A program made the position numbers and the translations under genes. Shown here piece after piece: positions 1-52,949 of a stretch of 52,949 nt of DNA. This DNA comes from a virus. Taxonomy: Duplodnaviria; Caudoviricetes. The notes beneath the pieces were generated by a model, which worked only from the letters and a program-made list of their open reading frames with translations, was not told where the DNA came from and ran no database searches. The stretch spans positions 1-52,949 of the IMG/VR virus record IMGVR_UViG_3300031841_001392; one strand, 5' to 3'. How positions within the stretch are numbered: position 1 is the stretch's first letter; the number at the start of each line of letters is the position of its first letter.

Positions 1-2212
1 CAAAACCAATAATTACATTATTGTTCCCTGTTTCTAGCGCATCACCTGCTGTTGCGCCCAAAAGCGTGTTGACCGTTCCCGTGGTGACTGCTTTACCTGC
101 TTGATCTCCTACTGCTGTATTGTAAGTATCCGTGGCAGTAGTAAAGTTTTGAGTACTAAGAGCCTCATTACCTACCGCAACCGAGGCGCTTCCTTTTGTA
201 TCTGTTGTTAATGACGCGTAGCCCAATGCCACATTATGAATTCCTGTGGTTAGGCTATCTGCCGCAAGGCCTCCAACAATGGTATTCTGAGTTCCCGTGG
301 TGACTGCTTTACCTGCTTCATAGCCCATCGCTACGTTATAAGTGTCGGTAGTGGTCGTAAAATTTTGGTTGAGTAAAGTTGAATAACCAACCGCTACACT
401 TCTGTCTCCTAACGTATCAGAGCTTAGCGCGTTAACTCCCATCGCCACATTTGAGTTTCCGCTAGTCAACGCATCACCTGCTAGACCACCGAGGAGGGTG
501 TTTCCGGCTCCCGTGGTGACTGAAGCGCCTGCATAGTAACCCAAAGCCGTGTTGTAGGAAATTGTTGCTGTAGTGAAGTTTTGTGAAGATAAAGTGGCAG
601 TGCCTACGGCAGTAGTTCCACTACCCAAGGTATCTCCACTTAAAGCCTGTATTCCTATAGCTACATTAAAATCAGCATCAGTAAGAGCATCACCAGCAAG
701 ACCGCCGACGAGGGTATTCTGGATTCCCGTGGTGACTGACAACCCTGCATGGTAGCCAACCGCGACGTTGTAGTTTGTTGTTCCGTCAGTAAAATTTTGA
801 GCTTCTAAAGCAGCCCTGCCGATTGCGACAGAAGCAATACCCGTTGTGTCTGCGGTTAAAGCACTATACCCCAAGACGGTATTTTGCTGCCCTGTGGTAA
901 GTGCATCCCCCGCGAGACCGCCCACCAAACTGTTCTGGACTCCCGTGGTGACTGAAGCGCCTGCGTTTGCACCTACGGCAGTATTGTAGACATCAGTAGC
1001 TGTCGTGAAGTTTTGAGCTGTTAAAGCAGATACACCTATTGCTACATTAGCTGATCCCTTCGTATCCGTACTTAGAGTATTATATCCTACCGCCACATTA
1101 TTAGCGGGAGTAGTCAGTGCATCACCCGCAAGACCTCCGATAAGGGTGTTCTGGGTTCCCGTGGTGATCAGATTACCTGCTAAAGTACCAACCGCAACAT
1201 TGTAAGCATCAGTAGACGTAGTAAAATTCTGCAAGCTAAGAGCACCTTGTCCTACTGCTGTAGATCTACTCCCTAACGTATCTGCGCCAAGCGCGTTTTG
1301 GCCTATTCCGACATTGCGACTGCCGGTAGTAAGTGCGTCTCCAGCGGCATATCCAACCGCTACATTGAAATCACCCGTAGTGATTGCCGTACCCGCTTCA
1401 TCTCCTATGACTACGTTTTGGTTGCCGCCAGACTCGATGCTGTTGCCTGCGTTGACACCTATACGGACGTTGGATGTGCCAGCGGATGCGGTGATTAGAT
1501 CCGCGCCATCTTCTATCGTTGTATCACCAGAAATAGCAACAGTGCCGTTGAAGTCGAGCGCGGTCGCCGTGAGATCAATCTCATCCGTCGCACCCAATGA
1601 CAGAACCGTCGCAGACGAGCCTTGAATGAACTGGCTCGCATCGTTAAACATGATTTTGTTCGTAGAGTTAAGCGTCAGGCCAGAGCCGTCTGTGTGCGTG
1701 AGCGTAGTGTCGCCATCTGCACCAAAGGTGATGACTGCGCTGTCAGAGGTGAACGTCAGGTCATCGTCAATAAACAAGTCTGGGATCGACAGGTCTTGGA
1801 AAGCATCAACCATCGCAGCGCCTGATCCAGCACCGTCGCTGTAAATCGCCTTTGTCTGACCATTGGCTATCGTGACGTTTGCGCCAGAACCTTGGCTGAT
1901 AATGATGTCTTGCGATCCGCTGGTTGCGTTCTCAATGAACCACAGCTTGCTGACCGTATTCGGCCCTATAGTGATGGTGCAAGTTGAATCAAGAGTGCCA
2001 GTATATTTGAGGAAGAGAGACCGGCCCGGATCAGAAGCCCCGTCAGCAATAGTAGTAGTATGAGTATCAGCATTAGTCGTAATAGCTTCTGTGCCAAAAC
2101 TAAATGCCTCACCTATCAACTCAAGGTTGGTATTTGTACTGGTTCCCCAAGTGCCTGCCTCATCACCAGTGGCAATCTCTTTGAGCCGTAAATCGTTAAC
2201 GTAAGTTGCCAT
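1..2212 (-). CDS. Tail fibre / receptor-binding protein, 3' end outside window; YadA-head-like beta-roll repeats
   Basis: Absent from the ORF track (no stop in window). ATG at 2212 directly follows the upstream TAA. Reads MATYVNDLRLKEIATGDEAGTWGTSTNTNLELIGEAF..., later repeats such as YNTAVGANAGASVTTGVQNSLVGGLAGDALTTGQQNTVLG. Confidence 0.88.
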   Translation of the reverse strand, partial: MATYVNDLRLKEIATGDEAGTWGTSTNTNLELIGEAFSFGTEAITTNADTHTTTIADGASDPGRSLFLKYTGTLDSTCTITIGPNTVSKLWFIENATSGSQDIIISQGSGANVTIANGQTKAIYSDGAGSGAAMVDAFQDLSIPDLFIDDDLTFTSDSAVITFGADGDTTLTHTDGSGLTLNSTNKIMFNDASQFIQGSSATVLSLGATDEIDLTATALDFNGTVAISGDTTIEDGADLITASAGTSNVRIGVNAGNSIESGGNQNVVIGDEAGTAITTGDFNVAVGYAAGDALTTGSRNVGIGQNALGADTLGSRSTAVGQGALSLQNFTTSTDAYNVAVGTLAGNLITTGTQNTLIGGLAGDALTTPANNVAVGYNTLSTDTKGSANVAIGVSALTAQNFTTATDVYNTAVGANAGASVTTGVQNSLVGGLAGDALTTGQQNTVLGYSALTADTTGIASVAIGRAALEAQNFTDGTTNYNVAVGYHAGLSVTTGIQNTLVGGLAGDALTDADFNVAIGIQALSGDTLGSGTTAVGTATLSSQNFTTATISYNTALGYYAGASVTTGAGNTLLGGLAGDALTSGNSNVAMGVNALSSDTLGDRSVAVGYSTLLNQNFTTTTDTYNVAMGYEAGKAVTTGTQNTIVGGLAADSLTTGIHNVALGYASLTTDTKGSASVAVGNEALSTQNFTTATDTYNTAVGDQAGKAVTTGTVNTLLGATAGDALETGNNNVIIGF
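20..1400 (-). repeat. About six 216-bp (72-aa = 17+17+17+21) tandem super-repeats within the tail fibre
   Basis: CCCGTGGTGA begins at 78, 294, 510, 726, 942 and 1158 (exact 216-bp period); QNFT and GGLAGDAL motifs recur at the same period. Confidence 0.92.
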
Positions 2213-2350
2213 TTATCTTCTCCGACTTTTCGTCTTAGGCTTTGGCTTGCTCATAGAGGCGACATGCTTCTTGAGCGTCTCAGCTTGCTTCTTGTGCGTC
2301 TTAGATGCCTTCTCTAAACCCTTAATAACCTTCTTTACTTTGCGTACCAT
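2213..2350 (-). CDS. Small Lys-rich protein (45 aa, MVRKVKKVIKGLEKAS...)
   Basis: ATG at 2350 overlaps the upstream stop (TAATG); stop abuts the fibre start. Confidence 0.7.
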   Translation of the reverse strand: MVRKVKKVIKGLEKASKTHKKQAETLKKHVASMSKPKPKTKSRRR

Positions 2351-3117
2351 TAGGCTACCTCTTCCCAGTTGGGTGTTTGAGACGTTGATACAGTTGACCA
2401 ACTAGGTGTTTGACTTGTTGAAATAGTTGCCCAGCTAGGCGTTTGATTGTCATCAACAAGCCCCCATACATTTGATGTGCCAGTGGCCCCAGTTCCTTCA
2501 ACACCCGTAACAGATACATTTGCATCAGCTGTAACAGTGACGTTGCTGACCGCTCCAATGCCTTCAACGCCTGTTGGAACAATCGTTTGGCCCAAGCCGA
2601 TAGTGACTGTACCAATTTGACCAGTGCCGGATACACCTGTTGGAGAAACGACTGCGGTACCAATAACCGTAACTGTTCCGACTGCACCCGTTGCTTCAAC
2701 ACCTGTAACGGAGACATTCGCATCGCCAGTGATCGTAACCGTGCCAACAGCGCCCGTACCCGCAACGCCAGTGACCGAGGCGTTTGCATCAGCACTGATC
2801 GTAACCGTACCAACCGCTCCAGTACCAGAAACACCAGTAACACTAACATTCGCATCAGCGGATACAGTAACCGTTCCCGCAGATCCAGTGCCTTCAACAC
2901 CCGTGACAGAGACGGTAACACCCGTTCCTTCGATGATCGTGACGGAGCCGATTGACCCTGTTGCAGAAACGCCTGTGACAGTGACATTTGCGTCTGCGCT
3001 GACTGTGACAGTCGTGACCGCACCAGTGCCTTCAACACCAGTAACGACGACAGGGTTAGCCTCGCCCCACGGGCCATCACCCCAAGCGCCTCTGCCCCAC
3101 CCATTAAGATCTGCCAC
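2350..3117 (-). CDS. Virion structural protein with ~22-aa Val/Thr/Gly repeats
   Basis: Repeated ADANVSVTGVxGTGAVGTVTI units, GWG-rich N-terminus, TPSW repeats at C-terminus; tail-region context. Confidence 0.75.
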   Translation of the reverse strand: MADLNGWGRGAWGDGPWGEANPVVVTGVEGTGAVTTVTVSADANVTVTGVSATGSIGSVTIIEGTGVTVSVTGVEGTGSAGTVTVSADANVSVTGVSGTGAVGTVTISADANASVTGVAGTGAVGTVTITGDANVSVTGVEATGAVGTVTVIGTAVVSPTGVSGTGQIGTVTIGLGQTIVPTGVEGIGAVSNVTVTADANVSVTGVEGTGATGTSNVWGLVDDNQTPSWATISTSQTPSWSTVSTSQTPNWEEVA

Positions 3118-3120
3118 ACG

Positions 3121-3375
3121 CTACTTCCTGTATCCAGCCGTCTTCTTGGCTATTTTTTTGGGCTGCTTGGAGTGTTGCTTGCCTTTTTTTGTGTCTGCCC
3201 TCTTCTTTCTGGAAGTGGCAGCGTACTCCTTGTCCGATAAAGCCTGTCTAGCCTTCTTCGGGAGATACCTTTCACCTGTCGCCTTCTTTCCTTGTGTAGA
3301 CGGTTTACCTGACTTGGTGCCCCAGTCTTGCTTCGTCCACTTCTTAAGGCTCTTTTGAGGCTTCTTCAATGGCAT
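3121..3375 (-). CDS. Small basic phage protein
   Basis: SLKKWTKQDWGTKSGKPS...TGERYLPKKA; translationally coupled in the late operon. Confidence 0.75.
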   Translation of the reverse strand: MPLKKPQKSLKKWTKQDWGTKSGKPSTQGKKATGERYLPKKARQALSDKEYAATSRKKRADTKKGKQHSKQPKKIAKKTAGYRK

Positions 3376-3587
3376 TACTTGTAACCACCGCCTGCATCTT
3401 TATAAGCCTTGGCTAACATTTGAGCTTTACGCGCCGACCACTGCCCCGGCTTGCCGCCTTTGCTTCCAGCCTTAATCCTATTGAATTGACGCTTACGCAT
3501 CTCAGGCTTGGTGTAGTTTCCAGCCTCGTTAACTCTAGACTTTGACTTCTTTTTTGCAGGCTTCTTTGCCGCTGGCATCTTAGGCAA
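3375..3587 (-). CDS. Small basic phage protein
   Basis: NYTKPEMRKR...GQWSARKAQMLAKAYKDAGGGYK; coupled to neighbours. Confidence 0.75.
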   Translation of the reverse strand: MPKMPAAKKPAKKKSKSRVNEAGNYTKPEMRKRQFNRIKAGSKGGKPGQWSARKAQMLAKAYKDAGGGYK

Positions 3588-4011
3588 TCCTTATAATCGC
3601 GTTACTTGCATCAGCGGTAGGGAACTGAATAGTAAAATCACCAGCGGTTGATGTCTTGTCTCCACCAAACGCAAGGCTACATACCGCAGGGTCTCCAGAA
3701 GCTGAGTCATTAAATATCAGCGCCCCGTTTGCCGTAATTGTGCTGCTAGAGAATGTCAGGTCAGCAAAGTCTGTAAACGCTGTTGTGCTCGAGGTTGTTG
3801 GGTCAACACGGGTCAGTGCGGCACCTTTAGCTGTATAGCCCGTACCGGATACCTCATTGGATGTCGTATACGCAGTTGTGCTTGCATTTAAAGTTGCAGA
3901 GCTTGTGTACAGGGCCAGATTAAAGGTGCTTCCACCAGTGTTTTTGAAGTTGTGTACCGCCTCCATAAGCTCTTTCTTGAAACTTGTACACATTGCACTC
4001 GTAATAGACAT
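3580..4011 (-). CDS. Virion structural protein (tail-associated)
   Basis: MSITSAMCTSFKKELM...FNLALYTSSA...FGGDKTSTAGDFTIQFP, a recurrent phage structural-gene pattern. Confidence 0.7.
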   Translation of the reverse strand: MSITSAMCTSFKKELMEAVHNFKNTGGSTFNLALYTSSATLNASTTAYTTSNEVSGTGYTAKGAALTRVDPTTSSTTAFTDFADLTFSSSTITANGALIFNDSASGDPAVCSLAFGGDKTSTAGDFTIQFPTADASNAIIRIA

Positions 4012-4289
4012 TATAGTCTCCTAATTATATCAGCCATGTCTTTATGACCTTGACGATCTAGTTCGGCAATCAGCGTTGTTCTGTCGCTATTTATCGCCTC
4101 TTTAATGTATCTCAAGACTGTAACTTTAACAGCCTCTTGGAATTCTTGTGCCTGCTCTGCTATGACGGGATGACAATTGCCCCCTACACTAACAATACTG
4201 TCTGCGGCTGACTTGGCCCAAAACTCAGGGCTATGACCGCCATTCTCGGTCGCTGTAACAATAACGCTGCCAACTTCCATAGAAAGCAT
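4011..4289 (-). CDS. Hypothetical phage protein
   Basis: 92-aa ORF coupled by TAATG overlaps on both sides. Confidence 0.7.
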   Translation of the reverse strand: MLSMEVGSVIVTATENGGHSPEFWAKSAADSIVSVGGNCHPVIAEQAQEFQEAVKVTVLRYIKEAINSDRTTLIAELDRQGHKDMADIIRRL

Positions 4290-4927
4290 TATCTGTTGGC
4301 CCTTACGGCTCCAGCCCTATAGCTATCAGTAGTGTTGTAACCCTCACCAAGAGCTTTTAACTCTTCTAATGCCTCGTTATACCTTGTCGCATAAAGCTGC
4401 ATTAAGTCTGGATCTCCCTTCAAGAAGGTATAGGCCTCCACTAAGCAGCCATAAAGCAGAGCATTTTCTGCGTTTGTGCCTAGCCAGCTTGTACCGTCAC
4501 TAGCAACGGTAATTGACTCAGGCTTGTAGAAATAATGTATTTCAGCAGAGTAGTTCGCGTTTGGTGTTGGGCCTAGAATAAAAGCTTGCTCGTTAAACAA
4601 AGCGTAATGCTTTGGCACCCCTGTCGTAGAAGCCACAGGGTAAGCCTCCCTAATAAAGTTAACGTCCTTACGAATCAGAAACTCATAACCGCTGTTATCT
4701 ATTGACAGAGAATACGTTGCCAAAAAGTCAGATGGCACCGCTAAGTACTGGTTGGACTGAGTTGTTGTTCCTGTAGCGTTCTTCCTAAAGTCAGGTAGCT
4801 GAACCGATTTGAGTATTCTTTCTTCTGCCTGCGTAATAATGGTTGGCAGGTCAGCAACAAATGTAGATTCGTTTGACTCAACGTAGTCCTGTATTGCTGT
4901 TTTTAGCGTCGTGAATGTAAATGCCAT
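4289..4927 (-). CDS. Head-tail adaptor / tail tubular protein A-like
   Basis: TLKTAIQDY...AEERI...GVPKHYA...GPTPNANY...LLYGCLVEAY pattern; position after the head genes. Confidence 0.65.
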   Translation of the reverse strand: MAFTFTTLKTAIQDYVESNESTFVADLPTIITQAEERILKSVQLPDFRKNATGTTTQSNQYLAVPSDFLATYSLSIDNSGYEFLIRKDVNFIREAYPVASTTGVPKHYALFNEQAFILGPTPNANYSAEIHYFYKPESITVASDGTSWLGTNAENALLYGCLVEAYTFLKGDPDLMQLYATRYNEALEELKALGEGYNTTDSYRAGAVRANR

Positions 4928-5244
4928 CAGCTTGTACTCACGGTTACTATTCCAACGCTACCAAACATATCCAAGCCAACCTGCCCGACTGGGTTAAAGG
5001 AGGCTAACAACCTGCTTTGATCCAAACCTTGATCTGGTCTTGGGTTTCTCAACGCCTGCGGATCGTCCATGCGAATCCTACCAAGCTTAAGCTGTGGTTG
5101 ATCTGGGCTGTTAACGTCACGACCAACCAAAAAACCAGTGGGCCTGCCGTTTACGATTTGAGGCACAAGGTCTTTTAGCGGGTATCGAAAGCCCGTTAAG
5201 TCGCAGTAACCGAATGCATGTTTACCACTAGCGTAAGCGCCCAT
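4927..5244 (-). CDS. Conserved phage head-completion-region protein
   Basis: YASGKHAFGYCDLTGFRY...DPQALRNPRPD; coupled ORF. Confidence 0.65.
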   Translation of the reverse strand: MGAYASGKHAFGYCDLTGFRYPLKDLVPQIVNGRPTGFLVGRDVNSPDQPQLKLGRIRMDDPQALRNPRPDQGLDQSRLLASFNPVGQVGLDMFGSVGIVTVSTS

Positions 5245-5247
5245 ACG

Positions 5248-5928
5248 TTAAAACCCCGGTGCTATGTAAATAGATGCTTTCTCTCTGTCGGCATCAGCAG
5301 CTAAGTTCCACTGCTCCTCGTAATCAGCCTTCAACACTGATGACCTAGACGCTGCATTTGGAAACTTAAGGCTTAATTGATAAGACAGCCCTGCAACCAA
5401 GCAAGGCAAGAACCTAGCTGGTACGTCCATATTGTTTGAAGCCGCAGAGCCTGCATCATCGATGCGTTCTAAATAGTAATAAACAAACGTATAGGACGCG
5501 CTGTCTGGCACAGGCCAAAGGTTAACCGTGATCTGTGCTGGTGCTTTGTCTATCTGATACTGCAAAGGCTTACTTTGTGTAAGCTTGTTTGACAAATGAG
5601 CGTACTGACTTACAGATATCCTGCTCAATGTTTGATCTTGTTGGCTAGAACTGTCACCCGCATTGGTGCGAACAAATGCTTCTATGATGTCGAATATCTT
5701 TGCATCTAGTGCGTAAGCAGACGTTCCTTCAGTAAGGGCTTGCGTACCCTCTTTGACCGTCCACAGGTTTAGGCCTCTGTTCTGCCATTCCAGCATAAGC
5801 AGGTTAATGCTTCGTCTAGCCGTGCGATAATCATAGCCACTACGAAGCTCTAAACCGGCACGCTCAAACGCCTCCTCCATAGCATCAGAGAGGTCTAGGT
5901 TGAATGCATATGTGCCGCTAACAGCCAT
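5248..5928 (-). CDS. Head-tail adaptor-type virion protein
   Basis: EEAFERAG...GYDYRTARRSINLLMLEWQNRGLNLWT...LWPVPD...RFLPCLVAGL. Confidence 0.65.
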   Translation of the reverse strand: MAVSGTYAFNLDLSDAMEEAFERAGLELRSGYDYRTARRSINLLMLEWQNRGLNLWTVKEGTQALTEGTSAYALDAKIFDIIEAFVRTNAGDSSSQQDQTLSRISVSQYAHLSNKLTQSKPLQYQIDKAPAQITVNLWPVPDSASYTFVYYYLERIDDAGSAASNNMDVPARFLPCLVAGLSYQLSLKFPNAASRSSVLKADYEEQWNLAADADREKASIYIAPGF

Positions 5929-6219
5929 CTAGATTATCCGACCTTTGGTCTTGCCCCTAATAGCCATGCCATCAATAGACTTTACCTTGCCGCCAGCTTT
6001 CATCCCGTCCATGCCGCCAGTACCGCCTGTGGCAGACATGATCTTTTGCATGCGCTGTTCTTCAGCAGCATCGGCGGCTTCTCTTTCTAACCGTCGATCT
6101 TTCTTCTTATCTCGTCTGTTTTTTAGATATCCAGCAAGAGGGCTTATTGCAGCTAGAGGCTCTTCTGCAATGAGTCCGACCAATCCACCGCCGAGTATCC
6201 CAAGATCTTTCTTTCCCAT
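5929..6219 (-). CDS. Small protein with MKAGGKV...DGMAIRGKTKG C-terminal motif
   Basis: AGGAGG RBS upstream; carries the xAxGG motif shared with other late proteins. Confidence 0.7.
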   Translation of the reverse strand: MGKKDLGILGGGLVGLIAEEPLAAISPLAGYLKNRRDKKKDRRLEREAADAAEEQRMQKIMSATGGTGGMDGMKAGGKVKSIDGMAIRGKTKGRII

Positions 6220-6317
6220 TACGGCCTCCTAGCCTTCTGCTTCTTTTTAGAAACACGCTTCTTTTTAGATGGCGCGTTCTTAATTTGTTTGCCCATTTGC
6301 GCTCGACTAATCGCCAT
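6219..6317 (-). CDS. Unannotated 32-aa basic peptide MAISRAQMGKQIKNAPSKKKRVSKKKQKARRP
   Basis: Fills the gap exactly, with TGATG and TAATG overlaps to both neighbours; N-terminus identical to the major capsid protein. Confidence 0.75.
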   Translation of the reverse strand: MAISRAQMGKQIKNAPSKKKRVSKKKQKARRP

Positions 6318-6649
6318 CAGCCTCTACCAAACTTTTGTTTTTGAGATTTAGGGGGAGACTTCTTGCTGCCTCCCTTGCCACTCCAAAAAACCTTGTTTGC
6401 CCAGTATGCGGCACTAGTCTTGCCCTTAGCTATGTTCTTGCCATGCCGAGCCTTGAAGCTCTTACGGGCCTCTGCACTGTAATTGTGACCCATCTTCTGG
6501 TCGCCAAAGCGGATGATCTTCATCTTGCCGCCATCGCGCACAGCAACTACAGCCTTCTTGGTTTTATGACTAGGGGTGCGTTTAGGTTTGTTTAGGCCGG
6601 TAAGCCCGACCTTTTTTAGCCTGTTCTTTTCAGCGTCAGTTAAGCTCAT
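6317..6649 (-). CDS. Basic conserved phage protein (DUF6321-like)
   Basis: IIRFG...ARKSFKARH...SAAYWA motif. Confidence 0.65.
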   Translation of the reverse strand: MSLTDAEKNRLKKVGLTGLNKPKRTPSHKTKKAVVAVRDGGKMKIIRFGDQKMGHNYSAEARKSFKARHGKNIAKGKTSAAYWANKVFWSGKGGSKKSPPKSQKQKFGRG

Positions 6650-6870
6650 TTCTTGCGTGACCTGTTTTTTGACTTGGACTCTACGCGAAGGTTCTTTCGT
6701 TTGTTGTTTAGGGCATTGCCGTCCTTGTGATGAACGTCCTTGCCGTCACCCTTCTTAACCTTGCCAGAAGCAGCCATTTTACGCCGTGCTGCATTGCGAC
6801 CCGCACGGCGCTTCTTCTGGTCTGGTTTAGAGTGAAACTCTTTGTACTCTTCTTTGTAGTTTCTAGCCAC
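6646..6870 (-). CDS. Minimal HNH endonuclease-like protein
   Basis: RNYKEEY...GDGKDVHHKDGNALNNKRKNLRV...NRS. Confidence 0.7.
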   Translation of the reverse strand: MARNYKEEYKEFHSKPDQKKRRAGRNAARRKMAASGKVKKGDGKDVHHKDGNALNNKRKNLRVESKSKNRSRKK

Positions 6871-6878
6871 AGCTTGAT

Positions 6879-7283
6879 CTAGAAGTGCTTCCGCACCTGC
6901 ATAACGATGTTGTAAACATCGCCGCTAGAATGCCCAACAGTCGTGAACAAAACGTCACCGTTTACGCCAGAACCCGCATTATTGGGTATTCCTGTAAAAT
7001 CAGAAAAATCCAGCGTATCTGACCAATCAGCGTTAAGCTGCCAAGCAAGCACGTTAGTAGATGCATTAAAGAAGATCTTCACACCCATACCAATGGTCGA
7101 GTAATAGATCTTCTGAATGGACACCTTCGTGCAAGCCGCTCCAGTTACAGGGTCAACGGCAAGCGCAGAGACATCTATCTTAGCAACGGCGCTTTCACCA
7201 GTACCATCGCTAACATTTGTAAACCTAAAAATGGCAGTGTTGCCGCCATCCTGAATGGTTTGGGTTGCTACTGCATCGGCCAT
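6879..7283 (-). CDS. Virion structural protein
   Basis: MADAVATQTIQDG...FTNVSDGTGESAVAKIDVSAL; AGGAGG RBS; downstream of the capsid gene. Confidence 0.65.
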   Translation of the reverse strand: MADAVATQTIQDGGNTAIFRFTNVSDGTGESAVAKIDVSALAVDPVTGAACTKVSIQKIYYSTIGMGVKIFFNASTNVLAWQLNADWSDTLDFSDFTGIPNNAGSGVNGDVLFTTVGHSSGDVYNIVMQVRKHF

Positions 7284-7295
7284 GCTAACCTCCTA

Positions 7296-7802
7296 TTACT
7301 GATCAGCAAATGCAGGTGCAGTTGCGCCCGTAACAGTGCCGAAGATCTGATAATTGGTTGTGTTCAAACCAATAATCGTTACATCAAAGCCAGCAGGTAC
7401 GTTTAACTGAATGCTGCTATTTGAGTTGCCATCAGAAAAAACCGCACTAACTTCGTTGTCAGTATCAAGGAAAGTAACACCACCAATGTAAAAATTAGTG
7501 TTTCCGGGGGTAACGATAAGCGCATCAGTTGCGTCAGCGGCACCGCCTGCGTAAACAAACCTAAACACAGATCCAGCGATAGGCGCTGGCAAGGTGTAGG
7601 TGTTGTCTTGTCCGCCATCTGGAACCAGCAGTATTCGTCCGCTGTGAGTGGCGTTGGTTAGAGTTACATTGCTATCGGCAAGGCTAACGGGGCCATCACC
7701 GATAGTTGCAACTTCAGTAACAGCACCAGAGGTGCTGTCTTTGCTTACAGTTTTGAAGGTGCTTTCAGAACGAACTGCACCCGTGAAAGTCGTAGTACCC
7801 AT
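7296..7802 (-). CDS. Capsid decoration / fibre-like structural protein
   Basis: MGTTTFTGAVRS N-terminus, beta-rich TYTLPA-type domain; first gene after the MCP terminator. Confidence 0.6.
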   Translation of the reverse strand: MGTTTFTGAVRSESTFKTVSKDSTSGAVTEVATIGDGPVSLADSNVTLTNATHSGRILLVPDGGQDNTYTLPAPIAGSVFRFVYAGGAADATDALIVTPGNTNFYIGGVTFLDTDNEVSAVFSDGNSNSSIQLNVPAGFDVTIIGLNTTNYQIFGTVTGATAPAFADQ

Positions 7803-7856
7803 TGTAGTCTCCTGTCTGGGTTAGTCCAAAATGTTCCACATGGAACAATCGGTCAG

Positions 7857-7892
7857 GAAAAGAACAAGGGCCACCAATTGGCAGCCCTGTTC
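7857..7892 (-). terminator. Intrinsic terminator after the major capsid gene
   Basis: Minus strand GAACAGGGC-TGCCAATTGGTG-GCCCTTGTTC followed by TTTT. Confidence 0.6.
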
Positions 7893-7905
7893 GATTGCCT
7901 AGCTA

Positions 7906-8814
7906 TTAGCTAGATCCGGGCGATCCGTAAATTCCCAACGGATCTGATACGCCGAATGAGTATCGTTCACGCGCTTTATAGCGCACGTTACCCGTATCGA
8001 AGTCACCATCCATAGACGTTTCTAGCGCAGTACGCTCAAACATCTTCATACCGTTAGGTATGTCAGTGATGATGAAGAACGCATTGCTGTCAGTCAAATA
8101 GTGATTAACAGCGTAACCGCCGGGGATTGCACCCATATTGCGGATAGCGTTCAGGTCGTTATCAGCCGTGCCGACACGCTGAGTGGTCTCCAGAAGACGA
8201 TCTGCCGTAAACATCAGTGCAGGCGGTACAACCAAGCTACGAGGACGGGCTGCGATTAACAGTCCACGCTCATCTGTGAAGGCTGCAATCTCAATGATTG
8301 CTTGCTCCAGTGAGGTCTCGTTAAGGTCAGCACCAGTAGATGGACGGTTGGAATTGGTTCCACCGTTTACTAATGGGTGCGAAGCGTTGAACAACGTAAC
8401 ACCGTCTCCAGATTGGAAGCTGGTGAAGCCATTGTTAAGCGGATTCGCTGCTTTAACCTGCTTGGTGTAGGCCATAGCCCGTGCCAAAGCTTTCGTGTAG
8501 CGAGCCGAAAGAGAATCGTAGAGATTATCTTCCATCGCTTCCTCGGTGATGGCGAAGCCCATCGCTATCGTCTCGTGATTATAGCGAGCCGTGTAGCTTT
8601 CTTGAGCCGAATCATAAGAGATTGCAGCGCCTTCAGCCTTAACGGGAGCAGCACCAAAGCCGCTCAGTTTCACTTCTTCCTCAAAAGAACGATCAGAACT
8701 CTCAGTCTCATAAATGAGAGTGTGTTCATCTTCGTATTTTTCGTACTCCAAACCAAACAGAGCATTAAGCCCCGGCAGGAGTTCTTTAAGCATTTGCGCT
8801 CTTGAAATTGCCAT
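7906..8814 (-). CDS. Major capsid protein (HK97 fold, Mu gpT-like family)
   Basis: MAISRAQMLKELLPGLNALFGLEY...EEEVKLSGFG...FDTGNVRYKARERYSFGVSDPLGIYGSPG; 302 aa; follows scaffold. Confidence 0.9.
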   Translation of the reverse strand: MAISRAQMLKELLPGLNALFGLEYEKYEDEHTLIYETESSDRSFEEEVKLSGFGAAPVKAEGAAISYDSAQESYTARYNHETIAMGFAITEEAMEDNLYDSLSARYTKALARAMAYTKQVKAANPLNNGFTSFQSGDGVTLFNASHPLVNGGTNSNRPSTGADLNETSLEQAIIEIAAFTDERGLLIAARPRSLVVPPALMFTADRLLETTQRVGTADNDLNAIRNMGAIPGGYAVNHYLTDSNAFFIITDIPNGMKMFERTALETSMDGDFDTGNVRYKARERYSFGVSDPLGIYGSPGSS

Positions 8815-8827
8815 TGCCTAATTCTCC

Positions 8828-9415
8828 TTAAACGCCGAGCTTGGTTTCGTAAGCGTGGCTCAAAGGCAGATAGGTAACGATGCAGTCTGTGAATGCATCA
8901 CCTACGGTGCTTGATGGGCCATCTACGAAATCAACGACACGCAGTGGTAGTGTATTAGTCGTAGCGATAGAACCGCCGTCTAGGGCGTTCTTGCTTCGAC
9001 CGATTGAGGTTGATCCAGCAGTGTTAACCGCCGAGACGTTGTTTCCAAGGCCGGTTTGGGCAATAGCCTCATCAGCCTGCATACGGAACAACAACTTAGG
9101 ATCATCGACAACGTAAGCAACGATATCGTCAGCAGCCGTAGATGCTGGGAATTGTTGATTAAACGTCTTTTGGTTTGTTGATGGGTCTGTGTAAGCGCAG
9201 CCTACAAAGATCCCAACAGTGCCAGCAACAACAGACGTTGTTACAGCGGCTTTTTCAACGGTGCCAGCAGCAACCAATTTTACGAAATCGCCATAAAAAA
9301 TAGCAGTTCCGTAAGCGTTGGCGATCTTAATGTGACGAACCTTGCCCGTAAACGAGCCGCTCGCACTTAAGGTATCAACTGGTTCAGCACCCATAGGGGT
9401 TGCAACGGTAGCCAT
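8828..9415 (-). CDS. Capsid cement / minor capsid protein
   Basis: AIFYGDFVKL...VGIFVGCAYTDP...AYVVDDP; immediately upstream of MCP; GAGGAGG RBS. Confidence 0.65.
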   Translation of the reverse strand: MATVATPMGAEPVDTLSASGSFTGKVRHIKIANAYGTAIFYGDFVKLVAAGTVEKAAVTTSVVAGTVGIFVGCAYTDPSTNQKTFNQQFPASTAADDIVAYVVDDPKLLFRMQADEAIAQTGLGNNVSAVNTAGSTSIGRSKNALDGGSIATTNTLPLRVVDFVDGPSSTVGDAFTDCIVTYLPLSHAYETKLGV

Positions 9416-9456
9416 AATGGCCTCCTCAAGTTAATCAACCAACCCCTTGCCAGAGG

Positions 9457-9912
9457 TTAGTCCTTACCAAATGAAGACACCCGTGTGCTTCGCTCAGGAT
9501 TAAGCAGCGGCATACGAGGGTCATTTTCGCGCAAGAAATTATTGTCCACGGACTGCATTTGATTATCAGCAACCTGCTCAAAGTGCTTGGTGCGAGCATC
9601 CATTCTGGCTTTATCAGCCTTACACAGAAGCAAACCACCAACCTCAATATTGCCCTCAAACTGAGATCCAACATCAGAAGCCAACATAAGCTCAGGATGA
9701 TCTTCGGCCTTTACAGGCTGCCAGCCTTCTCTGAACATTCTGGACACATGAACATTGTCTGATTCACCAAGAGTCTTGGTTCTTATCCAGCGAAACACCC
9801 ACCCATCTTGTGGCTTAGGGTCTGGAAGGATAGAAGCCGGAATCCATGAATCACTAGGTCTTGCAGACGCATCTCGCGTCTCGTTTTCTCTAGGTGTGCG
9901 CTCTTCAGTCAC
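9457..9912 (-). CDS. Conserved head-module protein
   Basis: LPDPKPQDGWVFRWIR...REGWQPV...IEVGGLLLCK. Confidence 0.7.
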   Translation of the reverse strand: MTEERTPRENETRDASARPSDSWIPASILPDPKPQDGWVFRWIRTKTLGESDNVHVSRMFREGWQPVKAEDHPELMLASDVGSQFEGNIEVGGLLLCKADKARMDARTKHFEQVADNQMQSVDNNFLRENDPRMPLLNPERSTRVSSFGKD

Positions 9913-10964
9913 TGTTTGCCCTCCTTAATGAGTTGCATCGCGTACTGTTCATTGGTAAGCCCGATTCGCTTGGCGAGAGCAATCTGGCTGGACGTTAGCC
10001 GTACTTTGCGCGGTTTGGCACCATTGCTCCTTGAGGAGGGTGCCACCACCGACGAGGGCTGATTAGCAGTCACGGGCGCGTTACGTCCATATGTATCGCT
10101 AGAGTCCTGCCAATCATAATCTGGGAATGCACTACGCATTCTTGAATCTATTCGTTGAAAATATTCAGGAGAGTTTGGTGCGACACCCTCCTGAACAGCT
10201 TTAGCATGAGCGCCGTAAGCAAGGCTTGTCATTTCTTCAAACCCCGGCTTCATAAACCACTCATTGCGAGAAGCCCAGTCTTGGGCCTCTGGCTCAACAG
10301 AGGGTTGTTGCGCCTGCTGCTGCGCTACAGCTTGTTCTCTTGCAAGCTGCTGCTGATAAACCTGTTGTTGATAAGCGTCATCCGCTACCGTGACAGGCTT
10401 GTTTGCGAGGCTTTGCTCATACTTACTGGCCTCTTGAAGCTCAGACTGCGCTCTCATTAAGCTTTCCTGAGCGGCAACTACGTTATCCGTATCACCCTCT
10501 TCGTAAGCTTTCTTGTACTCCTGCCTAGCAGATTCCAATGATAACTGAGCTTTGTCTTTAATCTGGCTGATCAAGGCCGCTTCACCGCGATTGATCAAAG
10601 ATTCATACTCTTTGTTCTTTGCGGTAACCGCTTGAGCGTAACTCACAGCCTCTTCACGAAGGCGCTCTGCCGCTTCTCGCTGTCGGCGCTCCTCGTTTTG
10701 TTCGTACCTAAGCTTGTTTATTCGCTTCTGTACACGCTCACTGTACCCAGAGAGTTCATCGTCATCGATATCGCTATCTGACGAACTAGCCTTTGGTGCG
10801 CGACGATCCTCTTCTGGGCGATCATCAACAATCTCTAACTCTAAGTCAGGATCAGTGATCGCCTCTTCGTTATCTGATGAGCGACCAATAGTTGTCTTTA
10901 CGCCGAAAAACTTATCCTCGGCTGAAGACTCTTGGAATCCCATCTCTTCTTGCATTTCGCTCAT
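9909..10964 (-). CDS. Capsid scaffolding protein
   Basis: Acidic N-terminus, long coiled coil (YSERVQKRINKL), C-terminal VRLTSSQIALAKRIGLTNEQYA; lies between portal and MCP. Confidence 0.75.
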   Translation of the reverse strand: MSEMQEEMGFQESSAEDKFFGVKTTIGRSSDNEEAITDPDLELEIVDDRPEEDRRAPKASSSDSDIDDDELSGYSERVQKRINKLRYEQNEERRQREAAERLREEAVSYAQAVTAKNKEYESLINRGEAALISQIKDKAQLSLESARQEYKKAYEEGDTDNVVAAQESLMRAQSELQEASKYEQSLANKPVTVADDAYQQQVYQQQLAREQAVAQQQAQQPSVEPEAQDWASRNEWFMKPGFEEMTSLAYGAHAKAVQEGVAPNSPEYFQRIDSRMRSAFPDYDWQDSSDTYGRNAPVTANQPSSVVAPSSRSNGAKPRKVRLTSSQIALAKRIGLTNEQYAMQLIKEGKQ

Positions 10965-11356
10965 ACCTTAACAATCCCCCTTGGATCTTCTACAACGGCT
11001 TCAACGCTATCGTCATTAATCAAACGGAACTCTTTGTCGTGAACCTTGAATCGTGTGCCAGAATAAGACCGCATTAAAATGAAGTCGCCTTCTTTGCAAG
11101 ACGGGCCGGATGGAAACCGCTGTGAGTCGCTGTATGCGTCTGGGCCTAATGCTAAGACCAGACCGACAATAGAGCCTACCTCTTCGTTGTGCAGGGTTTC
11201 AGTGGCTTTCAGTATGCCACCAGCCGTCTTTTCTTCAGGTTCAGGTAAAGCAATAAGTATTTTGTAACCTCTGGGTTGAGGCAACTGTTTTGCTTTGCGT
11301 GACTGCTCATCCCCTTCGGGGGCTGCGTCATCGTTAATTGCTAATGATTCGCTCAT
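10961..11356 (-). CDS. groES: GroES-like co-chaperonin
   Basis: PQPRGYKILI...EEKTAGGI...VLALGPDAY...GDFILMRSYSGTRF...FRLINDDSVEAVV. Start set at ATG 11356 (AGGA RBS) rather than 11401. Confidence 0.85.
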   Translation of the reverse strand: MSESLAINDDAAPEGDEQSRKAKQLPQPRGYKILIALPEPEEKTAGGILKATETLHNEEVGSIVGLVLALGPDAYSDSQRFPSGPSCKEGDFILMRSYSGTRFKVHDKEFRLINDDSVEAVVEDPRGIVKV

Positions 11357-11404
11357 TAGTAGTCCTATGCACTGGAAAAAAGCGTCCAGAGTCGCTTGCA
11401 CCGC

Positions 11405-11614
11405 TTATGCGGAGAAATCTTCCTCTACCTTGGCCTGCATATCCAAAAGCTCTCGCTCTGCGATAGCCAAGCCTTCAATAATTCCAACACATTTTGAGTA
11501 TTCACTATAATCTTTACACGCGCCACCACTTATATGATCGGCGTACTCATTCATCTGATTACGCAGTGTTTGCCTGTAATACTCAAAACTGTTTACAGAG
11601 GATACACTACTCAC
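11405..11614 (-). CDS. Small conserved protein downstream of portal
   Basis: GACKDYSEYSKCVGIIEGL motif; GTG start overlapping the portal end. Confidence 0.7.
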   Translation of the reverse strand: MSSVSSVNSFEYYRQTLRNQMNEYADHISGGACKDYSEYSKCVGIIEGLAIAERELLDMQAKVEEDFSA

Positions 11615-14081
11615 CCTCTAAGTCCTTAGCTATTTCTCTGCCAATCTTAAATCCTTCCAACTGCTCCTTGGATACAATCTTGCGCTCTTCAAGCTCTTCT
11701 TTGGAGTTGTTTTCGGCAATGCTTGCTGCCAGTTTGGCTTGAGCCAAACGAGCATCCTGCTCCAGCCTATCCCTTTGTAGCTGAGAGTTGCTGGCAGCTT
11801 TTTGCATATCAAGCTGTATCTTAGCCATCTCGGTTTGAGCTTTGGTCTGAGCCTGCATCTCTTTGATTTGTAACTCTTTTTGCTGCATCTGAACAATAGG
11901 ATCTTGAGCTTGTTGTTGAGCCTGCTTAGCTTGAGCCTCTTGCTGATTCTTGCCGGTAAGCTGTTCGGCAGCAGGAGCAACAAGCCTAGAGATTCTAAAC
12001 TCAATATCTTCTGGCAACGCTGTATCAGGCGGCGGTAGCTCGACACCAAGCTGCTTTTCGATCTCCATTCGGTACTGAAACGCCAAGTGTTCTTGAATAT
12101 GTGCCGCCAACGCTGCACCAGCCTTCTGTGCGTTTGGACTCTTTGACATGATCTCCATGATCTTGGGGTCTTCGATCATCGCCTTGTGAGCAGTGATGTG
12201 CGCCTCATGGTCTTGGTAGATAAACGCCTTAACAGGTTCGCTGTTAATGATGTTCATGTTTTCAGACACCGGATCTGTAGGCTGCATATCGCCCTCTAGA
12301 GGCACGATCTTATCTGCATCCCTTATGTTCAGTATTTCCAGCATCTGACGGTGCAGCAATGGCAGGTCATACATGTCGGGCGACTGCTGCGCTAGTTGCA
12401 GGGCCGCTTGATACTGCATGATCCTTTGCGCCATCGTTCCAGCATTAGGATCACTGACGGGGATAATATCGACACGGTCATCAAAGTCTTCACGGGTAAG
12501 CGCGGGGCCGTCTTCATCGTATGGATACTCTTGAGGCCCAAAGTCCTTTACGACATTGGACAGCAAGCGCAGTTCTATACGCATAGAGGCGTGTAGACGC
12601 GCTTGAACCGCGCTCATCACCTTCATAGAGCGTTCTAGGATGGCTAATGTGGTGCCAACTGGCGCTTCTGCATTCATATCGGCTGCTTTTACGTCGGCAG
12701 CGGAGGCAAAACGCCGTCCCTCCTCTACAATATCGCCCATAAGCTGGTACAAGACTGTGCTTGGCTCTTTGTAGGGCAAAAATCTGATGTTATCTTGGAT
12801 TGTGCCGCCCGGAACGTCCACATCGCGGAATTCTCCCGGCATAATCGGCGTATCATCGCCTTTAATTCTCAATCCTCTCGACTTTAGGCCGCCCGGAAGG
12901 TTGGCTAACGTGCCAGCGTCCACTAATTGACGCAAAAGCGAGGTTGCTGACTTGGCTAGGCCGCCAATCATGTGGATTAAGCCGAATCCGTAGAATCCCA
13001 GCCCCGGCATGTACTGATAATGCACAAAATGTTGCCGTTTAAGCTTGCGTTGATCCTCTTCGTACCAGTTTCTGCGGATGGATAGCACTGTTCTAGAGCT
13101 AAGATCGATGCTGACAACGTATGGAAGGGCTATTCCAGTAGGTTCGCCGTTATCTGTGTCTTCAAAACCTTCCAAATCAAGGTCAACCATCATCTCTAGG
13201 ATGGTATGCCTGCTGTCACCGTCGTAACTAGGCTCATCGCCGGTCAGTTCGTTGTATTTATCCTTGATTCTGTCGTAGCTGTCTGCGGCTGGTGACGCAT
13301 CTCCTAGCTCAACGTCAGCATAAAAGCCTGAAATCTGTAATTTTCGCACCTCATTACTGGTGCGCTTCATGATATGAGTGGCTCGTTCACACGTTTCGAG
13401 GTCTGAAGCCCCGTAACTCACGACAAAATCTTCAGCAGGGACAAACATGCTGCAAGGTCGTCCCATTGATGGGTCGTAATACACCTTTCTAAAGGCGCTA
13501 CCCGCCAATGGAAGAGAAAAAAGCATCCGTTCCGTCTCTGCGCGGTACTCGGTCATCTTCTCAGTGAGCAAGTAGTTCAGATAATCTTGAACTCTGTGCG
13601 CTTGCTTCTCTCTTTCGTCATCTACTTTGCCAACAATCGATGTTTTTACCGGCCCACTGGCTGGAAATATCTCTTGTATGGCTTGTGACTGGAAGCGAAT
13701 TACCGATTCTGTAAGCAATGGGTGGAATACGCCACAAGCACCGTCCCAAGGGGTGGTGCGCTCTTCATGCTTTAAGCCTAAAAGATCAAGGCCTTCGATA
13801 TAAGACCGCTCCCAGTCGGCTCGACTTTCCTTATCTGCACGAAAAGAGCCGATAAGGTCGTTTGCCATTGAGTAGAGATCAGCCTCATCAATCAGTTCGG
13901 CTAGATTGGAGTCATGCGGAACGCCTGCGTTCTGCAAATCGTCCTCATCGAACTCAAAAATTGTTTCACCACCCGCTGCAATAGAGACGGATTCTGGATC
14001 TACAATCTCTATCTCTAACGCTTCTTCCTCCATCCCTGCCATAACAGGGGTGGGGGTTGCCAACGGGCGGTCAATAGCCAT
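11607..14081 (-). CDS. Portal protein (P22-like)
   Basis: 824 aa; SRADWERSY, PWDGACGVFHPLL, GSAFRKVYYD, GFYGFGLIH, RQLVDAGTLANLP; Q-rich C-terminal barrel. Confidence 0.9.
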   Translation of the reverse strand: MAIDRPLATPTPVMAGMEEEALEIEIVDPESVSIAAGGETIFEFDEDDLQNAGVPHDSNLAELIDEADLYSMANDLIGSFRADKESRADWERSYIEGLDLLGLKHEERTTPWDGACGVFHPLLTESVIRFQSQAIQEIFPASGPVKTSIVGKVDDEREKQAHRVQDYLNYLLTEKMTEYRAETERMLFSLPLAGSAFRKVYYDPSMGRPCSMFVPAEDFVVSYGASDLETCERATHIMKRTSNEVRKLQISGFYADVELGDASPAADSYDRIKDKYNELTGDEPSYDGDSRHTILEMMVDLDLEGFEDTDNGEPTGIALPYVVSIDLSSRTVLSIRRNWYEEDQRKLKRQHFVHYQYMPGLGFYGFGLIHMIGGLAKSATSLLRQLVDAGTLANLPGGLKSRGLRIKGDDTPIMPGEFRDVDVPGGTIQDNIRFLPYKEPSTVLYQLMGDIVEEGRRFASAADVKAADMNAEAPVGTTLAILERSMKVMSAVQARLHASMRIELRLLSNVVKDFGPQEYPYDEDGPALTREDFDDRVDIIPVSDPNAGTMAQRIMQYQAALQLAQQSPDMYDLPLLHRQMLEILNIRDADKIVPLEGDMQPTDPVSENMNIINSEPVKAFIYQDHEAHITAHKAMIEDPKIMEIMSKSPNAQKAGAALAAHIQEHLAFQYRMEIEKQLGVELPPPDTALPEDIEFRISRLVAPAAEQLTGKNQQEAQAKQAQQQAQDPIVQMQQKELQIKEMQAQTKAQTEMAKIQLDMQKAASNSQLQRDRLEQDARLAQAKLAASIAENNSKEELEERKIVSKEQLEGFKIGREIAKDLEGE

Positions 14082-14393
14082 CTATCCATTCTTCCCAAAC
14101 TTTTGAGAACGAGCAGCACCAGAGCCTCTGGCAACACCGCCGCCTTCCATCTTCTTGATTTTGGTGACACCGCCTGCTGCGTACATCTTTGAACTCATAC
14201 GCATCTTATTTGGCATGTTGTTTGGCATCTTTCCGCCAGCTTGGGCAAGAAACGCAGGAACCATTTCGCCGTCTTTTTCTGCCATCGGCATTTTGCCGCC
14301 ACCAGCATAGCCCTTAGACTTCATTTTGCCGCCACCGGCATAGCCTTTGGACTTCATCTTACCGCCAGCCATCATTCCTTTAGACTTCTTCAT
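14082..14393 (-). CDS. Small basic protein built of (M/Y)AGG repeats
   Basis: GGAGG RBS before ATG 14393; 33-bp tandem repeats encoding GKMKSKGYAGG. Confidence 0.7.
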   Translation of the reverse strand: MKKSKGMMAGGKMKSKGYAGGGKMKSKGYAGGGKMPMAEKDGEMVPAFLAQAGGKMPNNMPNKMRMSSKMYAAGGVTKIKKMEGGGVARGSGAARSQKFGKNG

Positions 14394-15069
14394 CGGAATC
14401 CTCCGCATATAAATTATCAAAAACCCTGTTCACATCCAGCGTGTAATCCAAATCCGACTTGCTGTAATGAATATGTTGAGACGGGCGAAAATCTGGTGCG
14501 CCCTCTCCTGTTTCAAACCAAGCTGGGTGAGTCACCCTAACTCGATTATTCGGTAACGCTACTATGTTCCCTGTATACGGGCCTGCCTCTAGTAGCTCCA
14601 TCACATGACTCTGCTTGTGTTGTGCGGGGTCATCTGCAATTTCGTTGTCTGTGTAGTCTACAGTAAACATGTACTTAGCAGGGTAGAACTCTCCGTCCAC
14701 CTTTGCCAGCCACGGACAGGGTGATGCCCTCTCCAACACATATACCGAATGATCCCGTGATGAGCAATCCCAAGGTTGCGCTGCATATACAGGCATCGGC
14801 TCAGGCCATTCCTCAAAAGGTGTGTCGCCTACCAGTGCGGTGATTGGCATTCTTGCCCACATCGCCCCGCCATGAACATTGGGTTCGTCGGTGTCGTATG
14901 TCTCTGCACCAGTAAATATCAACTGAAAACTCAGGCATCGCTTTGGCATTGTCGTGACAGCAATTGCCATCGCGTGAACAAATTCACCGTGATACTTAGT
15001 GTGATTGTGCGTGTATTCTTTTCTCACCCAGCACTTAAAGTACGGGATGTTGCTTTGAAGATATGGCAT
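14380..15069 (-). CDS. Conserved phage protein of unknown function
   Basis: YLQSNIPYFKCWVRKEY...HGGAMWARMPITAL...QPWDC...QHKQSH...ALPNNRVR. Confidence 0.75.
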   Translation of the reverse strand: MPYLQSNIPYFKCWVRKEYTHNHTKYHGEFVHAMAIAVTTMPKRCLSFQLIFTGAETYDTDEPNVHGGAMWARMPITALVGDTPFEEWPEPMPVYAAQPWDCSSRDHSVYVLERASPCPWLAKVDGEFYPAKYMFTVDYTDNEIADDPAQHKQSHVMELLEAGPYTGNIVALPNNRVRVTHPAWFETGEGAPDFRPSQHIHYSKSDLDYTLDVNRVFDNLYAEDSDEEV

Positions 15070-15261
15070 CTATCTAGGCTTTGCCGTCCCATCCATTCTG
15101 ACCCTGCCGCCCTTCTTCATGTCTTTAACTTCTTGATTTTTTGGAGGATCTAGCGGAGCAATATTTTTCTTCTTTGTTACTGGAGACTCTAGCGGAGCGA
15201 TATTTTTTTTCTTTGTTATTGAAGGCTCCAGAGGAGCAATCTTTTTCTTCTTACTGGTCAT
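15070..15261 (-). CDS. 63-aa basic protein with 3x13-aa repeat and MKKGG motif
   Basis: KKKxIAPL(E/D) three times (39-bp period); coupled to terL stop. Confidence 0.65.
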   Translation of the reverse strand: MTSKKKKIAPLEPSITKKKNIAPLESPVTKKKNIAPLDPPKNQEVKDMKKGGRVRMDGTAKPR

Positions 15262-16772
15262 TAGTAATAACTCGCTTTCCTTGGATAAAAAGGTTCGTCC
15301 TCTTCATCACTAAGTAGTCGTAAGAACCCGCCCTGCCTAAATCGTAGCAATGCCTGTGTAGAGGAGTCTACAAGGTCATCATGCTCACCGGCAGGAAAGG
15401 CAGCAAACTCTTCTACAACCTCTTCGGCAAACCGTGTGTTAGGCCGCCATACATTGCCAGAGGCAAACAAGTCAGATACTGCGTTTACACGGCTGATCTT
15501 ATCGTTGCCCCTAGACGGGGTGTATTCCGCAACTGGTATGCCCATCGCTCGTAGCTCAAAGATCAGCGGCGTACCCGCTGCTTTAGCTTCTACAATACAA
15601 GCATCTGGCTCCCAGTAGCCGTAAAACTCATAGGCTTTCTTTTTAAGCTCAGGAAACTCTAACCGCTCTTTATGGGCATCAAGCAGGATTATGTTCGCCT
15701 GCATAGTGCCGTTGTCATCTGGGTGGTAAAACACGCCCCATGTCGTACAGGCAGAGAAATCTGATCGCTGAGTCTTAAGGAATGCCGTATCCCAAGACTG
15801 GATAATAAACTCGCATTCAGGCGGCACATCACTGTCCCACTCGCGCCACCACTCCCTTTTCACCAGAGCGCCCTCTTCTGAGGTTGGGTTCTGCTGATAC
15901 TGGGCATTCCACTTGGGGGCGGGTAATTCGTTGCGTAGCGACTCAAGCTCTTCTAGAGGCCAGAACTGAGGCCATAGCGACTTGCCTGACGGCATGATTG
16001 CCGGGAACTCAATCACTTCCCATTCATCTGTACCAGCCCGTTGCACTGAGGACTTGATAATCTGCCCTGTCAGGTCACGTTTGTGCCATCGGGTCATAAC
16101 AACGATGATCGCGCCTCCCGGCTGTAAACGCTGTCTAGGCCCGGAGGTATACCACTCGTAAACCTTGTCGAACACACCGGGGTCGGCACTTTGCCCTTCT
16201 TGCTCTGAATGCGGGTCATCAATGATCAACAGATCCGCACCCTTACCAGTCACAGCACCGCCAACACCAATAGCGAAGTATTCGCCGCCTTGTGTGGTAC
16301 TCCACCGGCCTGCGGCCTTGGAATCTGCCCGTAAACCCAAAGTGGGGAAAACCTGCTTGTAGTCATCACTGTCTACTAGGTTACGAACCTTGCGACCAAA
16401 ACCAACCGACAACTCTGCGGTGTGGGCAGTCTGAATGATCTTCTTCTCAGGAAAATTACCTAGAAACCAAGCAGGGAGTAAGTACGAAGCAAACTCTGAC
16501 TTAGTGTGCCGTGGTGGCATATTGATTATCAGACGCTTCAACTCGCCACGGGCAACACGCTCAAAAGCATCCCCCATGATCTTGTGATGTCTGCCCTCAA
16601 TAAACGCAGGCCATACACGCTTTATAAACGGCATGAACCCATCACGGGCCAATTCCTTAGCTTCAGCGGCCTCTAACTCTTCAATAAGAGCCAGCATCTC
16701 GCGCTGCTCATGCTCAGGTAAATTAGGGATCTTCTTGAGAAGTTCTGGGTCTACTCTGTCAAGAATCGGCAT
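15261..16772 (-). CDS. terL: Terminase large subunit
   Basis: INMPPRHTKSE Walker A-like, LLIIDDPH Walker B, VMTRWH, QSWDTA and HDDLVDS nuclease motifs. Confidence 0.95.
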   Translation of the reverse strand: MPILDRVDPELLKKIPNLPEHEQREMLALIEELEAAEAKELARDGFMPFIKRVWPAFIEGRHHKIMGDAFERVARGELKRLIINMPPRHTKSEFASYLLPAWFLGNFPEKKIIQTAHTAELSVGFGRKVRNLVDSDDYKQVFPTLGLRADSKAAGRWSTTQGGEYFAIGVGGAVTGKGADLLIIDDPHSEQEGQSADPGVFDKVYEWYTSGPRQRLQPGGAIIVVMTRWHKRDLTGQIIKSSVQRAGTDEWEVIEFPAIMPSGKSLWPQFWPLEELESLRNELPAPKWNAQYQQNPTSEEGALVKREWWREWDSDVPPECEFIIQSWDTAFLKTQRSDFSACTTWGVFYHPDDNGTMQANIILLDAHKERLEFPELKKKAYEFYGYWEPDACIVEAKAAGTPLIFELRAMGIPVAEYTPSRGNDKISRVNAVSDLFASGNVWRPNTRFAEEVVEEFAAFPAGEHDDLVDSSTQALLRFRQGGFLRLLSDEEDEPFYPRKASYY

Positions 16773-16780
16773 AAACCCCT

Positions 16781-16912
16781 CTAGGAATATTCCCGTCTAG
16801 GAAGATTCCTCTCTCATGTATATACCTAAAATAATCATGTATCTGCCGTGGGGGGCACCTTCCTAGTAGGAATCTTCCTAGTAGGAATCTTCCTTACTCG
16901 GCATATTCCTAG
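16781..16912. promoter_or_regulatory. Cluster of AGGAA(T/G)MTTCCT palindromic sites upstream of terL
   Basis: CTAGGAATATTCCC 16781, CTAGGAAGATTCCT 16797, TAGGAATCTTCCTAG 16867, TAGGAATCTTCCT 16882, GGCATATTCCTA 16900. Confidence 0.7.
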
Positions 16913-17251
16913 AGAGAGGAATAACTGATTATACAGAAGCTACACACTTGACAAGAATGAGGCAACACCATTTGTGATTTTTTTTGCAAAAATTTTTGGG
17001 GGCTAGGATTCCTACCCCGTTTCCCTGCAAAAAAAGGGGTCAGTACTGCTTACTGTTTACGGCATATATATTTTTTGGGTAATTGTTTGAGCGTTTCACT
17101 ATGTATATAGACGGTGGGTGTGTATATGCGTAGGGGGGGGTGGGGTGGTCGCAGGATGATAGACAGATTTGCTGAGAGGCGGGGGTGTGCTAACCGTTAG
17201 CATATGCTGTACTGCGTACACAAACCGTTGGGCTATGGTGTACTGTCTAAG

Positions 17252-17740
17252 CTAATGCAAACTGTCAGGCTTGGCCTCGTCATCAGCCTTGGCTTGGAGT
17301 GCTGCTAATCGGCGCTCTATCTCTGCCGCGACACTCGTGCTATCCCTGTCGCCACTGTTTGTCTCGACTACATCTTTGAACATGCCCACAGTCTGGCCCA
17401 GTAGCTGCGCTGCCTTGAGCTTGTTGGTATCGGTAGGCTCGGCACTGTCCATCCACTGGCGCAGCCGCTCCAGAACTTTCTCCCTGTCGCTGACCAGCGA
17501 GGCCGATACTGCACGTTCATTCTTCTCCCTTATCTGCTCCAGCAATAGGGTAATGGCAGGGTTGGCGGCGAGTCTGCTGGCTTCTGTCCTGATGGCTGCC
17601 GCGCTCATGTTCTCGCACTGGTACGCTTCCCTGTACGCATCACTTAAGCTCATGCCTGCACCACTACCCAGTGCCAGCGCAAAATGCCGCTGTTTGCTGG
17701 TGAGTCCTGACTTCGGTCTGCCCATGCTTGCCTGTTCCAA
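17252..17740 (-). CDS. terS: Terminase small subunit
   Basis: LTSKQRHFA...SDAYREAY...IRTEASRLAANPAI...KLKAAQLLGQTVGMF; start may be 17725 (MGRPK). Confidence 0.8.
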   Translation of the reverse strand: MEQASMGRPKSGLTSKQRHFALALGSGAGMSLSDAYREAYQCENMSAAAIRTEASRLAANPAITLLLEQIREKNERAVSASLVSDREKVLERLRQWMDSAEPTDTNKLKAAQLLGQTVGMFKDVVETNSGDRDSTSVAAEIERRLAALQAKADDEAKPDSLH

Positions 17741-17937
17741 TGCCTGTATTGGTGCCGATCATACTGCCGACGCACTGACCGTCCATCACCAGTACCCAGT
17801 AAACTATATGCACAAAAAGCTTGACATATCGTACTTGCCGCTAGGAGGCCCAGAATTGCGTTCTAAGCGACGTTTGGCCTAACCCATACCATCGCATTGC
17901 CTACCCCTCGAACTACGCTTAGACGGAAATTCGTATG

Positions 17938-17950
17938 TAACTTGTTGATT
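17938..17950 (-). promoter_or_regulatory. Putative IHF binding site
   Basis: Minus strand AATCAACAAGTTA matches WATCAANNNNTTR; lies in the non-coding gap between terS and the early promoter. Confidence 0.35.
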
Positions 17951-18166
17951 ACAAAGCACTTTATACTGCATACCAACTATTTACTGCTTATTTGCTTGTC
18001 AATACTTGTATTGCACACTGTTACCTGCTATTCGCGTGCGCGTTCCTCTTATCCCGAATTCATCCCCCTGCTTACCGTGTGGCGAGCCAATATCAAAAGG
18101 GCTAGTAATAAATCCCCGCACCACTCGTTGTATCTGCAAGCTTAATTATTTATTGCTTACAGGGTA

Positions 18167-18196
18167 TTGCGTACTGTTTTTATATGTGTGTAAAAT
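18167..18196 (+). promoter_or_regulatory. Sigma70-type early promoter
   Basis: TTGCGT-18 nt-TAAAAT with AT-rich upstream DNA, directly before the structured leader. Confidence 0.5.
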
Positions 18197-18202
18197 CCAC
18201 TC

Positions 18203-18528
18203 AAGCCCACGGGGGAGGCTTTCCCAATCCCCGCCAAGCCCCTCACGGGGTGCCTTGAGAGACAGGCTTAAATGTGAACCAAGTCTGGTAGGCCTACCGC
18301 CTACGCGACAGGGGTGCGTTATGAAACGCGCTGCGGGTCATAGAGGCCCAGCCCCTCCGGTAAGAGTCCGGCGCACCTACGGCGTTAAGCGATACACAAG
18401 TTCCCCGACAGGCATACAAATGCCGCTTGCGGTTCGGGCTATTGGCTGAGGTTTACCCCCTCAGCTACCGCAGAGCTTCGGCTCACCAATGACCACTCAC
18501 CGAGTGCTTATTGTTGATTCGATCAATT
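18203..18528 (+). ncRNA. Structured leader RNA of the early transcript, family unknown
   Basis: Dense hairpins, e.g. GCTGAGG/CCTCAGC 18445-18465 inside TGCGGT/ACCGCA, GAGC-TTCG-GCTC 18473-18484; no credible ORF. Confidence 0.5.
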
Positions 18529-18541
18529 TGGAGAAAGTGTG

Positions 18542-18688
18542 ATGACTACTTCAGAACGTAAGGCAGTGCTGCGGTTCAACCGCCGCCGTCTTTTCCTTAA
18601 CCGAATGATCATGCGAAAGCGTGCATTCATTTCATCAATCCGCAGGGCTTTGCAATCGCAGGGCAGTGCATCAATCGGGAGTCTGTAA
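18542..18688 (+). CDS. Unannotated 48-aa Arg-rich peptide (MTTSERKAVLRFNRRRLFLNRMIMRKRAFISSIRRALQ...)
   Basis: GGAG RBS; TAATG overlap with the next ORF. Confidence 0.6.
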   Translation: MTTSERKAVLRFNRRRLFLNRMIMRKRAFISSIRRALQSQGSASIGSL

Positions 18689-18888
18689 TGACAACAACCT
18701 TTACCATTTCGAGAATGCCTGTCGGCAGCGGGTTCCAAGTGACCCAACAAATTGGTGATCGCAGACCAGTGATCATCGCCCACTCACGCAGTGCTGATGA
18801 CGCTCAGAGCTTTGCTTGGCAAAGATTGTCTGACGCGACTGACCGTGGGCGTGAGGCTTTCATAACCATCGACATGCGAGGGTCTTAA
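18688..18888 (+). CDS. Small early protein (66 aa)
   Basis: GGGAG RBS; coupled to the upstream ORF. Confidence 0.65.
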   Translation: MTTTFTISRMPVGSGFQVTQQIGDRRPVIIAHSRSADDAQSFAWQRLSDATDRGREAFITIDMRGS

Positions 18889-18890
18889 AC

Positions 18891-19058
18891 ATGGAAGAAC
18901 GTGTTGATCTTGAGCGGGGGCGCGTGTCGTTCCTAGACCTTGCCACTGGGCAGGTTGAATACACTGGCAACGTGCATGCTGTTTCAGTATGCGTCGTTCC
19001 TAACTTTGACCGCTTCGAGGATTTCGAGGCTTGGGTTGACGATCTACTTTCCAACTGA
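18891..19058 (+). CDS. Unannotated 55-aa acidic early protein (MEERVDLERG...AWVDDLLSN)
   Basis: GAGG RBS; TGA stop lies inside the CTGATGA core of hammerhead 1. Confidence 0.6.
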   Translation: MEERVDLERGRVSFLDLATGQVEYTGNVHAVSVCVVPNFDRFEDFEAWVDDLLSN

Positions 19059-19116
19059 TGAGTGCTGGATGGTAACCAGCCGAAACCGCGCAGGAGGCGC
19101 GGTCTTGGAAAACCAA
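19048..19116 (+). ncRNA. Type I hammerhead ribozyme, copy 1
   Basis: Stem I TTTCCAA/TTGGAAA; CTGATGA 19055-61; stem II GCTGG/CCAGC; GAAA 19082-85; stem III CCGCGC/GCGCGG; GTC cleavage triplet ending at 19104. Confidence 0.92.
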
Positions 19117-19130
19117 TCGGGAGTTTGTAA

Positions 19131-19247
19131 ATGACAGACCAACAAATCATCAGCCTGTTTGATTCTTCAAACATCACGCTGCGGGAGCTGGCAGCAATTA
19201 GTGGGCGCTCAATCGCTCAACTAAAAACCTTGCTGATGGGGGCTTAA
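19131..19247 (+). CDS. Unannotated 38-aa HTH-like peptide (MTDQQIISLFDSSNITLRELAAISGRSIAQLKTLLMGA)
   Basis: GGGAG RBS; TLRELAAISGRSIAQL fits a helix-turn-helix pattern; lies between the two ribozymes. Confidence 0.65.
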   Translation: MTDQQIISLFDSSNITLRELAAISGRSIAQLKTLLMGA

Positions 19248-19300
19248 ACAATGCTTAAGTTTCAAAGCTGGGGCGCTGGTGAGCGCATACGCTTCTAACA

Positions 19301-19366
19301 TTCCAACTGACGAGGCTGGGTGGTTCTCAGCCGAAACCGCGCAGGAGGGCGGTCTTGGAAAACCAA
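19301..19366 (+). ncRNA. Type I hammerhead ribozyme, copy 2
   Basis: Stem I TTCCAA/TTGGAA; CTGACGA 19307-13; stem II GGCTGGG/CTCAGCC; GAAA 19333-36; stem III CCGC/GCGG; GTC ending at 19354; loop II TGGTT complementary to 3' AACCA. Confidence 0.92.
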
Positions 19367-19390
19367 TACAACAACTTGGAGTGACATACT

Positions 19391-20563
19391 ATGTCCATTA
19401 ACGCATCAAAGGTCAGCCCTTCGCAGGCCTCAGAAATGCTGCTGGCACACGCCATCAGTCAACTATCTGGCGGCAAGCGCCACAAGCCCGTGTATCTCTG
19501 GGGCACCTACGGCGTTGGCAAATCATCCATCGTCAAACAATTGATCACCAAGCTTAGCGCCCACTTTGATAAGCCTGTCGGCTTGCTAGATGTTCGCCTG
19601 TCACAGTTTGACGCAGTCGATACTCGCGGCATCCCGTACATTCGTGACCAGCGCGATGCGCTCGATACGGTGGGTAATGACGAGATTGCTGGCATGAGTG
19701 ACGAGGTAAGACGCGCTGCCTATCAGCTATTGTCGGCTGGGCCATCGAAGACTACCGAGTGGTCTACGCCATCATGGCTGCCCAATGTGGCGCGTGACGG
19801 CGAGTTCGGCATCCTGTTCTTGGATGAGATACAGCTTGCATGCCAGTCGGTCAAAAATGCTGGCTACCAGTTGCTTAATGAGTTCCGCTTGGGCGACTAC
19901 ATCTTGCCTGCTGGCTGGTTTGTCATTGCCGCATCCAACCGTCCCAATGACGGCGCTGGTGTGTCTGGGCGTATGGATGCTGCTGTGAGCACCCGCTTTA
20001 AGTATCACTTAGATGTTATGCCATCCGCTGCTGAGACCACCGATTACTTCCAAGATATTGGGGTTCGCCCAGAGGTAATCGCGTTCCTGAAGTTTCGCGG
20101 TGAGGCTGTCGGTGATCAGGCCGGACTCATTCATGAGTTCCCTAATGGCGGCACCGCAAAGGACAAGGTTGCCATCGCTACCCCGCGAACATGGGAATCT
20201 GTCAGCGACATCCTTGACGATGGTATGGCGGCTGATCTGGAGCACATCGCCATTGAGGGCGCTATCGGCGCTGGCGCTGCTGGCGAGTTTGTCGCCTTTC
20301 TCCGCACCATGCGTAACCTGCCAGACATCAACTTGTTTCTGTCAGATCCGCACAACGTGCCACTGCCCAATGAGATCACCACTCAGTATGCAGTGACCGC
20401 TGCGCTGGCTGCGCGGGTGACCGCCGACAACCTTGGCAATGGCGTGACCGTTGTGTCCCGCATCAACAACGAACTGCTGGAGGTGTTCTGGATACTGGCA
20501 ACGCGCCGTGACCCAGACCTTAAGGCTTCACCTGAGTATGTCGCCCACAAGGCAACGTACTAA
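19391..20563 (+). CDS. MoxR/CbbQ-like AAA+ ATPase
   Basis: GTYGVGKS Walker A, ILFLDEI Walker B, IAASN sensor 1, STRF, ATPRTW. Confidence 0.9.
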   Translation: MSINASKVSPSQASEMLLAHAISQLSGGKRHKPVYLWGTYGVGKSSIVKQLITKLSAHFDKPVGLLDVRLSQFDAVDTRGIPYIRDQRDALDTVGNDEIAGMSDEVRRAAYQLLSAGPSKTTEWSTPSWLPNVARDGEFGILFLDEIQLACQSVKNAGYQLLNEFRLGDYILPAGWFVIAASNRPNDGAGVSGRMDAAVSTRFKYHLDVMPSAAETTDYFQDIGVRPEVIAFLKFRGEAVGDQAGLIHEFPNGGTAKDKVAIATPRTWESVSDILDDGMAADLEHIAIEGAIGAGAAGEFVAFLRTMRNLPDINLFLSDPHNVPLPNEITTQYAVTAALAARVTADNLGNGVTVVSRINNELLEVFWILATRRDPDLKASPEYVAHKATY

Positions 20564-20615
20564 ACCCAACAGGGGCTTCGGCCCCTCCACCTTATTTATT
20601 TTGGAGTAAATACCT

Positions 20616-21491
20616 ATGGACAAGATCCAGAACAACGCAATGCTGATCGCCGCGACGATCAAGAAATTCTCAAACAGCCGCAAAGACACCAGCATATCTG
20701 CTGAGGTTGCCGCGACTAAGAACGCCAACCCCAAGGTCATTACCGTGACCAAGAAACTGCTCGACGCACCCGCCGTTAAGGCACTCAACCGTATCGCTGG
20801 GCAGCTTCGCAACTCAGTGCTCAACCCCCTGACCATGCCTTGGGAAGACGGTGTGCGCCTGATCACCGTTGACCAGATCGAAACATTCGAGGCTGAGTGG
20901 GACAAGAAAGTAGACCGCGCTGAAGAGCTAAAGCGCGAGGTCATTACCGAGTGGCCCAACATACTCAAACGTGCCAAGAAAGACCTTGGTGATTCTTTCG
21001 ATATCTCAGAGCTACCCAGTGCTGAGTTTGTCGCTGGCAGTTACCAATTCAGCTACATACTACGCGCCATGCCCGACTCCGGTGATATCAGGGTCAACCT
21101 GCCTGCCGACAAGATCGCCAAGATCAAGGCTCAGGCCGAGTCCGATATCAACAAGCGCGTCGAGTCTGCTGCTGAGTCTGTGCATGAGCGCGTGATCGAC
21201 ACCTTGCAGTCTCTGGTTGACGGCCTAGAGCGGCACGGTAGCAAGCCTGCTGGTGCCAAACGTGCAAGCAAGTTTGCAGATACTACTGTCGAGAATATCG
21301 AGAAGCTTGCTCAGGTTTTGCCTTCACTCAACATTACCGGCGACCCCAAGCTTACGCAGGCAAGCAACGCTATTCTGTCTCAGCTTAACGGCCTAGATCC
21401 TCAGCGGCTGCGCGACTCTTCGAGTGAGCGTCAGGCTGTTGCCAACAAGGCCAAGTCGATTGTCGATAACCTCACTGGCCTTTGGGATTAA
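20616..21491 (+). CDS. DUF3150-like helical protein
   Basis: KKLLD...TMPWEDGVRLI...LPSLNITGDPKL; sits between the AAA and vWA genes as is typical for this family. Confidence 0.6.
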   Translation: MDKIQNNAMLIAATIKKFSNSRKDTSISAEVAATKNANPKVITVTKKLLDAPAVKALNRIAGQLRNSVLNPLTMPWEDGVRLITVDQIETFEAEWDKKVDRAEELKREVITEWPNILKRAKKDLGDSFDISELPSAEFVAGSYQFSYILRAMPDSGDIRVNLPADKIAKIKAQAESDINKRVESAAESVHERVIDTLQSLVDGLERHGSKPAGAKRASKFADTTVENIEKLAQVLPSLNITGDPKLTQASNAILSQLNGLDPQRLRDSSSERQAVANKAKSIVDNLTGLWD

Positions 21492-21504
21492 CGGAGAAAT
21501 ACTT

Positions 21505-22836
21505 ATGTCAGCGTTAAACATTATGTTGAAAGCTCGACGGCGCATGCTGCGCGAGTTTCCATACTTTGGCTTCCGACTGCATCAGCTACTGCTGGTGCCG
21601 TCAACCAAGACCTCTACGATGGCAACCGATGGAAAGGCTATCTACTTCAACGAGAAGTGGGTGCCTGAGCAGTACGCCATCCACGGTTACAAGTTCATCA
21701 TGACCGTACTGGCTCATGAGATCATGCACGTTGATGGGTTCCATCACCTGCGTAAGGGCAGCCGTGACCACAAGCTTTGGAATGAGGCCGCCGACTACGC
21801 CATCAACTACGCGCTAGTGCGTGAGGGCTTTGAGGTTCACGATGGCCTGTACAGCACCGACTACATTGGCAAGTCTGCCGAACAGGTGTACACCATCCTC
21901 GAAAGCCAGCGCAGCACTGAGGCCGACAAGCCCAGCACTGGCAACGGTGGCGCTGACGATGATGACTCAGGCGATGGCGCTGCCGATGGGGATGCCCCTG
22001 ATCAAGGCGACAACGGCTCTGAGGGCGGCCCTGACGGCGATACTGGCGATGCTGGCGACACTGGCACCTCTGGTGACGGCGACGGCCCTGCTGACCCTGA
22101 CGCGCCTTGGGGCGAAGTCTGGGAAGGCACCAACAATGACGGCACCCCGATGTCTGCTGACCAGAAAGCTTCTGTGCAGCGCGAGATCACCAGCCAGATA
22201 TTCGAAGCTGCCAAGGCTCAGGATAAAATCAAGGGCAAAGGCGAGGGCCGAGGCGCTGCTGTTGACCAGATCATCAGTGGCGTATCCGGTGACCCAGTCC
22301 CTTGGTTCGAGCATCTCAAGGATGCGTTCTCCGACTATGTTCTGACTGAGCACACCTTTGCTCGACCAGAGCGCCGACTGCTCTCGCAGGGCATGATCTT
22401 GCCGACGCAGGAGCGTGAGCCTAACGGCGAGCTTGTTGTGTCGGTAGACACCAGCGGATCAATAGGCCAAGACGAGCTAGACGCTATTGCAGGCCATGTG
22501 CAGGACATCATTGATGAGATCAACCCGATCAAGACTGTGGTGATCTACTGCCACCATGTCCTCTGCGGCGTTGAGGAGTTTGATCGGCATGAGGATCTAA
22601 CGCTCAGGATTCCTGAGACTGGCGGCACGGCATTCAACCCACCGTTCAACTATGTTGCGCGTGAGGGCTTGGAGCCATGCGCGATGATCTACTTCACCGA
22701 TGGCTGGGGTGACGTTGGGCCAGACGGCTGGCACGACTTCAGTGAGCCTGACTATCCGGTGATCTGGGCAACGACAGACCGTGAGCCTTTCTTCGCTGGG
22801 TGCGAACCCTTCGGTGAGGTGATACGGGTTACATAA
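21505..22836 (+). CDS. Metallopeptidase + vWA domain protein (DUF2201-like)
   Basis: TMATDG, LAHEIMH (HExxH), WNEAADYAIN, acidic linker, DTSGSI MIDAS, GGTAF, YFTDG. Start set at ATG 21505 (GGAG RBS). Confidence 0.88.
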   Translation: MSALNIMLKARRRMLREFPYFGFRLHQLLLVPSTKTSTMATDGKAIYFNEKWVPEQYAIHGYKFIMTVLAHEIMHVDGFHHLRKGSRDHKLWNEAADYAINYALVREGFEVHDGLYSTDYIGKSAEQVYTILESQRSTEADKPSTGNGGADDDDSGDGAADGDAPDQGDNGSEGGPDGDTGDAGDTGTSGDGDGPADPDAPWGEVWEGTNNDGTPMSADQKASVQREITSQIFEAAKAQDKIKGKGEGRGAAVDQIISGVSGDPVPWFEHLKDAFSDYVLTEHTFARPERRLLSQGMILPTQEREPNGELVVSVDTSGSIGQDELDAIAGHVQDIIDEINPIKTVVIYCHHVLCGVEEFDRHEDLTLRIPETGGTAFNPPFNYVAREGLEPCAMIYFTDGWGDVGPDGWHDFSEPDYPVIWATTDREPFFAGCEPFGEVIRVT

Positions 22837-22838
22837 CA

Positions 22839-22973
22839 GCGGCAATAGCCGCGACCCATCCTAGCCACGATGTAAAACTTGCACGATGCGTCCTGAGTAT
22901 GACGAGAAAAACTGCTCACGCTGATTTCAGTGTAGTGCCTACCTTGGTGGTCACTACGGTGCAATCCGCACCG
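22839..22973 (+). ncRNA. Intergenic structured RNA including an H-type pseudoknot
   Basis: S1 CGTC/GACG 22889-22904; S2 TGAGTA/TGCTCA 22894-22918; flanking hairpins. Confidence 0.45.
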
Positions 22974-23006
22974 CAACCCATTACTTATTTTTTGGAGAAT
23001 AGTGAT

Positions 23007-23351
23007 ATGAGATTCGAGATTACGTTAACGCTGGCAGTGGTATGCGCTGCTTTGTCTGCGCTTATGGCGCTGCTGGGATACGAGTACTCTTTCGGCAGCG
23101 GGTTCGGGTTAACGCCCGTGATCGCATTCCCCGCGATGATCGCGTTGTGGTTTGTTCCGGTTTGGTTTGTTTACAGCAACCGCACACCTTCGGTTGAGCA
23201 AGAGCTTTTGGAAAATTACCTCAATGACCTGCGTTACTGGGCAGGCACTGGTTCGGTGAATTACTTCACCAATGGCACCCCTTACTTTGAGACTAGTGAG
23301 GAGCTTATGGATTACATCAAACTCGTAGAAACCGCCGTGGAGGGCAAATAG
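23007..23351 (+). CDS. Membrane protein with two predicted TM segments
   Basis: GGAG RBS before MRFEITLTLAVVCAALSALMALLG; second hydrophobic stretch VIAFPAMIALWFVPVWFVY. Confidence 0.65.
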   Translation: MRFEITLTLAVVCAALSALMALLGYEYSFGSGFGLTPVIAFPAMIALWFVPVWFVYSNRTPSVEQELLENYLNDLRYWAGTGSVNYFTNGTPYFETSEELMDYIKLVETAVEGK

Positions 23352-23352
23352 T

Positions 23353-23586
23353 ATGGATAATCAAGAGAAGTTTGAGAAGGTGAGCATGGCGCTTCACGAA
23401 GCCCTGCCCGATGATTTAGAGGGTGGGTGGGAGATCGCCAGAATCATTGGCATGGTCTTGCTCACCTACAAGGTCAGCTCTCCAGCAGAGGCTGCACTGA
23501 TCTGCGTAGAGGCTGCCAGCGAATACAGCGACTGGCTAGTCGAGCAGTTAGAAGAATGCACCTGCTCACCAGAGGAGATGCATTGA
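23353..23586 (+). CDS. Hypothetical acidic protein
   Basis: GGAGG RBS; 77 aa. Confidence 0.65.
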   Translation: MDNQEKFEKVSMALHEALPDDLEGGWEIARIIGMVLLTYKVSSPAEAALICVEAASEYSDWLVEQLEECTCSPEEMH

Positions 23587-23723
23587 TGTGTGATCGACCC
23601 GACAGTTCGTTTCACAACCCATACGAGTATGACGCAGAATACTGCGATGCGTGTGGCGCTGAGATGTACGAAGATGAGGACGAAGAGGGCCGAATGTTAC
23701 CGTTCTGCCCAGACTGTCCATAG
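23586..23723 (+). CDS. 45-aa Zn-ribbon peptide
   Basis: TGATG overlap, GAGGAG RBS; CDAC...CPDC. Confidence 0.6.
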   Translation: MCDRPDSSFHNPYEYDAEYCDACGAEMYEDEDEEGRMLPFCPDCP

Positions 23724-23976
23724 TTGACCGCTGGAGTGTATTAGGTTCTAATCACCGGACTCCTGCTCTCCCCACCCCCTGCCAAGCCTCTCCAGCTTGG
23801 TTAGGGGGAACCCCCCCTAGTTTATTGACCAGTCAATAAGTAAAAAAGTTTGCGTCCTGCATGCTTTACAACTCCCATATGAAAACAACATTTAGATAGC
23901 TCGACACCAAACAGGTACATCTTGCGCCCAAAATCTGGGATGAGTCCCAGTATCGTGTTAGTCATCCTGCCCCACG

Positions 23977-24358
23977 GTTTTTGATAGCCCACCTACAACT
24001 GTGTTTTGCATCACCACTGGCACACATAACACCGCTATTGGTAACGGCGCTGGTAACGTAGCGACGGGTACTTACAACACGGCTATAGGTGACCAGCGGT
24101 ATCAGTTCCTACAGGCTGTTTTTGATAGCCACCCCCAAGCCGGACAGAAAATACACCAAGGGTCACAAAAACATTTCTGTCGGTGATAAAAATATTTATG
24201 TCGGTAGTACCGGACAGACAGACACCCCTATGGGGTGGTGTCTGTCTGTCCGTCCTGACTGGTTTATATATTCCTGCTCAGTCGGCAAGACCACAGGTAT
24301 CTACAACACACCTATAGGTGCTATGTGGAATAAGGCTTTGCGGGGTTTTTTGATAGCC
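23977..24358 (+). repeat. Structured array: three TTTTTGATAGCC repeats interleaved with tail-fibre-like TTGxxNTxIG cassettes and hairpins
   Basis: GATAGCC preceded by T5/T6 at 23983, 24124, 24352; cassettes at 24013, 24061, 24155, 24206, 24290; perfect 16-bp inverted repeat 24211-24252. Confidence 0.75.
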
Positions 24359-24418
24359 AGTTATTCGCTACCAACTTTCCAACTTTTTACGCGAATGTGC
24401 GTAAGTTGCTTGTGGTTG

Positions 24419-24850
24419 CTAAACCGAATCTAGGACGGTTGTCAGAGTCTCTATGTCAGACAGCGAGTCGGTTGGCTTGTCCTCTACTATCATCAGGTAG
24501 GTCAGGGAGGCTGCATGCTCCCCAAATTCTTTTGCAATTCTTTTGAACGTGCGACTGAGCATCAGGATTTGTTCGTTGCGATTTCCCCGATGCCCACCAC
24601 TGTGCGTAGCGGTCATGTCTGGACTCTTGAGGTAAACGCCAGCCTGAACAGCTTGCGAAAGTATTCTCTCGGCAGCTTGGTGGTGCCTAATCGTTATGTA
24701 TTTCTTGAGCAGTAAATGATCAATGAATGTCTGGTCAGCAACACGGGCGCGGCCTATACCGCTATCGGATTCCTCCAAGGCGATGACATGGCGGCGGTGG
24801 AGTGCCGCCGTGCCAATGTCGTTAACCTTAGATTTCAACGTCCCACTCAT
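24419..24850 (-). CDS. DUF6456-like protein, possible late-transcription regulator
   Basis: RARVADQTFIDHLLLKKYITIRHHQAAERI pattern; directly downstream of primase-helicase. Function is inference. Confidence 0.5.
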   Translation of the reverse strand: MSGTLKSKVNDIGTAALHRRHVIALEESDSGIGRARVADQTFIDHLLLKKYITIRHHQAAERILSQAVQAGVYLKSPDMTATHSGGHRGNRNEQILMLSRTFKRIAKEFGEHAASLTYLMIVEDKPTDSLSDIETLTTVLDSV

Positions 24851-26594
24851 CGTCGGTCTCGTTAAAGTCTTTCACCCTTGGCGGCGAGAACGGGTCTGGC
24901 AGATCGTCATAGCTGATTTCACTGTACCTGCCCGTAGGTATGTCATAGTCCAAGACGGTGCCGCCCGTAGTGCCTATCCATTTGAACCTGACCTTCCAGA
25001 CATGTATCTCAGTGGCCTTCTCTGGGCTGAGGTGTACGGTGATCCCAAGGTCTGCCTTGGCAAAGAAGCTGGCGCTACCAGAGATGTTCATCCCCTTTGG
25101 CACCGCTGTTGTGCCGTCTGGGTTGGTTGGCATCTTGGCTGGGTGAGCGATAAACCAGATGTGAATCTGATTGGCTCTAGCAAACGCAACAAGCCTAGTC
25201 AGCATCTCATTGATGCCCTGATGCTCATTGTCCAATGACCTACTCTGCGAAATGTAATTGTACGGATCGATGACCAAGCCTCGTATGCCCAGCCTCATAA
25301 CAGCTTGCCTAGCGCGGTCTAGGATACTGTCGATTGTGGTTGCCTCGCCTCCACGCTGCTCCAAGAACAGGAAGTGATCGTTGACCCAGTTCATAGCACT
25401 GACAGACTCAACCCTGCTCATGCGGTTTGGCATCCCGTCAAAGAACGGCTTGCCGACAAACTTTTCTGATAGCTTGGCGATGTGCAGGGGAGGTGGGTTC
25501 TCAAAGCTTGCAATGGCAAACCTCCAGCCCTCGTTTTGTGCCAGATTAACCATTATCTGGTCAATAAACTCAGACTTGCCAGATCCCGGCAGTCCGGTAA
25601 CCACAGACAACTGCCCCGGCACCACTGTGAATAACCTATCGACAGACGGTATCCCCGTAGACATCCCGCCCACCAAGCCGTTGTCGTACAGGTGAGCAAT
25701 GTCCAAAGCATAGTCATCCGCTGAGTACACACCCTCCAACGGCATAGCTGCCGCCCTGTCAATTGCCAGTGCCAATGCCTCTGGCCCAAGCTTTACCAGA
25801 ACATCGTTTGCGTCCTTGCATCCATCAGGCCATTCGACAGACCAGCACTTGGCCCTACCGATACGCCTAGCCAACTCCTCAGCCAATGCGAACCCAGCAT
25901 CGTCACCGTCAGCAGCTAGGACAATCCTGTCTACCCGCTCAATCAAATCCTTTGCCGCCCAGATGTAGGCGAACTTGTTATCGTCTTCTGGGTTTAGTTC
26001 TTTTGTGCTTACTTTCTGTGGCGCACCGTTGGGTACGCTGACGCAGGAATCTATGCCAGCCGTAGCGCATGCCAGCAAATCCATTTCACCCTCGACAATG
26101 ACCAGTGTGGTTGCGTCATCTGGCACCTGCTCTGCACCCCACAGGGTTCGGGCAGCACCGTCTTGTGTAAACGCCTTGCCCTCGACGCTACGCCACTTCA
26201 CTGCTTCTTTGTTGCCGTAGACAAAACCGATAGACGGCTGCTCACCGCTGTTGTGGTAGAACTTTGTGCCACTAACGACCGGATACCTGTCAACGACAGA
26301 CGGGTCTATACCTCTATCTGACAAGCATTTACTGATCAACTCTTTATCGGTGGTCTTCGGTACGGATATTGCCCTGACTTTGGGTGCCTGTGGGCGGTAG
26401 TCTGGATGGTCTGTTTTGCCAGCTAAACCGCAATGATGGCAGTGATACAGGGTTGTGTTCCCGTCCATCGTTACAGTCATTGATTTCATGCCCTTCTTCT
26501 TTCTTGTTTCACTGCATACTGGGCAAGGTATACGAGCGTTCTCGGTGTATTGGACTAGGATCGAATCCAAGTCTTCTTTATTTAGCATTTGCAC
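24828..26594 (-). CDS. Primase-helicase (T7 gp4 / Twinkle-like)
   Basis: CPVC...CHHC Zn finger, TOPRIM VEGEMD and DGDDAG, KDANDVL, TGLPGSGKS Walker A, LVIDPYN, IAHPAK. Confidence 0.93.
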   Translation of the reverse strand: MQMLNKEDLDSILVQYTENARIPCPVCSETRKKKGMKSMTVTMDGNTTLYHCHHCGLAGKTDHPDYRPQAPKVRAISVPKTTDKELISKCLSDRGIDPSVVDRYPVVSGTKFYHNSGEQPSIGFVYGNKEAVKWRSVEGKAFTQDGAARTLWGAEQVPDDATTLVIVEGEMDLLACATAGIDSCVSVPNGAPQKVSTKELNPEDDNKFAYIWAAKDLIERVDRIVLAADGDDAGFALAEELARRIGRAKCWSVEWPDGCKDANDVLVKLGPEALALAIDRAAAMPLEGVYSADDYALDIAHLYDNGLVGGMSTGIPSVDRLFTVVPGQLSVVTGLPGSGKSEFIDQIMVNLAQNEGWRFAIASFENPPPLHIAKLSEKFVGKPFFDGMPNRMSRVESVSAMNWVNDHFLFLEQRGGEATTIDSILDRARQAVMRLGIRGLVIDPYNYISQSRSLDNEHQGINEMLTRLVAFARANQIHIWFIAHPAKMPTNPDGTTAVPKGMNISGSASFFAKADLGITVHLSPEKATEIHVWKVRFKWIGTTGGTVLDYDIPTGRYSEISYDDLPDPFSPPRVKDFNETDDEWDVEI

Positions 26595-26635
26595 TCCTGC
26601 TTTTGCTGTGGTTAAAATCCACCGTCAGGTGGTCT

Positions 26636-26703
26636 TAGGAATATGCCCAGCTTGGAACATTCCTTAAATAATTAGGAATCTTCCTGAACAGGAATATTCC
26701 TAG
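26636..26703. promoter_or_regulatory. Second AGGAATMTTCCT cluster, upstream of primase-helicase
   Basis: TAGGAATATGCC 26636, GGAACATTCCT 26654, TAGGAATCTTCCT 26673, AGGAATATTCCTAG 26690. Confidence 0.7.
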
Positions 26704-26968
26704 CCGGTTTTATCACCTCCTCCAGCAGATCCATCACCGCCCTCTTCCTTTCAACACCCCGCAACTGAGCAGCAGCCAAAGCTTGTTGCCTAAAGTCAGC
26801 ACTTACATTGAACGGCATAGTGATTGTCTCATCTGCAAAATATTGGATGGCACTGATTCTATCTCTTGAGGAATCTGAGTCGATATCTTTTACAGTTTGC
26901 ATAAAAATTCTTTTCTTAAGTTTTCTCCTGCGCTTTTTCCACGCAGATTTCTGCTCTCGGCTGATCAC
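26672..26968 (-). CDS. Hypothetical protein
   Basis: Fills the gap between RusA and primase; start uncertain. Confidence 0.45.
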   Translation of the reverse strand: MISREQKSAWKKRRRKLKKRIFMQTVKDIDSDSSRDRISAIQYFADETITMPFNVSADFRQQALAAAQLRGVERKRAVMDLLEEVIKPARNIPVQEDS

Positions 26969-27290
26969 GGTCTAACCCCCAAAAAATGTGTTTTTGTTTC
27001 ACCTGCCTGTCGTTCTCATAAATCTTGTCCTGCATGCAGTCTAGGATTACCGATTCATCCAGATCAGGTCTTCTCGTTGCATAGAAAATATTCATGGTCA
27101 CCGACAGATCCCCCTCCAGAAGCTTTGGTAGTACAGGGCATTGCTTGGCAAACGTGTCTACATAATCCCTAGCCTTCTTGCTTTTGATGAACGCAGTCTT
27201 CCCCCGAATCGTCACAAGCTTTCGGCTATTTGCTTTCGATGCAGGTTCACCATAAATTGTGAACTGTACTGTTGTCAATGTATACTCCAT
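26916..27290 (-). CDS. rusA: RusA-like Holliday junction resolvase
   Basis: FTIYGEPASKANS...RRPDLD...ILDCMQDKIYENDRQV; start may be TTG 27278. Confidence 0.8.
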   Translation of the reverse strand: MEYTLTTVQFTIYGEPASKANSRKLVTIRGKTAFIKSKKARDYVDTFAKQCPVLPKLLEGDLSVTMNIFYATRRPDLDESVILDCMQDKIYENDRQVKQKHIFWGLDRDQPRAEICVEKAQEKT

Positions 27291-27300
27291 ATGCTAGATT
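27272..27300 (+). promoter_or_regulatory. Sigma70-type promoter for the recombination operon
   Basis: TTGTCA-17 nt-TAGATT with TGn extension, at the point of strand divergence. Confidence 0.5.
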
Positions 27301-27386
27301 CGGTACTCACTCTAGCATACACACTGGACACATGGCTAAAATCAAATCATTTTTAACCGCATTGGAAGACGAAGGGTTCATCACTT

Positions 27387-27710
27387 ATGACGAGCAACAA
27401 CGAAGATTTATTGGTCTTGGAGGACAATGTCCCACTACCCAAGGACAACCGCATGGGCGCGGGAGAAAGCCTGCCAGCAAACTTCAAAAAGATTGTGGAA
27501 CAGATGAGGGTTGACCAATCCTTTTTTGTCCCGACTGAGAGCGAGGCGCATCGCAAAGCGAAAACCAACGCCATTAGGTCAGCAATACGGAGAATGCAGA
27601 ACGATGTTAAAAGCAGTGTGGAACCGGATTCGACATTTTCTGTCAGAAAATACCCTGATCCAAAACGTGGGGCAGGACAATACGGTTTACGAGTTTATCG
27701 AGTCACCTAA
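27387..27710 (+). CDS. Small putative DNA-binding protein
   Basis: LEDNVPLP...MRVDQSFFVP...FSVRK...GLRVYRV pattern. Confidence 0.6.
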   Translation: MTSNNEDLLVLEDNVPLPKDNRMGAGESLPANFKKIVEQMRVDQSFFVPTESEAHRKAKTNAIRSAIRRMQNDVKSSVEPDSTFSVRKYPDPKRGAGQYGLRVYRVT

Positions 27711-27732
27711 AGAGCAAACGCAGGAGTGCAAT

Positions 27733-28038
27733 ATGTTCAAGATCGAAGACAGTCCTAAGCCACCCTCGAAAGAATCTCTATTGAGGATTGAGGTTATGGA
27801 GACCATAGCAGCGTTGAAGGCCGGTCAGCACTTTGATGTGCCTTATGACTACGAAGGCCTTGGCAAGGTTCGGGTTGTGAGCTGTGTCAACAACTACGTC
27901 AGCCAGTTCAGAATTGGGCAGGGTAAAGACTGTCCGTTCATTTACAAGGTCACTAACTGTAAAAAGGAAAAAGGCGGGTACTCTCGCGTTTCCATGCACA
28001 AGTGGCACAAAGTTCTACCACAACACGAAATACGATGA
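27733..28038 (+). CDS. Probable paralog of the preceding protein
   Basis: AGGAG RBS before MFKIEDSPKPP...LKAGQHFDVP...YSRV. Confidence 0.55.
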   Translation: MFKIEDSPKPPSKESLLRIEVMETIAALKAGQHFDVPYDYEGLGKVRVVSCVNNYVSQFRIGQGKDCPFIYKVTNCKKEKGGYSRVSMHKWHKVLPQHEIR

Positions 28039-28916
28039 AGATTACTAACCAGTTCAACCTCCCTGATGTCGTTGTGGATGCATTGCTGCAAGATGATTAC
28101 ACCAAGGGCAGGTCAAACAGGTCTGTTACAAGCCTTATCGACAGCCCCCGTGTAGCGATATTGCAGCGCAATAACGAACACCGGATAGAGCAGGATGTCG
28201 TGGATTTCCTGTGGTCTCGGTTCGGCACATCTGTTCACGGCATGTTTGAGAAGGCGGTAGCCAACAATGAGCATGCCAACGTGATATCAGAGGAACGCAT
28301 GTACGCCGAGGTCAGGGGTTGGACGATTAGCGGTGCTGTTGATTTGCAGGAAGTGTATGACGATGGCGTACTGATCAGCGACTACAAAGTCACATCAGTG
28401 TGGTCTGTCATTCATGACAAGACTGAGTGGCACAATCAACTGAACGCATATGCTTGGCTTGTTCGCTGGTCTAAAGATTTACCAGTCAAGGGGCTAAGGA
28501 TCATTGCAATCCTGCGTGATTGGCAGAGGCGTAAAGCCCAGATGGAGGCAGACTACCCTAAGTCGCCAATCCATATTGTCGAGATACCCTTGTGGTCAGA
28601 GGACGATGCCGACAAGTACATACGAGGACGGGTGAGGCTTCATCAGGAGGCTGAGTACGACTATCTGGTCAGTGGCAGCGATCTACCGGCCTGTACAGCC
28701 GCTGAGAGATGGGAGAAGCCAACTACCTATGCTGTACTCAAAAAAGGCCGTAAACGGGCTGTGCGCGTTCTGACAACGAGAGAAGAAGCTGAGGCCTACA
28801 TCGAACCACTTGGCACAGGCCATGCGATAGAGGAGAGGCTTGGTGAGTCAACCCGATGTTCGCAAGACTGGTGCCGTGTAGCGAGGTGGTGTGATCAATT
28901 TCAAATGGAGTCTTGA
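28035..28916 (+). CDS. PD-(D/E)XK Cas4-like exonuclease
   Basis: SVTSLIDSPR, FGTSVH, ISGAVD, ISDYKVTS, QLNAYAWL, C-terminal Cys cluster; ATGA overlap start. Confidence 0.85.
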   Translation: MKITNQFNLPDVVVDALLQDDYTKGRSNRSVTSLIDSPRVAILQRNNEHRIEQDVVDFLWSRFGTSVHGMFEKAVANNEHANVISEERMYAEVRGWTISGAVDLQEVYDDGVLISDYKVTSVWSVIHDKTEWHNQLNAYAWLVRWSKDLPVKGLRIIAILRDWQRRKAQMEADYPKSPIHIVEIPLWSEDDADKYIRGRVRLHQEAEYDYLVSGSDLPACTAAERWEKPTTYAVLKKGRKRAVRVLTTREEAEAYIEPLGTGHAIEERLGESTRCSQDWCRVARWCDQFQMES

Positions 28917-29103
28917 GTTGGAAACAGAAAAAGGAAAAGTGAAGTTGGAGGCGACTTACAATAGTGATAACCGCCAGCTAACAGTGGTAGTAAACCCGAT
29001 AGATCCAGACACAGTGTCTGAAGCGGTCTATGAGTTGTTGAATTGGTGCGAGGGTTTCCTGCACGAAAAGATCACCAAGATTGAGGGCTTGGGTGATGAT
29101 TGA
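28891..29103 (+). CDS. Hypothetical protein
   Basis: GAGGTG RBS before GTG; fills the operon. Confidence 0.5.
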   Translation: MINFKWSLELETEKGKVKLEATYNSDNRQLTVVVNPIDPDTVSEAVYELLNWCEGFLHEKITKIEGLGDD

Positions 29104-29377
29104 GTCCGACAAGCCAACCTACGAAAAGATGGTTGCCGTGTTTCAAATTACGCAGATCCCTGCGCTACAGATGGCGATAAGGGGTGATCAGGCTTCGTTC
29201 AATTGGGCTAAGGGTTTTCTCTTTGGGTTTCCAATGAGTCAGTTCTACCAGCTTGAGCCGATTGAGATCTCTAACATACTAGAAGCTGCGCTTGAGGAGC
29301 ATTACGGGGTGCCAAAGCGGCACTACAGAAATAAATTAACGGGGTTCAGTAAAGACCCATTCAGTTCACAAAACTAA
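29096..29377 (+). CDS. Hypothetical protein
   Basis: GAGG RBS before ATG 29096; fills the operon. Confidence 0.55.
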   Translation: MIESDKPTYEKMVAVFQITQIPALQMAIRGDQASFNWAKGFLFGFPMSQFYQLEPIEISNILEAALEEHYGVPKRHYRNKLTGFSKDPFSSQN

Positions 29378-29396
29378 TCCATAGCAGGAGTGCAAC

Positions 29397-30119
29397 ATGG
29401 AAAATGACGTATCGCTAGGCGATATCTGGGCCACCCTTTACCCAGTGAAATGCAACGAGTTTGCAAAGAAGAAAAACGGGTTGACCTATTTGGCTTGGAA
29501 CGAGGCTTGGCGGCTGCTCATGAGCCACTACCCTACCGCTCATTACGAGTTCGGGGAGAACGAGGTTCATGCTGATGGCTCGCAAACAGTTCACTGCACA
29601 GTAGCTATCGCAGGCCATGCACGGCACATGTGGTTGCCGGTCATGGACTACAAGAACAAGGCTATACCTAACCCCAACGCCCGTGATGTCAGCGACACAA
29701 AGATGCGCTGCTTGGTTAAGACCATTGCAATGTTCGGGCTAGGGTTCCATATATTTCAAGGGCAGGTTCAGCCTGAAGACACATGGGACGATTCCACAGA
29801 AGAGGCGAAAGAAGACAAGCCCGTCGCTGAAAAGCCGGTTGCCAAGAAGCCTGCTGCAAAGAAGCCAGAGCCAGAGTTTGACGATGATGACTTCTTTTTC
29901 ACCGATACTCAGGAGGGTGCAGACCACTGGGTAGATCGGTTAATCGAAACGGTGAACGGGCTGGTGGAGACCAAGAAGGGTCTACGCAGTATCTGGGATG
30001 GAAATAAGAAGGCGGTGGACAAGCTACAGGCTGAGTACCCCGAATCTTACAAACGATTGGCTGACGTTATGAAAGCCAAGCAAGACGAACTAAAGAAGAA
30101 GGAGTCCGAAAATGGATAG
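29397..30119 (+). CDS. Single-strand annealing protein, Sak3/DUF1071 (Rad52-like)
   Basis: LTYLAWNEAW...MWLPVMDYKNKAI...MRCLVKTIAMFGLG. Confidence 0.85.
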   Translation: MENDVSLGDIWATLYPVKCNEFAKKKNGLTYLAWNEAWRLLMSHYPTAHYEFGENEVHADGSQTVHCTVAIAGHARHMWLPVMDYKNKAIPNPNARDVSDTKMRCLVKTIAMFGLGFHIFQGQVQPEDTWDDSTEEAKEDKPVAEKPVAKKPAAKKPEPEFDDDDFFFTDTQEGADHWVDRLIETVNGLVETKKGLRSIWDGNKKAVDKLQAEYPESYKRLADVMKAKQDELKKKESENG

Positions 30120-30438
30120 TCAATATCCCAAGGGTGAAGGTGGGTTGTGGATGCACGACAAGAAGAACGAAAAGCATCCGGATATGCGAGGTCATATCTA
30201 TGTGTCGAGAGACCAGCTTAAGTTGTTGTTGGAGATGGCAAAGGACAACCAAGCGAACCCAGACCCAGAGTTTAAGCTCAAGGTTGATATCGCTATGTGG
30301 AACCGTGTCGCCAAGGATACTGGGCGAGAGTACAAGTACCTCAGCACGGAGGTCTACAAACCAAAGCCAAAGCAGGTTGAGCCACAATCTGACTTCGGCG
30401 GCATGGACGATGGGCTAGACGAAGATATACCGTTTTAG
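30112..30438 (+). CDS. SSB-like protein
   Basis: KKNEKHPDMRGHI...YLS; acidic tail DDGLDEDIPF; follows the annealase. Confidence 0.7.
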   Translation: MDSQYPKGEGGLWMHDKKNEKHPDMRGHIYVSRDQLKLLLEMAKDNQANPDPEFKLKVDIAMWNRVAKDTGREYKYLSTEVYKPKPKQVEPQSDFGGMDDGLDEDIPF

Positions 30439-30446
30439 GGGGTCGC

Positions 30447-30728
30447 ATGGGTTTGATAATAGAGATTGACGAGAAAACTCGTATTACCACAGATCGGTTC
30501 AACTGGATTGTGCAAAAGCATGTTGGTAGTAACTGGGCAAGCAAAAGCTACCATCGCAGTTACAAAGACGCTTTGAGGCAGATGACTGAAGACCAGATCT
30601 TGAACAGCAATGCCGGTGACCTGCAAGAGTCCATTGAGCGAGTCGAGGACATCATTGATCAGCTAGTCGATATGCACAAAGACCTGTTGGTGCATCCCAG
30701 TGATCAGAAGCTTGCTGATGCGTCTTGA
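30447..30728 (+). CDS. Hypothetical protein
   Basis: 93-aa ORF, ITTDRFNWIVQK...SYHRS. Confidence 0.6.
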   Translation: MGLIIEIDEKTRITTDRFNWIVQKHVGSNWASKSYHRSYKDALRQMTEDQILNSNAGDLQESIERVEDIIDQLVDMHKDLLVHPSDQKLADAS

Positions 30729-31119
30729 TATCAAGGGTTCTGGTGTCGGTGAAGCACTGGGGCCGATATGCGCCCTAGTGCCTAACCGTAGCGCCGAGAT
30801 TATGGATTTGTTTATGCGCTGCAAGAAGGGCTTGGTCATTGAACTAAAGCCCTTGCAGAAGGGCAGGAGTCGCAACCAAGAGGGGTATTACCGTAAGTGG
30901 TGTGCGGCGTTTGCAGATCACTGCGGAATGACACCTGATGAGATGCATGAGGAGATGCTTTGCATGACCTTCGGCAGCGTTGAGGTTGAGACCAAGTTTG
31001 GTATGCGCCGTAGGCCAGTGACTCGCAGCGGAGAGACCAACACAGCAACATACTCACGGTTAATAGATAACCTGATCAACACCGCTGCTGATATGGACTT
31101 TAGGGTGCCACCGTCATGA
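30718..31119 (+). CDS. NinB/Orf-like recombination protein
   Basis: RSRNQEGYYRKW...TPDEMHE...TRS...YSRLIDNL. Confidence 0.65.
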   Translation: MRLDIKGSGVGEALGPICALVPNRSAEIMDLFMRCKKGLVIELKPLQKGRSRNQEGYYRKWCAAFADHCGMTPDEMHEEMLCMTFGSVEVETKFGMRRRPVTRSGETNTATYSRLIDNLINTAADMDFRVPPS

Positions 31120-31532
31120 GGCCTACATATGAGACAGACCAAGACGTTGAGTACGAGAAGCATGTTGCGGATGTGTTTGCAGAAAAGCACGGTATGACTT
31201 GGGTCAGAAACCCTGTGAAGTACCCGATAGACATTAGCTTTATGCGGGGCAATGAAATTGTCTTGTTTGCCGAGATAAAGTGTCGAAAGGTAAACAAAGA
31301 CACCTACCCGACATACATGATATCTGTGTCGAAGGTTATGGCTGCTAGGGCATTAACAGACGCAACGGGTGTAGAGTGCCTACTGATTGTGAAATGGAAA
31401 GATAATGCTGGTTGGATAAACCTGAACAAAGATCCTGACAGTGTAGGGTTTGGTGGTCGGGTAGATCGTAACGACAGTCAGGATATGGAGCCTGTTGTCT
31501 ATTACAACATCATCCGGTTTAAGGATTTTTGA
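31116..31532 (+). CDS. PD-(D/E)XK-type nuclease
   Basis: YPIDISF...FAEIKCR...LIVKWKD...GGRVDRNDSQDMEP. Confidence 0.65.
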   Translation: MRPTYETDQDVEYEKHVADVFAEKHGMTWVRNPVKYPIDISFMRGNEIVLFAEIKCRKVNKDTYPTYMISVSKVMAARALTDATGVECLLIVKWKDNAGWINLNKDPDSVGFGGRVDRNDSQDMEPVVYYNIIRFKDF

Positions 31533-31551
31533 ACTGTGAGGTAAAAAGGCA

Positions 31552-31775
31552 GGCGAGTGACAGCGTCAGTCTTCTCTATTAAGGAAGCATGTGTCCTTAA
31601 CCAGTGAAATAGGCGTGGTGAAGCGTAGGTTCACAGGCTTTTGACAAGAGAGCAGTCATGACTACCAACTGCGCCAACTGTCACGCTAGAATTAGGATTG
31701 ACCAAAGGGATCATCACACCCTTCCAACACCGCCCCGTCCGGTGGGTCAGACGGCGGGACTTTTTAGGCCACGGC
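31552..31775 (+). ncRNA. Candidate multi-branched structured RNA
   Basis: GTGACAG/CTGTCAC 31557-31684 encloses TTAAGGA/TCCTTAA and a four-way junction; terminator-like CCGTC/GACGG hairpin plus T-run follows. Confidence 0.45.
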
Positions 31776-31867
31776 TCGGGGGTTCATCCTTTGCCTCCGC
31801 TCTCTCCTCATCACGTTCCCGTCCGTGAGGCCGCAGGCGGGGCTTTATAATTACTGGTGAATAATTA

Positions 31868-32080
31868 ATGCCCAAGTTCCACATAGTGACACACGAAATA
31901 CTGTGCAAGTACGCAGAGGTAGAGGCCGAAACCAGAGAAGAGGCCGAGAAGGTAGCAGAAGCTAACGGTGGCACATGGCTCCGACTACCCATGATATTGG
32001 AAAGACGGGTGATCAGGACTCATGACCAGAATGAGCCTCACGAAACGGCACAACAACTAGAGGAGATGTCTGGTGTCTAA
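31868..32080 (+). CDS. Small phage protein (EVEAETREEAEKVA motif)
   Basis: VEAxxxEEA motif common in small phage proteins. Confidence 0.6.
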   Translation: MPKFHIVTHEILCKYAEVEAETREEAEKVAEANGGTWLRLPMILERRVIRTHDQNEPHETAQQLEEMSGV

Positions 32081-32300
32081 GGAAAGTGTTGAAGAGTTCC
32101 TTGCCCGTGGTGGCAAGATACAGGAAGTGCCTTTTGGCGAAATTACCATCAAAGATCCAAAGCTCGGCAACCATGGCCCAAGCAAAGTAACTGCTCAGGC
32201 GCACATAAGAGCTAGTCAAAAGCGTGAGCAGAAGAAAGACAAAGCCAAATCCAAGGTTAAGGTGTTTGGGTTCAACAGGCCCAGCCCTAAAAAAGATTAG
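32073..32300 (+). CDS. Small phage protein (VEEFLARGGKIQEVPFG)
   Basis: GAGGAG RBS; converges on and overlaps the end of the giant gene. Confidence 0.6.
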   Translation: MSKESVEEFLARGGKIQEVPFGEITIKDPKLGNHGPSKVTAQAHIRASQKREQKKDKAKSKVKVFGFNRPSPKKD

Positions 32301-35300
32301 ATATCCTGTTAGCTATAGTCTCTGTTGCCGTGGGCAGTTCTATATATCTTTCTAGCTGCGGGACGATGCTCAGATAGTACTGCTCTTGAGTATTGATAAA
32401 TCTCATCTGCTCCTGCTTCTGATCTGCCGTCAGGTCAGACTTCAACAACGTTCTACGCTGCTTCCTGAGATCTGCAAGCGCACTGGCTGTAGGCTGTAGC
32501 TGCTTCCTCAGACCTATGAATTGCTTTTTATTTACCAAGAAACTCTCAAGCTCATCAAACCTACCTTGGTCTTGCAGAAGCTTGGCTGCGTTCTCGGTAC
32601 GCTTAATGTAGTCCCACATCTCGTAGAAGTCTTCTTTGTTACCGCCACCAAACTCACTGGCAAAGAATCTTCGTATGATCGGATACTGAGAGACATCGGT
32701 TCCAGCAAGCACCGCTCTGTTGTCTCCTTGAAGAAAGCTGTCTCTCAATCCGTAATCAGCCATGCCCAAGATATAAGATCCAATCGTGCCGCCATAACCT
32801 TTCATCAAATGATCTAGTTTGATCGGGCTGATGCCCAAGACCTTCGCCATATTCTTGGCAACCTCCGTTGTAGAGGCAAGCTCTTGAAGCTCTGGTGGCA
32901 ATGATGAATCTATAAATACGGGAGTTACAGGCCTGCCTGTATAGAGGTCGTAGTTCATGTACGCCTCCATAATTGGAGTTACTGCCTGTGGAGGCTGAAC
33001 ACCAAGCGTTCCAAACACTGCTCGGCCTATTGATTGCTGCGCCTCTCTGGCGGTGGTGCCTTCGTTGTAAGAGTCAATGATCCGCTCAGGCAGCGTCTTG
33101 AAAATAAGGCCAACCTCAAACGGGATTGGAATTCTAACCGGCACACCAGACGGTGTTGGTATAAGCCAGTAGTTGTCTTTTATTTCTTCGGTCTGCTCTT
33201 TGTACTGCTCATCATCACTAACCATTGTGTAGTAAATGGCTGTGCTCGCAGCTATCAAAGATCCTCTGGCGATAAAGCTCATGGCTGCCTGAGAGCGTGA
33301 CAAGTCTCTGTTGGCAGAGCTTTTGCCTGTACCGGCCCGTGCAAGGACATCTAAGCCTTGTATCCTAGCGTTCAAGAAAGGAATCGTTGCTGTAACCAAA
33401 CGCATAACAGGGCTGCTGCCACGGCGACCAAAGTTCAACACTTCCATCGCTTGATAGCTGGCTTCTGCCTCATTACCTGTACGGGCTAATACATCGTTGT
33501 AAACAGCGTTTCTAGTAGCAGCGTCTGAGCGAGTTGTCGCTTGACCAAGAAGATCCCAACCGCCGATAAAGAATTTACTAAGAAGCCCTCTTTGATCTAC
33601 ATTCTTGTTTCTTTTTTGAAGTATCTTTCCTGCGTACTCGCCAATGTTTTCTGGGTCATTCTTGTAGTCATAACCGCCTACAACACCTGTCCTCTCAAGC
33701 TTCTCCATTCCTTCAGCGTAACCAGCAATGGTATCGGCTATTGGCACAAAGCTAGACCCAGAAGTGACGAATGCAGACAGCGAGTCACGCAGCATGTTTG
33801 CAATAACAAACCCCGGCTCCCGTGTAACCATCTCTCGCAAAAAACGGGATGGGAAACCCAGTATCTTAGAAACTTCACGCTCTACACCACCAGCAGGCTC
33901 AACAGTCAACGACTCATATATTAACGGGTCATCAACAATGAACTTACGTCTATTGCCGTTGACTTTGAAGGTGACAACAGCCTCGCCTGTAGTGTTCTGT
34001 CCCGGCTTGACCTCTCTTGCTAGGCCAATGTTTCTCATATCCCTGACAATGCGTTGCTGGGCAACATTCTTCATGCCCATGCTAATCGCTGCGTTCAGGT
34101 TCATGGATATTGCTTCCAAGAGCGGCACGTTAACTTCTTTTTCGCTGCCTTTGATTGCCTTTAGGTCTGCGCTTGCAGTCAGGCCGCCAAAGATGTTCGG
34201 CGCGTTTGGAGTGTCGGCACCTTCTACTTGACGATAGAAAGGCACATAGTCTGACTGGTCTTGCCACATCTCTGCGGTCTCTGCATCAACAACACCCGTA
34301 TCTTTGAGAAACTGAACGGTGTAGCCGTTGTAGTCTTGCCAAGCGTCATACCAGTCCTTGATTATTGAATTGCCATTCTCATCCAAGAAAGACTCTGCGG
34401 TTGCAATGTTAGCTGCATGATCCGCCGGGGTTCCCGGTACAGCTATGCCTTTTGCTCGCAAACGCTCGGATCTCTTAGCTATTGAGTAGGCCTGAGCCAT
34501 TTGCTCAAGAGACCCATGCTCCTTGGTGTACAGCATGGACATCAAATCTATGAGGCCTCTAATTTTTTTGGTTTCGCCCCGACTGTTGGTGTGGTTGAAA
34601 TCCGCTATCTTGGTCATACCGCCTGTGTACACAGGGACACCGTACTGAAGAGCGGCTGCGGTTATCGCATTAGATCTGTCAGCCATCAGAGCGGCAGCCA
34701 AAGACGATGAGTCAGCAAGCAAGTTGCCAAGCATGCCTTGGTAGTTTTCTAGCTGGGCATACCTATTGACCGCTGCCTGTTTAGCCTTGGTCAACCACTT
34801 GGCTATCGGCCCTTGATCTAAGACGTTGAGATAGGTCTGTCCGGGGGTATTCGTGGGTAGGTCTGCAACAACATTGTCTATTGCAGCCTGAGCAGCGGGG
34901 TTTATCTCTGGCGCGTTAGACCTAGAGAATGCAGGCATTTCACTATCTGAAAGCTCTTGGCCTTTGTCTGGGTCGGCTGCTACAGCTTGTGCATATCGGT
35001 CTGCGCCGGGATTAAACCGTGGCACCGTGCCTGCGGGACGATTCTCTGCTATTTGTAGATTGTCAGCTACAACACGGTCAACTTCGCTTTGACCTATGAC
35101 CTCTCTGCGCTTGTATTTATCAAGCAGGTTGAATGGAAGCCCTACGTCTTCAGTCTGTACCTCTCTGGCAGCATCGCCTCTTCCTCTGCGCCTAGAGGCT
35201 GAGTCGGGTCTCGGTCTGGGTACGCCGCCATCAGATAGTTTTCTCTCGTAAGTGGCTGCTTGGTCGCCTTCAGGTATCCCTCCGTCAGATCGTTCCCAGT

Positions 35301-38300
35301 CGGGCGGCTTGATTTGTCCTGCATGTTCATAGATGGCCTCTCTAGCCTGATCCAGCGTTATTTGCTTCTTATTATACTGCTTCCATATATTGTCTACAAC
35401 TTCCACATTACTGTTTTGAGACTTGTACTCTGGTCGGAAAAGGCCTCTGACCGCTTCCCATGTAATGGACTGCATCTCTCTAGGTAAAACACCGCGCTCC
35501 TTAGCAGCACGGCGGTAGGCCTCCTCGTAGATTGAGTACACGCCGTTTAGGCCCGTAATACTTGACGATGAACCCTTCGTTCCAAAATTGTGAGAAACCT
35601 CAAATGCACTGCCGCCAAGAGGCTTAAGAAGTCCTGCCGCAACAGCATGGGTGTCTATGGTTACATAGCCAAGATCCGAGTCTGGATCGAATATGTTGTT
35701 GTAAAAGTTTCTGACTTTGTTTGCCGAACCAAGCGATGCAGATATGGTGTCAATGTCAGTTTCTCTTAGGGCTTTAATTGACTTGGCTATCTCAGTTAGA
35801 GACCCCCAAGCCACCTTAGAGTTGCTACCGTCAGAATTCTTTGCGTAGTCGAGAAGTCTGCCGTCAGGGGATACAATCCTGTAGCTAGGGTCGTTATAGG
35901 TCTGGTCAAAAGTCCTGATCCACATAGCGCCTAGCTGCTCACCTTGCCCCGGCTCATTGAATTTATCCAGTACTTGATCAAGGGAGCTAGAGCCTATCAG
36001 ATTAAGCATCTCACGATTTCTGGCTTGACCCTTGGCGCTTATGCCATCATGAAAGAATATTTCTTCGGCGCGAGCTTTCATCTCAGGAGTAAAAGGCTGC
36101 CCTGCGTGATCAAAGAACGTATCAATAGTTCTCTCTGCGAGCGAGGCGTTTTGATACCAGTCCTTTTGCGGAGACAGGTTGGCTGCAACAGCAGCAGCTT
36201 GTTGCATGGTTAAGTTGTGACGTTCTGCAAATCTACGGACTAAAGCGTTTGCGCCTTTGTACCAAACCTTCGAGTTATTACGGGTATCAGCCGGAACCCT
36301 GTCATATATATTGAGCAGATTATTCTTAACAAGCTCAACAAATGCCTCTGCTTTTTGTTTATCTGATCTTAGGTCTTTTGATTTCTGCAGTATCGGATAG
36401 AGGTTAGCGTCTTTGATAAGCTCCATGTTCTTGCCAAAGACCTTGCCGTCAGCAAGAAAGGTTTCGTAGTCATTGACTAGTAAGTCTTCAAGAGGGTCTT
36501 CTTTTGATCTGGCGGCTGTGGGGTATCGGGTACTTACATTACCCTCTATACCGCCCTGTTCAGCGGCTCGCCTAGAGAACATGGGTGATTCTTCAAAGCC
36601 GTCCCTGCCTTCACGGGATGTCCACTCAGGCATCAAGCCCATCTTCTGGTCAGCAAAGACGGTGTCTAGTACACCAGCTCCTTGGTTTTGCTCGCCATAT
36701 GGGCCGTAGTTCAGCCAGCTATTTTGCCCCCTAGTCTCAGACGTAAGTGCCTGTAACGCTGGGCCAGTGAATAGTTTGGCGTGTGCCTGCCATGCATTTT
36801 CCTCACCGCGAGCGCGGAATCCAGCACCTTCTATGCCGTGACCAAATGCGTCATGTACAGCCCTGAATAAGTCGTTGTTGGTGACTATTTGCTCTCGACC
36901 TAGCTGATCTTTCCATCGCAACCCTGTGTCACGCAACATAACCCTGTTTGGATCGCCTATATCGTTATAGAAGTCATCTAAGGTGCCGTAACCGTCATAA
37001 GTGCCATAGACGGACATGCGCTTGTTGCTGCGCAAGTCCCGCATTGCGTTGTACGGGTTGCCGTCATAAGGGTCTGTGTCTGAATCATAGAAATCAAACT
37101 CAAAACCTTCGTCAATCAAGGCATCGTATTGGTTGCGTGTTTGCCTAGCCAGATCCTCATAAGCATCCCTAACATTAGGATCAGTGGGATCATCAGCCAT
37201 CTCCTCATAAGCCTGCGCTATCCGAGTGGCTCTCTCTGGGTCTACCCTTACATACTCCGATTGTCTGGCAAGCGGGATGCCATAGGTCTCTGCATATCGC
37301 TCTGCTGCGGCATTGATTGCTGGGTCTGGCCCCGTGGCCCCTGCCCTGATCGGCGCTCCTTCGAGCGGCGTTCTGCTTGCACCCTGATCTTCTGTCGGCG
37401 CAACGCTTCGTGCCTGATCGCGTCCTCTTCCGTCTCTTCCGCGTTGGGGTCGTACATTATCACCTCCAAGGTTTGATATGTTTCTGGCAACGATGCCTTT
37501 AGTGCCTGACGCATCAATAGGTTGTGCTAACTGCTCAGGATCAATCATTTCGTAAAGAAACTTTGATTGCCCCGACTTGATATCAAACTTGCTGCCTTCA
37601 GGTACAAGATGTTGGTCTCTTGAGTCGGCAAACTCTACTTCGCCAACCTCAATAGGCTCTCCTACAGTGGCGTAACCAACAAGTTTTGCAGGCCCAGAAC
37701 CTGTCTCCACTATGCCAATACGCTTACCCACATAGGGGCGCAGCGAGTCTTTGTCGCGTGTCTCGTATTTTTTCTGACCGCTGACAATTAACTCAGCATA
37801 GTTAGTATCTCCATCAGTTCTGACGTTGATACCCATCTCAGCTTCTGTTGGCGCTCTGCGAGAAAACAGCGTTTCAAACTGCTCGCCACTTGGCAGAACA
37901 TTTTTTGTTGCGTTCTTGGCTAATACTAACGGGCCAACCTGTATTACTTCTTCAGCAAAGGTTACTGGCTCGCCGGTCTTTCTGTCGTAGAAGTATGAGT
38001 GTCTTCTTGGATCAAAACCAACCTGAACCCAGTCTGGAGAGTTAATGAATTCCTCTGCAAGTGATGCTGTTTGCTCCGGGTCTCTGTTTACAAAGTCTCC
38101 CATGATTTGGGCAAACGGAAACTTGTTTTTTCCCTCCATAACGGAACGAGCGTCTTCTTGAAGGTTTTTAGGGTCTCTTCCCGCTCTTTCTCTAAGCATG
38201 GTGAAATCAGCATTTTTGATTGATGCTGTAGCCATGTGAGATATCGATTTGCCTTTCTGGTCGTGAATCGTTGGCACCCAAGTGCCAAAGTTTTTGTATG

Positions 38301-41300
38301 CGTTGATATCTAATCTAAGACCAACGCGAGACCCATCAGGAACCTCTGCGTTTATTTTGTCTTTCTGGCTTTGAACAGCTAAAGCCTCAAACATCTCTTC
38401 TGTAGTGGCAGGCTCTGGAACAAAGTCATAAGGCTCAATTGTTCCCAGAACAACAGAATCATATTGCTGTCTGGTAAATTCCCCTGACTGCAATTTTGAG
38501 TAAGCATCGGCAACTTCAGGCCTAACCTCTGTTTGGGGAGCGCCTACAGCCCTTCTGCTAAAATCGGGAACAGACTGACCCTGCATCGCTGCGTCACGTT
38601 CTGCCTCTTCGCCGGTGGTGATGACTGTGCCGGGGGGTGGTTTGGCTAGGGTTCTAGATGCGGCCTTCTCTGTTTGAGCAAAGGTTCTTATCTCACCTCT
38701 CTGTCTACCACCTATGGTGCCTGAGCCTATGCCGCCGATAACCTCGCTGAAGGTATTGAACTGCTCGCCTCTAAGGGCTGAGACCATGTTCCTAAAGAAC
38801 CTAGCTATGCGCTCTACAAGGGATCTTGGCTTGCCCTGTAAAAGTTTACTGTCTTCTCTTGCTCGTCTGACTAGCTCGGCAACAGATTCTTCTACCTGAT
38901 CTACTGGGCTTAAGTCATTGTAGTTGTTTTGCGCCCACTTGAGGAATGTCTGTGGGTTGCCATCCCTGTCTTTGGTGGGGTGTATCTTTTTGCTTGCCGC
39001 CCTTGAGAGAAGATTCCATTCTTTGTTGGTGAACAGATCCAGCTTACGCATGGCATGGATCATTTCGTGATCTAGAAGAGCCAGCAATTCTGCCTCTACC
39101 TGAGCATCTGTCAGGGTTTTACCCTGCATAGCTTTGTCTATTGACAAGAAAATAGTATTTATTCTCGGGTCGTAGTAAGCCTCTGCTCTGTCCTCTGGGT
39201 CTGCCTGATCAGACCGAACAAGCTGGTACTTGGCCTCTCTAGCTAAAGCGGCCTCACCACCAATCACATCTGCATCTATATCGCCGCCCTGTCTAGGCCT
39301 TATGCCGTAAACAAGATTGCCCAGAGGATCTTTGACCGCTGTCCTGAGCGCATAATCTAGGCTTAGGCCAACGTCCTTCAAACCAAACCCTGTCATCACC
39401 TTCTTGATTGCAGAGCGTAATCGGTCAACGTCTACCGATGGCGCAGGCAGAGCGAGTGTTTCTTGTTGCTGCTCCACCACAGTCTCAACCGGAGCAACCG
39501 GCTTCACACCCTGCTTGGCAATGTCCTTACGCAACTCCTGCATAGACTCAGCGCCACTCTTGGTCGCTATATTTATACCTGTAGCGTCAGCTAGGGCTAA
39601 CTCGCCTGCATTCGGATTTTCTTGCAGGGTTTGGACAGCAGCACGGAACTGCGCCCCTGTGTACTTGGGCAGCTTGAATGTGGGCAGCTTGGTAGGCTTG
39701 TCAAATCGTGGCAGTGATCTAAGACGTTGATATAGCAGCCTAGCCTCAGCAACAGACAGATCGTTTATCGACTTGATAGTCTTCTTGCCAAGAATCCTAG
39801 ACGCAAGGTACTTGACCTCTGGAGACCCCACCTTGGAGGTTATGTTCTTTGCTTCCAACAGCGACTGCATCTCTTGGAAGTTGCCATCGACGTTACGCAT
39901 AACACCTTTTTCGACGGCAGCCTTGCCAGTGGCGTTGTTTAGTTGGTTGGCATAGACCCTAGCATCAGCCTCGGTCTTGAACTTGACCAGCTTAGGCGGC
40001 TTCTTCTTGGGGTTTGCCTTGATCTCAGCGTCTTTCTCTAGGACGGTCAGAGGCCTGCCCTGAAGCACCTCGCCTGCGCTGCTCCTGATAATAGGGTTGC
40101 CAGCTTTACTAAGATCAGCGTTGTACGTTTCTGTCTCTGGAAGACCATTTACCCGTGTATCGGTAAGGTTATATAGCTGGTCTTCTTTCAGTACGCTTCT
40201 GACTTCTTCAATGGTGAAGTTGTTTGTTACTGGCAGACCCTTACGCAGACGCTTCGCGTTGATGCGCTGAGAGGCAGTCATCTTGGACGGCCCTACACGG
40301 TTTTCTACCAGTGTTTTGACATCAGCAACCTCATCAAAACCACGGTCTTGTGTGGTCTCTGCTGCGCTATCTACGGCAACAGATGTGTAGGTGTTGGAGT
40401 CTGGGTGATTTACAGCGAAGTTGTAGGCTTGAAGTGTAGAAGCTTGATCTGTGTCATACGCTTCTGGAGATGTGGAGATAACAGCGTCACCGGCAGAAAA
40501 GACGTTGTCGTTGATGATTTCGTCATTAAGAAACCCAGCAAGAGCGAAGGCATCTTCTGAGTTGTTGAGTGGTATGCCGAACTGCTGACCAGAACTGTCT
40601 TGTACAGTAAAGACGGGAACGCCAGTCTCATCTAGCTGCGTGGTGTCTCCTAAAGCACCGCCAAACTCTTGTGGCAGGTTAACGGTAAATGAGTTGTCTG
40701 CTGACGGGAAACTATCACCCATTGTCTGGCGTATCTGTTGGGCATAGGCAAGCATCGGCTGTTTCGGGTATCGCCTTTGAATGCCTGCGGTAGGCTCTGC
40801 GACAGTGGTGATCTGCAAACCTGTCTGCTGAGGCACACCATTTACAGAGGTAATCACCTCGCCGCCACCGGGAACCTCAACAAAGGTTGTGACCTGCTCT
40901 GTAGGCTTACCCTTGTTTCTTATTCTGGTCTTTTCTTCTGCTTGAAAGGTCTGTCCTGATGCATCAGATATGTTAACTATTCTTGCGGGAGTCTTTAACT
41001 TGGTTGTGAGCGCCCTGCCTGTAGGTGGAGCTATCTGAGCGGGATCTACCTCTGCTCCAGCAGCCTGCCTACGGGCCTCAGCGGCAGCCTTTACGTCTAG
41101 ATTAGACTGAGCGTCTATACGAGCTTGTTCTGCAAGGTCTTTGGGTAGGTTTGCCTGTCTTTGATTCTGGGCATCTTCTAGGTCTTCTCTTTTCTTTCTC
41201 TCTGCTTCTTCTGAGGACTTGAAGGCATCTTTGTTGCGCCTTCCAGCTACAGCGTTCAAGACTAAGTCAGCGCCTGCGCCGATAGCACCGCCTACGGTGA

Positions 41301-42138
41301 AGTCATCCATCAGGTTGCCACCACCAATCTCCAGCGCCTCGTTGTATACGCCCTTTTCAACAGCGTCTTGCAACAGACTTGCGGTTACTTCCTGAACGCC
41401 CTCAACCGTGCCTGACATCAGGGCTGACCTAAGACGTTGACTGATGCCAGAAGGTAGCTGATCACCCGCTTCTAGGCCTCTAAGCCTACGCAAAAGCCTT
41501 ACAGGCGTAGCAAGCTCTGACAAGCCCACCATAGTGCCGCCGACAATGGCAGCGTCTTCTTGCCCCTCAGAGACATCAAGGCCTGCGTCACGGGCAGCTT
41601 GTATTCTTTGTGCTTGGTCACCAGCACCTGTGCCTGCCGCCAGTGTGCCAGCGGCTCCTAGCTCGGCAGCCTGAACTGCTCTGCTTGCTTGTATGCCCTT
41701 GCCAGCTAGACCAGCAAGCCGCACCGCTGCCGTGGGAGTAAAGAATGATGCAAACGAGCCAACGCCCTCGCCAAACTTGGTAAGCCATTGGTCTCTATAG
41801 GCGGCATCGGCTCCCATAGACTCTTCTATTGCAGCACGGCCTTCTCTTGCAGCGCGAACCAAGTCGTTCTCTTCGCCGCTATCTATTAAGTCCTCAAGGC
41901 CTATTGCGTTGGTGCCTGCATCCGCAAGCTCTGCAAGACCTTCGCCAGCAGACAAGAACGCATTGGCAAAGCCTCGGCCTACACCCTTAGCAGTTTCTAG
42001 CGCCTGACCGGCTGCGGTTCTTTCTCTTTCGTAATAAGCCTGAAAAAGCTCCTCAGCATCTTGAGGCGTTGGAGGGGAGTCGCCAGTTACACTAATAGTT
42101 TCGCCGGTAACAGTGTCTGTCAGGGTGTAATCTGGCAT
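32287..42138 (-). CDS. Giant internal virion / large polyvalent protein (3283 aa)
   Basis: Last gene of the internal-protein block. Zincin HEMIH (~39060), ASCH-like YAELIVSGQKKYETR (~37780), LFRAVHDAFGH (~36850), glycosylase-like VTIDTHAV...MQSITW (~35460-35670), LPD38-like C-terminus (NYWLIP...RIPIPFEVG). Confidence 0.85.
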   Translation of the reverse strand: MPDYTLTDTVTGETISVTGDSPPTPQDAEELFQAYYERERTAAGQALETAKGVGRGFANAFLSAGEGLAELADAGTNAIGLEDLIDSGEENDLVRAAREGRAAIEESMGADAAYRDQWLTKFGEGVGSFASFFTPTAAVRLAGLAGKGIQASRAVQAAELGAAGTLAAGTGAGDQAQRIQAARDAGLDVSEGQEDAAIVGGTMVGLSELATPVRLLRRLRGLEAGDQLPSGISQRLRSALMSGTVEGVQEVTASLLQDAVEKGVYNEALEIGGGNLMDDFTVGGAIGAGADLVLNAVAGRRNKDAFKSSEEAERKKREDLEDAQNQRQANLPKDLAEQARIDAQSNLDVKAAAEARRQAAGAEVDPAQIAPPTGRALTTKLKTPARIVNISDASGQTFQAEEKTRIRNKGKPTEQVTTFVEVPGGGEVITSVNGVPQQTGLQITTVAEPTAGIQRRYPKQPMLAYAQQIRQTMGDSFPSADNSFTVNLPQEFGGALGDTTQLDETGVPVFTVQDSSGQQFGIPLNNSEDAFALAGFLNDEIINDNVFSAGDAVISTSPEAYDTDQASTLQAYNFAVNHPDSNTYTSVAVDSAAETTQDRGFDEVADVKTLVENRVGPSKMTASQRINAKRLRKGLPVTNNFTIEEVRSVLKEDQLYNLTDTRVNGLPETETYNADLSKAGNPIIRSSAGEVLQGRPLTVLEKDAEIKANPKKKPPKLVKFKTEADARVYANQLNNATGKAAVEKGVMRNVDGNFQEMQSLLEAKNITSKVGSPEVKYLASRILGKKTIKSINDLSVAEARLLYQRLRSLPRFDKPTKLPTFKLPKYTGAQFRAAVQTLQENPNAGELALADATGINIATKSGAESMQELRKDIAKQGVKPVAPVETVVEQQQETLALPAPSVDVDRLRSAIKKVMTGFGLKDVGLSLDYALRTAVKDPLGNLVYGIRPRQGGDIDADVIGGEAALAREAKYQLVRSDQADPEDRAEAYYDPRINTIFLSIDKAMQGKTLTDAQVEAELLALLDHEMIHAMRKLDLFTNKEWNLLSRAASKKIHPTKDRDGNPQTFLKWAQNNYNDLSPVDQVEESVAELVRRAREDSKLLQGKPRSLVERIARFFRNMVSALRGEQFNTFSEVIGGIGSGTIGGRQRGEIRTFAQTEKAASRTLAKPPPGTVITTGEEAERDAAMQGQSVPDFSRRAVGAPQTEVRPEVADAYSKLQSGEFTRQQYDSVVLGTIEPYDFVPEPATTEEMFEALAVQSQKDKINAEVPDGSRVGLRLDINAYKNFGTWVPTIHDQKGKSISHMATASIKNADFTMLRERAGRDPKNLQEDARSVMEGKNKFPFAQIMGDFVNRDPEQTASLAEEFINSPDWVQVGFDPRRHSYFYDRKTGEPVTFAEEVIQVGPLVLAKNATKNVLPSGEQFETLFSRRAPTEAEMGINVRTDGDTNYAELIVSGQKKYETRDKDSLRPYVGKRIGIVETGSGPAKLVGYATVGEPIEVGEVEFADSRDQHLVPEGSKFDIKSGQSKFLYEMIDPEQLAQPIDASGTKGIVARNISNLGGDNVRPQRGRDGRGRDQARSVAPTEDQGASRTPLEGAPIRAGATGPDPAINAAAERYAETYGIPLARQSEYVRVDPERATRIAQAYEEMADDPTDPNVRDAYEDLARQTRNQYDALIDEGFEFDFYDSDTDPYDGNPYNAMRDLRSNKRMSVYGTYDGYGTLDDFYNDIGDPNRVMLRDTGLRWKDQLGREQIVTNNDLFRAVHDAFGHGIEGAGFRARGEENAWQAHAKLFTGPALQALTSETRGQNSWLNYGPYGEQNQGAGVLDTVFADQKMGLMPEWTSREGRDGFEESPMFSRRAAEQGGIEGNVSTRYPTAARSKEDPLEDLLVNDYETFLADGKVFGKNMELIKDANLYPILQKSKDLRSDKQKAEAFVELVKNNLLNIYDRVPADTRNNSKVWYKGANALVRRFAERHNLTMQQAAAVAANLSPQKDWYQNASLAERTIDTFFDHAGQPFTPEMKARAEEIFFHDGISAKGQARNREMLNLIGSSSLDQVLDKFNEPGQGEQLGAMWIRTFDQTYNDPSYRIVSPDGRLLDYAKNSDGSNSKVAWGSLTEIAKSIKALRETDIDTISASLGSANKVRNFYNNIFDPDSDLGYVTIDTHAVAAGLLKPLGGSAFEVSHNFGTKGSSSSITGLNGVYSIYEEAYRRAAKERGVLPREMQSITWEAVRGLFRPEYKSQNSNVEVVDNIWKQYNKKQITLDQAREAIYEHAGQIKPPDWERSDGGIPEGDQAATYERKLSDGGVPRPRPDSASRRRGRGDAAREVQTEDVGLPFNLLDKYKRREVIGQSEVDRVVADNLQIAENRPAGTVPRFNPGADRYAQAVAADPDKGQELSDSEMPAFSRSNAPEINPAAQAAIDNVVADLPTNTPGQTYLNVLDQGPIAKWLTKAKQAAVNRYAQLENYQGMLGNLLADSSSLAAALMADRSNAITAAALQYGVPVYTGGMTKIADFNHTNSRGETKKIRGLIDLMSMLYTKEHGSLEQMAQAYSIAKRSERLRAKGIAVPGTPADHAANIATAESFLDENGNSIIKDWYDAWQDYNGYTVQFLKDTGVVDAETAEMWQDQSDYVPFYRQVEGADTPNAPNIFGGLTASADLKAIKGSEKEVNVPLLEAISMNLNAAISMGMKNVAQQRIVRDMRNIGLAREVKPGQNTTGEAVVTFKVNGNRRKFIVDDPLIYESLTVEPAGGVEREVSKILGFPSRFLREMVTREPGFVIANMLRDSLSAFVTSGSSFVPIADTIAGYAEGMEKLERTGVVGGYDYKNDPENIGEYAGKILQKRNKNVDQRGLLSKFFIGGWDLLGQATTRSDAATRNAVYNDVLARTGNEAEASYQAMEVLNFGRRGSSPVMRLVTATIPFLNARIQGLDVLARAGTGKSSANRDLSRSQAAMSFIARGSLIAASTAIYYTMVSDDEQYKEQTEEIKDNYWLIPTPSGVPVRIPIPFEVGLIFKTLPERIIDSYNEGTTAREAQQSIGRAVFGTLGVQPPQAVTPIMEAYMNYDLYTGRPVTPVFIDSSLPPELQELASTTEVAKNMAKVLGISPIKLDHLMKGYGGTIGSYILGMADYGLRDSFLQGDNRAVLAGTDVSQYPIIRRFFASEFGGGNKEDFYEMWDYIKRTENAAKLLQDQGRFDELESFLVNKKQFIGLRKQLQPTASALADLRKQRRTLLKSDLTADQKQEQMRFINTQEQYYLSIVPQLERYIELPTATETIANRISNLF
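35142..35330 (-). CDS. Overprinted +1-frame 62-aa protein nested in the giant gene
   Basis: AGAGG RBS before ATG; PLTRENYLMAAYP...LGAEEEAMLPE reads as folded while the main frame is an R/G/D/P-rich linker. Confidence 0.6.
   Translation of the reverse strand: MNMQDKSSRPTGNDLTEGYLKATKQPLTRENYLMAAYPDRDPTQPLGAEEEAMLPERYRLKT
37248..37457 (-). CDS. Overprinted +1-frame 69-aa protein (MYDPNAEETEEDAIRHEALRRQK...) nested in the giant gene
   Basis: Near-perfect SD TGGAGGTGAT immediately before ATG 37457; main frame is linker GGDNVRPQRGRDGRGRDQARS. Confidence 0.55.
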   Translation of the reverse strand: MYDPNAEETEEDAIRHEALRRQKIRVQAERRSKERRSGQGPRGQTQQSMPQQSDMQRPMASRLPDNRSM

Positions 42139-42140
42139 TA

Positions 42141-44426
42141 CTAGTTGATCACATAACGAGAGGTTGCTGAACTTGGTGTAGCAGCCTCCGCTGCGCTGAC
42201 AGTAGGATCTTCGGAGGTAGCAAGGGCGGCAGTCATGTCGATGCCAGCCTCCTCAGCTAGTCTTTGTATGATTTGATTCTTCCTTGCTGTGTATTCTGGG
42301 CTGCCAACAAAAAGAGGCTTGCCATCTGGCCCTGTAGCGCCCTCTAGAAGTGATTCGGCGGTCTCGACAATTCTCTTTTGCTCAAGACTCATACTTGTCT
42401 TGCTGGATCTGTCTGCAAGAGAATCGTAGTACTTAGCCCGTAAAGCCCTGTCACGGGCCTTCTCACGCACATCCTGTGCAGCAACGCCTGCTTTAGACAG
42501 ACCCTCTGCTAGGTCACCCTTAGCAATACCAGCGCCAAGCTGTATCAGGGCAGCACCAAGAGCTTCTTTCTTGGCAAGCTCTTCCTTGCTCATAAGGCCA
42601 GCCTCACGGGCAGCCCTAGCCTCTTGTATGTAACGATCCGCTGCTTGCTGCGCTGCTTCTTGATCAGGGGCGGATGTCTCCGCTACTGCTGCCTCTGCGG
42701 CTTTAGTTGTTGCGTCATCAGTTCCTGCTACGGCAGCGCCGTCTTTTGCCTCTTTTGCCTCTTTGGCTAATCTTTCAGCTTCTAATCTTTCCTCACGAAG
42801 CTGTGCCGCCTTTAAGTTACGTCCTCTTGGATCTCCTGCTGGCCCCGTGTCAAAGAAACTAGGATCTGCCTTTTTTCTTCTTCTTGTAGATCCTCGTCTG
42901 CGGTCAGGCTTTGGTTGAGCAGCCAGCCTTTCTTGTGCCATACGCTCTGCTGTAGCAGGATCAACCTGAAAGTCCTTAACCATTTCAGCAACTTGGCGGT
43001 TATATTCTCTTGTGCCGTACTCTGGCAGACCCAACCCAGATATCTCATCAGTTCTAGACTCAAGATTCTTTGCACCACCCATCAAGTAGTTAAGACGATC
43101 AGTAACAGCCGATCCGGGGTCTCCAGCAGCCCCTCTAGACTGTCTTAAGATGTCTAGTGAGCCGCTTATGTCGGTGGTAGGTGGTATCTCACCCTTGGCA
43201 GCGTCTTCTATGATCGCAGAAACAGGGTTGTTATCTGTAGTGATCAGGCCTTTTGGGTCTACCTTGGTGTTTTCTGCCATGCGAATGACATCACCTGTTT
43301 CAGCCTGCTTTCTTGTGGGCTGTCGTGCCACAAGCGGCAATGCATTCTCTAACTCTGGAAGCGTTGATACACGGGTTTGCCTAATAATATCGCCAACCTC
43401 TGGTGTCTCTCTTCCACCAAAGATGCCGGTCATTAGTTCTGATGGTGTCTGCGGGGGTATTGGCAAGAACTCAGTGGTTGTCTTAGTCGCTCTTTCTCTA
43501 GGAGCATCCATGTCCGGGCCTGCTGGCATCGGCATCTGTATGTTTGGTGTTGGTGTTGGGAACTGTGTCGCCCCACTTTCACCTTGACGCAGATTTGCCT
43601 GCTCAATCATCGCTGTGATTTGATCGGGGGTGTATTCGGTTCTAGACTCAATTTTAGCCATTGGGGCAAGTATTCTTGACCGCATAGCAGGGTCAGACAA
43701 ATCAATCTCCGCGTCGGCATCTATTCCTAGCTGTCCTGAGATGTAATCAATATAGCTTTGTGTCTCATTCTCTGATGGAGGGGCAAACCTACTCACCAAG
43801 CCGCGAATAGAGTCGATATCCCGATCCCTGCCATACGTTGTGAGAACCTTGTCAGCAGCGCGAACCCCGTACATGGGGTCTTCAAAGCTTATAAATCCAT
43901 CTTCAGCGCCGGTTTCTCCAACAAAACCTTGATTATACTGCCTGATGTTGAACGGGTTATTTATTCTTTGACCAATAATAGATGACTGTTCAGGAGCTTG
44001 ATTAATTGGGAACGTAGCCATTCTACCTTCAGCCATACGAATAACCCCGCCTGCCGCCATGCCTTGTGGGGGCATAGGCTGCTGCATAGGCTGCTGCGTA
44101 GGCGCTTGAGGCATCGGCTGACCCATAGGGGGTTGTGGCATAGGGCCGCCCTGCGGCATAGGCATAGGGCCGCCCTGCGGCATACCCTGCTGGGGCATCA
44201 TTGATGCTATGCCCTGCGGCTGAGGATTAACTATTTGCTGGGCAACTGTACCTTGAGGTTGTTGCTGCTGCCTAGCTTCAAACCGCTTACGCATGTCGCT
44301 ACGGCGCTGTATCTCGCTGATGACAAGGAACTGAGGCACCTGTGGATTAGGTGTCTGGGCTAACTGCTGTAGCGCCTGATCAGGCAACCCTTTTACGTCA
44401 TCCTCTAGCTGGATTAGGTTCTGCAT
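42141..44426 (-). CDS. Internal virion protein with lysozyme-like (NNPxNIR) domain
   Basis: RINNPFNIR...FEDPMYGVRAA...YGRD...SRFAPPSENETQSYI; P/Q-rich N-terminal part. Confidence 0.7.
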   Translation of the reverse strand: MQNLIQLEDDVKGLPDQALQQLAQTPNPQVPQFLVISEIQRRSDMRKRFEARQQQQPQGTVAQQIVNPQPQGIASMMPQQGMPQGGPMPMPQGGPMPQPPMGQPMPQAPTQQPMQQPMPPQGMAAGGVIRMAEGRMATFPINQAPEQSSIIGQRINNPFNIRQYNQGFVGETGAEDGFISFEDPMYGVRAADKVLTTYGRDRDIDSIRGLVSRFAPPSENETQSYIDYISGQLGIDADAEIDLSDPAMRSRILAPMAKIESRTEYTPDQITAMIEQANLRQGESGATQFPTPTPNIQMPMPAGPDMDAPRERATKTTTEFLPIPPQTPSELMTGIFGGRETPEVGDIIRQTRVSTLPELENALPLVARQPTRKQAETGDVIRMAENTKVDPKGLITTDNNPVSAIIEDAAKGEIPPTTDISGSLDILRQSRGAAGDPGSAVTDRLNYLMGGAKNLESRTDEISGLGLPEYGTREYNRQVAEMVKDFQVDPATAERMAQERLAAQPKPDRRRGSTRRRKKADPSFFDTGPAGDPRGRNLKAAQLREERLEAERLAKEAKEAKDGAAVAGTDDATTKAAEAAVAETSAPDQEAAQQAADRYIQEARAAREAGLMSKEELAKKEALGAALIQLGAGIAKGDLAEGLSKAGVAAQDVREKARDRALRAKYYDSLADRSSKTSMSLEQKRIVETAESLLEGATGPDGKPLFVGSPEYTARKNQIIQRLAEEAGIDMTAALATSEDPTVSAAEAATPSSATSRYVIN

Positions 44427-44429
44427 CGA

Positions 44430-46316
44430 TTATCCTCTGCCTAGAGCATTGTAGAGACCTACACCACCAATGCCTGCGCCGAGAAGCTGCTGACCAGTGG
44501 ACGGTTGAACGCCATAGCTCGCCATAGTGCTACCGGGAGTGACGGGCAGACCTTGAAGCATGTTGCTGAAGAATCCAATCTGCTCTCTTGGGAACGCTTG
44601 CTGACGCAAGAAGTCTTGATAGCCCATGTCCAGACTACGCTGACCCATGCCTCGCTGTATCTCACCAGCAGCCTGCAAGTTTTGTAGCCTGTCAAAGGCC
44701 ATTGCCTGCTCCTGTCCACCGAGCGAGCTAAGTAGTCGCGCTGCGTCAAGTGCTTGACCTCTGCCAGCTTGATCAGCCTGTAGCCCTGCAAGCCCAAGCT
44801 GCGCTCTATCTTGCGCTGAACGGACGTTAAACTCTCTAGCAGCCATTGCCGCTTGGTTTTGAGCCTGATCCATACGCTCTTGAGTTTCTTGTGCAGAAAG
44901 ACCCAAGCGAGCAGCTTCTTGTTTTGCTTGCTCACGGGCTTGGAATACCGCTCTGGCTTCCTGCTGTTGAGCCAAAGCCATCTGCTGGTTTTGTCCAAAC
45001 GCATCAGAACGGAAACGCTGCGCTGCTTGATTGGCAGCCTCTTGCTGCTGTTGCGCTGACAAACCAAGTTGAGCAGCTTGTTGCCGAGCCTTTTCTCCAG
45101 CTTCAAATGAACGCTGGGCAAACTGCTCTGCTTGAGCGGCCCCCTCCATTGTTTGACCAAACGCTCCTTGACGAAACTTTTCTTGAGCTTGTCGAGCTGC
45201 ATCTGCTTGTTGTTGAGCCGTCATACCAAGCTGAGCAGCCTGTTGTCTTGCTTGCTCACCAGCTTGGAAAGAGTCAATTGCCATCTTTTGTTGCGCTTGC
45301 CGCGCCTGCTCAGTAGTGCCAAATGCAGCCTGCCTAAGCTGCTCTGCTTGTTGCAGCGCTTGTTGTGCTTGAGTACCAGTTTGCAAACCAAGCTGTGCTT
45401 CTTGAAGCCTTGCTGCTCTATCGGCCTCAAAAGCTTGTTGCGCTTGATCAAAAGCTGCGCGACCACCTGTCGCTTGAATGTCTTGAAGCTGCTGACCAAG
45501 GTTTCTTTCTCGCTCAGACTGCATAACAGCTTCACGATAACCGCCGAGACCGCCAGCCTGTGCTGCTTGTTGGGAGATATTTGCCGCTTGCGTATCAGAA
45601 GCTCTTCTTGCCTCTCTTTTCTCTATATCGGTCACAAGCTGCTGATAAGGATTCATGTAATCCTGAATTGTAGCCGTGTCTGCAACAGTCCCTGCTTGGA
45701 AGCCGGGGCCAAAGTCACCTTGGCCCGTATATTGAGATTGCAGGTCTCTTGCAGAGTAATCTTGCCCTAACTCACGGGCCATGTATCCGGGGTCAAAAGA
45801 CCCAGCCTGATAGCCAACCGTAGAGGTTTGGGGATCAAAGCCGGAATCTCTAGTGCCTGCTGTGTAGCCAGATGCTATGGTTCCGGGAGTGTACGTTGGA
45901 TCAAGGGTTCCTGCTGTGAATCCTTGGGTCAGGCTTGCGTCTGTAGGCGCTTGGTAGCCAGAAGTTATGGTGCCAGCTTGATAATTAGAGAATTGCTGTT
46001 GAGGATTAAATCCAGAAGCAATGTTCATCCCCATGTTGGTTGGTTGAAAACCTATCTGAGTGGCAATGTCGCTTGCTGATCTGATTTGCTGAGGAGTGCC
46101 AGCGCCAGCAATTTCTGCCATGCCCTGCATTGCAGTCGTTTCAAACGGATTGAAGTCCTGTATCCGCTGACCCTGATACGTCTCGTATGGTCGAGTACTT
46201 TCGTACACTGTTCGACCAAGCATCTCCTCGTAGAAAGGCTTTGCATACTCAGGGAGATTTGTTTGTGTTACTACGCTCTCGGTTTGTTGAGGGCCGCCGC
46301 CACCACCTTTACTCAT
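44430..46316 (-). CDS. Internal virion / DNA ejection protein, Q/A-rich
   Basis: MSKGGGG...TNLPEYAKP, YMNPYQQ, GGLGGYREA, repeated EQARQQAAQLG, C-terminal LGAGIGGVGLY. Confidence 0.7.
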   Translation of the reverse strand: MSKGGGGGPQQTESVVTQTNLPEYAKPFYEEMLGRTVYESTRPYETYQGQRIQDFNPFETTAMQGMAEIAGAGTPQQIRSASDIATQIGFQPTNMGMNIASGFNPQQQFSNYQAGTITSGYQAPTDASLTQGFTAGTLDPTYTPGTIASGYTAGTRDSGFDPQTSTVGYQAGSFDPGYMARELGQDYSARDLQSQYTGQGDFGPGFQAGTVADTATIQDYMNPYQQLVTDIEKREARRASDTQAANISQQAAQAGGLGGYREAVMQSERERNLGQQLQDIQATGGRAAFDQAQQAFEADRAARLQEAQLGLQTGTQAQQALQQAEQLRQAAFGTTEQARQAQQKMAIDSFQAGEQARQQAAQLGMTAQQQADAARQAQEKFRQGAFGQTMEGAAQAEQFAQRSFEAGEKARQQAAQLGLSAQQQQEAANQAAQRFRSDAFGQNQQMALAQQQEARAVFQAREQAKQEAARLGLSAQETQERMDQAQNQAAMAAREFNVRSAQDRAQLGLAGLQADQAGRGQALDAARLLSSLGGQEQAMAFDRLQNLQAAGEIQRGMGQRSLDMGYQDFLRQQAFPREQIGFFSNMLQGLPVTPGSTMASYGVQPSTGQQLLGAGIGGVGLYNALGRG

Positions 46317-46824
46317 CTCTTAAACTCCTCTCGTAAACGACATATGATCGCTCAAATCCGTCTTGCTGAAGCCATTTCCAGAACCCCATCCTAGCAGTAG
46401 CTTCTATGCCGTCACAGTTATTATCTATTGCCCAGTCAGTAAATCGCTCAAGCATGTCCCAAACCCAGTCGTTGAATTTGGCACCACCCAAAAACTGTAT
46501 CGTAAGCATCCTTTTTGCCGGATAAGACACCAGTTCTGTAGTGCCTACCCCGTCTATCTTGTGATCTTCGTCAAAAGCTAGCCATAGGTGCTGATGACCT
46601 AGCTTTATGGACTGAAGAAGTGAATCCTCATTCCACCTGCCCTTTGATCTTGCTACCGCTTTGAGTAGCTGTCCTCTGACTTCAGGCCACAACGTCTCTG
46701 CATAATTAGGCGGCACCATTGTGATTGTGTGAGTAACTTCTCTTGGCGCTGTCTTGCTACGCACCTTTGGCTCACGGGATATATCCCTAACCCTTGTTTC
46801 GTCAAAGCTTAACAATTGGCTCAT
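46309..46824 (-). CDS. GNAT-like virion assembly protein
   Basis: HLWLAF...TTELVSYPAKRMLTIQFLGG...CDGIEATARMGFWKWL; position among internal-protein genes. Confidence 0.55.
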   Translation of the reverse strand: MSQLLSFDETRVRDISREPKVRSKTAPREVTHTITMVPPNYAETLWPEVRGQLLKAVARSKGRWNEDSLLQSIKLGHQHLWLAFDEDHKIDGVGTTELVSYPAKRMLTIQFLGGAKFNDWVWDMLERFTDWAIDNNCDGIEATARMGFWKWLQQDGFERSYVVYERSLRDE

Positions 46825-48791
46825 GCGGGTATTAGGCCTCCATCTCTAGCTACCAGTGGATCTGGTTGCTCTGTTGTGCCGGTTTTCTGCATCCTTATCT
46901 CATCAAGCATCGCGTCAAAACGCTTTGCACCAGCGCCTGTGTCGCCATCACCAGCCGCTGAGACTACGTCTGCTGGGATAATAAACTCGCCGGGAGACAC
47001 TGCTACAGGCTGCTGACCGCCGATAGTGCCGGGGATCATGTCATCCATACCACGGCCTTCACCTTGAATTAGACCTTCTGTCTGAGCGTTTGGCTGAACA
47101 CTCTGAAGCACTTGCTCTCTAAGCATCTGAAAAGCCTCTGTTCCGTACTCATCCAAGAACCGATCAATAACAACGGATGCCTCTTCTTCTGAAAGCTGAC
47201 CCATAACAGCCATCATGGTCTGCTCTATGAGAGGGTCTGCGCTTGGCACCGTGCCGCCTTCTTGCATGCCCGTATAAGCGTTGGTGTAGTCAAAAGACAG
47301 GTTCTGCATATTTGGAGCAAACCTCATGAAGTCTTCTTCTTTGTTGCCGGTCAGACCTAAATCCGCAAATTCTTTTTTAGCTGCCTGATACTTTTTGCTT
47401 CCTACGCTCCTTCCTCTTCTGGGCGTTGTCGCAAGAGCAACTAGTGCGTCATAGTCTTTTTCAGACATAAACGGAGCAATACCTTGGCCTGTAACCATGT
47501 CTGAGAAATCAAAGTCTGGAGTTGTGGTTGTGTCGGTAGTGGTGCCTGTATCCGTGTCAGGCTTGGGATCATCTATCTCAGGAATGCGCTCTCTGAAATA
47601 CTCAATCTCAGGGCCGAATCCGGGCCTGTATTCAACCTCTTCTAGCTCTGCTGCGGTCTTAGCCACTGGGCCTCTTAGCTGTGCCTGTCTGGATGCGGCA
47701 GAGCCGTAACCAAACCGAGCGCCTCCACCCATGCCTTGATTAAAACCGCCTGTTGGGCCGCCCATGTCCATGCGTATTGGCGCTCTGCCGAGGTTTTGAA
47801 GGTCGCTTAACTGGCGCTGATACTCCTGTGGGTTCAGAGAAACAATGCCACCAGCCCGTGCGTAGTTTGTAGGGTCATATGCAGCGTACTGTCGGCCCAT
47901 ACCAGAAGTATCAATACCAAAGTCTGTACCAGCCAGATCCAACGATGTGCCTAGCAGATCATAGGCGCGATCCTCTTCTGCCTGCCGGTCAGCTTCAGTC
48001 TGCCGAGCCATCTGCTCGTAGCCTTCTTCCATCTCTATTTGGCCTTGAAGACCTGAGCCGATAGCAAGAGGTAGTGCCGCAGACTTAGTTAGCAGCCCTT
48101 TTCCTGTAGCAGCCAACCCGTCACTAGAAAAGGGTTGAGCAACTCTATCTGCAAAACTCAAGCCAGCCTGTCTTGCATTGATGTCGGCAATGCTTTTACC
48201 CGCAGATCCAACTCTATCAGTTAAAGCCCCCAAGGCCTGATTTGTTCCCGCTGTTGGTATTGCTGTCCCAGCCTTTATGGCTTCTGTCGTTGCATCCGCA
48301 GTTCCTGTAAGCAGGGCATCTGATGCATCGGCAAGATTTGCTGTGGCTTCAGTCATGCCGCTTGCTGCATCCTTGCCTGCACCTAAAGCAGAACCAAGGC
48401 CATAACCCATGAGGCCAGAGGCGAGGCCTTTCTTGAGATCTCCGGTAATGGCAGTTGTTGCTAAACCAGAACCAATAGCTCCCGCTAGGGCGCTGTTAGC
48501 GCCAATTGTGGTTGCAAGCCCAGCGAGACCAGCAGTAGCCCCACCTCCTATTGCCGTAAACGCCGCAGGGGCTAATGCACTTGCCAACATAGGTATAAGG
48601 AATGCAAACGCCTCTGGCTGACCTGTAACAGGGTTTTTGGTCAACCCTCCGGGGGTCAAAGACGCTATACCCTGAACCTCTGCTGGGTTCATGTGTACGA
48701 GCATGCTGTCGCCGTATCGCCCGTACTGCGCCATTTGCTCTGCTTGTGGCTGTAATGGCGCTTGTTGCATCTGTCCTCTTACATATTCCAT
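46821..48791 (-). CDS. Internal virion protein
   Basis: YGRYGDSMLVHMNPAEV...NPVTGQPEAF, G/A-rich hydrophobic segment, C-terminal GEGRGMDDMIP...VSPGEFIIPADVVS. Confidence 0.7.
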   Translation of the reverse strand: MEYVRGQMQQAPLQPQAEQMAQYGRYGDSMLVHMNPAEVQGIASLTPGGLTKNPVTGQPEAFAFLIPMLASALAPAAFTAIGGGATAGLAGLATTIGANSALAGAIGSGLATTAITGDLKKGLASGLMGYGLGSALGAGKDAASGMTEATANLADASDALLTGTADATTEAIKAGTAIPTAGTNQALGALTDRVGSAGKSIADINARQAGLSFADRVAQPFSSDGLAATGKGLLTKSAALPLAIGSGLQGQIEMEEGYEQMARQTEADRQAEEDRAYDLLGTSLDLAGTDFGIDTSGMGRQYAAYDPTNYARAGGIVSLNPQEYQRQLSDLQNLGRAPIRMDMGGPTGGFNQGMGGGARFGYGSAASRQAQLRGPVAKTAAELEEVEYRPGFGPEIEYFRERIPEIDDPKPDTDTGTTTDTTTTPDFDFSDMVTGQGIAPFMSEKDYDALVALATTPRRGRSVGSKKYQAAKKEFADLGLTGNKEEDFMRFAPNMQNLSFDYTNAYTGMQEGGTVPSADPLIEQTMMAVMGQLSEEEASVVIDRFLDEYGTEAFQMLREQVLQSVQPNAQTEGLIQGEGRGMDDMIPGTIGGQQPVAVSPGEFIIPADVVSAAGDGDTGAGAKRFDAMLDEIRMQKTGTTEQPDPLVARDGGLIPA

Positions 48792-49120
48792 TAACTTGTC
48801 TCCACACCGAATAGGTTAAAGCTTACATTAGCGGCACTGGCGTAAACCTTGACCACATCCGCTTGACCAAGACACATGCCAATGACCACAGTTCTAGTGG
48901 TGGTGGCAGCAAGGTCTTCGTCAAAAAATATAAATTGTTTGTCATCTGCTGAAGCGCCAGCTACATGGACGCTAACCCTGAACGTGATGGCAGAGCCGCC
49001 TCGGTTGCATATGACTAGTGAGCTAACAGTCGTTTGCGTCAGGTCTGGGACTGTATACAGCGTAGTCGTTGTCGTTGCCGAAACATCAGCCTGACCCAGA
49101 ACTTTGATCGCATCTGTCAT
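48791..49120 (-). CDS. Small tail-associated structural protein
   Basis: KVLGQ...TTLYTVP...VSSLVICNR...VSFNLFGVE, beta-sandwich-like. Confidence 0.6.
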   Translation of the reverse strand: MTDAIKVLGQADVSATTTTTLYTVPDLTQTTVSSLVICNRGGSAITFRVSVHVAGASADDKQFIFFDEDLAATTTRTVVIGMCLGQADVVKVYASAANVSFNLFGVETS

Positions 49121-49314
49121 GAGGCACCCATCAGCAAAAACTGAAAGCGGCGCATGGCAAGAGAGCCTTCTTTGTCGCCTTGGGTCTTAGCAAGAACCAC
49201 ATCGTTCTCAATCTGATCCATCGCAAGCTCTAGGGTGCGTCTTGTTAGCCCCTGCTCTTGCTGATCATACTCAGGCGTTGGTATGGGTAGAGGGGTTGTT
49301 CTTGTACCAGCCAT
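49117..49314 (-). CDS. Small protein downstream of nozzle
   Basis: LPIPTPEYDQ motif; coupled to both neighbours. Confidence 0.6.
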   Translation of the reverse strand: MAGTRTTPLPIPTPEYDQQEQGLTRRTLELAMDQIENDVVLAKTQGDKEGSLAMRRFQFLLMGAS

Positions 49315-51167
49315 TAGCGCCTCCCGTCTGAGCGTATATCAAAACGCAGATCACCAAGCCGCCAGCCGTAACCAGAGCCTGAGCTTTCTAGCCTGACAAT
49401 AGGATGCCTAGCTCTAGCCCTGACATGATTTTGATCTGTAGATGATGTGACCGTTGCTGTTGCAAGGGTGCTGGTGCTGCCCAGCGGGAAGTCTTTGCCC
49501 TTGATCGTCATATCTATTGACGCATCAGAGGTTGTTCCGCTGAAAGCAAAGTCAGGTATGACCCGACTAATCATCATGAACCGCTGACCCTCTTCTATCT
49601 CTAGGTCGCCGCTTTCTACATAAGCGGTCATTGGGCTTCCATCATCATCAAAGCCGACTTCATGAGAGTACAGGTAGTTGTTATCTGTATCTGTAATGAC
49701 TGACGTAGCTAAAGGCTTATTCCTTGTGCCAGCGCCACGCCATGCTCCACGAGCTAACGTGCCAACACTCCACAAGTTTTCTGCGTAGTTATAGCTGACA
49801 TAGTTGGTTATCTCCGTGTCACCAGAACCTATTGGGTAATACCAGATAACCTCAGAAAATGCGTTGTTTTCTGCTGCAAAGACCTTGAACAATTGATCCT
49901 CATTAAGGTTGGAAAACACATAGTCTTTTACAGAGCACGGAAGAGGCTGCACAGAACCGTTGTAGACATAAAAGCCGCCTTTATCCATAAAGTAGACGGA
50001 ACCCCTAGCGTTGACGGCTGCGTTGGGGCTAATCATAGATATGTCAGTGCTTACGGTCTGAAACTGGAACGTGAACGGTGCGCCAACAAACCGCATGGAG
50101 TGCAGGCTGACATCCGTAAACACCAGTATCTCTTGTCTGCCCTGAACCGCACCAATAATTTGAGACCCTGAGTTAATTCTTACACCACCAGCGGTGTTAG
50201 TTGCTGTAGGAGTCCAGTCTGCTGCGTTCTCCTGATCAGAGAACCGAATAAAAAGCGGGTCAATCTGGCTAGAGCCAATAGGATTAGACCCGAAAGCAAT
50301 AACGTGTTGATCTATGTCACTAACCATGACTTGCAGGGCAATGGTTGGCACGTTAGAAGCACCGGCTAAACTGGATATGTTTACCCCTCTTGCGCCGGTG
50401 CCTGAAGACTCATCCCAGTAGTAAATGCCGCCACCACGAGGGTTGAATACTAAGTCTTCTCCAAAGTTGTCTTGGCTGAAAAGTCTTAGCTGACCTGCTG
50501 AAGAAATGCTACTTACGCTACCAAAAGCAGTTACACCCCACCCTGACGTACCCCAGCCAGTGCCTGTAGCAAAGGCGTTGGTGCCGGTATTGATTTGATA
50601 AGCCGCTACCGTTGAACTGCCGCCATTGCCAGTGTCGCTTGCGTTAGCGGTTACAGTCGCGCCGCTAGTATCTTTTGCCACGATGGTGAAGGTGTTTGTC
50701 GTGGGCACAGACGCGATCTGATATTCCTGATTGAGAACAGTCGCAGTAATATTGCCGCCAAGTGTTGCTGCATCAGAGAAAGTAACGAAATCATTGACTA
50801 CCGCCCCGTGTGCAGTCTCTGTGATGGTGATGGTTGAGGAGCCATCGGTGGCTGCAAAGGTCGCGTCACCCGCGCTAGTGGTCAGCCTAATTGGCGTAAC
50901 ATCGTTGAACAGATCGCCAGACACTACATAGAACTTAAGGTGCGTACCAAGGCCTATGTAACGTATAGACTCCAAAGAAGACCAGTCATGTATTGACCGG
51001 CAAACTCCTAAGAACGAAGTCTCAGAAAACTTTTCCCATCCACCAATCTTTTCAGGCCTACCCTGCCTAAATCGAATCTTGTCAGCATCAAACCATCCAG
51101 CATCAGCAGAATACTCTGTGCCTTCTTTGTTAACGCCGGGAGCAAACTTTATCTTACTAAGAGCCAT
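49314..51167 (-). CDS. Tail nozzle / packaged-DNA stabilisation protein (P22 gp10-like)
   Basis: PGVNKEGTEY...IRFRQGRPEKIGGW, DNFGEDL, IRFSDQEN, C-terminal WRLGDLRFDIRSDGRR. Confidence 0.75.
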   Translation of the reverse strand: MALSKIKFAPGVNKEGTEYSADAGWFDADKIRFRQGRPEKIGGWEKFSETSFLGVCRSIHDWSSLESIRYIGLGTHLKFYVVSGDLFNDVTPIRLTTSAGDATFAATDGSSTITITETAHGAVVNDFVTFSDAATLGGNITATVLNQEYQIASVPTTNTFTIVAKDTSGATVTANASDTGNGGSSTVAAYQINTGTNAFATGTGWGTSGWGVTAFGSVSSISSAGQLRLFSQDNFGEDLVFNPRGGGIYYWDESSGTGARGVNISSLAGASNVPTIALQVMVSDIDQHVIAFGSNPIGSSQIDPLFIRFSDQENAADWTPTATNTAGGVRINSGSQIIGAVQGRQEILVFTDVSLHSMRFVGAPFTFQFQTVSTDISMISPNAAVNARGSVYFMDKGGFYVYNGSVQPLPCSVKDYVFSNLNEDQLFKVFAAENNAFSEVIWYYPIGSGDTEITNYVSYNYAENLWSVGTLARGAWRGAGTRNKPLATSVITDTDNNYLYSHEVGFDDDGSPMTAYVESGDLEIEEGQRFMMISRVIPDFAFSGTTSDASIDMTIKGKDFPLGSTSTLATATVTSSTDQNHVRARARHPIVRLESSGSGYGWRLGDLRFDIRSDGRR

Positions 51168-51169
51168 GT

Positions 51170-52531
51170 CTAGCGGGTACGCCTACGTCTGCCGCGAGAC
51201 TTAGTGGTGGGTGCTTTGCTTCGCCCCCCATATCTTGATGATTTGGGTTTTTTCTTTACAGTCTCGGTGTTTGGCTTTGGAGGCACGGGCTTTCGTCTCC
51301 CTTTGCTCCTACCTACACTCTTTGCAGGCTTAGGTGTAGAAACTGGTGGAGGAGGCTGTACAGCAGCAACTCGCTGCCTGACTTGCTCCATGACCGCAGG
51401 ATCAGTCATGCCGCCAATGCCGCCCATCATTCCGCCAACCCCACCCATGCTGCCTATATCAGCTATTGGGTTTGTTTTAGTTCCGCCAAGTTTACCCAAG
51501 AATCCGCTTTGACCAGAAGCCCGTCTTTGCTCTTGAGCTTGCTTGATGTTTTCTATTTGCTCTGGCGTAAGACCGGGAATAGCTCCGCTAAATAAACCAC
51601 CAGATCCCGGCCCAGCTTCTGCCAATGCAGCCTCATAACCCGGATCACCGGGAGCTATAGCATTAGAAAACATGCCGCCCATACCCCGCAACCTGTCACC
51701 TAAAGACTGATCCATTACTGGTCTTGGTGTGGGTGTGGGCGCTGGCATAGACTCAGGCATCTGGGGGGGCACAAAAGGGATGTAGTCTCCTGTCGGATTT
51801 GGGGTTGGCTGACCCATCATTATTTGACCTATACCACCGCCTTTTTCTCCACCCATACCTGTTGAGCGGCGAACATTGCCAGAAGCGCGCTCACGAGCAG
51901 CCTCTTGTCTAGCAGCCTCCTCGGCAGCAAGACGGTCTGCTTCCGCTTTTGCCTCTGCTTCAGCCGCCGCCTCTGCCGCTATACGGTCTCTTTCTGCTTG
52001 AGCAGCGGCTTCAGCAGCAGCACGTTCAGTTGCTATGCGGTCTTGTTCTGCCTGTGCCGCAGCAGCTTGTTCTGCTGCAATCCTATCTCTTTCTGCTTGA
52101 GCGGCTGTTTCTGTAGCTGTTTGCTCTGCCGCAGCGCGTTCTTGGGCTGCTATAAGCATGTCTCGCTGACGCTGCTCTTCAGCCTGCCTGCCCTGCGTTA
52201 TGGCATCAGTCGTTGCGCCAGCATCAAACGTCTGAAAAGGCTGGCCTGTGAGAGGATTAATACCCTCCATAGGGTTTGGGGCTGCCTGCTGAGGCGTTAG
52301 CAAAGCCCCGGTCTGTGGAGCGCCCATAGGATTTTGACCGCCAAGTAGAGCCGCTATGCCTGTAGGAACCCCGTAGTTAGGGTTTCTTGAAAGAAGAGGT
52401 TGACCTTGCATTTGACCGTAGCCAACGGGCAGTCCGGGCGGAGTAAAAGAGTTTGCTGGGGCTGTGGGAGGTGCAAAGCCTAGTTGTTGAGCATTAGGGC
52501 CGGTCTGTATATTTTGGTCGAATAAACCCAT
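51170..52531 (-). CDS. Low-complexity protein (P/G/Q-rich, A/E/R coiled coil, basic tail)
   Basis: 453-aa ORF coupled to the lysozyme stop; repeated AQAE(R/Q)DRIA. Confidence 0.65.
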   Translation of the reverse strand: MGLFDQNIQTGPNAQQLGFAPPTAPANSFTPPGLPVGYGQMQGQPLLSRNPNYGVPTGIAALLGGQNPMGAPQTGALLTPQQAAPNPMEGINPLTGQPFQTFDAGATTDAITQGRQAEEQRQRDMLIAAQERAAAEQTATETAAQAERDRIAAEQAAAAQAEQDRIATERAAAEAAAQAERDRIAAEAAAEAEAKAEADRLAAEEAARQEAARERASGNVRRSTGMGGEKGGGIGQIMMGQPTPNPTGDYIPFVPPQMPESMPAPTPTPRPVMDQSLGDRLRGMGGMFSNAIAPGDPGYEAALAEAGPGSGGLFSGAIPGLTPEQIENIKQAQEQRRASGQSGFLGKLGGTKTNPIADIGSMGGVGGMMGGIGGMTDPAVMEQVRQRVAAVQPPPPVSTPKPAKSVGRSKGRRKPVPPKPNTETVKKKPKSSRYGGRSKAPTTKSRGRRRRTR

Positions 52532-52949
52532 TACTTATACTCTCCGGTTCTAATCATTTCAGTAACCCTAACTGCACGATTTCCCACTTGTTGCGCCCAC
52601 TTGCTATCCATAAACTCATCAGCAGCTATATCAAACTGTTCACGCGACATAGCCTCAAGAGCCTTTACAAAACCTCTCAATCTGGTCAGACCAAGGTTAA
52701 AGCAGATGTCGATCATGGCATCCTGTCTGGCCTCATTCATAGCGACGAACCAGAAATATGTCTCAGATAGCTCTCCCTTTACTCTCTCTATGTCATTTGC
52801 CAGTAAATAATTAATCTCGTCATCAGACAGCCCAAGGCCAGACTCTGAGATGTTCCTACCCACACCTATCGTTTCGTAGCCTGCACTACACACATATACC
52901 TTAGATCGTACACCTTCGTGTAGCTTTAGCATCTCGACTAGTTTAGTCA
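52531..52949 (-). CDS. Phage lysozyme (GH24 / T4L-like endolysin)
   Basis: HEGVRSKVYVCSAGYETIGVGRN...FNLG...SKWAQQVGNRA. Window ends at (A)TG ACT AAA CTA, so the likely start is 1 nt outside. Confidence 0.88.
   Translation of the reverse strand, partial: TKLVEMLKLHEGVRSKVYVCSAGYETIGVGRNISESGLGLSDDEINYLLANDIERVKGELSETYFWFVAMNEARQDAMIDICFNLGLTRLRGFVKALEAMSREQFDIAADEFMDSKWAQQVGNRAVRVTEMIRTGEYK

Follow-up and report, generated by a model that had tools for sequence, protein, structure and literature searches.

Tail fibres set host range, and to our knowledge how abundant marine phages vary theirs is largely unknown. A tail-fibre gene at one end of a Caudoviricetes record (IMGVR_UViG_3300031841_001392, analysed over its full 52,949 nucleotides and referred to here as the window) raises the question of why one short DNA word should recur unchanged every 216 bp inside repeat units that have otherwise diverged. 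A first, sequence-only reading proposed that the word is constrained as DNA or RNA rather than as protein, and that it serves as an anchor for crossover or gene conversion between receptor-binding modules.

The gene (Table 1) lacks its C-terminus, as its 3′ end is cut by the end of the contig. The ORF matches PHROG 4636, tail spike protein (E 2e-47), and two virion structural PHROGs; Pfam gave no family at its cut-off. Residues 1 to ~229 are 86–92% identical in many contigs that differ in their distal parts, and the closest cultured match, the tail-fibre gene of Roseobacter phage CRP-902, covers the N-terminal part only (66% DNA identity over window positions 1714–2188). The array is predicted to fold as a beta-solenoid with short strands roughly every 17 residues (AlphaFold2 on three units, pLDDT 80). 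Atlas neighbours carry the automatically assigned name YadA-like head (score 0.99). The fibre did not hit PF05658 (YadA head) in Pfam at E ≤ 1, a PDB sequence search found no family and no YadA head, and Foldseek returned no match at E ≤ 0.001, its best rows being weak ones to the TAA heads CbpF and BoaA (E 0.09–0.25, TM only 0.33–0.45).

Table 1 Features of the fibre gene and its repeat array (window coordinates; word copies numbered in mRNA order).
Feature	Position	Strand	Basis or remark
Tail-fibre / tail-spike gene, 737 aa, 3′-open	2..2212	-	ORF; PHROG match
Conserved N-terminal part, aa 1-275	1388..2212	-	Comparison with relatives
72-aa (216-nt) repeat array: 1 degenerate, 5 complete and 1 cut unit	2..1387	-	
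Degenerate seventh copy, ATC ACT ACG GGT	1376..1387	-	Border of conserved N-terminal part and array
Word copy 1, ATC ACC ACG GGA, ITTG	1157..1167	-	Exact match
Word copy 2, CA GTC ACC ACG GGA	941..954	-	Exact match
Word copy 3	725..738	-	Exact match
Word copy 4	509..522	-	Exact match
Word copy 5	293..306	-	Exact match
Word copy 6	77..90	-	Exact match

The word, TCCCGTGGTGA, occurs exactly at window positions 77, 293, 509, 725, 941 and 1157 on the + strand, with a spacing of 216 bp throughout, and extends to the longer form TCCCGTGGTGACTG in five of the six copies. Shuffled sequences contained a mean of 0.61 matches, and none of 100 reached seven. A search of the whole 52,949-bp record found no further exact copy, the sole other near match lying at 14753 with one mismatch. 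All six copies are in direct orientation, with none on the opposite strand. As the fibre gene lies on the minus strand, the word reads xTC ACC ACG GGA in the mRNA sense and encodes (V/I)TTG with fixed wobble bases, at protein positions 348, 420, 492, 564, 636 and 708. An LTTG-type position 17 codons downstream of the word varies in both codons and residues. The sequence-only reading had described the six-fold period, the five-fold extension, the fixed wobble bases and the freely varying LTTG-type position correctly; it erred in one detail, since the long identical run that it saw in the first two copies (+ strand order) is there but measures 28 bases, not 27.

The conservation of the word stands out from the divergence of the units that carry it. 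The five complete units share 56–67% of their DNA and 31–56% of their third codon positions, which are near saturation. Seven of the 28 degenerate columns that are invariant in amino acid across these five units also have an invariant codon; of these seven, the four-fold ones encode the word's T, T and G and an Ala (GCA) four codons upstream. Whichever two units are compared in register (15 pairs), their longest stretch of identity, 11–28 nt, includes the word. It is the only identical run of 11–14 bases (up to 28) common to every unit.

Beyond this genome, we assembled a family set of 288 unique units from 58 loci/relatives, selected by protein similarity alone. TTG, which is among the best conserved residues, is present in 255 of the 288 units, and ACCACGGGA in 99, against about 1.5 expected from background codon use (0.18 × 0.14 × 0.23). 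Codons at the word are ACC in 70%, ACG in 72% and GGA in 56%; elsewhere in the units these are among the rarest. Over the 28 four-fold columns listed for the 288 units, codon entropy is lowest in the two Thr columns, at 1.12 and 1.26 bits, the remaining 26 ranging from 1.51 to 1.95 bits, the Gly of the word at 1.67 included. The base preceding the word is A across different amino acids (GCA, TCA, CAA, TTA and GAA). The expectation that synonymous conservation would be higher at the word than at other motifs was thus borne out by the Thr columns, and the excess of ACCACGGGA and its rare codons support the proposal of a constraint on DNA or RNA rather than protein. Judged from these codon comparisons, the constraint on the word evidently acts on nucleotides.

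Across the family the word is not invariant: the exact 11-mer is found in 84 of the 288 units, and other lineages have RTAACCACAGGY or GTCACAACAGGY in its place, with one form throughout each gene. Two units share their codon at columns 36–38 with a frequency of 0.70–0.82 within a gene versus 0.51–0.68 between genes; at 28 other four-fold columns tested, the corresponding values are 0.26–0.49 and 0.27–0.42, a difference of at most 0.08. The TerL proteins of five word-bearing relatives are only 51–59% identical, so the word has not been kept by recent ancestry. Relatives are present in seawater viromes (596 confirmed in one scan), with holders in runs from 10 studies. Three cultured distant relatives (HTVC111P gp52, CRP-7 gp48 and Venkman gp55) are uninformative on the word: the words they repeat most often likewise fall on an xTTG or NNTT motif, but with common codons and irregular spacing.

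RNA structure and codon usage are weak as explanations of this constraint. Codon-level selection for translation, whether for a rare-codon pause or for accuracy at a critical turn, would suit the rare codons of the main word and the conservation of TTG. It is nevertheless highly improbable: the word encodes its two Thr residues by different codons, the equivalent site in other lineages has the commonest codons (ACA ACA GGT), equally invariant Gly columns have no codon preference, the preceding base is kept whatever the amino acid, and such selection does not predict the breakpoints described below. A constraint on the mRNA would arise if the word and a downstream GGU GAU / CUU block formed a hairpin in each unit that affects translation speed or stability. 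RNAalifold on six units does pair GUCACC with GGUGAU and CGGGA with UCUUG, and the wobble base, C or T in 84% of units at column 36 and in 89% at column 37, can pair with a fixed G. The consensus energy, however, reaches only −8.65 kcal/mol, its covariation term is positive, and a compensatory change is seen in one of 19 pairs. The six segments have no folding advantage over shuffles (z −0.40 to +0.72), and among the 288 units, 13 of 14 pairs are formed as often as expected if their two positions varied independently. About one third of units have A as the free wobble partner of ACG, and the alternative lineage words disrupt the helix without compensation. We consider a hairpin very unlikely, and RNA structure as the main cause was rejected on the folding and pairing results. 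Rfam gave no match for window positions 1–2400 at E ≤ 1. At positions 119/143 one T–A cell is enriched, which may be a lineage effect.

Traces of exchange were mapped in 115 non-redundant fibre ORFs as tracts at least 90% identical, with the boundary set at the first dense mismatch run. Phase counts cover tract ends in mapped, ungapped units, in which the word occupies phase 106–119. The word accounts for 37 of 53 3′ tract ends (phase 108–131; 12% under a uniform-breakpoint null, binomial 2e-22) and 30 of 41 5′ ends (phase 102–119; 10% under the null, binomial 2e-21); as the contigs share ancestry, these events are partly interdependent. When similar contexts were clustered, 37 of 52 3′ ends and 29 of 40 5′ ends were still at the word. 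About a third of array breakpoints lie off the word: in ungapped units, 16 of the 53 3′ ends and 11 of the 41 5′ ends. Where units are gapped or partial and the phase is approximate, the zone takes in only 7 of 33 and 3 of 19 ends, and most of the ends in such units fall in the first degenerate unit, where the profile register differs. The N-terminal domain holds a further 70 3′ and 52 5′ ends that are uninformative on phase. Raw BLAST HSP ends gave a second peak at phase 150–167, which was gone once the boundary was taken as the first dense mismatch; it was an artefact of extension through the conserved GGxAGD block.

Unit indels tell the same story, as all three (216, 318 and 432 nt) have a junction overlap that contains the word. 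Breakpoints thus gather at the word instead of scattering, as had been predicted from the sequence, and these tract ends and indels support its proposed role as a crossover or gene-conversion anchor. The window itself holds a tract 97% identical to one relative (L116) up to and through word copy 1, after which identity falls to ~55%; beyond the word the sequences differ at every kind of site, synonymous ones included, and without adenine specificity. In relatives, several tract ends come directly after ACTACGGG, the equivalent of the degenerate seventh copy. The canonical 11-mer is present in both partners at only 7 of the 37 and 9 of the 30 in-zone events, and the partners are at least 10/11 alike at the word in 26 and 22 of them, respectively.

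Selection on recombinant proteins alone could likewise put breakpoints at unit borders. The corresponding explanation is that only recombinants of whole 72-aa units fold and function, the identity of the word arising secondarily, for instance by local conversion, and not determining where crossovers fall. VTTG begins the structural repeat of the predicted beta-solenoid, both partners break in the same phase at 33 of the 37 and 25 of the 30 events in the zone, and partners are often one base apart inside the word, all of which this explanation would accommodate. It leaves unexplained why four wobble bases and the preceding base are kept with otherwise rare codons, and why boundaries lie a few nt from the word edges and not anywhere in the conserved AGxxVTTGxQN. 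On balance we regard it as unlikely.

Logan contigs from four runs in four studies, a sample uninformative on frequency, place further ends at the word. Four listed pieces stop in the array and pass into unlike sequence, with stops at window positions 91, 76, 1167 and 1157: pieces from another sample stop or start at 1167 and 1157, at word copy 1, and at word copy 6 pieces from other samples stop at 91 or start at 76. One contig from run X15 joins position 504 to 1157 with four letters between, a loss of 648 nt, or three units. In runs X10 and X18 there are contigs that extend past the start of the window, where the fibre gene is cut. Loose ends at 1119, 672 and 703 lie away from the word edge, 20–55 nt 3′-ward in the mRNA sense. 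At these three positions, local alignment can extend through the conserved block.

All breakpoint relatives are metagenome contigs, and many contigs, the window included, end within the array, as would be expected if the mosaic boundaries were assembly chimeras made by assemblers that switch strains at a common word. The common run of 11–28 nt is, however, shorter than the Logan overlap of about 30 that we observed, and usual final assembly k-mers are longer than such a run. Identical arrays recur in contigs of different metagenomes (L099/L100/L117 and L112/L115); assembly of the arrays is reproducible. Chimeras, moreover, do not produce synonymous conservation, and we put the probability that they account for the boundaries close to nil.

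A search of the 63 ORFs of the window at E ≤ 1e-5 gave no integrase, invertase or reverse transcriptase PHROG, and no PHROG match to a serine invertase or an Rci-type tyrosine recombinase; many of these ORFs are without annotation. The window does encode a predicted exonuclease, a Sak-like annealing protein and a RusA-like resolvase, as well as a 470-aa HNH endonuclease-like protein and a small HNH-like ORF. The exonuclease and the Sak-like protein were each found in none of five near-complete word-bearing relatives, all five of which have TerL, and the exonuclease/Sak module as the partner of the word is therefore unsupported.

These genes bear on the idea that a dedicated, sequence-specific nuclease or recombinase, of phage or host, recognises or cleaves the word and starts programmed shuffling of cassettes at unit borders. 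The conserved word is sharp-edged with no gradient, its lineage-specific forms could reflect a co-evolving specificity, and the two HNH-like products would be candidates for the enzyme. Set against this are the lack of an integrase, invertase or reverse transcriptase PHROG among the 63 ORFs, the absence of the word elsewhere in the genome, the direct orientation of all six copies and the missing exonuclease/Sak module in the five relatives, and we find such an enzyme doubtful. Just as doubtful is a programmed diversity generator with the word as its cis site, in which a sequence-specific nuclease or annealing factor, of phage or host, would nick or pair DNA at each unit border, co-infecting marine phages would swap 72-aa cassettes at high frequency, and the word dialects TCACCACGGGA, TAACCACAGGY and GTCACAACAGGY, each kept by its own community of exchanging phages, would act as compatibility tags. 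If true, fibres would have a third built-in means of diversification, in addition to diversity-generating retroelements and invertase switches.

We think it probable, on comparative sequence evidence, that the word provides a microhomology anchor at which diverged 216-nt fibre units recombine in register, both those of a single genome and those of related phages in co-infection. Since the word is the only identical run common to all units, annealing or crossing-over of ~60%-identical units would resolve there. The products would be in frame, with blocks of whole 72-aa units swapped, lost or gained. A run of 11–14 nt is short for RecA-type recombination. Phage or host recombinases may carry out the reaction as ordinary relaxed homologous recombination, with no dedicated site-specific enzyme involved. 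The word could be retained by a self-reinforcing drive, in which word-bearing units undergo continued exchange and heteroduplex correction; alternatively or additionally, lineages that retain it may adapt their fibres faster. The exchanged units would presumably affect host recognition.

In this fibre family, a DNA word conserved beyond the needs of the protein marks where natural fibres are cut and rejoined. If the anchor reading holds, it would offer a sequence signature for shuffling-prone receptor-binding genes, a natural design rule for in-frame chimeric fibres, and a clean case in which to set evolvability sites kept by selection against those kept by the recombination process itself. 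There are also practical consequences: synonymous sites in such fibre genes are not neutral, and assemblies, the window contig among them, tend to break at the word. A literature search, limited in its terms and coverage, returned no paper on a synonymously conserved periodic word in a fibre repeat.

Several known systems invite comparison. Diversity-generating retroelements, with a reverse transcriptase, a template repeat and adenine-specific changes, provide built-in variation of a receptor-binding protein in phage fibres; here, in contrast, there is no reverse transcriptase match, and the changes past the word are not confined to adenines. The Gin, Cin and Min invertases and R64 Rci act at sites inside fibre or pilus coding DNA to give in-frame C-terminal swaps, and require a dedicated recombinase and inverted sites. 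Unlike in these invertase switches and shufflons, the copies of the word are direct and none of the 63 ORFs matches such a recombinase. Nor does the word behave as a Chi-like hotspot, an oriented short motif over-represented across a genome: it is confined to the fibre array, and the rest of the 52.9 kb holds a single copy with one mismatch. In Borrelia vlsE, with its 17-bp direct repeats, and in the mini-cassettes of Neisseria pilS, short conserved flanks guide segmental exchange; both are bacterial, with silent donor loci and one expression site. The likeness lies in short conserved DNA at the borders of variable coding blocks, and the difference in that all units here are expressed in one ORF, the donors being sister units or co-infecting phages.

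Among phages, Rad52-like recombinases carry out relaxed recombination of diverged DNA through short identity, giving rise to mosaics, as described by De Paepe et al. (2014; PMC3945230). The window resembles such systems, as far as they are portrayed there, in its exonuclease, Sak-like annealing protein and RusA-like resolvase. It differs from the gene-scale mosaics of that paper in having a periodic intragenic anchor, and from Rad52-like systems in that the module is missing in all five relatives with the word.

The closest parallel is with the T-even adhesins, in which, according to the work of Tetart et al. (1996, 1998) as summarised by Trojet et al. (2011; PMC3157838), the His boxes of gp37 and the glycine-rich motifs of gp38 separate hypervariable segments, and exchange in or near these conserved motifs leads to chimeric adhesins. 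In the same manner, to the extent of that summary, a synonymously conserved word of 11–14 nt lies here between ~60%-identical units, and natural chimeras have their junctions at the word. Relative to the adhesins so described, the motif here has a fixed period of 216 nt in a tandem array, in the fibre of a podovirus-like marine phage; its conservation is demonstrably synonymous, over 11–14 nt and with rare codons; and the blocks exchanged are whole 72-aa units of the predicted solenoid that vary in number. The word would thus represent a variant of the shuffling at conserved motifs seen in T-even adhesins, apparently suited to the in-register exchange of cassettes.

The tail-fibre gene lies on a linear IMG/VR virus record of 52,949 bp, which the window spans in full, with a completeness estimate of 95%. 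Its product matches PHROG 4636 (tail spike protein, E 2e-47) as well as two virion structural PHROGs, with no Pfam family above its cut-off. The repeat array begins at residue 276 and comprises a degenerate 72-aa unit, five complete ones and one that the contig end truncates. Window position 1, the contig end, falls within this array, and contigs from two sequencing runs of other samples (X10 and X18) reach past it; public data therefore contain the C-terminal portion that the window lacks. Three units modelled with AlphaFold2 from an in-register alignment of 79 rows (mean pLDDT 80, pTM 0.73) show a short strand every ~17 residues, a predicted beta-solenoid. Foldseek returned no match to the model at E ≤ 0.001; the best rows, all with E > 0.001, were the trimeric-autotransporter heads CbpF and BoaA and left-handed beta-helix enzymes, and Atlas neighbours carry the automatic name YadA-like head. 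Fibres of cultured pelagiphages, roseophages and cyanophages are distant relatives (28–39% identity). We assume that the 72-aa units bind the receptor.

The word TCCCGTGGTGA occurs in this array in six exact copies at a strict 216-bp spacing and nowhere else in the record, a count seen in none of 100 shuffles. Read in the mRNA sense as xTC ACC ACG GGA, it encodes (V/I)TTG, the first codons of every unit. The invariance claimed for it in an otherwise diverged repeat was confirmed: DNA identity among the five complete units is 56–67%, and just 31–56% at third positions. The longest stretch of in-register identity (11–28 nt) contains the word in each of the 15 unit pairs, and runner-up runs measure 7–13 nt. 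Among 28 degenerate columns (codon positions in the unit) with an invariant amino acid in the window units, seven use one codon throughout; of these seven, the four-fold ones encode the word's T, T and G and one Ala four codons upstream. The conservation of the word goes beyond what protein conservation gives.

Scanning IMG/VR by protein similarity confirmed 596 relatives, with 80 loci retained; scanning at the DNA level for a pair of words spaced 216 bp apart gave 79 stretches. A unit profile rotated to centre the word yielded 748 full-length ungapped units from ORFs (546 unique). To avoid selecting on the word, statistics were limited to protein-selected loci (288 unique units, 58 loci). Of these units, 255 have TTG, 99 have ACCACGGGA and 84 match the 11-mer exactly. 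From codon frequencies in the remainder of the units (ACC 0.18, ACG 0.14, GGA 0.23), ~1.5 occurrences of ACCACGGGA are expected. The codons preferred in the word are those used least in the rest of the units. The two Thr columns had the lowest synonymous entropy (1.12 and 1.26 bits) of the 28 four-fold columns listed, the remaining 26 ranging from 1.51 to 1.95 bits, consistent with the proposed constraint beyond protein. The Gly column is mid-range (1.67 bits), yet uses GGA at 56% versus 23% elsewhere. The base preceding the word is A, whether the codon is GCA, TCA, CAA, TTA or GAA, which extends the conserved element to the 14-mer CAGTCACCACGGGA. Third-position GC is 0.70–0.73 over codons one to three of the word, 0.48–0.71 in columns 41–45 (five codons starting at the second codon after the word) and averages 0.31 outside columns 36–45. 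This island of G/C-ending codons (phase, or nucleotide position in the unit, 108–137; columns 36–45) is present in all units, with a mean of 0.56 versus 0.31 elsewhere in the unit. CAG encodes its Gln at column 41, in contrast to a ~10:1 preference for CAA at the second conserved Gln column. Annealing stability may account for the island, as may GC-biased conversion.

Some lineages lack the word and have another sequence at the same codons: RTAACCACAGGY in the related fibre loci L083, L104, L109, L119 and L158, and GTCACAACAGGY in L129, L130 and L132, each version being uniform inside a gene. The codon-sharing probability at columns 36/37/38 was 0.82/0.70/0.77 in the same gene versus 0.68/0.51/0.56 in different genes, compared with 0.26–0.49 versus 0.27–0.42 (gap ≤ 0.08) at 28 other four-fold columns tested. 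These patterns are local concerted evolution at the word site, the position of which is constant while its letters can differ among exchange groups. Selection on the codons themselves does not fit, as the two Thr codons of the word are unlike each other and other lineages have the commonest codons at this site. In the cultured distant fibres HTVC111P gp52 (L166), Venkman gp55 (L168) and CRP-7 gp48 (L167), the top repeated 10–12-mers fall on an xTTG or NNTT motif (TAACACAACAGG is one example, in 4–6 copies), with common codons and irregular spacing.

Conservation at the nucleotide level might also reflect mRNA structure, and RNAalifold pairs the word with a downstream GGUGAU/CUU block. However, this fold has an energy of −8.65 kcal/mol and a positive covariation term, and z-scores of the six segments against shuffles run from −0.40 to +0.72. 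At 13 of the 14 pairs the paired fraction across 288 units is that expected under independence; a single T–A cell departs from it. An Rfam search gave no match.

Breakpoints were mapped by all-versus-all megablast of 115 non-redundant fibre ORFs (identity ≥ 90%, HSPs ≥ 150 nt). Raw HSP ends formed two peaks, one at the word and the other 40 nt downstream of it. Because BLAST can extend through conserved blocks, we redefined each tract boundary as the first position, walking outward, with at least four mismatches in 12; the second peak then disappeared. Tract ends cluster at the word (phase 106–119), as anticipated from the sequence alone: counting unique ends in mapped units free of gaps, 37 of 53 at the 3′ side fall at phase 108–131 and 30 of 41 at the 5′ side fall at phase 102–119. 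A null that applied the same rule to diverged unit pairs, with starting positions sampled uniformly, placed 12% and 10% in these zones (binomial 2e-22 and 2e-21, assuming independence). After similar contexts were clustered, 37/52 and 29/40 ends were still in zone. These counts leave out ends in the N-terminal domain (70 3′ and 52 5′) and in gapped or partial units (33 and 19), where only 7/33 and 3/19 were in zone by approximate phase. The gapped-unit events lie mostly in the first, degenerate unit bordering the conserved N-terminal part, several directly after its ACTACGGG copy. The border between N-terminal domain and array lies at or up to ~25 nt past this degenerate copy (xTx ACT ACG GGT; window 1376–1387) and its equivalent in relatives, and many high-identity N-terminal tracts stop there.

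In the tract alignments, near-identity extends across the word and falls to ~55–60% identity directly beyond it; for example, the window and related locus L116 share 97% identity over 382 nt, stopping at the first word. All three unit indels (216, 318 and 432 nt) have the word inside a junction overlap of 22–62 nt. Only 7/37 (3′) and 9/30 (5′) in-zone events have the canonical 11-mer in both partners; the words of the two partners are at least 10/11 alike in 26/37 and 22/30.

Window fibre DNA was found in runs of 10 studies (seawater, marine and estuary metagenomes), and Logan contigs from four runs of four studies were aligned to the window. The four listed pieces that stop in the array and carry on into unlike sequence do so at window 91, 76, 1167 and 1157, each of them a word edge. 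In one contig, 504 is joined to 1157 across four letters, which amounts to losing 648 nt net, or three units. Other loose ends, at 1119, 672 and 703, are 20–55 nt off the word, on the side where alignment can extend through the conserved block. Assembly chimerism is an unlikely source of the mosaic boundaries, since the shared identity is only 11–28 nt and it cannot account for identical arrays recurring in contigs of different metagenomes. Protein-level selection for whole units may help place surviving junctions, but leaves the synonymous conservation unexplained. Breakpoint clustering and nucleotide-level conservation thus support the sequence-only reading of the word as a crossover or gene-conversion anchor. 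The clustering is an observation; any account of how the word is maintained, of an enzyme acting there or of an effect on host range is inference.

A dedicated site-specific system acting at the word would be an alternative to such an anchor, but none of the 63 window ORFs matched an integrase, invertase or reverse transcriptase PHROG at E ≤ 1e-5 and every word copy is in direct orientation. The window encodes a recombination module, listed with neighbouring genes in the table. Passages of PMC3945230 report that Rad52-like recombinases recombine diverged sequences via short homology. All five near-complete relatives with word-bearing fibres share TerL at 51–59% identity, a depth of divergence at which recent shared ancestry does not account for the word. 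A homologue of the window's Sak-like protein or exonuclease was found in none of the five; absence of the module (26916–30119) from these TerL-sharing relatives indicates that structural and replication/recombination modules differ in history.

Fibre, recombination and neighbouring features of the window
Feature	Position	Strand	Remarks
Tail-fibre/tail-spike gene	2-2212	-	737 aa, open at contig end
Small ORF	2213-2401	-	Very lysine/arginine-rich; this and the next two small ORFs lie between fibre and other tail genes, and two of the three match unknown-function PHROGs
Small ORF	3121-3375	-	Very lysine/arginine-rich
Small ORF	3375-3587	-	Very lysine/arginine-rich
Gene directly upstream of fibre	2350-3117	-	255 aa, no PHROG match
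Tandem repeat in the preceding gene	2698-2859		66 nt (22 aa), type TGVxGTGAVGTVTVSADANVSV
GroES-like co-chaperonin	10961-11401	-	PHROG 3188; in structural module
Ferredoxin-type	14380-15069	-	PHROG 3704 (auxiliary metabolic category); in structural module
RusA-like resolvase	26916-27290		Recombination module
Exonuclease	28002-28916		Recombination module
Sak-like single-strand annealing protein	29397-30119		Recombination module
Giant ORF	32287-42138	-	3283 aa; matches solely unknown-function PHROGs (9854, 18222, 3842, others); several large structural ORFs follow

Our literature search found no description of a periodic, synonymously conserved fibre word of this type. The closest precedent is the T-even adhesin, for which passages of PMC3157838 describe conserved motifs as exchange sites. 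Compared with the adhesin as described there, the fibre anchor repeats at a strict period within a tandem array, is synonymously conserved with codons rare elsewhere, has lineage-specific versions and also mediates changes in unit number.

Follow-up and report, generated by a model that had tools for sequence, protein, structure and literature searches.

Tandem type I hammerhead ribozyme motifs flank a small gene ahead of a MoxR-like ATPase operon in a marine phage

An uncultured marine tailed phage, whose nearest terminases are those of the pelagiphages HTVC023P and HTVC027P, carries two complete type I hammerhead ribozyme motifs immediately upstream of a MoxR-like AAA–vWA operon; judged from their sequence and conservation, these very probably cut a long phage mRNA into gene-sized pieces. 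We term the motifs HH1 and HH2, and refer to the whole stretch of DNA analysed (52,949 nt, IMG/VR record IMGVR_UViG_3300031841_001392) as the window. The reading we consider likely is that both are active, pseudoknot-stabilized ribozymes that would cut the + strand polycistronic RNA and act as an intercistronic insulator.

HH1 (19048–19116, + strand, counted with the 3′ tail to which loop II pairs) has its predicted cut after C19104, and HH2 (19300–19366, +, tail included) after C19354. Both are intergenic and of the same polarity, matching the strand of the flanking + strand genes. Directly 5′ of HH1 lies a 55-amino-acid (55-aa) ORF taken from the ORF list (18891–19058, +). The 250-nt inter-cut segment (19105–19354, +) is made up of a leader, a 38-aa small gene (19131–19247, +; MTDQQII...LKTLLMGA), a gene remnant that reads as a 15-aa ORF (19251–19298, +) and the body of HH2. 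The first gene 3′ of HH2 encodes a MoxR-like AAA ATPase (19391–20563, +; Pfam AAA, PHROG 1297 ATPase), its tblastn matches carrying the annotation MoxR-like ATPase; the same + strand block encodes the partner of the ATPase, a DUF2201_N plus VWA-like (DUF2201) protein (21424–22836, +). The predicted cuts lie 26 nt (HH1, ATG 19131) and 36 nt (HH2, ATG 19391) from the next start codon; these distances, the cut positions and the size of the released piece agree with a preliminary description of this DNA made from sequence.

Both genes that follow a cut have a leader of their own. That of the 38-aa gene (CAATCGGGAGTTTGTAA, 19114–19130, +) contains a GGGAG ribosome-binding site and is the second copy of a leader at 18672–18688 (repeat family D6), also present 5′ of other small genes in relatives. 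The 36-nt leader left to the ATPase gene after the HH2 cut (19355–19390, +; GGAG at 19378–19381) is found 3′ of the hammerhead in relatives as well. No σ70-like promoter was called at the ribozyme sites. We considered the stem III hairpins as terminators or promoters and rejected this, as they lack a U-tract and site calling gave nothing at either ribozyme. The hammerheads thus lie inside a transcription unit. A comparison of 18000–22000 with 50,697 deposited phage records found no close DNA relative.

Architecture and covariation of the two hammerheads

In HH1, stem I pairs 19049–19054 (UUCCAA) with 19105–19110 (UUGGAA), extended by U19048–A19111, and the conserved core is formed by CUGAUGA (19055–19061) and GAA (19082–19084). 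Stem II is closed by the G10.1–C11.1 pair (G19062–C19081), bulges U19063 and continues as 19064–19068 with 19076–19080 around the loop AUGGUAA (19069–19075). Stem III (19085–19091 with 19097–19103) begins at the A15.1–U16.1 pair (A19085–U19103), and C17 is C19104. HH2 has a shorter stem III (19336–19340 with 19349–19353, A15.1–U16.1 being A19336–U19353) and is otherwise organized alike: stem I 19301–19306 with 19355–19360, core CUGACGA (19307–19313) and GAA (19333–19335), stem II 19314–19320 with 19326–19332 (G10.1–C11.1 being G19314–C19332) around the loop UGGUU (19321–19325), and C17 at C19354. The cleavage triplet is GUC in both. Loop II of each copy, UGGU(U), is complementary to an (A)ACCA element at 19112–19115 in HH1 and 19361–19365 in HH2, and minimum free energy folding returns a three-way junction for each copy alone.

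A descriptor demanding exact cores, a stem I of at least 5 bp and stems II and III of at least 4 bp each matched exactly twice over both strands of the window, at HH1 and HH2, and had no match in any of 200 dinucleotide-preserving shuffles. We conclude that HH1 and HH2 are genuine, complete type I hammerheads. The preliminary description had seen two complete copies of the same polarity, a stem II that differs between them and still pairs, and the complementarity of loop II to the 3′ tail; all three hold, and the last covaries in other phages.

That description also proposed a search with hammerhead models, which in E-value mode matched each copy with a score below the gathering threshold; at the gathering thresholds, no Rfam family was found in the window. 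On 501 nt, the match of HH1 to Hammerhead_1 (RF00163) has E 0.061 and scores 19.3 bits where gathering asks for 34; that of HH2 to RAGATH-1-hammerhead (RF03152) scores 30.3 bits where 56.3 are required, with E 0.0039, rising to 0.41 when the whole window is scanned. The Rfam hammerhead models treat the long stems II and III as insertions. Of the Rfam families, RAGATH-1 matches HH2 best; core and stems align, and the RAGATH-1 upstream hairpin is matched only by way of a 22-nt insertion inside the gene remnant. We reject membership of HH2 in that family. Extended to the whole window, the Rfam search in E-value mode yielded no further ribozyme-like match, and our own model (R1), run on the window with filters off, recovered only HH1 and HH2 (next match E 0.15).

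For covariation we aligned 29 pseudoknot-type phage hammerheads, the rows being selected by us from pattern matches. The search pattern fixed the cores and four stem III pairs, so part of the pairing in the alignment is there by construction. In this alignment the paired cells amount to 90.4%, compared with 72.2% in shuffles, and sliding the partners by 1–3 columns lowers the figure to 30–41%. Two-sided changes occur at 15 of the 21 pairs (6/6 in stem I, 4/6 in stem II, 4/5 in stem III). The core is invariant in all 29 rows, in columns that the pattern itself fixed. Close relatives of the window carry compensatory stem II variants (CUGG/CCAG, CUGA/UCAG, CCGA/UCGG and CUAG/CUAG), and variants of stem III are also present; with the invariant core, these compensatory changes point to selection on the RNA fold.

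The pseudoknot varies as a pair too. Its third pair (26–73) is CG in 10, UA in 8 and GC in 2 of the 29 rows, its 8 unpaired cells stemming partly from register shifts in the alignment, and other phage lineages pair loop II with the 3′ tail through different sequences (UGGAUA/UAUCCA, UGAUU/AAUCA). A permutation test over 38 examples with a long stem II gave a modest signal (mean helix 3.32 versus 2.98, s.d. 0.11). Over all 143 parsed hammerheads the signal is weak (mean 3.03 versus 2.76; 38 helices reach 4 bp or more, versus 30.9, maximum 43), because most of these belong to other tertiary-contact classes.

Small genes and cassette history

The 38-aa family has 35 representatives at E ≤ 0.001. 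The window gene differs from its homologue in contig L007 by 12 synonymous and 3 non-synonymous codons and is 96% identical to the copy in contig L159; by these comparisons the ORF is a real, conserved small gene. The preliminary description had called it helix-turn-helix-like, a label that the matches, all below threshold, indicate weakly. The ORF itself matches no Pfam or PHROG family (best Pfam match DUF7317, E 0.13), helix-turn-helix-type families match 1–3 of 34 family members at E 0.01–0.05, and atlas leads to such families score 0.80–0.82, under the 0.9 level. A PDB profile match of the family to a designed 'CAP repeat' is the sum of five weak repeats. A minimal helix-turn-helix is therefore possible for the 38-aa protein, at most. 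The N-terminal motif of the family occurs in 18 viral contigs, and besides the window only the L007 contig has a hammerhead upstream of it. Since hammerheads so rarely precede the family, the 38-aa gene does not appear to be ribozyme-specific.

The 15-aa ORF noted in the preliminary description does not hold up as a gene on comparison with L007 and L159. It keeps the first 13 and the last 2 codons of a 128-aa gene, here called X, joined at the microhomology GAGCGCA. Positions 1563–1601 of L007, where X is full length, equal window 19250–19288 at 100% identity, and the 3′ end of X matches too; L159 has an intact X start 3′ of the 38-aa gene. On this evidence the ORF is the remnant of an internal deletion in X and not a gene. 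The 55-aa ORF matches no Pfam family and is kept 5′ of the hammerhead in L004–L008 and L159.

A hammerhead stands directly 5′ of the AAA gene in all nine contigs with an ATPase of 73% identity or more (the window, L002–L008 and L155). Its conservation at a fixed distance ahead of the AAA–vWA genes fits a role in setting the 5′ end of their mRNA, which is how the preliminary description had read it. ATPase relatives at 43–46% identity have no hammerhead within 1.5 kb (0/3), and model R1 found none in the four deposited phage genomes with the closest terminase (0/4); the ATPase operon accordingly does not seem to need one. We also considered whether hammerheads accompany MoxR ATPases in general, and rejected this: the ATPase PHROG appears in only 2 of 135 ORFs downstream of hammerheads, namely those of the window and L008, and the others are a heterogeneous set in which small unknown ORFs predominate, alongside RNA and DNA polymerases and an anti-restriction protein.

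In relatives with a single hammerhead, that hammerhead is orthologous to HH1. Among the eight other contigs with a close AAA gene, seven have one hammerhead and L007 has a different tandem arrangement. The segment 19105–19354 is missing from L002–L006, L008 and L155, and the second hammerhead is, on this comparison, lineage-specific. The preliminary description had raised an exchange of the gene between the two ribozymes in relatives; what we find instead is relatives that have no second ribozyme, or the different tandem of L007. Gene content varies on both sides of the hammerheads among contigs otherwise 91–96% identical, in four layouts: a single hammerhead; X, hammerhead, 38-aa gene, membrane ORF, 55-aa ORF, hammerhead (L007); 55-aa ORF, hammerhead, 38-aa gene, X (L159), from which X has been deleted in the window; and 38-aa gene, 55-aa ORF, hammerhead (a contig of run X4). 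Other junctions of the region use a different conserved leader and have no ribozyme.

The context of HH1 and HH2 is typical of phage hammerheads, as judged by how far the cuts lie from the next start codon. In a survey of viral loci fetched with one hammerhead pattern, the next start codon follows the cut at a median of 27.5 nt (interquartile range 24–38, 138 downstream ORFs), and 27 of the 125 loci, about a fifth, have tandem hammerheads separated by at most 1,000 nt.

Proposed processing of the transcript and competing explanations

Beyond the motifs, covariation, conserved position and cassette history documented above, we infer cleavage and an effect on stability and translation, taking the end chemistry from the known hammerhead mechanism. 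A pseudoknot of 4–5 bp, formed by loop II with the nucleotides immediately 3′ of stem I, would stabilize each ribozyme, which would fold during transcription and cut itself 3′ of GUC. The HH1 cut would fall 46 nt past the stop codon of the 55-aa ORF and the HH2 cut 36 nt ahead of the start of the MoxR-like AAA–vWA genes. The 3′ terminus of each upstream piece would then be a 2′,3′-cyclic phosphate on the GC-rich hairpin of stem III. Each downstream piece would start at a 5′-OH, followed by a short, constant leader of 26 or 36 nt bearing its own ribosome-binding site. The net effect would be that of an intercistronic insulator, uncoupling decay and translation of the ATPase operon from the small upstream genes, whose content varies from phage to phage; any benefit would lie in this insulation or in RNA stability. 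The second ribozyme was acquired with a gene cassette through recombination, and its arrival in this way would let the 38-aa gene be released as a 250-nt single-gene RNA in the window phage.

Cleavage might instead be conditional, with the ratio of coupled to uncoupled mRNA set by translation or by ionic conditions, for example if ribosomes terminating on the 55-aa ORF blocked HH1. The TGA stop of that ORF (19056–19058) does fall inside the HH1 core CUGAUGA, stem I encoding its last two codons, and the same overlap is seen in L004–L008; a salt-tuned halovirus variant is also discussed by Perreault et al. (PMC3088659). HH2 and the hammerhead of L002 and L003 have no such overlap, however, the stop lying 2 to about 20 nt 5′ of stem I. 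The folds show no alternative structure of note and there is no ligand-binding element, and we regard a conditional switch as highly improbable.

The preliminary description also raised a circular mRNA. On this reading the excised 19105–19354 would become a covalent circle encoding the 38-aa protein, its ends joined either by the hammerhead reaction running in reverse or by an RtcB-type ligase of the host. HH1 and HH2 are identical over 19 nt (repeat D4) that span the cut site and continue 3′ of it, so the 5′ end of the excised RNA can pair with the 5′ strand of HH2 stem I; this 6-bp pairing rebuilds a whole hammerhead and would hold the two ends together. End chemistry of this kind gives ligated circles in viroids and retrozymes, according to a review. 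The identity of D4 is, however, expected from recent recombination alone, and cross-compatible ends are not a general property of tandem phage hammerheads. Stems I are cross-compatible in only 11 of 30 distinct tandem pairs at most 1,000 nt apart, and 13 of the 30 have fewer than 4 contiguous cross pairs; in some lineages (L031; L046, L086, L099 and L106) stem I has changed compensatorily within each ribozyme and cross pairing has been lost. The excised segment is in part a gene remnant, and each of the three frames of the circle would meet a stop, which leaves no endless ORF. Perreault et al. (2011, PMC3088659) sought circular or spliced products of prophage clusters and detected none. In a comparison at 90% likeness with four of 15 listed runs, all of them contig-level (X4 and X5, RNA; X1, presumed RNA; X8, of unknown type), no 19354→19105 joint was listed; contigs do not record RNA ends and none of the four runs was shown to carry the tandem layout of the window, so this weighs neither for nor against cleavage or a circle, and the high depths over the ribozymes, which stem from short contigs common to several strains, were set aside. 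Titles and the opening lines of abstracts led us to no phage paper on hammerhead circles; the supplement of Perreault et al. may hold closer examples. The preliminary proposal is thus unsupported: a circle of any kind seems very unlikely, and still less credible is the full version, in which the 250-nt RNA closes itself through the rebuilt HH2 stem I and the pseudoknot and persists as a circular mRNA for a DNA-binding-like 38-aa peptide.

Least probable of all is a role at the DNA level only, with the hammerheads serving as short homology patches for recombination of small-gene cassettes and RNA activity lost or irrelevant: the four layouts among contigs otherwise 91–96% identical would suit it, but the selection that the compensatory stem changes indicate and the ribozyme-free leader at other junctions speak against it, and a DNA-level role is in any case compatible with cleavage and hence no true alternative.

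Relation to known systems

The insulator reading has natural and engineered counterparts. RNase III cuts the early transcripts of T7 between cistrons into gene-sized mRNAs with defined ends; here the predicted cut would be made by the RNA itself, with no host enzyme and a different end chemistry. That the transcript is an early one, and that its self-processing stands in for RNase III, are assumptions of the preliminary description. RiboJ is an engineered hammerhead insulator placed just 5′ of a ribosome-binding site, where it removes variable upstream RNA and so leaves a constant leader. HH1 and HH2 likewise sit just upstream of a ribosome-binding site, and as natural elements may have the same effect.

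The nearest precedents are clustered phage and prophage hammerheads flanking single genes, described by Perreault et al. (PLoS Comput. Biol. 2011, PMC3088659). That paper proposes processing of phage polycistronic RNA into single-gene mRNAs. It shows cleavage of three tandem prophage arrangements in vitro; for one arrangement, cleavage is also shown in vivo, in E. coli. Those clusters, such as the triple around ardA in Agrobacterium tumefaciens, are likewise on one strand, a few hundred nucleotides apart and intergenic in a phage transcription unit; they too flank small, non-constant genes, and the role proposed for them is the making of operon-length or single-gene mRNAs. In the window, the two predicted cuts are 250 nt apart and enclose a single conserved gene, of 38 aa. 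Unlike those clusters, the present one belongs to a marine phage with a terminase like that of HTVC023P and HTVC027P, its comparative record documents the arrival of the second ribozyme with a cassette, its conserved target is a MoxR-like ATPase–vWA operon, and it is known from sequence.

Pseudoknot-stabilized hammerheads make up about 40% of hammerheads and need the pseudoknot for fast cleavage, as shown in the same paper (PMC3088659). There, too, 4–5 Watson–Crick pairs join the loop of stem II to the strand leaving stem I in place of a loop–loop contact, and the pairing covaries between lineages. The pseudoknot hammerheads tested in the paper are mainly type II, whereas HH1 and HH2 are type I, with loop II pairing to a 3′ tail that starts one to two bases past a 6–7-bp stem I. 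Retrozymes and viroid-like RNAs share with the window tandem hammerheads of one polarity, which would release a unit with 5′-OH and 2′,3′-cyclic phosphate ends that a rebuilt ribozyme could appose. In contrast to retrozymes, what would be excised in the window is a stretch of a dsDNA phage operon that codes for protein and has no retroelement repeats, and cross-compatibility of the ends (6 bp in the window) is not conserved among phage tandem pairs (11/30).

With the arrangement already in the 2011 literature (PMC3088659), the locus adds a good new example to a known phenomenon. Were the circle real, dsDNA phages would gain their first example of a coding circular RNA produced by tandem hammerheads. 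What the many phage hammerheads do has been a standing question since 2011, and to this the locus brings a clean natural comparison, not an answer. Near-identical phages have one ribozyme, two, or the same small gene with no ribozyme ahead of it, always with the same ATPase operon. Such a series is suited to testing whether a conserved operon is insulated from fast-changing upstream cassettes, and also whether an excised single-gene RNA meets a special fate.

Two type I hammerheads before an ATPase operon

The phage record (IMG/VR, 52,949 bp, estimated completeness 95%) has a G+C content of ~50% and a terminase with 54–57% identity to its counterparts in Pelagibacter phages HTVC023P and HTVC027P, with no DNA-level relatives among deposited phages. 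Amid plus-strand genes, it carries a ~70-nt element twice on that strand, 250–252 nt apart (HH1, 19048–19116; HH2, 19300–19366). Read directly, both contain all defining parts of a type I hammerhead: a 6–7 bp stem I (UUCCAA/UUGGAA), a core (CUGAUGA in HH1, CUGACGA in HH2), a stem II closed by G10.1–C11.1, the GAA strand of the core, a stem III beginning with A15.1–U16.1 and a GUC cleavage triplet. Loop II (AUGGUAA in HH1, UGGUU in HH2) is complementary to ACCA or AACCA, located 0–1 base past stem I. Cleavage is predicted after C19104 and C19354, exactly where the preliminary description placed it, 26 nt before the ATG at 19131 and 36 nt before that at 19391. The sequence thus confirms its observation of two complete same-strand hammerheads, the cores, three stems and GUC being present in both copies.

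A descriptor combining exact cores with all three stems, scanned over both strands, returned only HH1 and HH2 in the window and no sites in 200 dinucleotide-preserving shuffles of it; the MFE fold of each element alone is a three-way junction. Rfam gave no matches in the window at gathering thresholds. The search with hammerhead models proposed earlier did match HH1 to Hammerhead_1 (19.3 bits, threshold 34) and HH2 to RAGATH-1-hammerhead (30.3 bits, threshold 56.3; both E-value searches of 501 nt), but below threshold, because the long stems II and III count as insertions in the alignments. Membership of HH2 in RAGATH-1 was rejected: the extra upstream hairpin of that family fits only with a 22-nt insertion in a gene remnant.

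Directly after HH2 lies a MoxR-like AAA ATPase gene (19391–20563, plus strand), then an unassigned 291-aa ORF and a gene for a DUF2201_N and VWA-like protein. A hammerhead occupies the same site in 9/9 contigs whose ATPase is at least 73% identical (the window, L002–L008 and L155), and in none of three with an ATPase at 43–46% identity. R1, our model built for hammerheads of this kind, has no match in the four records with the closest terminase. Seven of the eight other contigs with a close ATPase have a single hammerhead; since the 5′ side of this copy resembles HH1 and its 3′ side resembles the HH2 leader, the window carries an extra 250-nt unit.

Elsewhere in the window, a match to Mu-gpT-DE RNA (RF03012; 7800–7858, minus strand; 25.6 bits against a gathering threshold of 49, E 0.1 for the whole window) lies directly downstream of a gene (7906–8814, minus strand) whose product matches Mu-like_gpT and Phage_capsid_4. 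This position fits the family name, so the match is probably a true, diverged member. A 3283-aa ORF (32287–42138, minus strand), with PHROG matches only to families of unknown function in its C-terminal third, is probably a giant protein of the virion or of DNA ejection.

Evidence for the fold from other hammerheads

A pattern of cores plus the CCGC/GCGG start of stem III matched at least 117 viral contigs, and 143 distinct hammerheads were parsed from all loci retrieved. The strongest comparative evidence for the predicted fold comes from close relatives, where the core, stem I and pseudoknot are invariant and the other stems vary: stem II as CUGG/CCAG, CUGA/UCAG, CCGA/UCGG or CUAG/CUAG, and stem III as CCGCGC/GCGCGG, CCGUGU/GCGCGG, CCGUG/CACGG and others. 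More broadly, 29 hammerheads, hand-picked for their long stem II and putative pseudoknot, were aligned (MAFFT); 90.4% of cells are paired, against 72.2% when shuffled and 30–41% with partners slid, in an alignment where the pattern had already fixed the cores and four pairs of stem III. Two-sided changes occur in 15 of 21 base pairs. The third pseudoknot pair is CG in 10 rows, UA in 8, GC in 2 and GU in 1, the 8 unpaired cells being partly one-column register shifts by MAFFT. Other lineages swap UGGU/ACCA for UGGAUA/UAUCCA, UGAUU/AAUCA or GGC/GCC. Unbiased permutation tests of the pseudoknot gave only a modest signal, because most phage hammerheads rely on other tertiary contacts. Perreault et al. 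2011 give ~40% as the share of hammerheads in which stems I and II are joined by a pseudoknot (PMC3088659).

The predicted new 5′ end, UUGGAAAACCAA (19105–19116 and 19355–19366), forms a 4-bp hairpin (UUGG/CCAA) in the MFE fold of both downstream products. A hammerhead in contig L088 retains the ACCA tail and lacks this self-complementarity, so the pseudoknot, not the 5′-end hairpin, is the conserved reading. The stem III loop, AGGAG, resembles a Shine–Dalgarno sequence (19092–19096 and 19343–19347); it recurs, perhaps by shared descent alone, in L002–L006, L008, L155, L159 and the second copy of L007, and is absent from variants at loose ends of run contigs.

Cassette history and the circular RNA question

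The extra unit is a patchwork of a leader, a 38-aa ORF (19131–19247, plus strand) and a 15-aa ORF (19251–19298). The leader, CAATCGGGAGTTTGTAA, opens the unit and also precedes other small genes in the window. As (GCAGTGCAT)CAATCGGGAGTTTGTAA it is conserved before several different small genes (window 18672–18688 and 19114–19130; L002–L008, L159), and a second junction, GGG(G/T)CTTAAACAATG, follows them. Contigs 91–96% identical differ at these junctions in the presence and order of the small genes, which comprise ORFs of 66, 55 and 38 aa, the 128-aa gene X and a membrane ORF.

The 38-aa ORF differs from its L007 homologue by 12 synonymous and 3 non-synonymous codons, has a 96% identical copy in an independent metagenome contig (L159) and belongs to a family of 35 representatives (E ≤ 0.001), mostly 37–60 aa. 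Judged by its sequence it is a real gene. The HTH label first attached to it is weak. The 15-aa ORF is a remnant of X, its codons 1–13 and last 2 joined at a GAGCGCA microhomology. L159 retains the undeleted layout (55aa–hammerhead–38aa–X); L007, with X at full length, reads X–hammerhead–38aa–membrane ORF–55aa–hammerhead–ATPase, its predicted cuts 537 nt apart. In an RNA contig of run X4 (90% likeness, sides 129–184 nt), the 38-aa gene, preceded by the ordinary leader and lacking a ribozyme in front, lies upstream of the 55-aa ORF. These layouts thus place the ribozymes at the edges of small-gene cassettes that have been shuffled. The 38-aa N-terminal motif occurs in 18 viral contigs, with an upstream hammerhead only in L007 besides the window; as these contigs read, the gene is not tied to hammerheads.

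Over 19 bases the two cut sites are identical, so the excised RNA could rebuild HH2 around its own ends, and a circular mRNA had been suggested. Of 125 loci, 27 contain tandem pairs with a spacing of at most 1000 nt, 30 distinct pairs in all; 13 of these have fewer than four cross pairs, and in several lineages stem I has changed compensatorily inside each ribozyme, breaking cross pairing. End rebuilding does not look like a conserved property of such pairs. The hypothetical circle has stops in all frames. Stems I are cross-compatible in only 11/30 pairs, and Perreault et al. 2011 report that they detected no circular or spliced products of prophage hammerhead clusters (PMC3088659). We find the circular mRNA unsupported and consider that the 250-nt RNA very probably does not circularize.

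A likely role in mRNA processing

Genes flanked by clustered phage hammerheads vary in identity, from which Perreault et al. 2011 proposed that long phage transcripts are processed to mRNAs the length of an operon or a single gene; cleavage was seen in vitro for three of their tandem arrangements and in E. coli for one (PMC3088659). The mechanism in the preliminary description is this published hypothesis, and a 2019 review still calls the purpose undefined (PMC6765202). Our survey matches that heterogeneity: among 135 ORFs downstream of hammerheads, the commonest PHROG appears five times and the ATPase twice, both in this lineage. Hammerhead pairs 246–253 nt apart, like the window's spacing, occur in L016, L036, L056 and L057; L054 (1658–3524), L098 and L125 each have a row of four hammerheads on one strand, 380–1400 nt apart, with an ORF after each.

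HH1 and HH2 lie inside a transcription unit, with no promoter-like or U-tract terminator sites called at either. By the established hammerhead mechanism, each predicted cut would leave a 2′,3′-cyclic phosphate on the upstream piece, ending in the GC-rich stem III hairpin, which would shield the 3′ end of the upstream mRNA. The downstream piece would begin with a 5′-OH and a constant 26- or 36-nt leader containing GGGAG or GGAG. Such geometry is typical of the class, the cut-to-start distance having a median of 27.5 nt (IQR 24–38) over 138 ORFs downstream of hammerheads. The TGA stop (19056–19058) of the upstream 55-aa ORF (18891–19058, plus strand) falls within the HH1 core CUGAUGA and its last two codons are encoded by stem I, as in L004–L008; a terminating ribosome and the HH1 fold would therefore compete for the same bases, a possible ribosome–ribozyme competition.

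The original interpretation is supported in part: the ribozymes and a likely role in mRNA processing are retained, the HTH label stands as a weak one, the 15-aa ORF counts as a remnant and the circular mRNA lacks support. Entry of RNase E that depends on a 5′-monophosphate does not favour hammerhead-type 5′ ends. The ATPase operon would thus gain a fixed leader and a 5′ end disfavoured by RNase E, the conserved hammerhead acting as its insulator against variable upstream cassettes. What gives the locus its value is the range of natural layouts, in series, that surround a single conserved operon.

Follow-up and report, generated by a model that had tools for sequence, protein, structure and literature searches.

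This locus raises the question why an uncultured marine phage should carry fibre-like pieces on the plus strand between two converging operons, at 23977-24358 of a window of 52,949 nucleotides (by which we mean the whole stretch of DNA that was analysed). The preliminary description of this DNA took them for silent donors, or for an array of templates, by which the tail fibre is varied. A silent library that rewrites the receptor-binding protein would be a new host-range route, but the evidence argues against it at this locus. In its behaviour the stretch resembles a cassette that has been duplicated, is drifting and is reshuffled between phages, and not a library from which the fibre is rewritten.

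The features on which the argument rests are the following, in window coordinates:

2..2212, minus strand: tail-fibre gene, whose 3' end lies beyond the contig
23775..23839, plus strand: terminator-like pair of stem-loops behind the plus-strand operon (sequence comparison and fold)
23911..23934, plus strand: 24-nt stretch, 96% identical in the relative L007 and upstream of block 1 in both lineages
23977..23989, plus strand: boundary repeat 1 (GTTTTTGATAGCC), whose T-run (23978-23982) has 5 T in the window
23990..24117, plus strand: cassette X, 128 nt, in which two full repeat units follow a degenerate unit start
24010..24093, plus strand: block 1, two fibre-type units, ITTGTHNTAIG-NGAGNVA-TGTYNTAIG (homology and relatives)
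24118..24130, plus strand: boundary repeat 2, 141 nt (47 x 3) beyond repeat 1
24131..24345, plus strand: cassette X', a second, diverged version of X that lies in a different frame; its units at 24155-24184 and 24185-24205 are degenerate, and the one at 24290-24319 is better
24201..24268, unstranded: 68-nt insertion/deletion inside X' with a perfect 16-bp hairpin (24211-24226 / 24237-24252) (sequence, relatives and fold)
24346..24358, plus strand: boundary repeat 3, with 6 T, 228 nt (76 x 3) beyond repeat 2
24419..24850, minus strand: p143, a conserved gene of unassigned function, the last of the primase operon, which borders the gap

The fibre has a conserved N-terminal part of 250 aa, followed by 72-aa super-repeats made of TTGxxNTxxG units. 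The primase-helicase operon adjoins the gap, in which 24160-24200 is AT-rich, and the window encodes, as had been noted before, a Sak-like annealing protein (29397-30119) and an exonuclease (28002-28916), 4-6 kb from the gap. Among cultured relatives the primase finds at best 38% identity, and none of 50,697 phage records was matched by the gap in blastn. A tRNA and tmRNA scan of the whole window gave 0 genes, and the fibre-type repeat units had no match in Pfam. In relatives with 84% primase identity, 23727-23861 is ~75% identical, the portion of the gap that is conserved with these being the stem-loop region.

The layout of the stretch is repeat-X-repeat-X'-repeat. The threefold occurrence of TTTTTGATAGCC was confirmed, with 3 exact copies starting at 23978, 24119 and 24347 where 0.27 are expected, and three or more copies in 0 of 100 shuffles. 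X and X' are diverged copies of one ~128-nt cassette: their colinear alignment scores -12, as compared with -31.5 +/- 5.1 in shuffles, and this score was reached by 0 of 500 of them. The 68-nt hairpin segment inside X' is present in the window and in L003, and absent from L004, L011, L022 and an X16 contig. Among the hairpins described earlier, 24211-24252 is a perfect 16-bp stem (z -4.7) and the GACAGAAA/TTTCTGTC pairing shows up in the computed fold, but 24255-24285 comes down to a stem of merely 5-6 bp. In the promoter/terminator scan and the folds, the 13-nt boundary repeat of the window is without a promoter or a good stem-loop, and the stretches ahead of each T-run (fold z -0.7 to -0.8) are unconvincing as terminators. 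Nor does the layout correspond to a CRISPR-like mini-array, which would have repeats of ~23-50 nt with similar-sized spacers, whereas here repeats of 13 nt are set at intervals of 128 and 215 nt; none of the CRISPR families in Rfam was matched.

There are four fibre-like units within 23977-24358, all on the plus strand and spread over two frames. Their peptides lie where they had been placed, with ITTGTHNTAIG at 24010 and ATGTYNTAIGDQ at 24061 (both in the frame of ORF 24001-24186) and TKGHKNISVG-DKNIYVG at 24155 and TTGIYNTPIG at 24290 (both in the frame of ORF 24089-24433); STGQTDTPMG at 24206 is also in its place, but it is weak and part of it lies inside the hairpin. That the units resemble fibre repeats is borne out by motif enrichment, protein and DNA comparison. 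In six frames, the motif N[TVI][ASP][ILVM]G occurs 12 times in the fibre, 4 times in the 695-nt gap and once in the rest of the window (~50 kb). BLASTP against the fibre gave a best E of 4e-5 (17/38 identical) for ORF 24001-24186 and an E of 0.014 for ORF 24089-24433, and the DNA profile of block 1 matches the window's own fibre at 269-354(-) with an E of 2.9e-8, the plus strand of block 1 having the same sense as the fibre coding strand. The 12-mer TACAACACGGCT (24073-24084) is identical to fibre DNA as claimed, albeit at 545-556(-) and not at 547-558. No word of at least 13 nt is common to the gap and the visible fibre, whose 3' end is off the contig. Gap and fibre share 3 11-mers, and the maximum among 125 other 382-nt windows is 4, so that exact words alone are not beyond chance. 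The identity of the block to fibre DNA is ~70%, and only two of the units are good, matching the conserved rather than the variable part of the fibre repeat.

We take the repeat unit to be comparable to the left-handed beta-roll heads of trimeric autotransporters and to fibres that end in an S74-type chaperone domain. The unit xTTGxxNxAxG with its 14-17-residue period is shared with the head repeats of the former and with phage fibres of the latter type, and the SDxRxK chaperone motif terminates many long relatives of the repeat. The window copy differs from all of these in that it consists of two units without the remaining fibre.

Block 1 holds the same position in relatives down to 57% primase identity, at which distance it is the only part of the gap that is recognisable. 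It is co-located in four lineages, namely the window group, L005/L007/L009, L016-L018 and L019/L020. Between lineages there is an excess of third-position changes (17-22 in 31-32 codons, as compared with 6-10 at first or second positions): the changes by codon position 1/2/3 are 10/7/22 over 32 codons between the window and L007, 9/6/17 over 31 codons between the window and L016, and 9/8/20 over 32 codons between L016 and L007. Both deep indels in the block are multiples of three (3 and 21 nt). Within groups the changes are ~6/5/10, which is too few to separate drift from selection, and between the arrays L097 and L098 they are 3/5/3, along with a stop and an indel of 2 nt. Compared with L004, the window diverges by 4.8% in the block, by 1.9-7.3% in the other gap segments and by 8-10% at gene third positions; the gap is thus not free of constraint, its overall rate being about half that of gene third positions. 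Among near-identical relatives the T-run has 4 (L004, L118), 5 (the window) or 6 T (one RNA-library contig). Copies are restricted to one locus per genome (4/4 in G006, 4/4 in G007). Block 1 is missing from L006, L015 and L054, which retain the primase, and present in their sisters L005, L007 and L009. Absence or decay of the array in relatives had been named at the outset as speaking against a functional library, and both are partly found, the former in L006, L015 and L054 and the latter in close relatives that differ in the frameshifting T-run, the 68-nt indel and stops.

Similar arrays, mostly with a period of 48 nt, occur in the non-coding DNA of many marine phages. Of 28 viral loci found, 19 had a measured frame, and in 10 of these the array lies in frames <150 aa, as it does in 19 of 37 metagenome loci. 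Five of the 10 mapped arrays are at converging gene ends, and two (L122 and L135) begin directly behind terminators. A search of 185,579 bacterial and archaeal genomes gave 4 matches, all of them long ORFs. The same kind of two-unit block as block 1, with an AGNNVTTG linker, is furthermore found in frame inside an unrelated small AT-hook protein (L248:363-719), and among near-identical genes for this protein the block is present, altered or absent (L261, L263, L264, L265 and L266 versus L268). The AT-hook block of this family matches the L016 block at 20/20 nt and the L007 block at 25/27 nt, the best among 81 fibre sequences being 14-17 nt; a search for a relic of the conserved AT-hook C-domain in the gaps or the window gave a best E of 0.44. 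With respect to the boundaries, the array L145 has an 18-nt flanking repeat with the identical 141-nt spacing, and the ~20-nt repeat that flanks the L127 array surrounds other cargo, which bears an ORF, in L350, whereas in L351 it surrounds no array. This same-repeat-different-cargo feature was seen for the L127 array; for the 13-nt repeat of the window, neither an empty site nor different cargo turned up in any relative. The idea that the flanking repeats are transposon target-site duplications was weakened, since the L127 repeat flanks other cargo in L350. A limited literature search (phage tail-fiber silent cassettes; intergenic tail-fiber gene fragments) brought up nothing relevant in the part of the literature it touched, which is too narrow a basis for calling the arrays unpublished.

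Two open frames bear on the question whether block 1 is translated:

23940..23984, plus strand: 14-codon ATG mini-ORF (MSPSIVLVILPHGF), which stops at the TGA within boundary repeat 1
24001..24186, plus strand: ORF with a GTG start, 61 aa, spanning block 1, without a Shine-Dalgarno-like word and with a C-terminal tail that varies even among close relatives

The earlier observation of two frames and no good ribosome-binding site is correct: a Shine-Dalgarno-like word is absent before both GTG 24001 and ATG 23940, and GGAG, GAGG or AGGA was scored by eye <=25 nt upstream of the start in 18 of 28 real genes. A protein-coding gene would keep its start, ribosome-binding site and stop across relatives, but here starts, frames and stops vary. 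There is an in-frame TAG in L019 and L020, a frameshift of 1 nt in L005, no start (ATG, GTG or TTG) in L016-L018, and a stop immediately behind the block in L004; frames over the block range from 34 to 144 aa, with unrelated tails. In the window group and in L007 and L009, the block does lie within an ATG or GTG ORF, and in the 4-T alleles of L004 and L118 an ATG at the homologue of 23940 opens an ORF with a hydrophobic start that runs into the block. Only in 4-T alleles is the mini-ORF in frame with block 1; the window would need a +1 shift at TTT-TGA, and the 6-T allele shifts the leader into the third frame. The classic +1 slippage site is the CUU-UGA of prfB. As in such an RF2-type frameshift, the T-run is directly followed by TGA (GGT TTT TGA at 23976-23984), the block is open in the +1 frame, and relatives have in-frame 4-T alleles. 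Unlike it, the locus is without an upstream Shine-Dalgarno-like stimulator and a good ribosome-binding site for the leader, the T-run varies between 4, 5 and 6 T, and more distant lineages do not have the site. The features of the T-run all fit plain homopolymer slippage. Several unrelated arrays have a Cys 1-4 residues ahead of the first unit. An antisense frame whose wobble positions match (it would give a hydrophobic PIAVLCVPVV-like peptide) was also considered and dropped as the coding frame, being open across the array in just 2 of 11 other arrays (L122 and L127) and closed in the window.

As for transcription, two contigs from oligo-dT RNA runs of one study (X17 and X18) cover 23751-24091 and 23779-24115, both ending just before boundary repeat 2, and one metatranscriptome contig bridges the whole gap; such contigs reveal neither strand nor ends, and RNA libraries may contain DNA. 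That X17 and X18 do not cover 24116-24383 was given no weight. Rfam gave three chance-level matches at E <= 10 in 23000-25500 (best E 1.8, none at E <= 1), and beyond the hairpin insert and the terminator region no significant folds were seen in the gap. Of sigma-70-like sites, 23400-24900 has 1, outside the cassettes, where 1.4 are expected, and terminator-like sites were called at 23804 and 24386 only. A T7-type RNA polymerase (PF00940) was matched in 0 of 6 records, with a silent control, so that absence does not follow from it. In L065 and G011, single units are found 20-30 nt ahead of gene starts, and a TAYAAY word inside the units resembles a -10 hexamer; the window has no plus-strand gene downstream of the cassettes. 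Type III antitoxins of the ToxI type consist of tandem 30-50 nt direct repeats followed by a toxin gene. Related loci do have 48-nt tandem units, but no endoribonuclease gene comes after them in L065 and L098, the loci whose neighbours were scanned.

What, then, could the block be doing? It may be a mini-gene, a reading which we consider unlikely: block 1 would be translated into a peptide of ~35-60 residues with a hydrophobic or Cys-containing start and two beta-roll rungs, controlled by the T-run as a switch (only 4 T being in frame), or, where there are 5 T, restored by +1 shifting at TTT-TGA, with X' as a dead duplicate. The peptides to look to would be MSPSIVLVILPHGF-DSPP... and MFCITTGTHNTAIG.... 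The codon-like divergence in four lineages and the in-frame deep indels speak for it, as do the ATG/GTG ORFs of the window group, L007 and L009, the in-frame leader ATG of L004 and L118, the classic slippage shape in which the 5-T leader ORF ends, the translation of the block in the AT-hook family, the recurrent Cys and the RNA-library contigs over 23751-24115. On the other hand, neither start has a Shine-Dalgarno-like word and the T-run no such stimulator, the frame is broken by stops, a frameshift or a missing start (L019/L020, L005, L016-L018), and tails and lengths are not conserved. Moreover, the block has been lost from L006, L015 and L054, with 6 T the leader falls into the third frame, L097 and L098 differ by 3/5/3 changes at the codon positions and by a stop and a 2-nt indel, and two trimeric beta-roll rungs would be unlikely to fold alone. 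The fallbacks of the preliminary description, a decayed fibre fragment and a T-tract frameshifted mini-gene, came close to the two leading explanations, which are the drifting cassette and this peptide. The block could also act as RNA, in the 3' untranslated tail of the plus-strand operon or as an antisense transcript from the primase operon that would be complementary to the repeated units in the late fibre mRNA and would damp or time the making of the fibre. It sits between two operon ends, the oligo-dT contigs halt beside the T-run of boundary repeat 2 and a metatranscriptome contig spans the gap; a minus-strand transcript would be antisense to the fibre coding sense, and matching many fibre repeats that differ at third positions would leave those positions free. 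We nevertheless regard this as quite improbable, with Rfam silent at E <= 1 and no significant fold besides the hairpin insert and the terminator region, with contigs that show no strand or ends and may derive from DNA, and with ~70% identity to the fibre, a longest match of 12 nt and mismatches at every third base that would not give a stable duplex. In addition, G001 has the block without such fibre repeats in view, and G012-G015 have the fibre type and not the block. It is more doubtful still that the units and the AT-rich 24160-24200 serve as a site in DNA, be it origin iterons by the primase-helicase operon or a packaging or promoter element. Repeated units, AT-rich tract and inverted repeats do adjoin that operon, and the units ahead of gene starts in L065 and G011 and the -10-like word would suit a promoter. 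However, a three-base period of conservation is unexpected for a protein-binding site, the lone sigma-70-like site is no more than chance and outside the cassettes, there is no downstream plus-strand gene in the window, copies keep to one locus per genome in G006 and G007, the T7-type polymerase was not found (control silent), and L006, L015 and L054 keep the primase without the block.

Least likely of all, in our estimation, is the proposal from which we started, that cassettes are copied into the fibre gene by the Sak-like annealing protein and the exonuclease, varying its receptor-binding part. Such libraries exist in Neisseria (pilS/pilE) and Borrelia (vls), where short promoterless, start-less copies of a surface gene lie in several frames and show a codon-like pattern. 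The cassettes share these properties, the two enzymes are encoded 4-6 kb off, and the fibre is built from the same type of unit. They differ from pilS and vls in that identity with the fibre reaches 12 nt at most, with no shared flanking word of at least 13 nt and 11-mer sharing not above that of other windows, in that just two units are good and match the conserved part of the repeat, and in that their presence is unrelated to fibre type. Co-variation of the array with the fibre had been put forward as a check, and no association was found across 9 records: the repeat-type fibre occurs with cassettes in G000, G009 and G011 and without them in the near-complete relatives G012-G015. G001 keeps the block while its 549 visible fibre residues are without such repeats, G009 has a near-identical block and a repeat-type fibre, and G003 has neither this fibre nor block 1, apart from a lone degenerate unit next to p143. 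Among the fibre relatives found, identity reaches 80% at most. None of 81 fibre sequences comes as near to the L016 and L007 blocks as the AT-hook linker does, and L006, L015 and L054 have lost the block. With the template repeat of a diversity-generating retroelement, the locus has in common a non-coding partial copy of a receptor-binding gene with codon-like conservation. Unlike there, no near-identical variable region is seen in the visible fibre (its 3' end being off the contig), no adenine-specific differences can be defined, and a reverse transcriptase (RVT_1, PF00078) was found in 0 of 5 records (G000, G001, G003, G009, G006), two of them at least 95% complete, by a search whose control matched in 3 of 14 genomes. 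This bears out the earlier statement that the window has no reverse transcriptase. The proposal of donors or a template array is not supported.

We therefore favour, tentatively and as plausible rather than probable, the reading that the stretch is an exchangeable repeat-unit cassette that was copied from coding sources and is drifting here. In many marine phages the distal portion of the tail fibre is made up of a 16-17-residue repeat (TTGxxNTAIG plus linker), and the cassette carries two to three units of it and is bracketed by the 13-nt boundary repeat. A piece of coding repeat would have been placed into the untranslated zone between two converging operon ends, unequal crossing-over at the flanking boundary repeats would have doubled the cassette, and later drift would have changed the frame of X' and the length of the T-run and gained or lost the 68-nt hairpin. 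Copies in real genes (fibres, the AT-hook linker) would act as a source that remains under protein selection; intergenic copies would be a sink, drawn from or exchanged with the coding pool by recombination at boundary sequences and then decaying, and the codon-like change between lineages may be due to this source-sink process. The window copy would give at most a short, unstable peptide. The order of events and the exchange, which was not itself observed, are what we infer; anatomy, homology, duplication, polymorphism and patchiness are direct observations, as is the absence of an association with fibre type. Several observations weigh against the drifting cassette. The third-position bias and the in-frame indels, in a block that keeps its place in four lineages, would most simply be read as direct selection on a translated peptide. 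It also counts against drift that RNA-library contigs cover the block, that the gap changes at about half the rate of gene third positions, that the window group, L007 and L009 have an ATG/GTG ORF across the block, and that an ATG ORF runs into it in the 4-T alleles.

Small cassettes that are shuffled between repeated boundary sequences are known from phage hyperplastic regions, as in the promoter-stem-loop cassettes of T4-type phages and the linker sequences of lambdoid phages. As there, short direct repeats bracket interchangeable cargo, relatives have other or no cargo, and tandem doubling is found; unlike there, the cargo is a coding-repeat fragment without a stable ORF, and the 13-nt repeat has no promoter or good stem-loop. 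Rickettsia palindromic elements are coding repeats, too, and have spread both within genes and between them. They resemble the present case in that one short module is found in frame in unrelated proteins as well as in non-coding DNA, with presence or absence in close relatives, and differ from it in that no palindromic ends or autonomous partner are seen here. It is conceivable, if unlikely, that the two-unit block is a short coding module, set between boundary repeats prone to recombination, that spreads itself between marine phages, landing in fibres, where it would add rungs, in the hypervariable AT-hook linkers and in the dead zones of converging operons. If true, it would be a phage counterpart of the Rickettsia in-frame repeat elements and a driver of fibre repeat growth.

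For uncultured marine phages, the finding means that a single repeat module is met with in fibres, in a small AT-hook protein family, whose variable linker it occupies, and at the non-coding operon ends of many genomes, often between short boundary repeats. The module is a traceable marker of small coding pieces that are exchanged and discarded in phage genomes, and, if the proposed source-sink traffic is correct, codon-like conservation can arise without an open reading frame.

The studied stretch, 23977-24358 on the plus strand, lies between two converging operons of record G000 (52.9 kb; completeness 95% by CheckV estimate), an uncultured marine phage whose primase-helicase shares at most 38% identity with that of any cultured phage. 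The features needed here are as follows (below, L-numbers are fetched relative loci, G-numbers virus records or genomes, and X12 to X18 sequencing runs).

2-2212, minus strand: tail fibre gene, truncated by the contig end
ending at 23723, plus strand: small zinc-ribbon ORF, last of the left-hand operon
23724-24418: gap of 695 nt that houses the studied stretch
24010-24093, plus strand: block 1, two good repeat units within the first cassette copy, X
24419-24850, minus strand: p143, last gene of the right-hand operon, bordering the gap
24828-26594, minus strand: primase-helicase, preceding p143

p143, which matches no Pfam or PHROG family, comes after the primase-helicase in relatives whose primase identity is as low as about 50%, and is itself 29-45% identical. 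The plus-strand operon left of the gap also encodes, at 19391-22836 in the replication region, an ATPase (phrog_1297) followed by a DUF2201 metallopeptidase/VWA-like protein; the latter carries the PHROGs label 'HNH endonuclease' and can still be recognised by tblastn (24-77% identity) in relatives with about 45% primase identity. In contigs of X17 (an RNA library) and X12 (DNA), 173 nt at 23180-23352 are swapped for 17 other letters inside the 150-aa ORF 22899-23351; the gene is shorter in this population variant. Elsewhere, the virion genes include an ORF of 3283 residues (32287-42138, minus strand) whose only matches are PHROGs of unknown function (phrog_9854, 3.8e-47; phrog_18222, 1.7e-46).

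The feature is real and homologous to the fibre repeat family. The fibre consists of a 250-residue N-terminal part followed by 72-residue super-repeats of TTGxxNTxxG units, and the fibre-like peptides listed in the preliminary description were all found at their positions on the plus strand of the gap. A six-frame count of the motif N[TVI][ASP][ILVM]G gives 12 in the fibre, four in the gap (always on the plus strand) and a single one across the other ~50 kb. The ORF 24001-24186 matches the fibre with an E-value of 4e-5 in BLASTP, the ORF 24089-24433 with only 0.014, and a DNA profile of 24002-24095 finds the window's own fibre at 269-354 (minus strand, E 2.9e-8). The threefold occurrence of TTTTTGATAGCC was likewise borne out, and is far above chance (0.27 expected; three or more in 0 of 100 shuffles), as was a 12-mer common to gap and fibre (24073-24084, equal to fibre 545-556). 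This 12-mer is the longest exact match between the two, and shared 11-mers show no excess over other windows; to judge from these comparisons, the homology is therefore at the level of a repeat family and not of recent copying.

This bears on the proposal that the gap holds silent donors or templates for varying the fibre, which we regard as very improbable, the least probable of the readings considered here. A reverse transcriptase, which had been stated to be missing from the window, was found in none of the five records searched. A Sak-like protein and an exonuclease, which had been put forward as a source of recombination, are both encoded, but have little to act on, because the identity between gap and fibre extends over only 12 nt. 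The expectation that the array co-varies with the fibre failed as well. Fibre relatives comprise at least 588 stretches of 52-80% identity, and among five near-complete genomes that carry this fibre type (G011-G015), G012 to G015 are without cassettes; in G011 one block sits in the AT-hook ORF described below, and a broken unit lies upstream of a gene. The blocks of G009 and G001 are almost identical, yet the fibre of G009 is repeat-type whereas that of G001 resembles the window's at the N-terminus (52%) and has a different distal part within the 549 residues that are visible. G003, which is 100% complete, lacks block 1 as well as a repeat-type fibre. In both G003 (L086, 80%) and G001 (L082), the first ~170-250 fibre residues are kept and the distal part differs in kind, a case of module swapping at a fixed joint.

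What had been described as an array is a single cassette, doubled, with a boundary repeat at every junction. The 13-nt repeats begin at 23977, 24118 and 24346, at spacings of 141 and 228 nt, each divisible by three. X (23990-24117) aligns colinearly with X' (24131-24345 minus 24201-24268), scoring -12 as compared to -31.5 ± 5.1 in shuffles, none of 500 being as good; we therefore take the two as copies of one cassette. The units of X' are degenerate and in a different frame from X. The segment 24201-24268 contains a perfect 16-bp hairpin; the window and L003 have this segment, and L004, L011, L022 and a contig of X16 lack it.

Primase relatives were retrieved as 78 loci. Three groups of them have block 1 in the interval that separates p143 from the opposing operon: the window's own (L003, L004, L011, L022; primase 99%), L005, L007 and L009 (84%), and L016-L020 (57-58%). 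It is absent from L006, L015 and L054 (84%) and from the groups at 77%, 66%, 63%, 61% and lower primase identity. The sequences behind the block profile are those of the window, L003, L004, L016, L018, L019 and L020, which it matches by construction; L005, L007, L009, L011, L017 and L022 are independent matches. In the 57% group, block 1 is the only part of the gaps that can be aligned with the window. G001 carries a second, lone repeat unit in a 65-aa ATG ORF (L018 13309-13506, minus strand), 5.6 kb from its first block.

Block differences between lineages fall mainly at third codon positions of the fibre-like frame.

Differences between blocks at codon positions 1/2/3
Window and L016: 9/6/17 (31 codons)
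Window and L007: 10/7/22 (32 codons)
L016 and L007: 9/8/20 (32 codons)
Window and L019: 6/2/14 (27 codons)

Together with the two deep indels, of 3 and 21 nt, this bias is the strongest argument for what would be coding constraint. A mini-gene with a slippery T-run, though we consider it unlikely, stays a serious rival, because no other reading accounts in full for a codon-like pattern conserved so deeply at a single locus. Even so, the block lies in no stable gene. In L019 and L020 a TAG interrupts the frame, L005 has a 1-nt deletion, the open frame over the block in L016-L018 lacks ATG, GTG and TTG, and that of L004 terminates immediately past the block; open frames over the block are between 34 and 144 residues long, and their tails are unrelated. 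Neither GTG 24001 nor ATG 23940 has a Shine-Dalgarno-like word, which 18 of 28 real genes have (by eye). The ATG leader (23940-23984, 14 codons) is in frame with the block only when the T-run of boundary repeat 1 has four T, as in L004 and L118; it has five in the window, L003, L011, L022, L116, L117 and L120, and six in one X18 contig. In the window this leader terminates at TTT-TGA, which might permit a +1 shift; a stimulator is lacking there and other lineages have not kept the site. The window and L004 differ by 4.8% in the block, by 1.9-7.3% in other gap segments and by 8-10% at gene third positions, and block changes within lineages (~6/5/10 by codon position) are small counts. An antisense frame with matching wobble positions was rejected, being closed in the window and in nine of 11 other arrays.

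Contigs of three RNA libraries touch the gap: one of X16 covers 23487-24527 with the hairpin segment absent, and those of X17 and X18 (one study, oligo-dT) cover 23751-24091 and 23779-24115. As such contigs reveal neither strand nor ends and the libraries may contain DNA, they hint only weakly at transcription of the block and at transcripts ending close to the second of the boundary repeats. An element acting as RNA is improbable in our estimate, a DNA site somewhat more so, and slightly more weight than either receives goes to something beyond the readings listed.

Searching with the block peptide yielded 28 viral and 37 metagenome loci, with frames below 150 aa in 19 of the 37 and in 10 of the 19 viral loci with a measured frame; a search of 185,579 bacterial and archaeal genomes gave just four matches, each a long ORF. 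The short-frame loci include, next to the window's relatives, independent arrays in which 2-5 units recur at a period of 48 nt (L092/L123/L126, L097/L098/L135, L122, L124, L127, L132/L134, L139/L147, L145/L146 and L121). Five of 10 mapped arrays sit at gene-convergence points, those of L122 and L135 begin directly after an intrinsic terminator, and L097 is separated from L098 by 3/5/3 changes at the three codon positions, one stop and one 2-nt indel. L065, a locus at a converging gene junction of a 45%-primase relative, has four lone units (1400-2075, minus strand), each after the same ~37-nt sequence; these ~65-nt elements (A-run, 5-bp palindrome, one unit) surround an ORF of 141 aa whose product has an Arm DNA-binding domain (PF13356, 5.7e-16).

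Some arrays are bounded by repeats of their own, 25 nt in L127 and 18 nt in L145, the latter at 141-nt spacing as in the window. Relatives of the gene beside the array show that the L127 repeat belongs to the locus. Because it encloses other cargo in L350 (~470 nt, with an ordinary small ORF) and none in L351, where the repeat-bearing unit is duplicated without the array, exchange of small cargo at repeated boundaries fits better than transposition. For the window's own 13-nt repeat, no empty site was found in relatives. In L350 and L351, the stretch downstream from the gene matched at 1501-2784 is a hyperplastic locus: a single ~20-nt boundary sequence encloses small cargo that differs between sister phages, and a unit of ~150 nt occurs in tandem duplicate.

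A second coding home is a family of small AT-hook proteins. In G011, the two-unit block recurs with the AGNNVTTG linker, in frame within a 118-residue protein (L248:363-719) with an N-terminal AT-hook and a conserved C-domain (phrog_4897, E 1.6e-6). Among near-identical AT-hook genes with nearly constant flanks, the block is present in L261 and L263, extended in L264 and L266, scrambled in L265 and absent from L268. Across the family (L261-L270; C-domain SDGSTAxYYELP...KFYIDAEIKRL) the linker is hypervariable, with 0 to ~40 differing residues, partly fibre-type units, between near-identical flanks; in other members HTH-like N-termini replace the AT-hook. The L016 block is identical to the AT-hook linker over 20 of 20 nt and the L007 block over 25 of 27, and the best matches of these blocks among 81 fibre sequences are 14-17 nt. 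The C-domain left no trace in the gaps.

The best reading, which we hold tentatively, is that the gap carries a doubled, drifting cassette taken from a pool of repeat modules, the coding copies of which are located in fibres and in the AT-hook linker.
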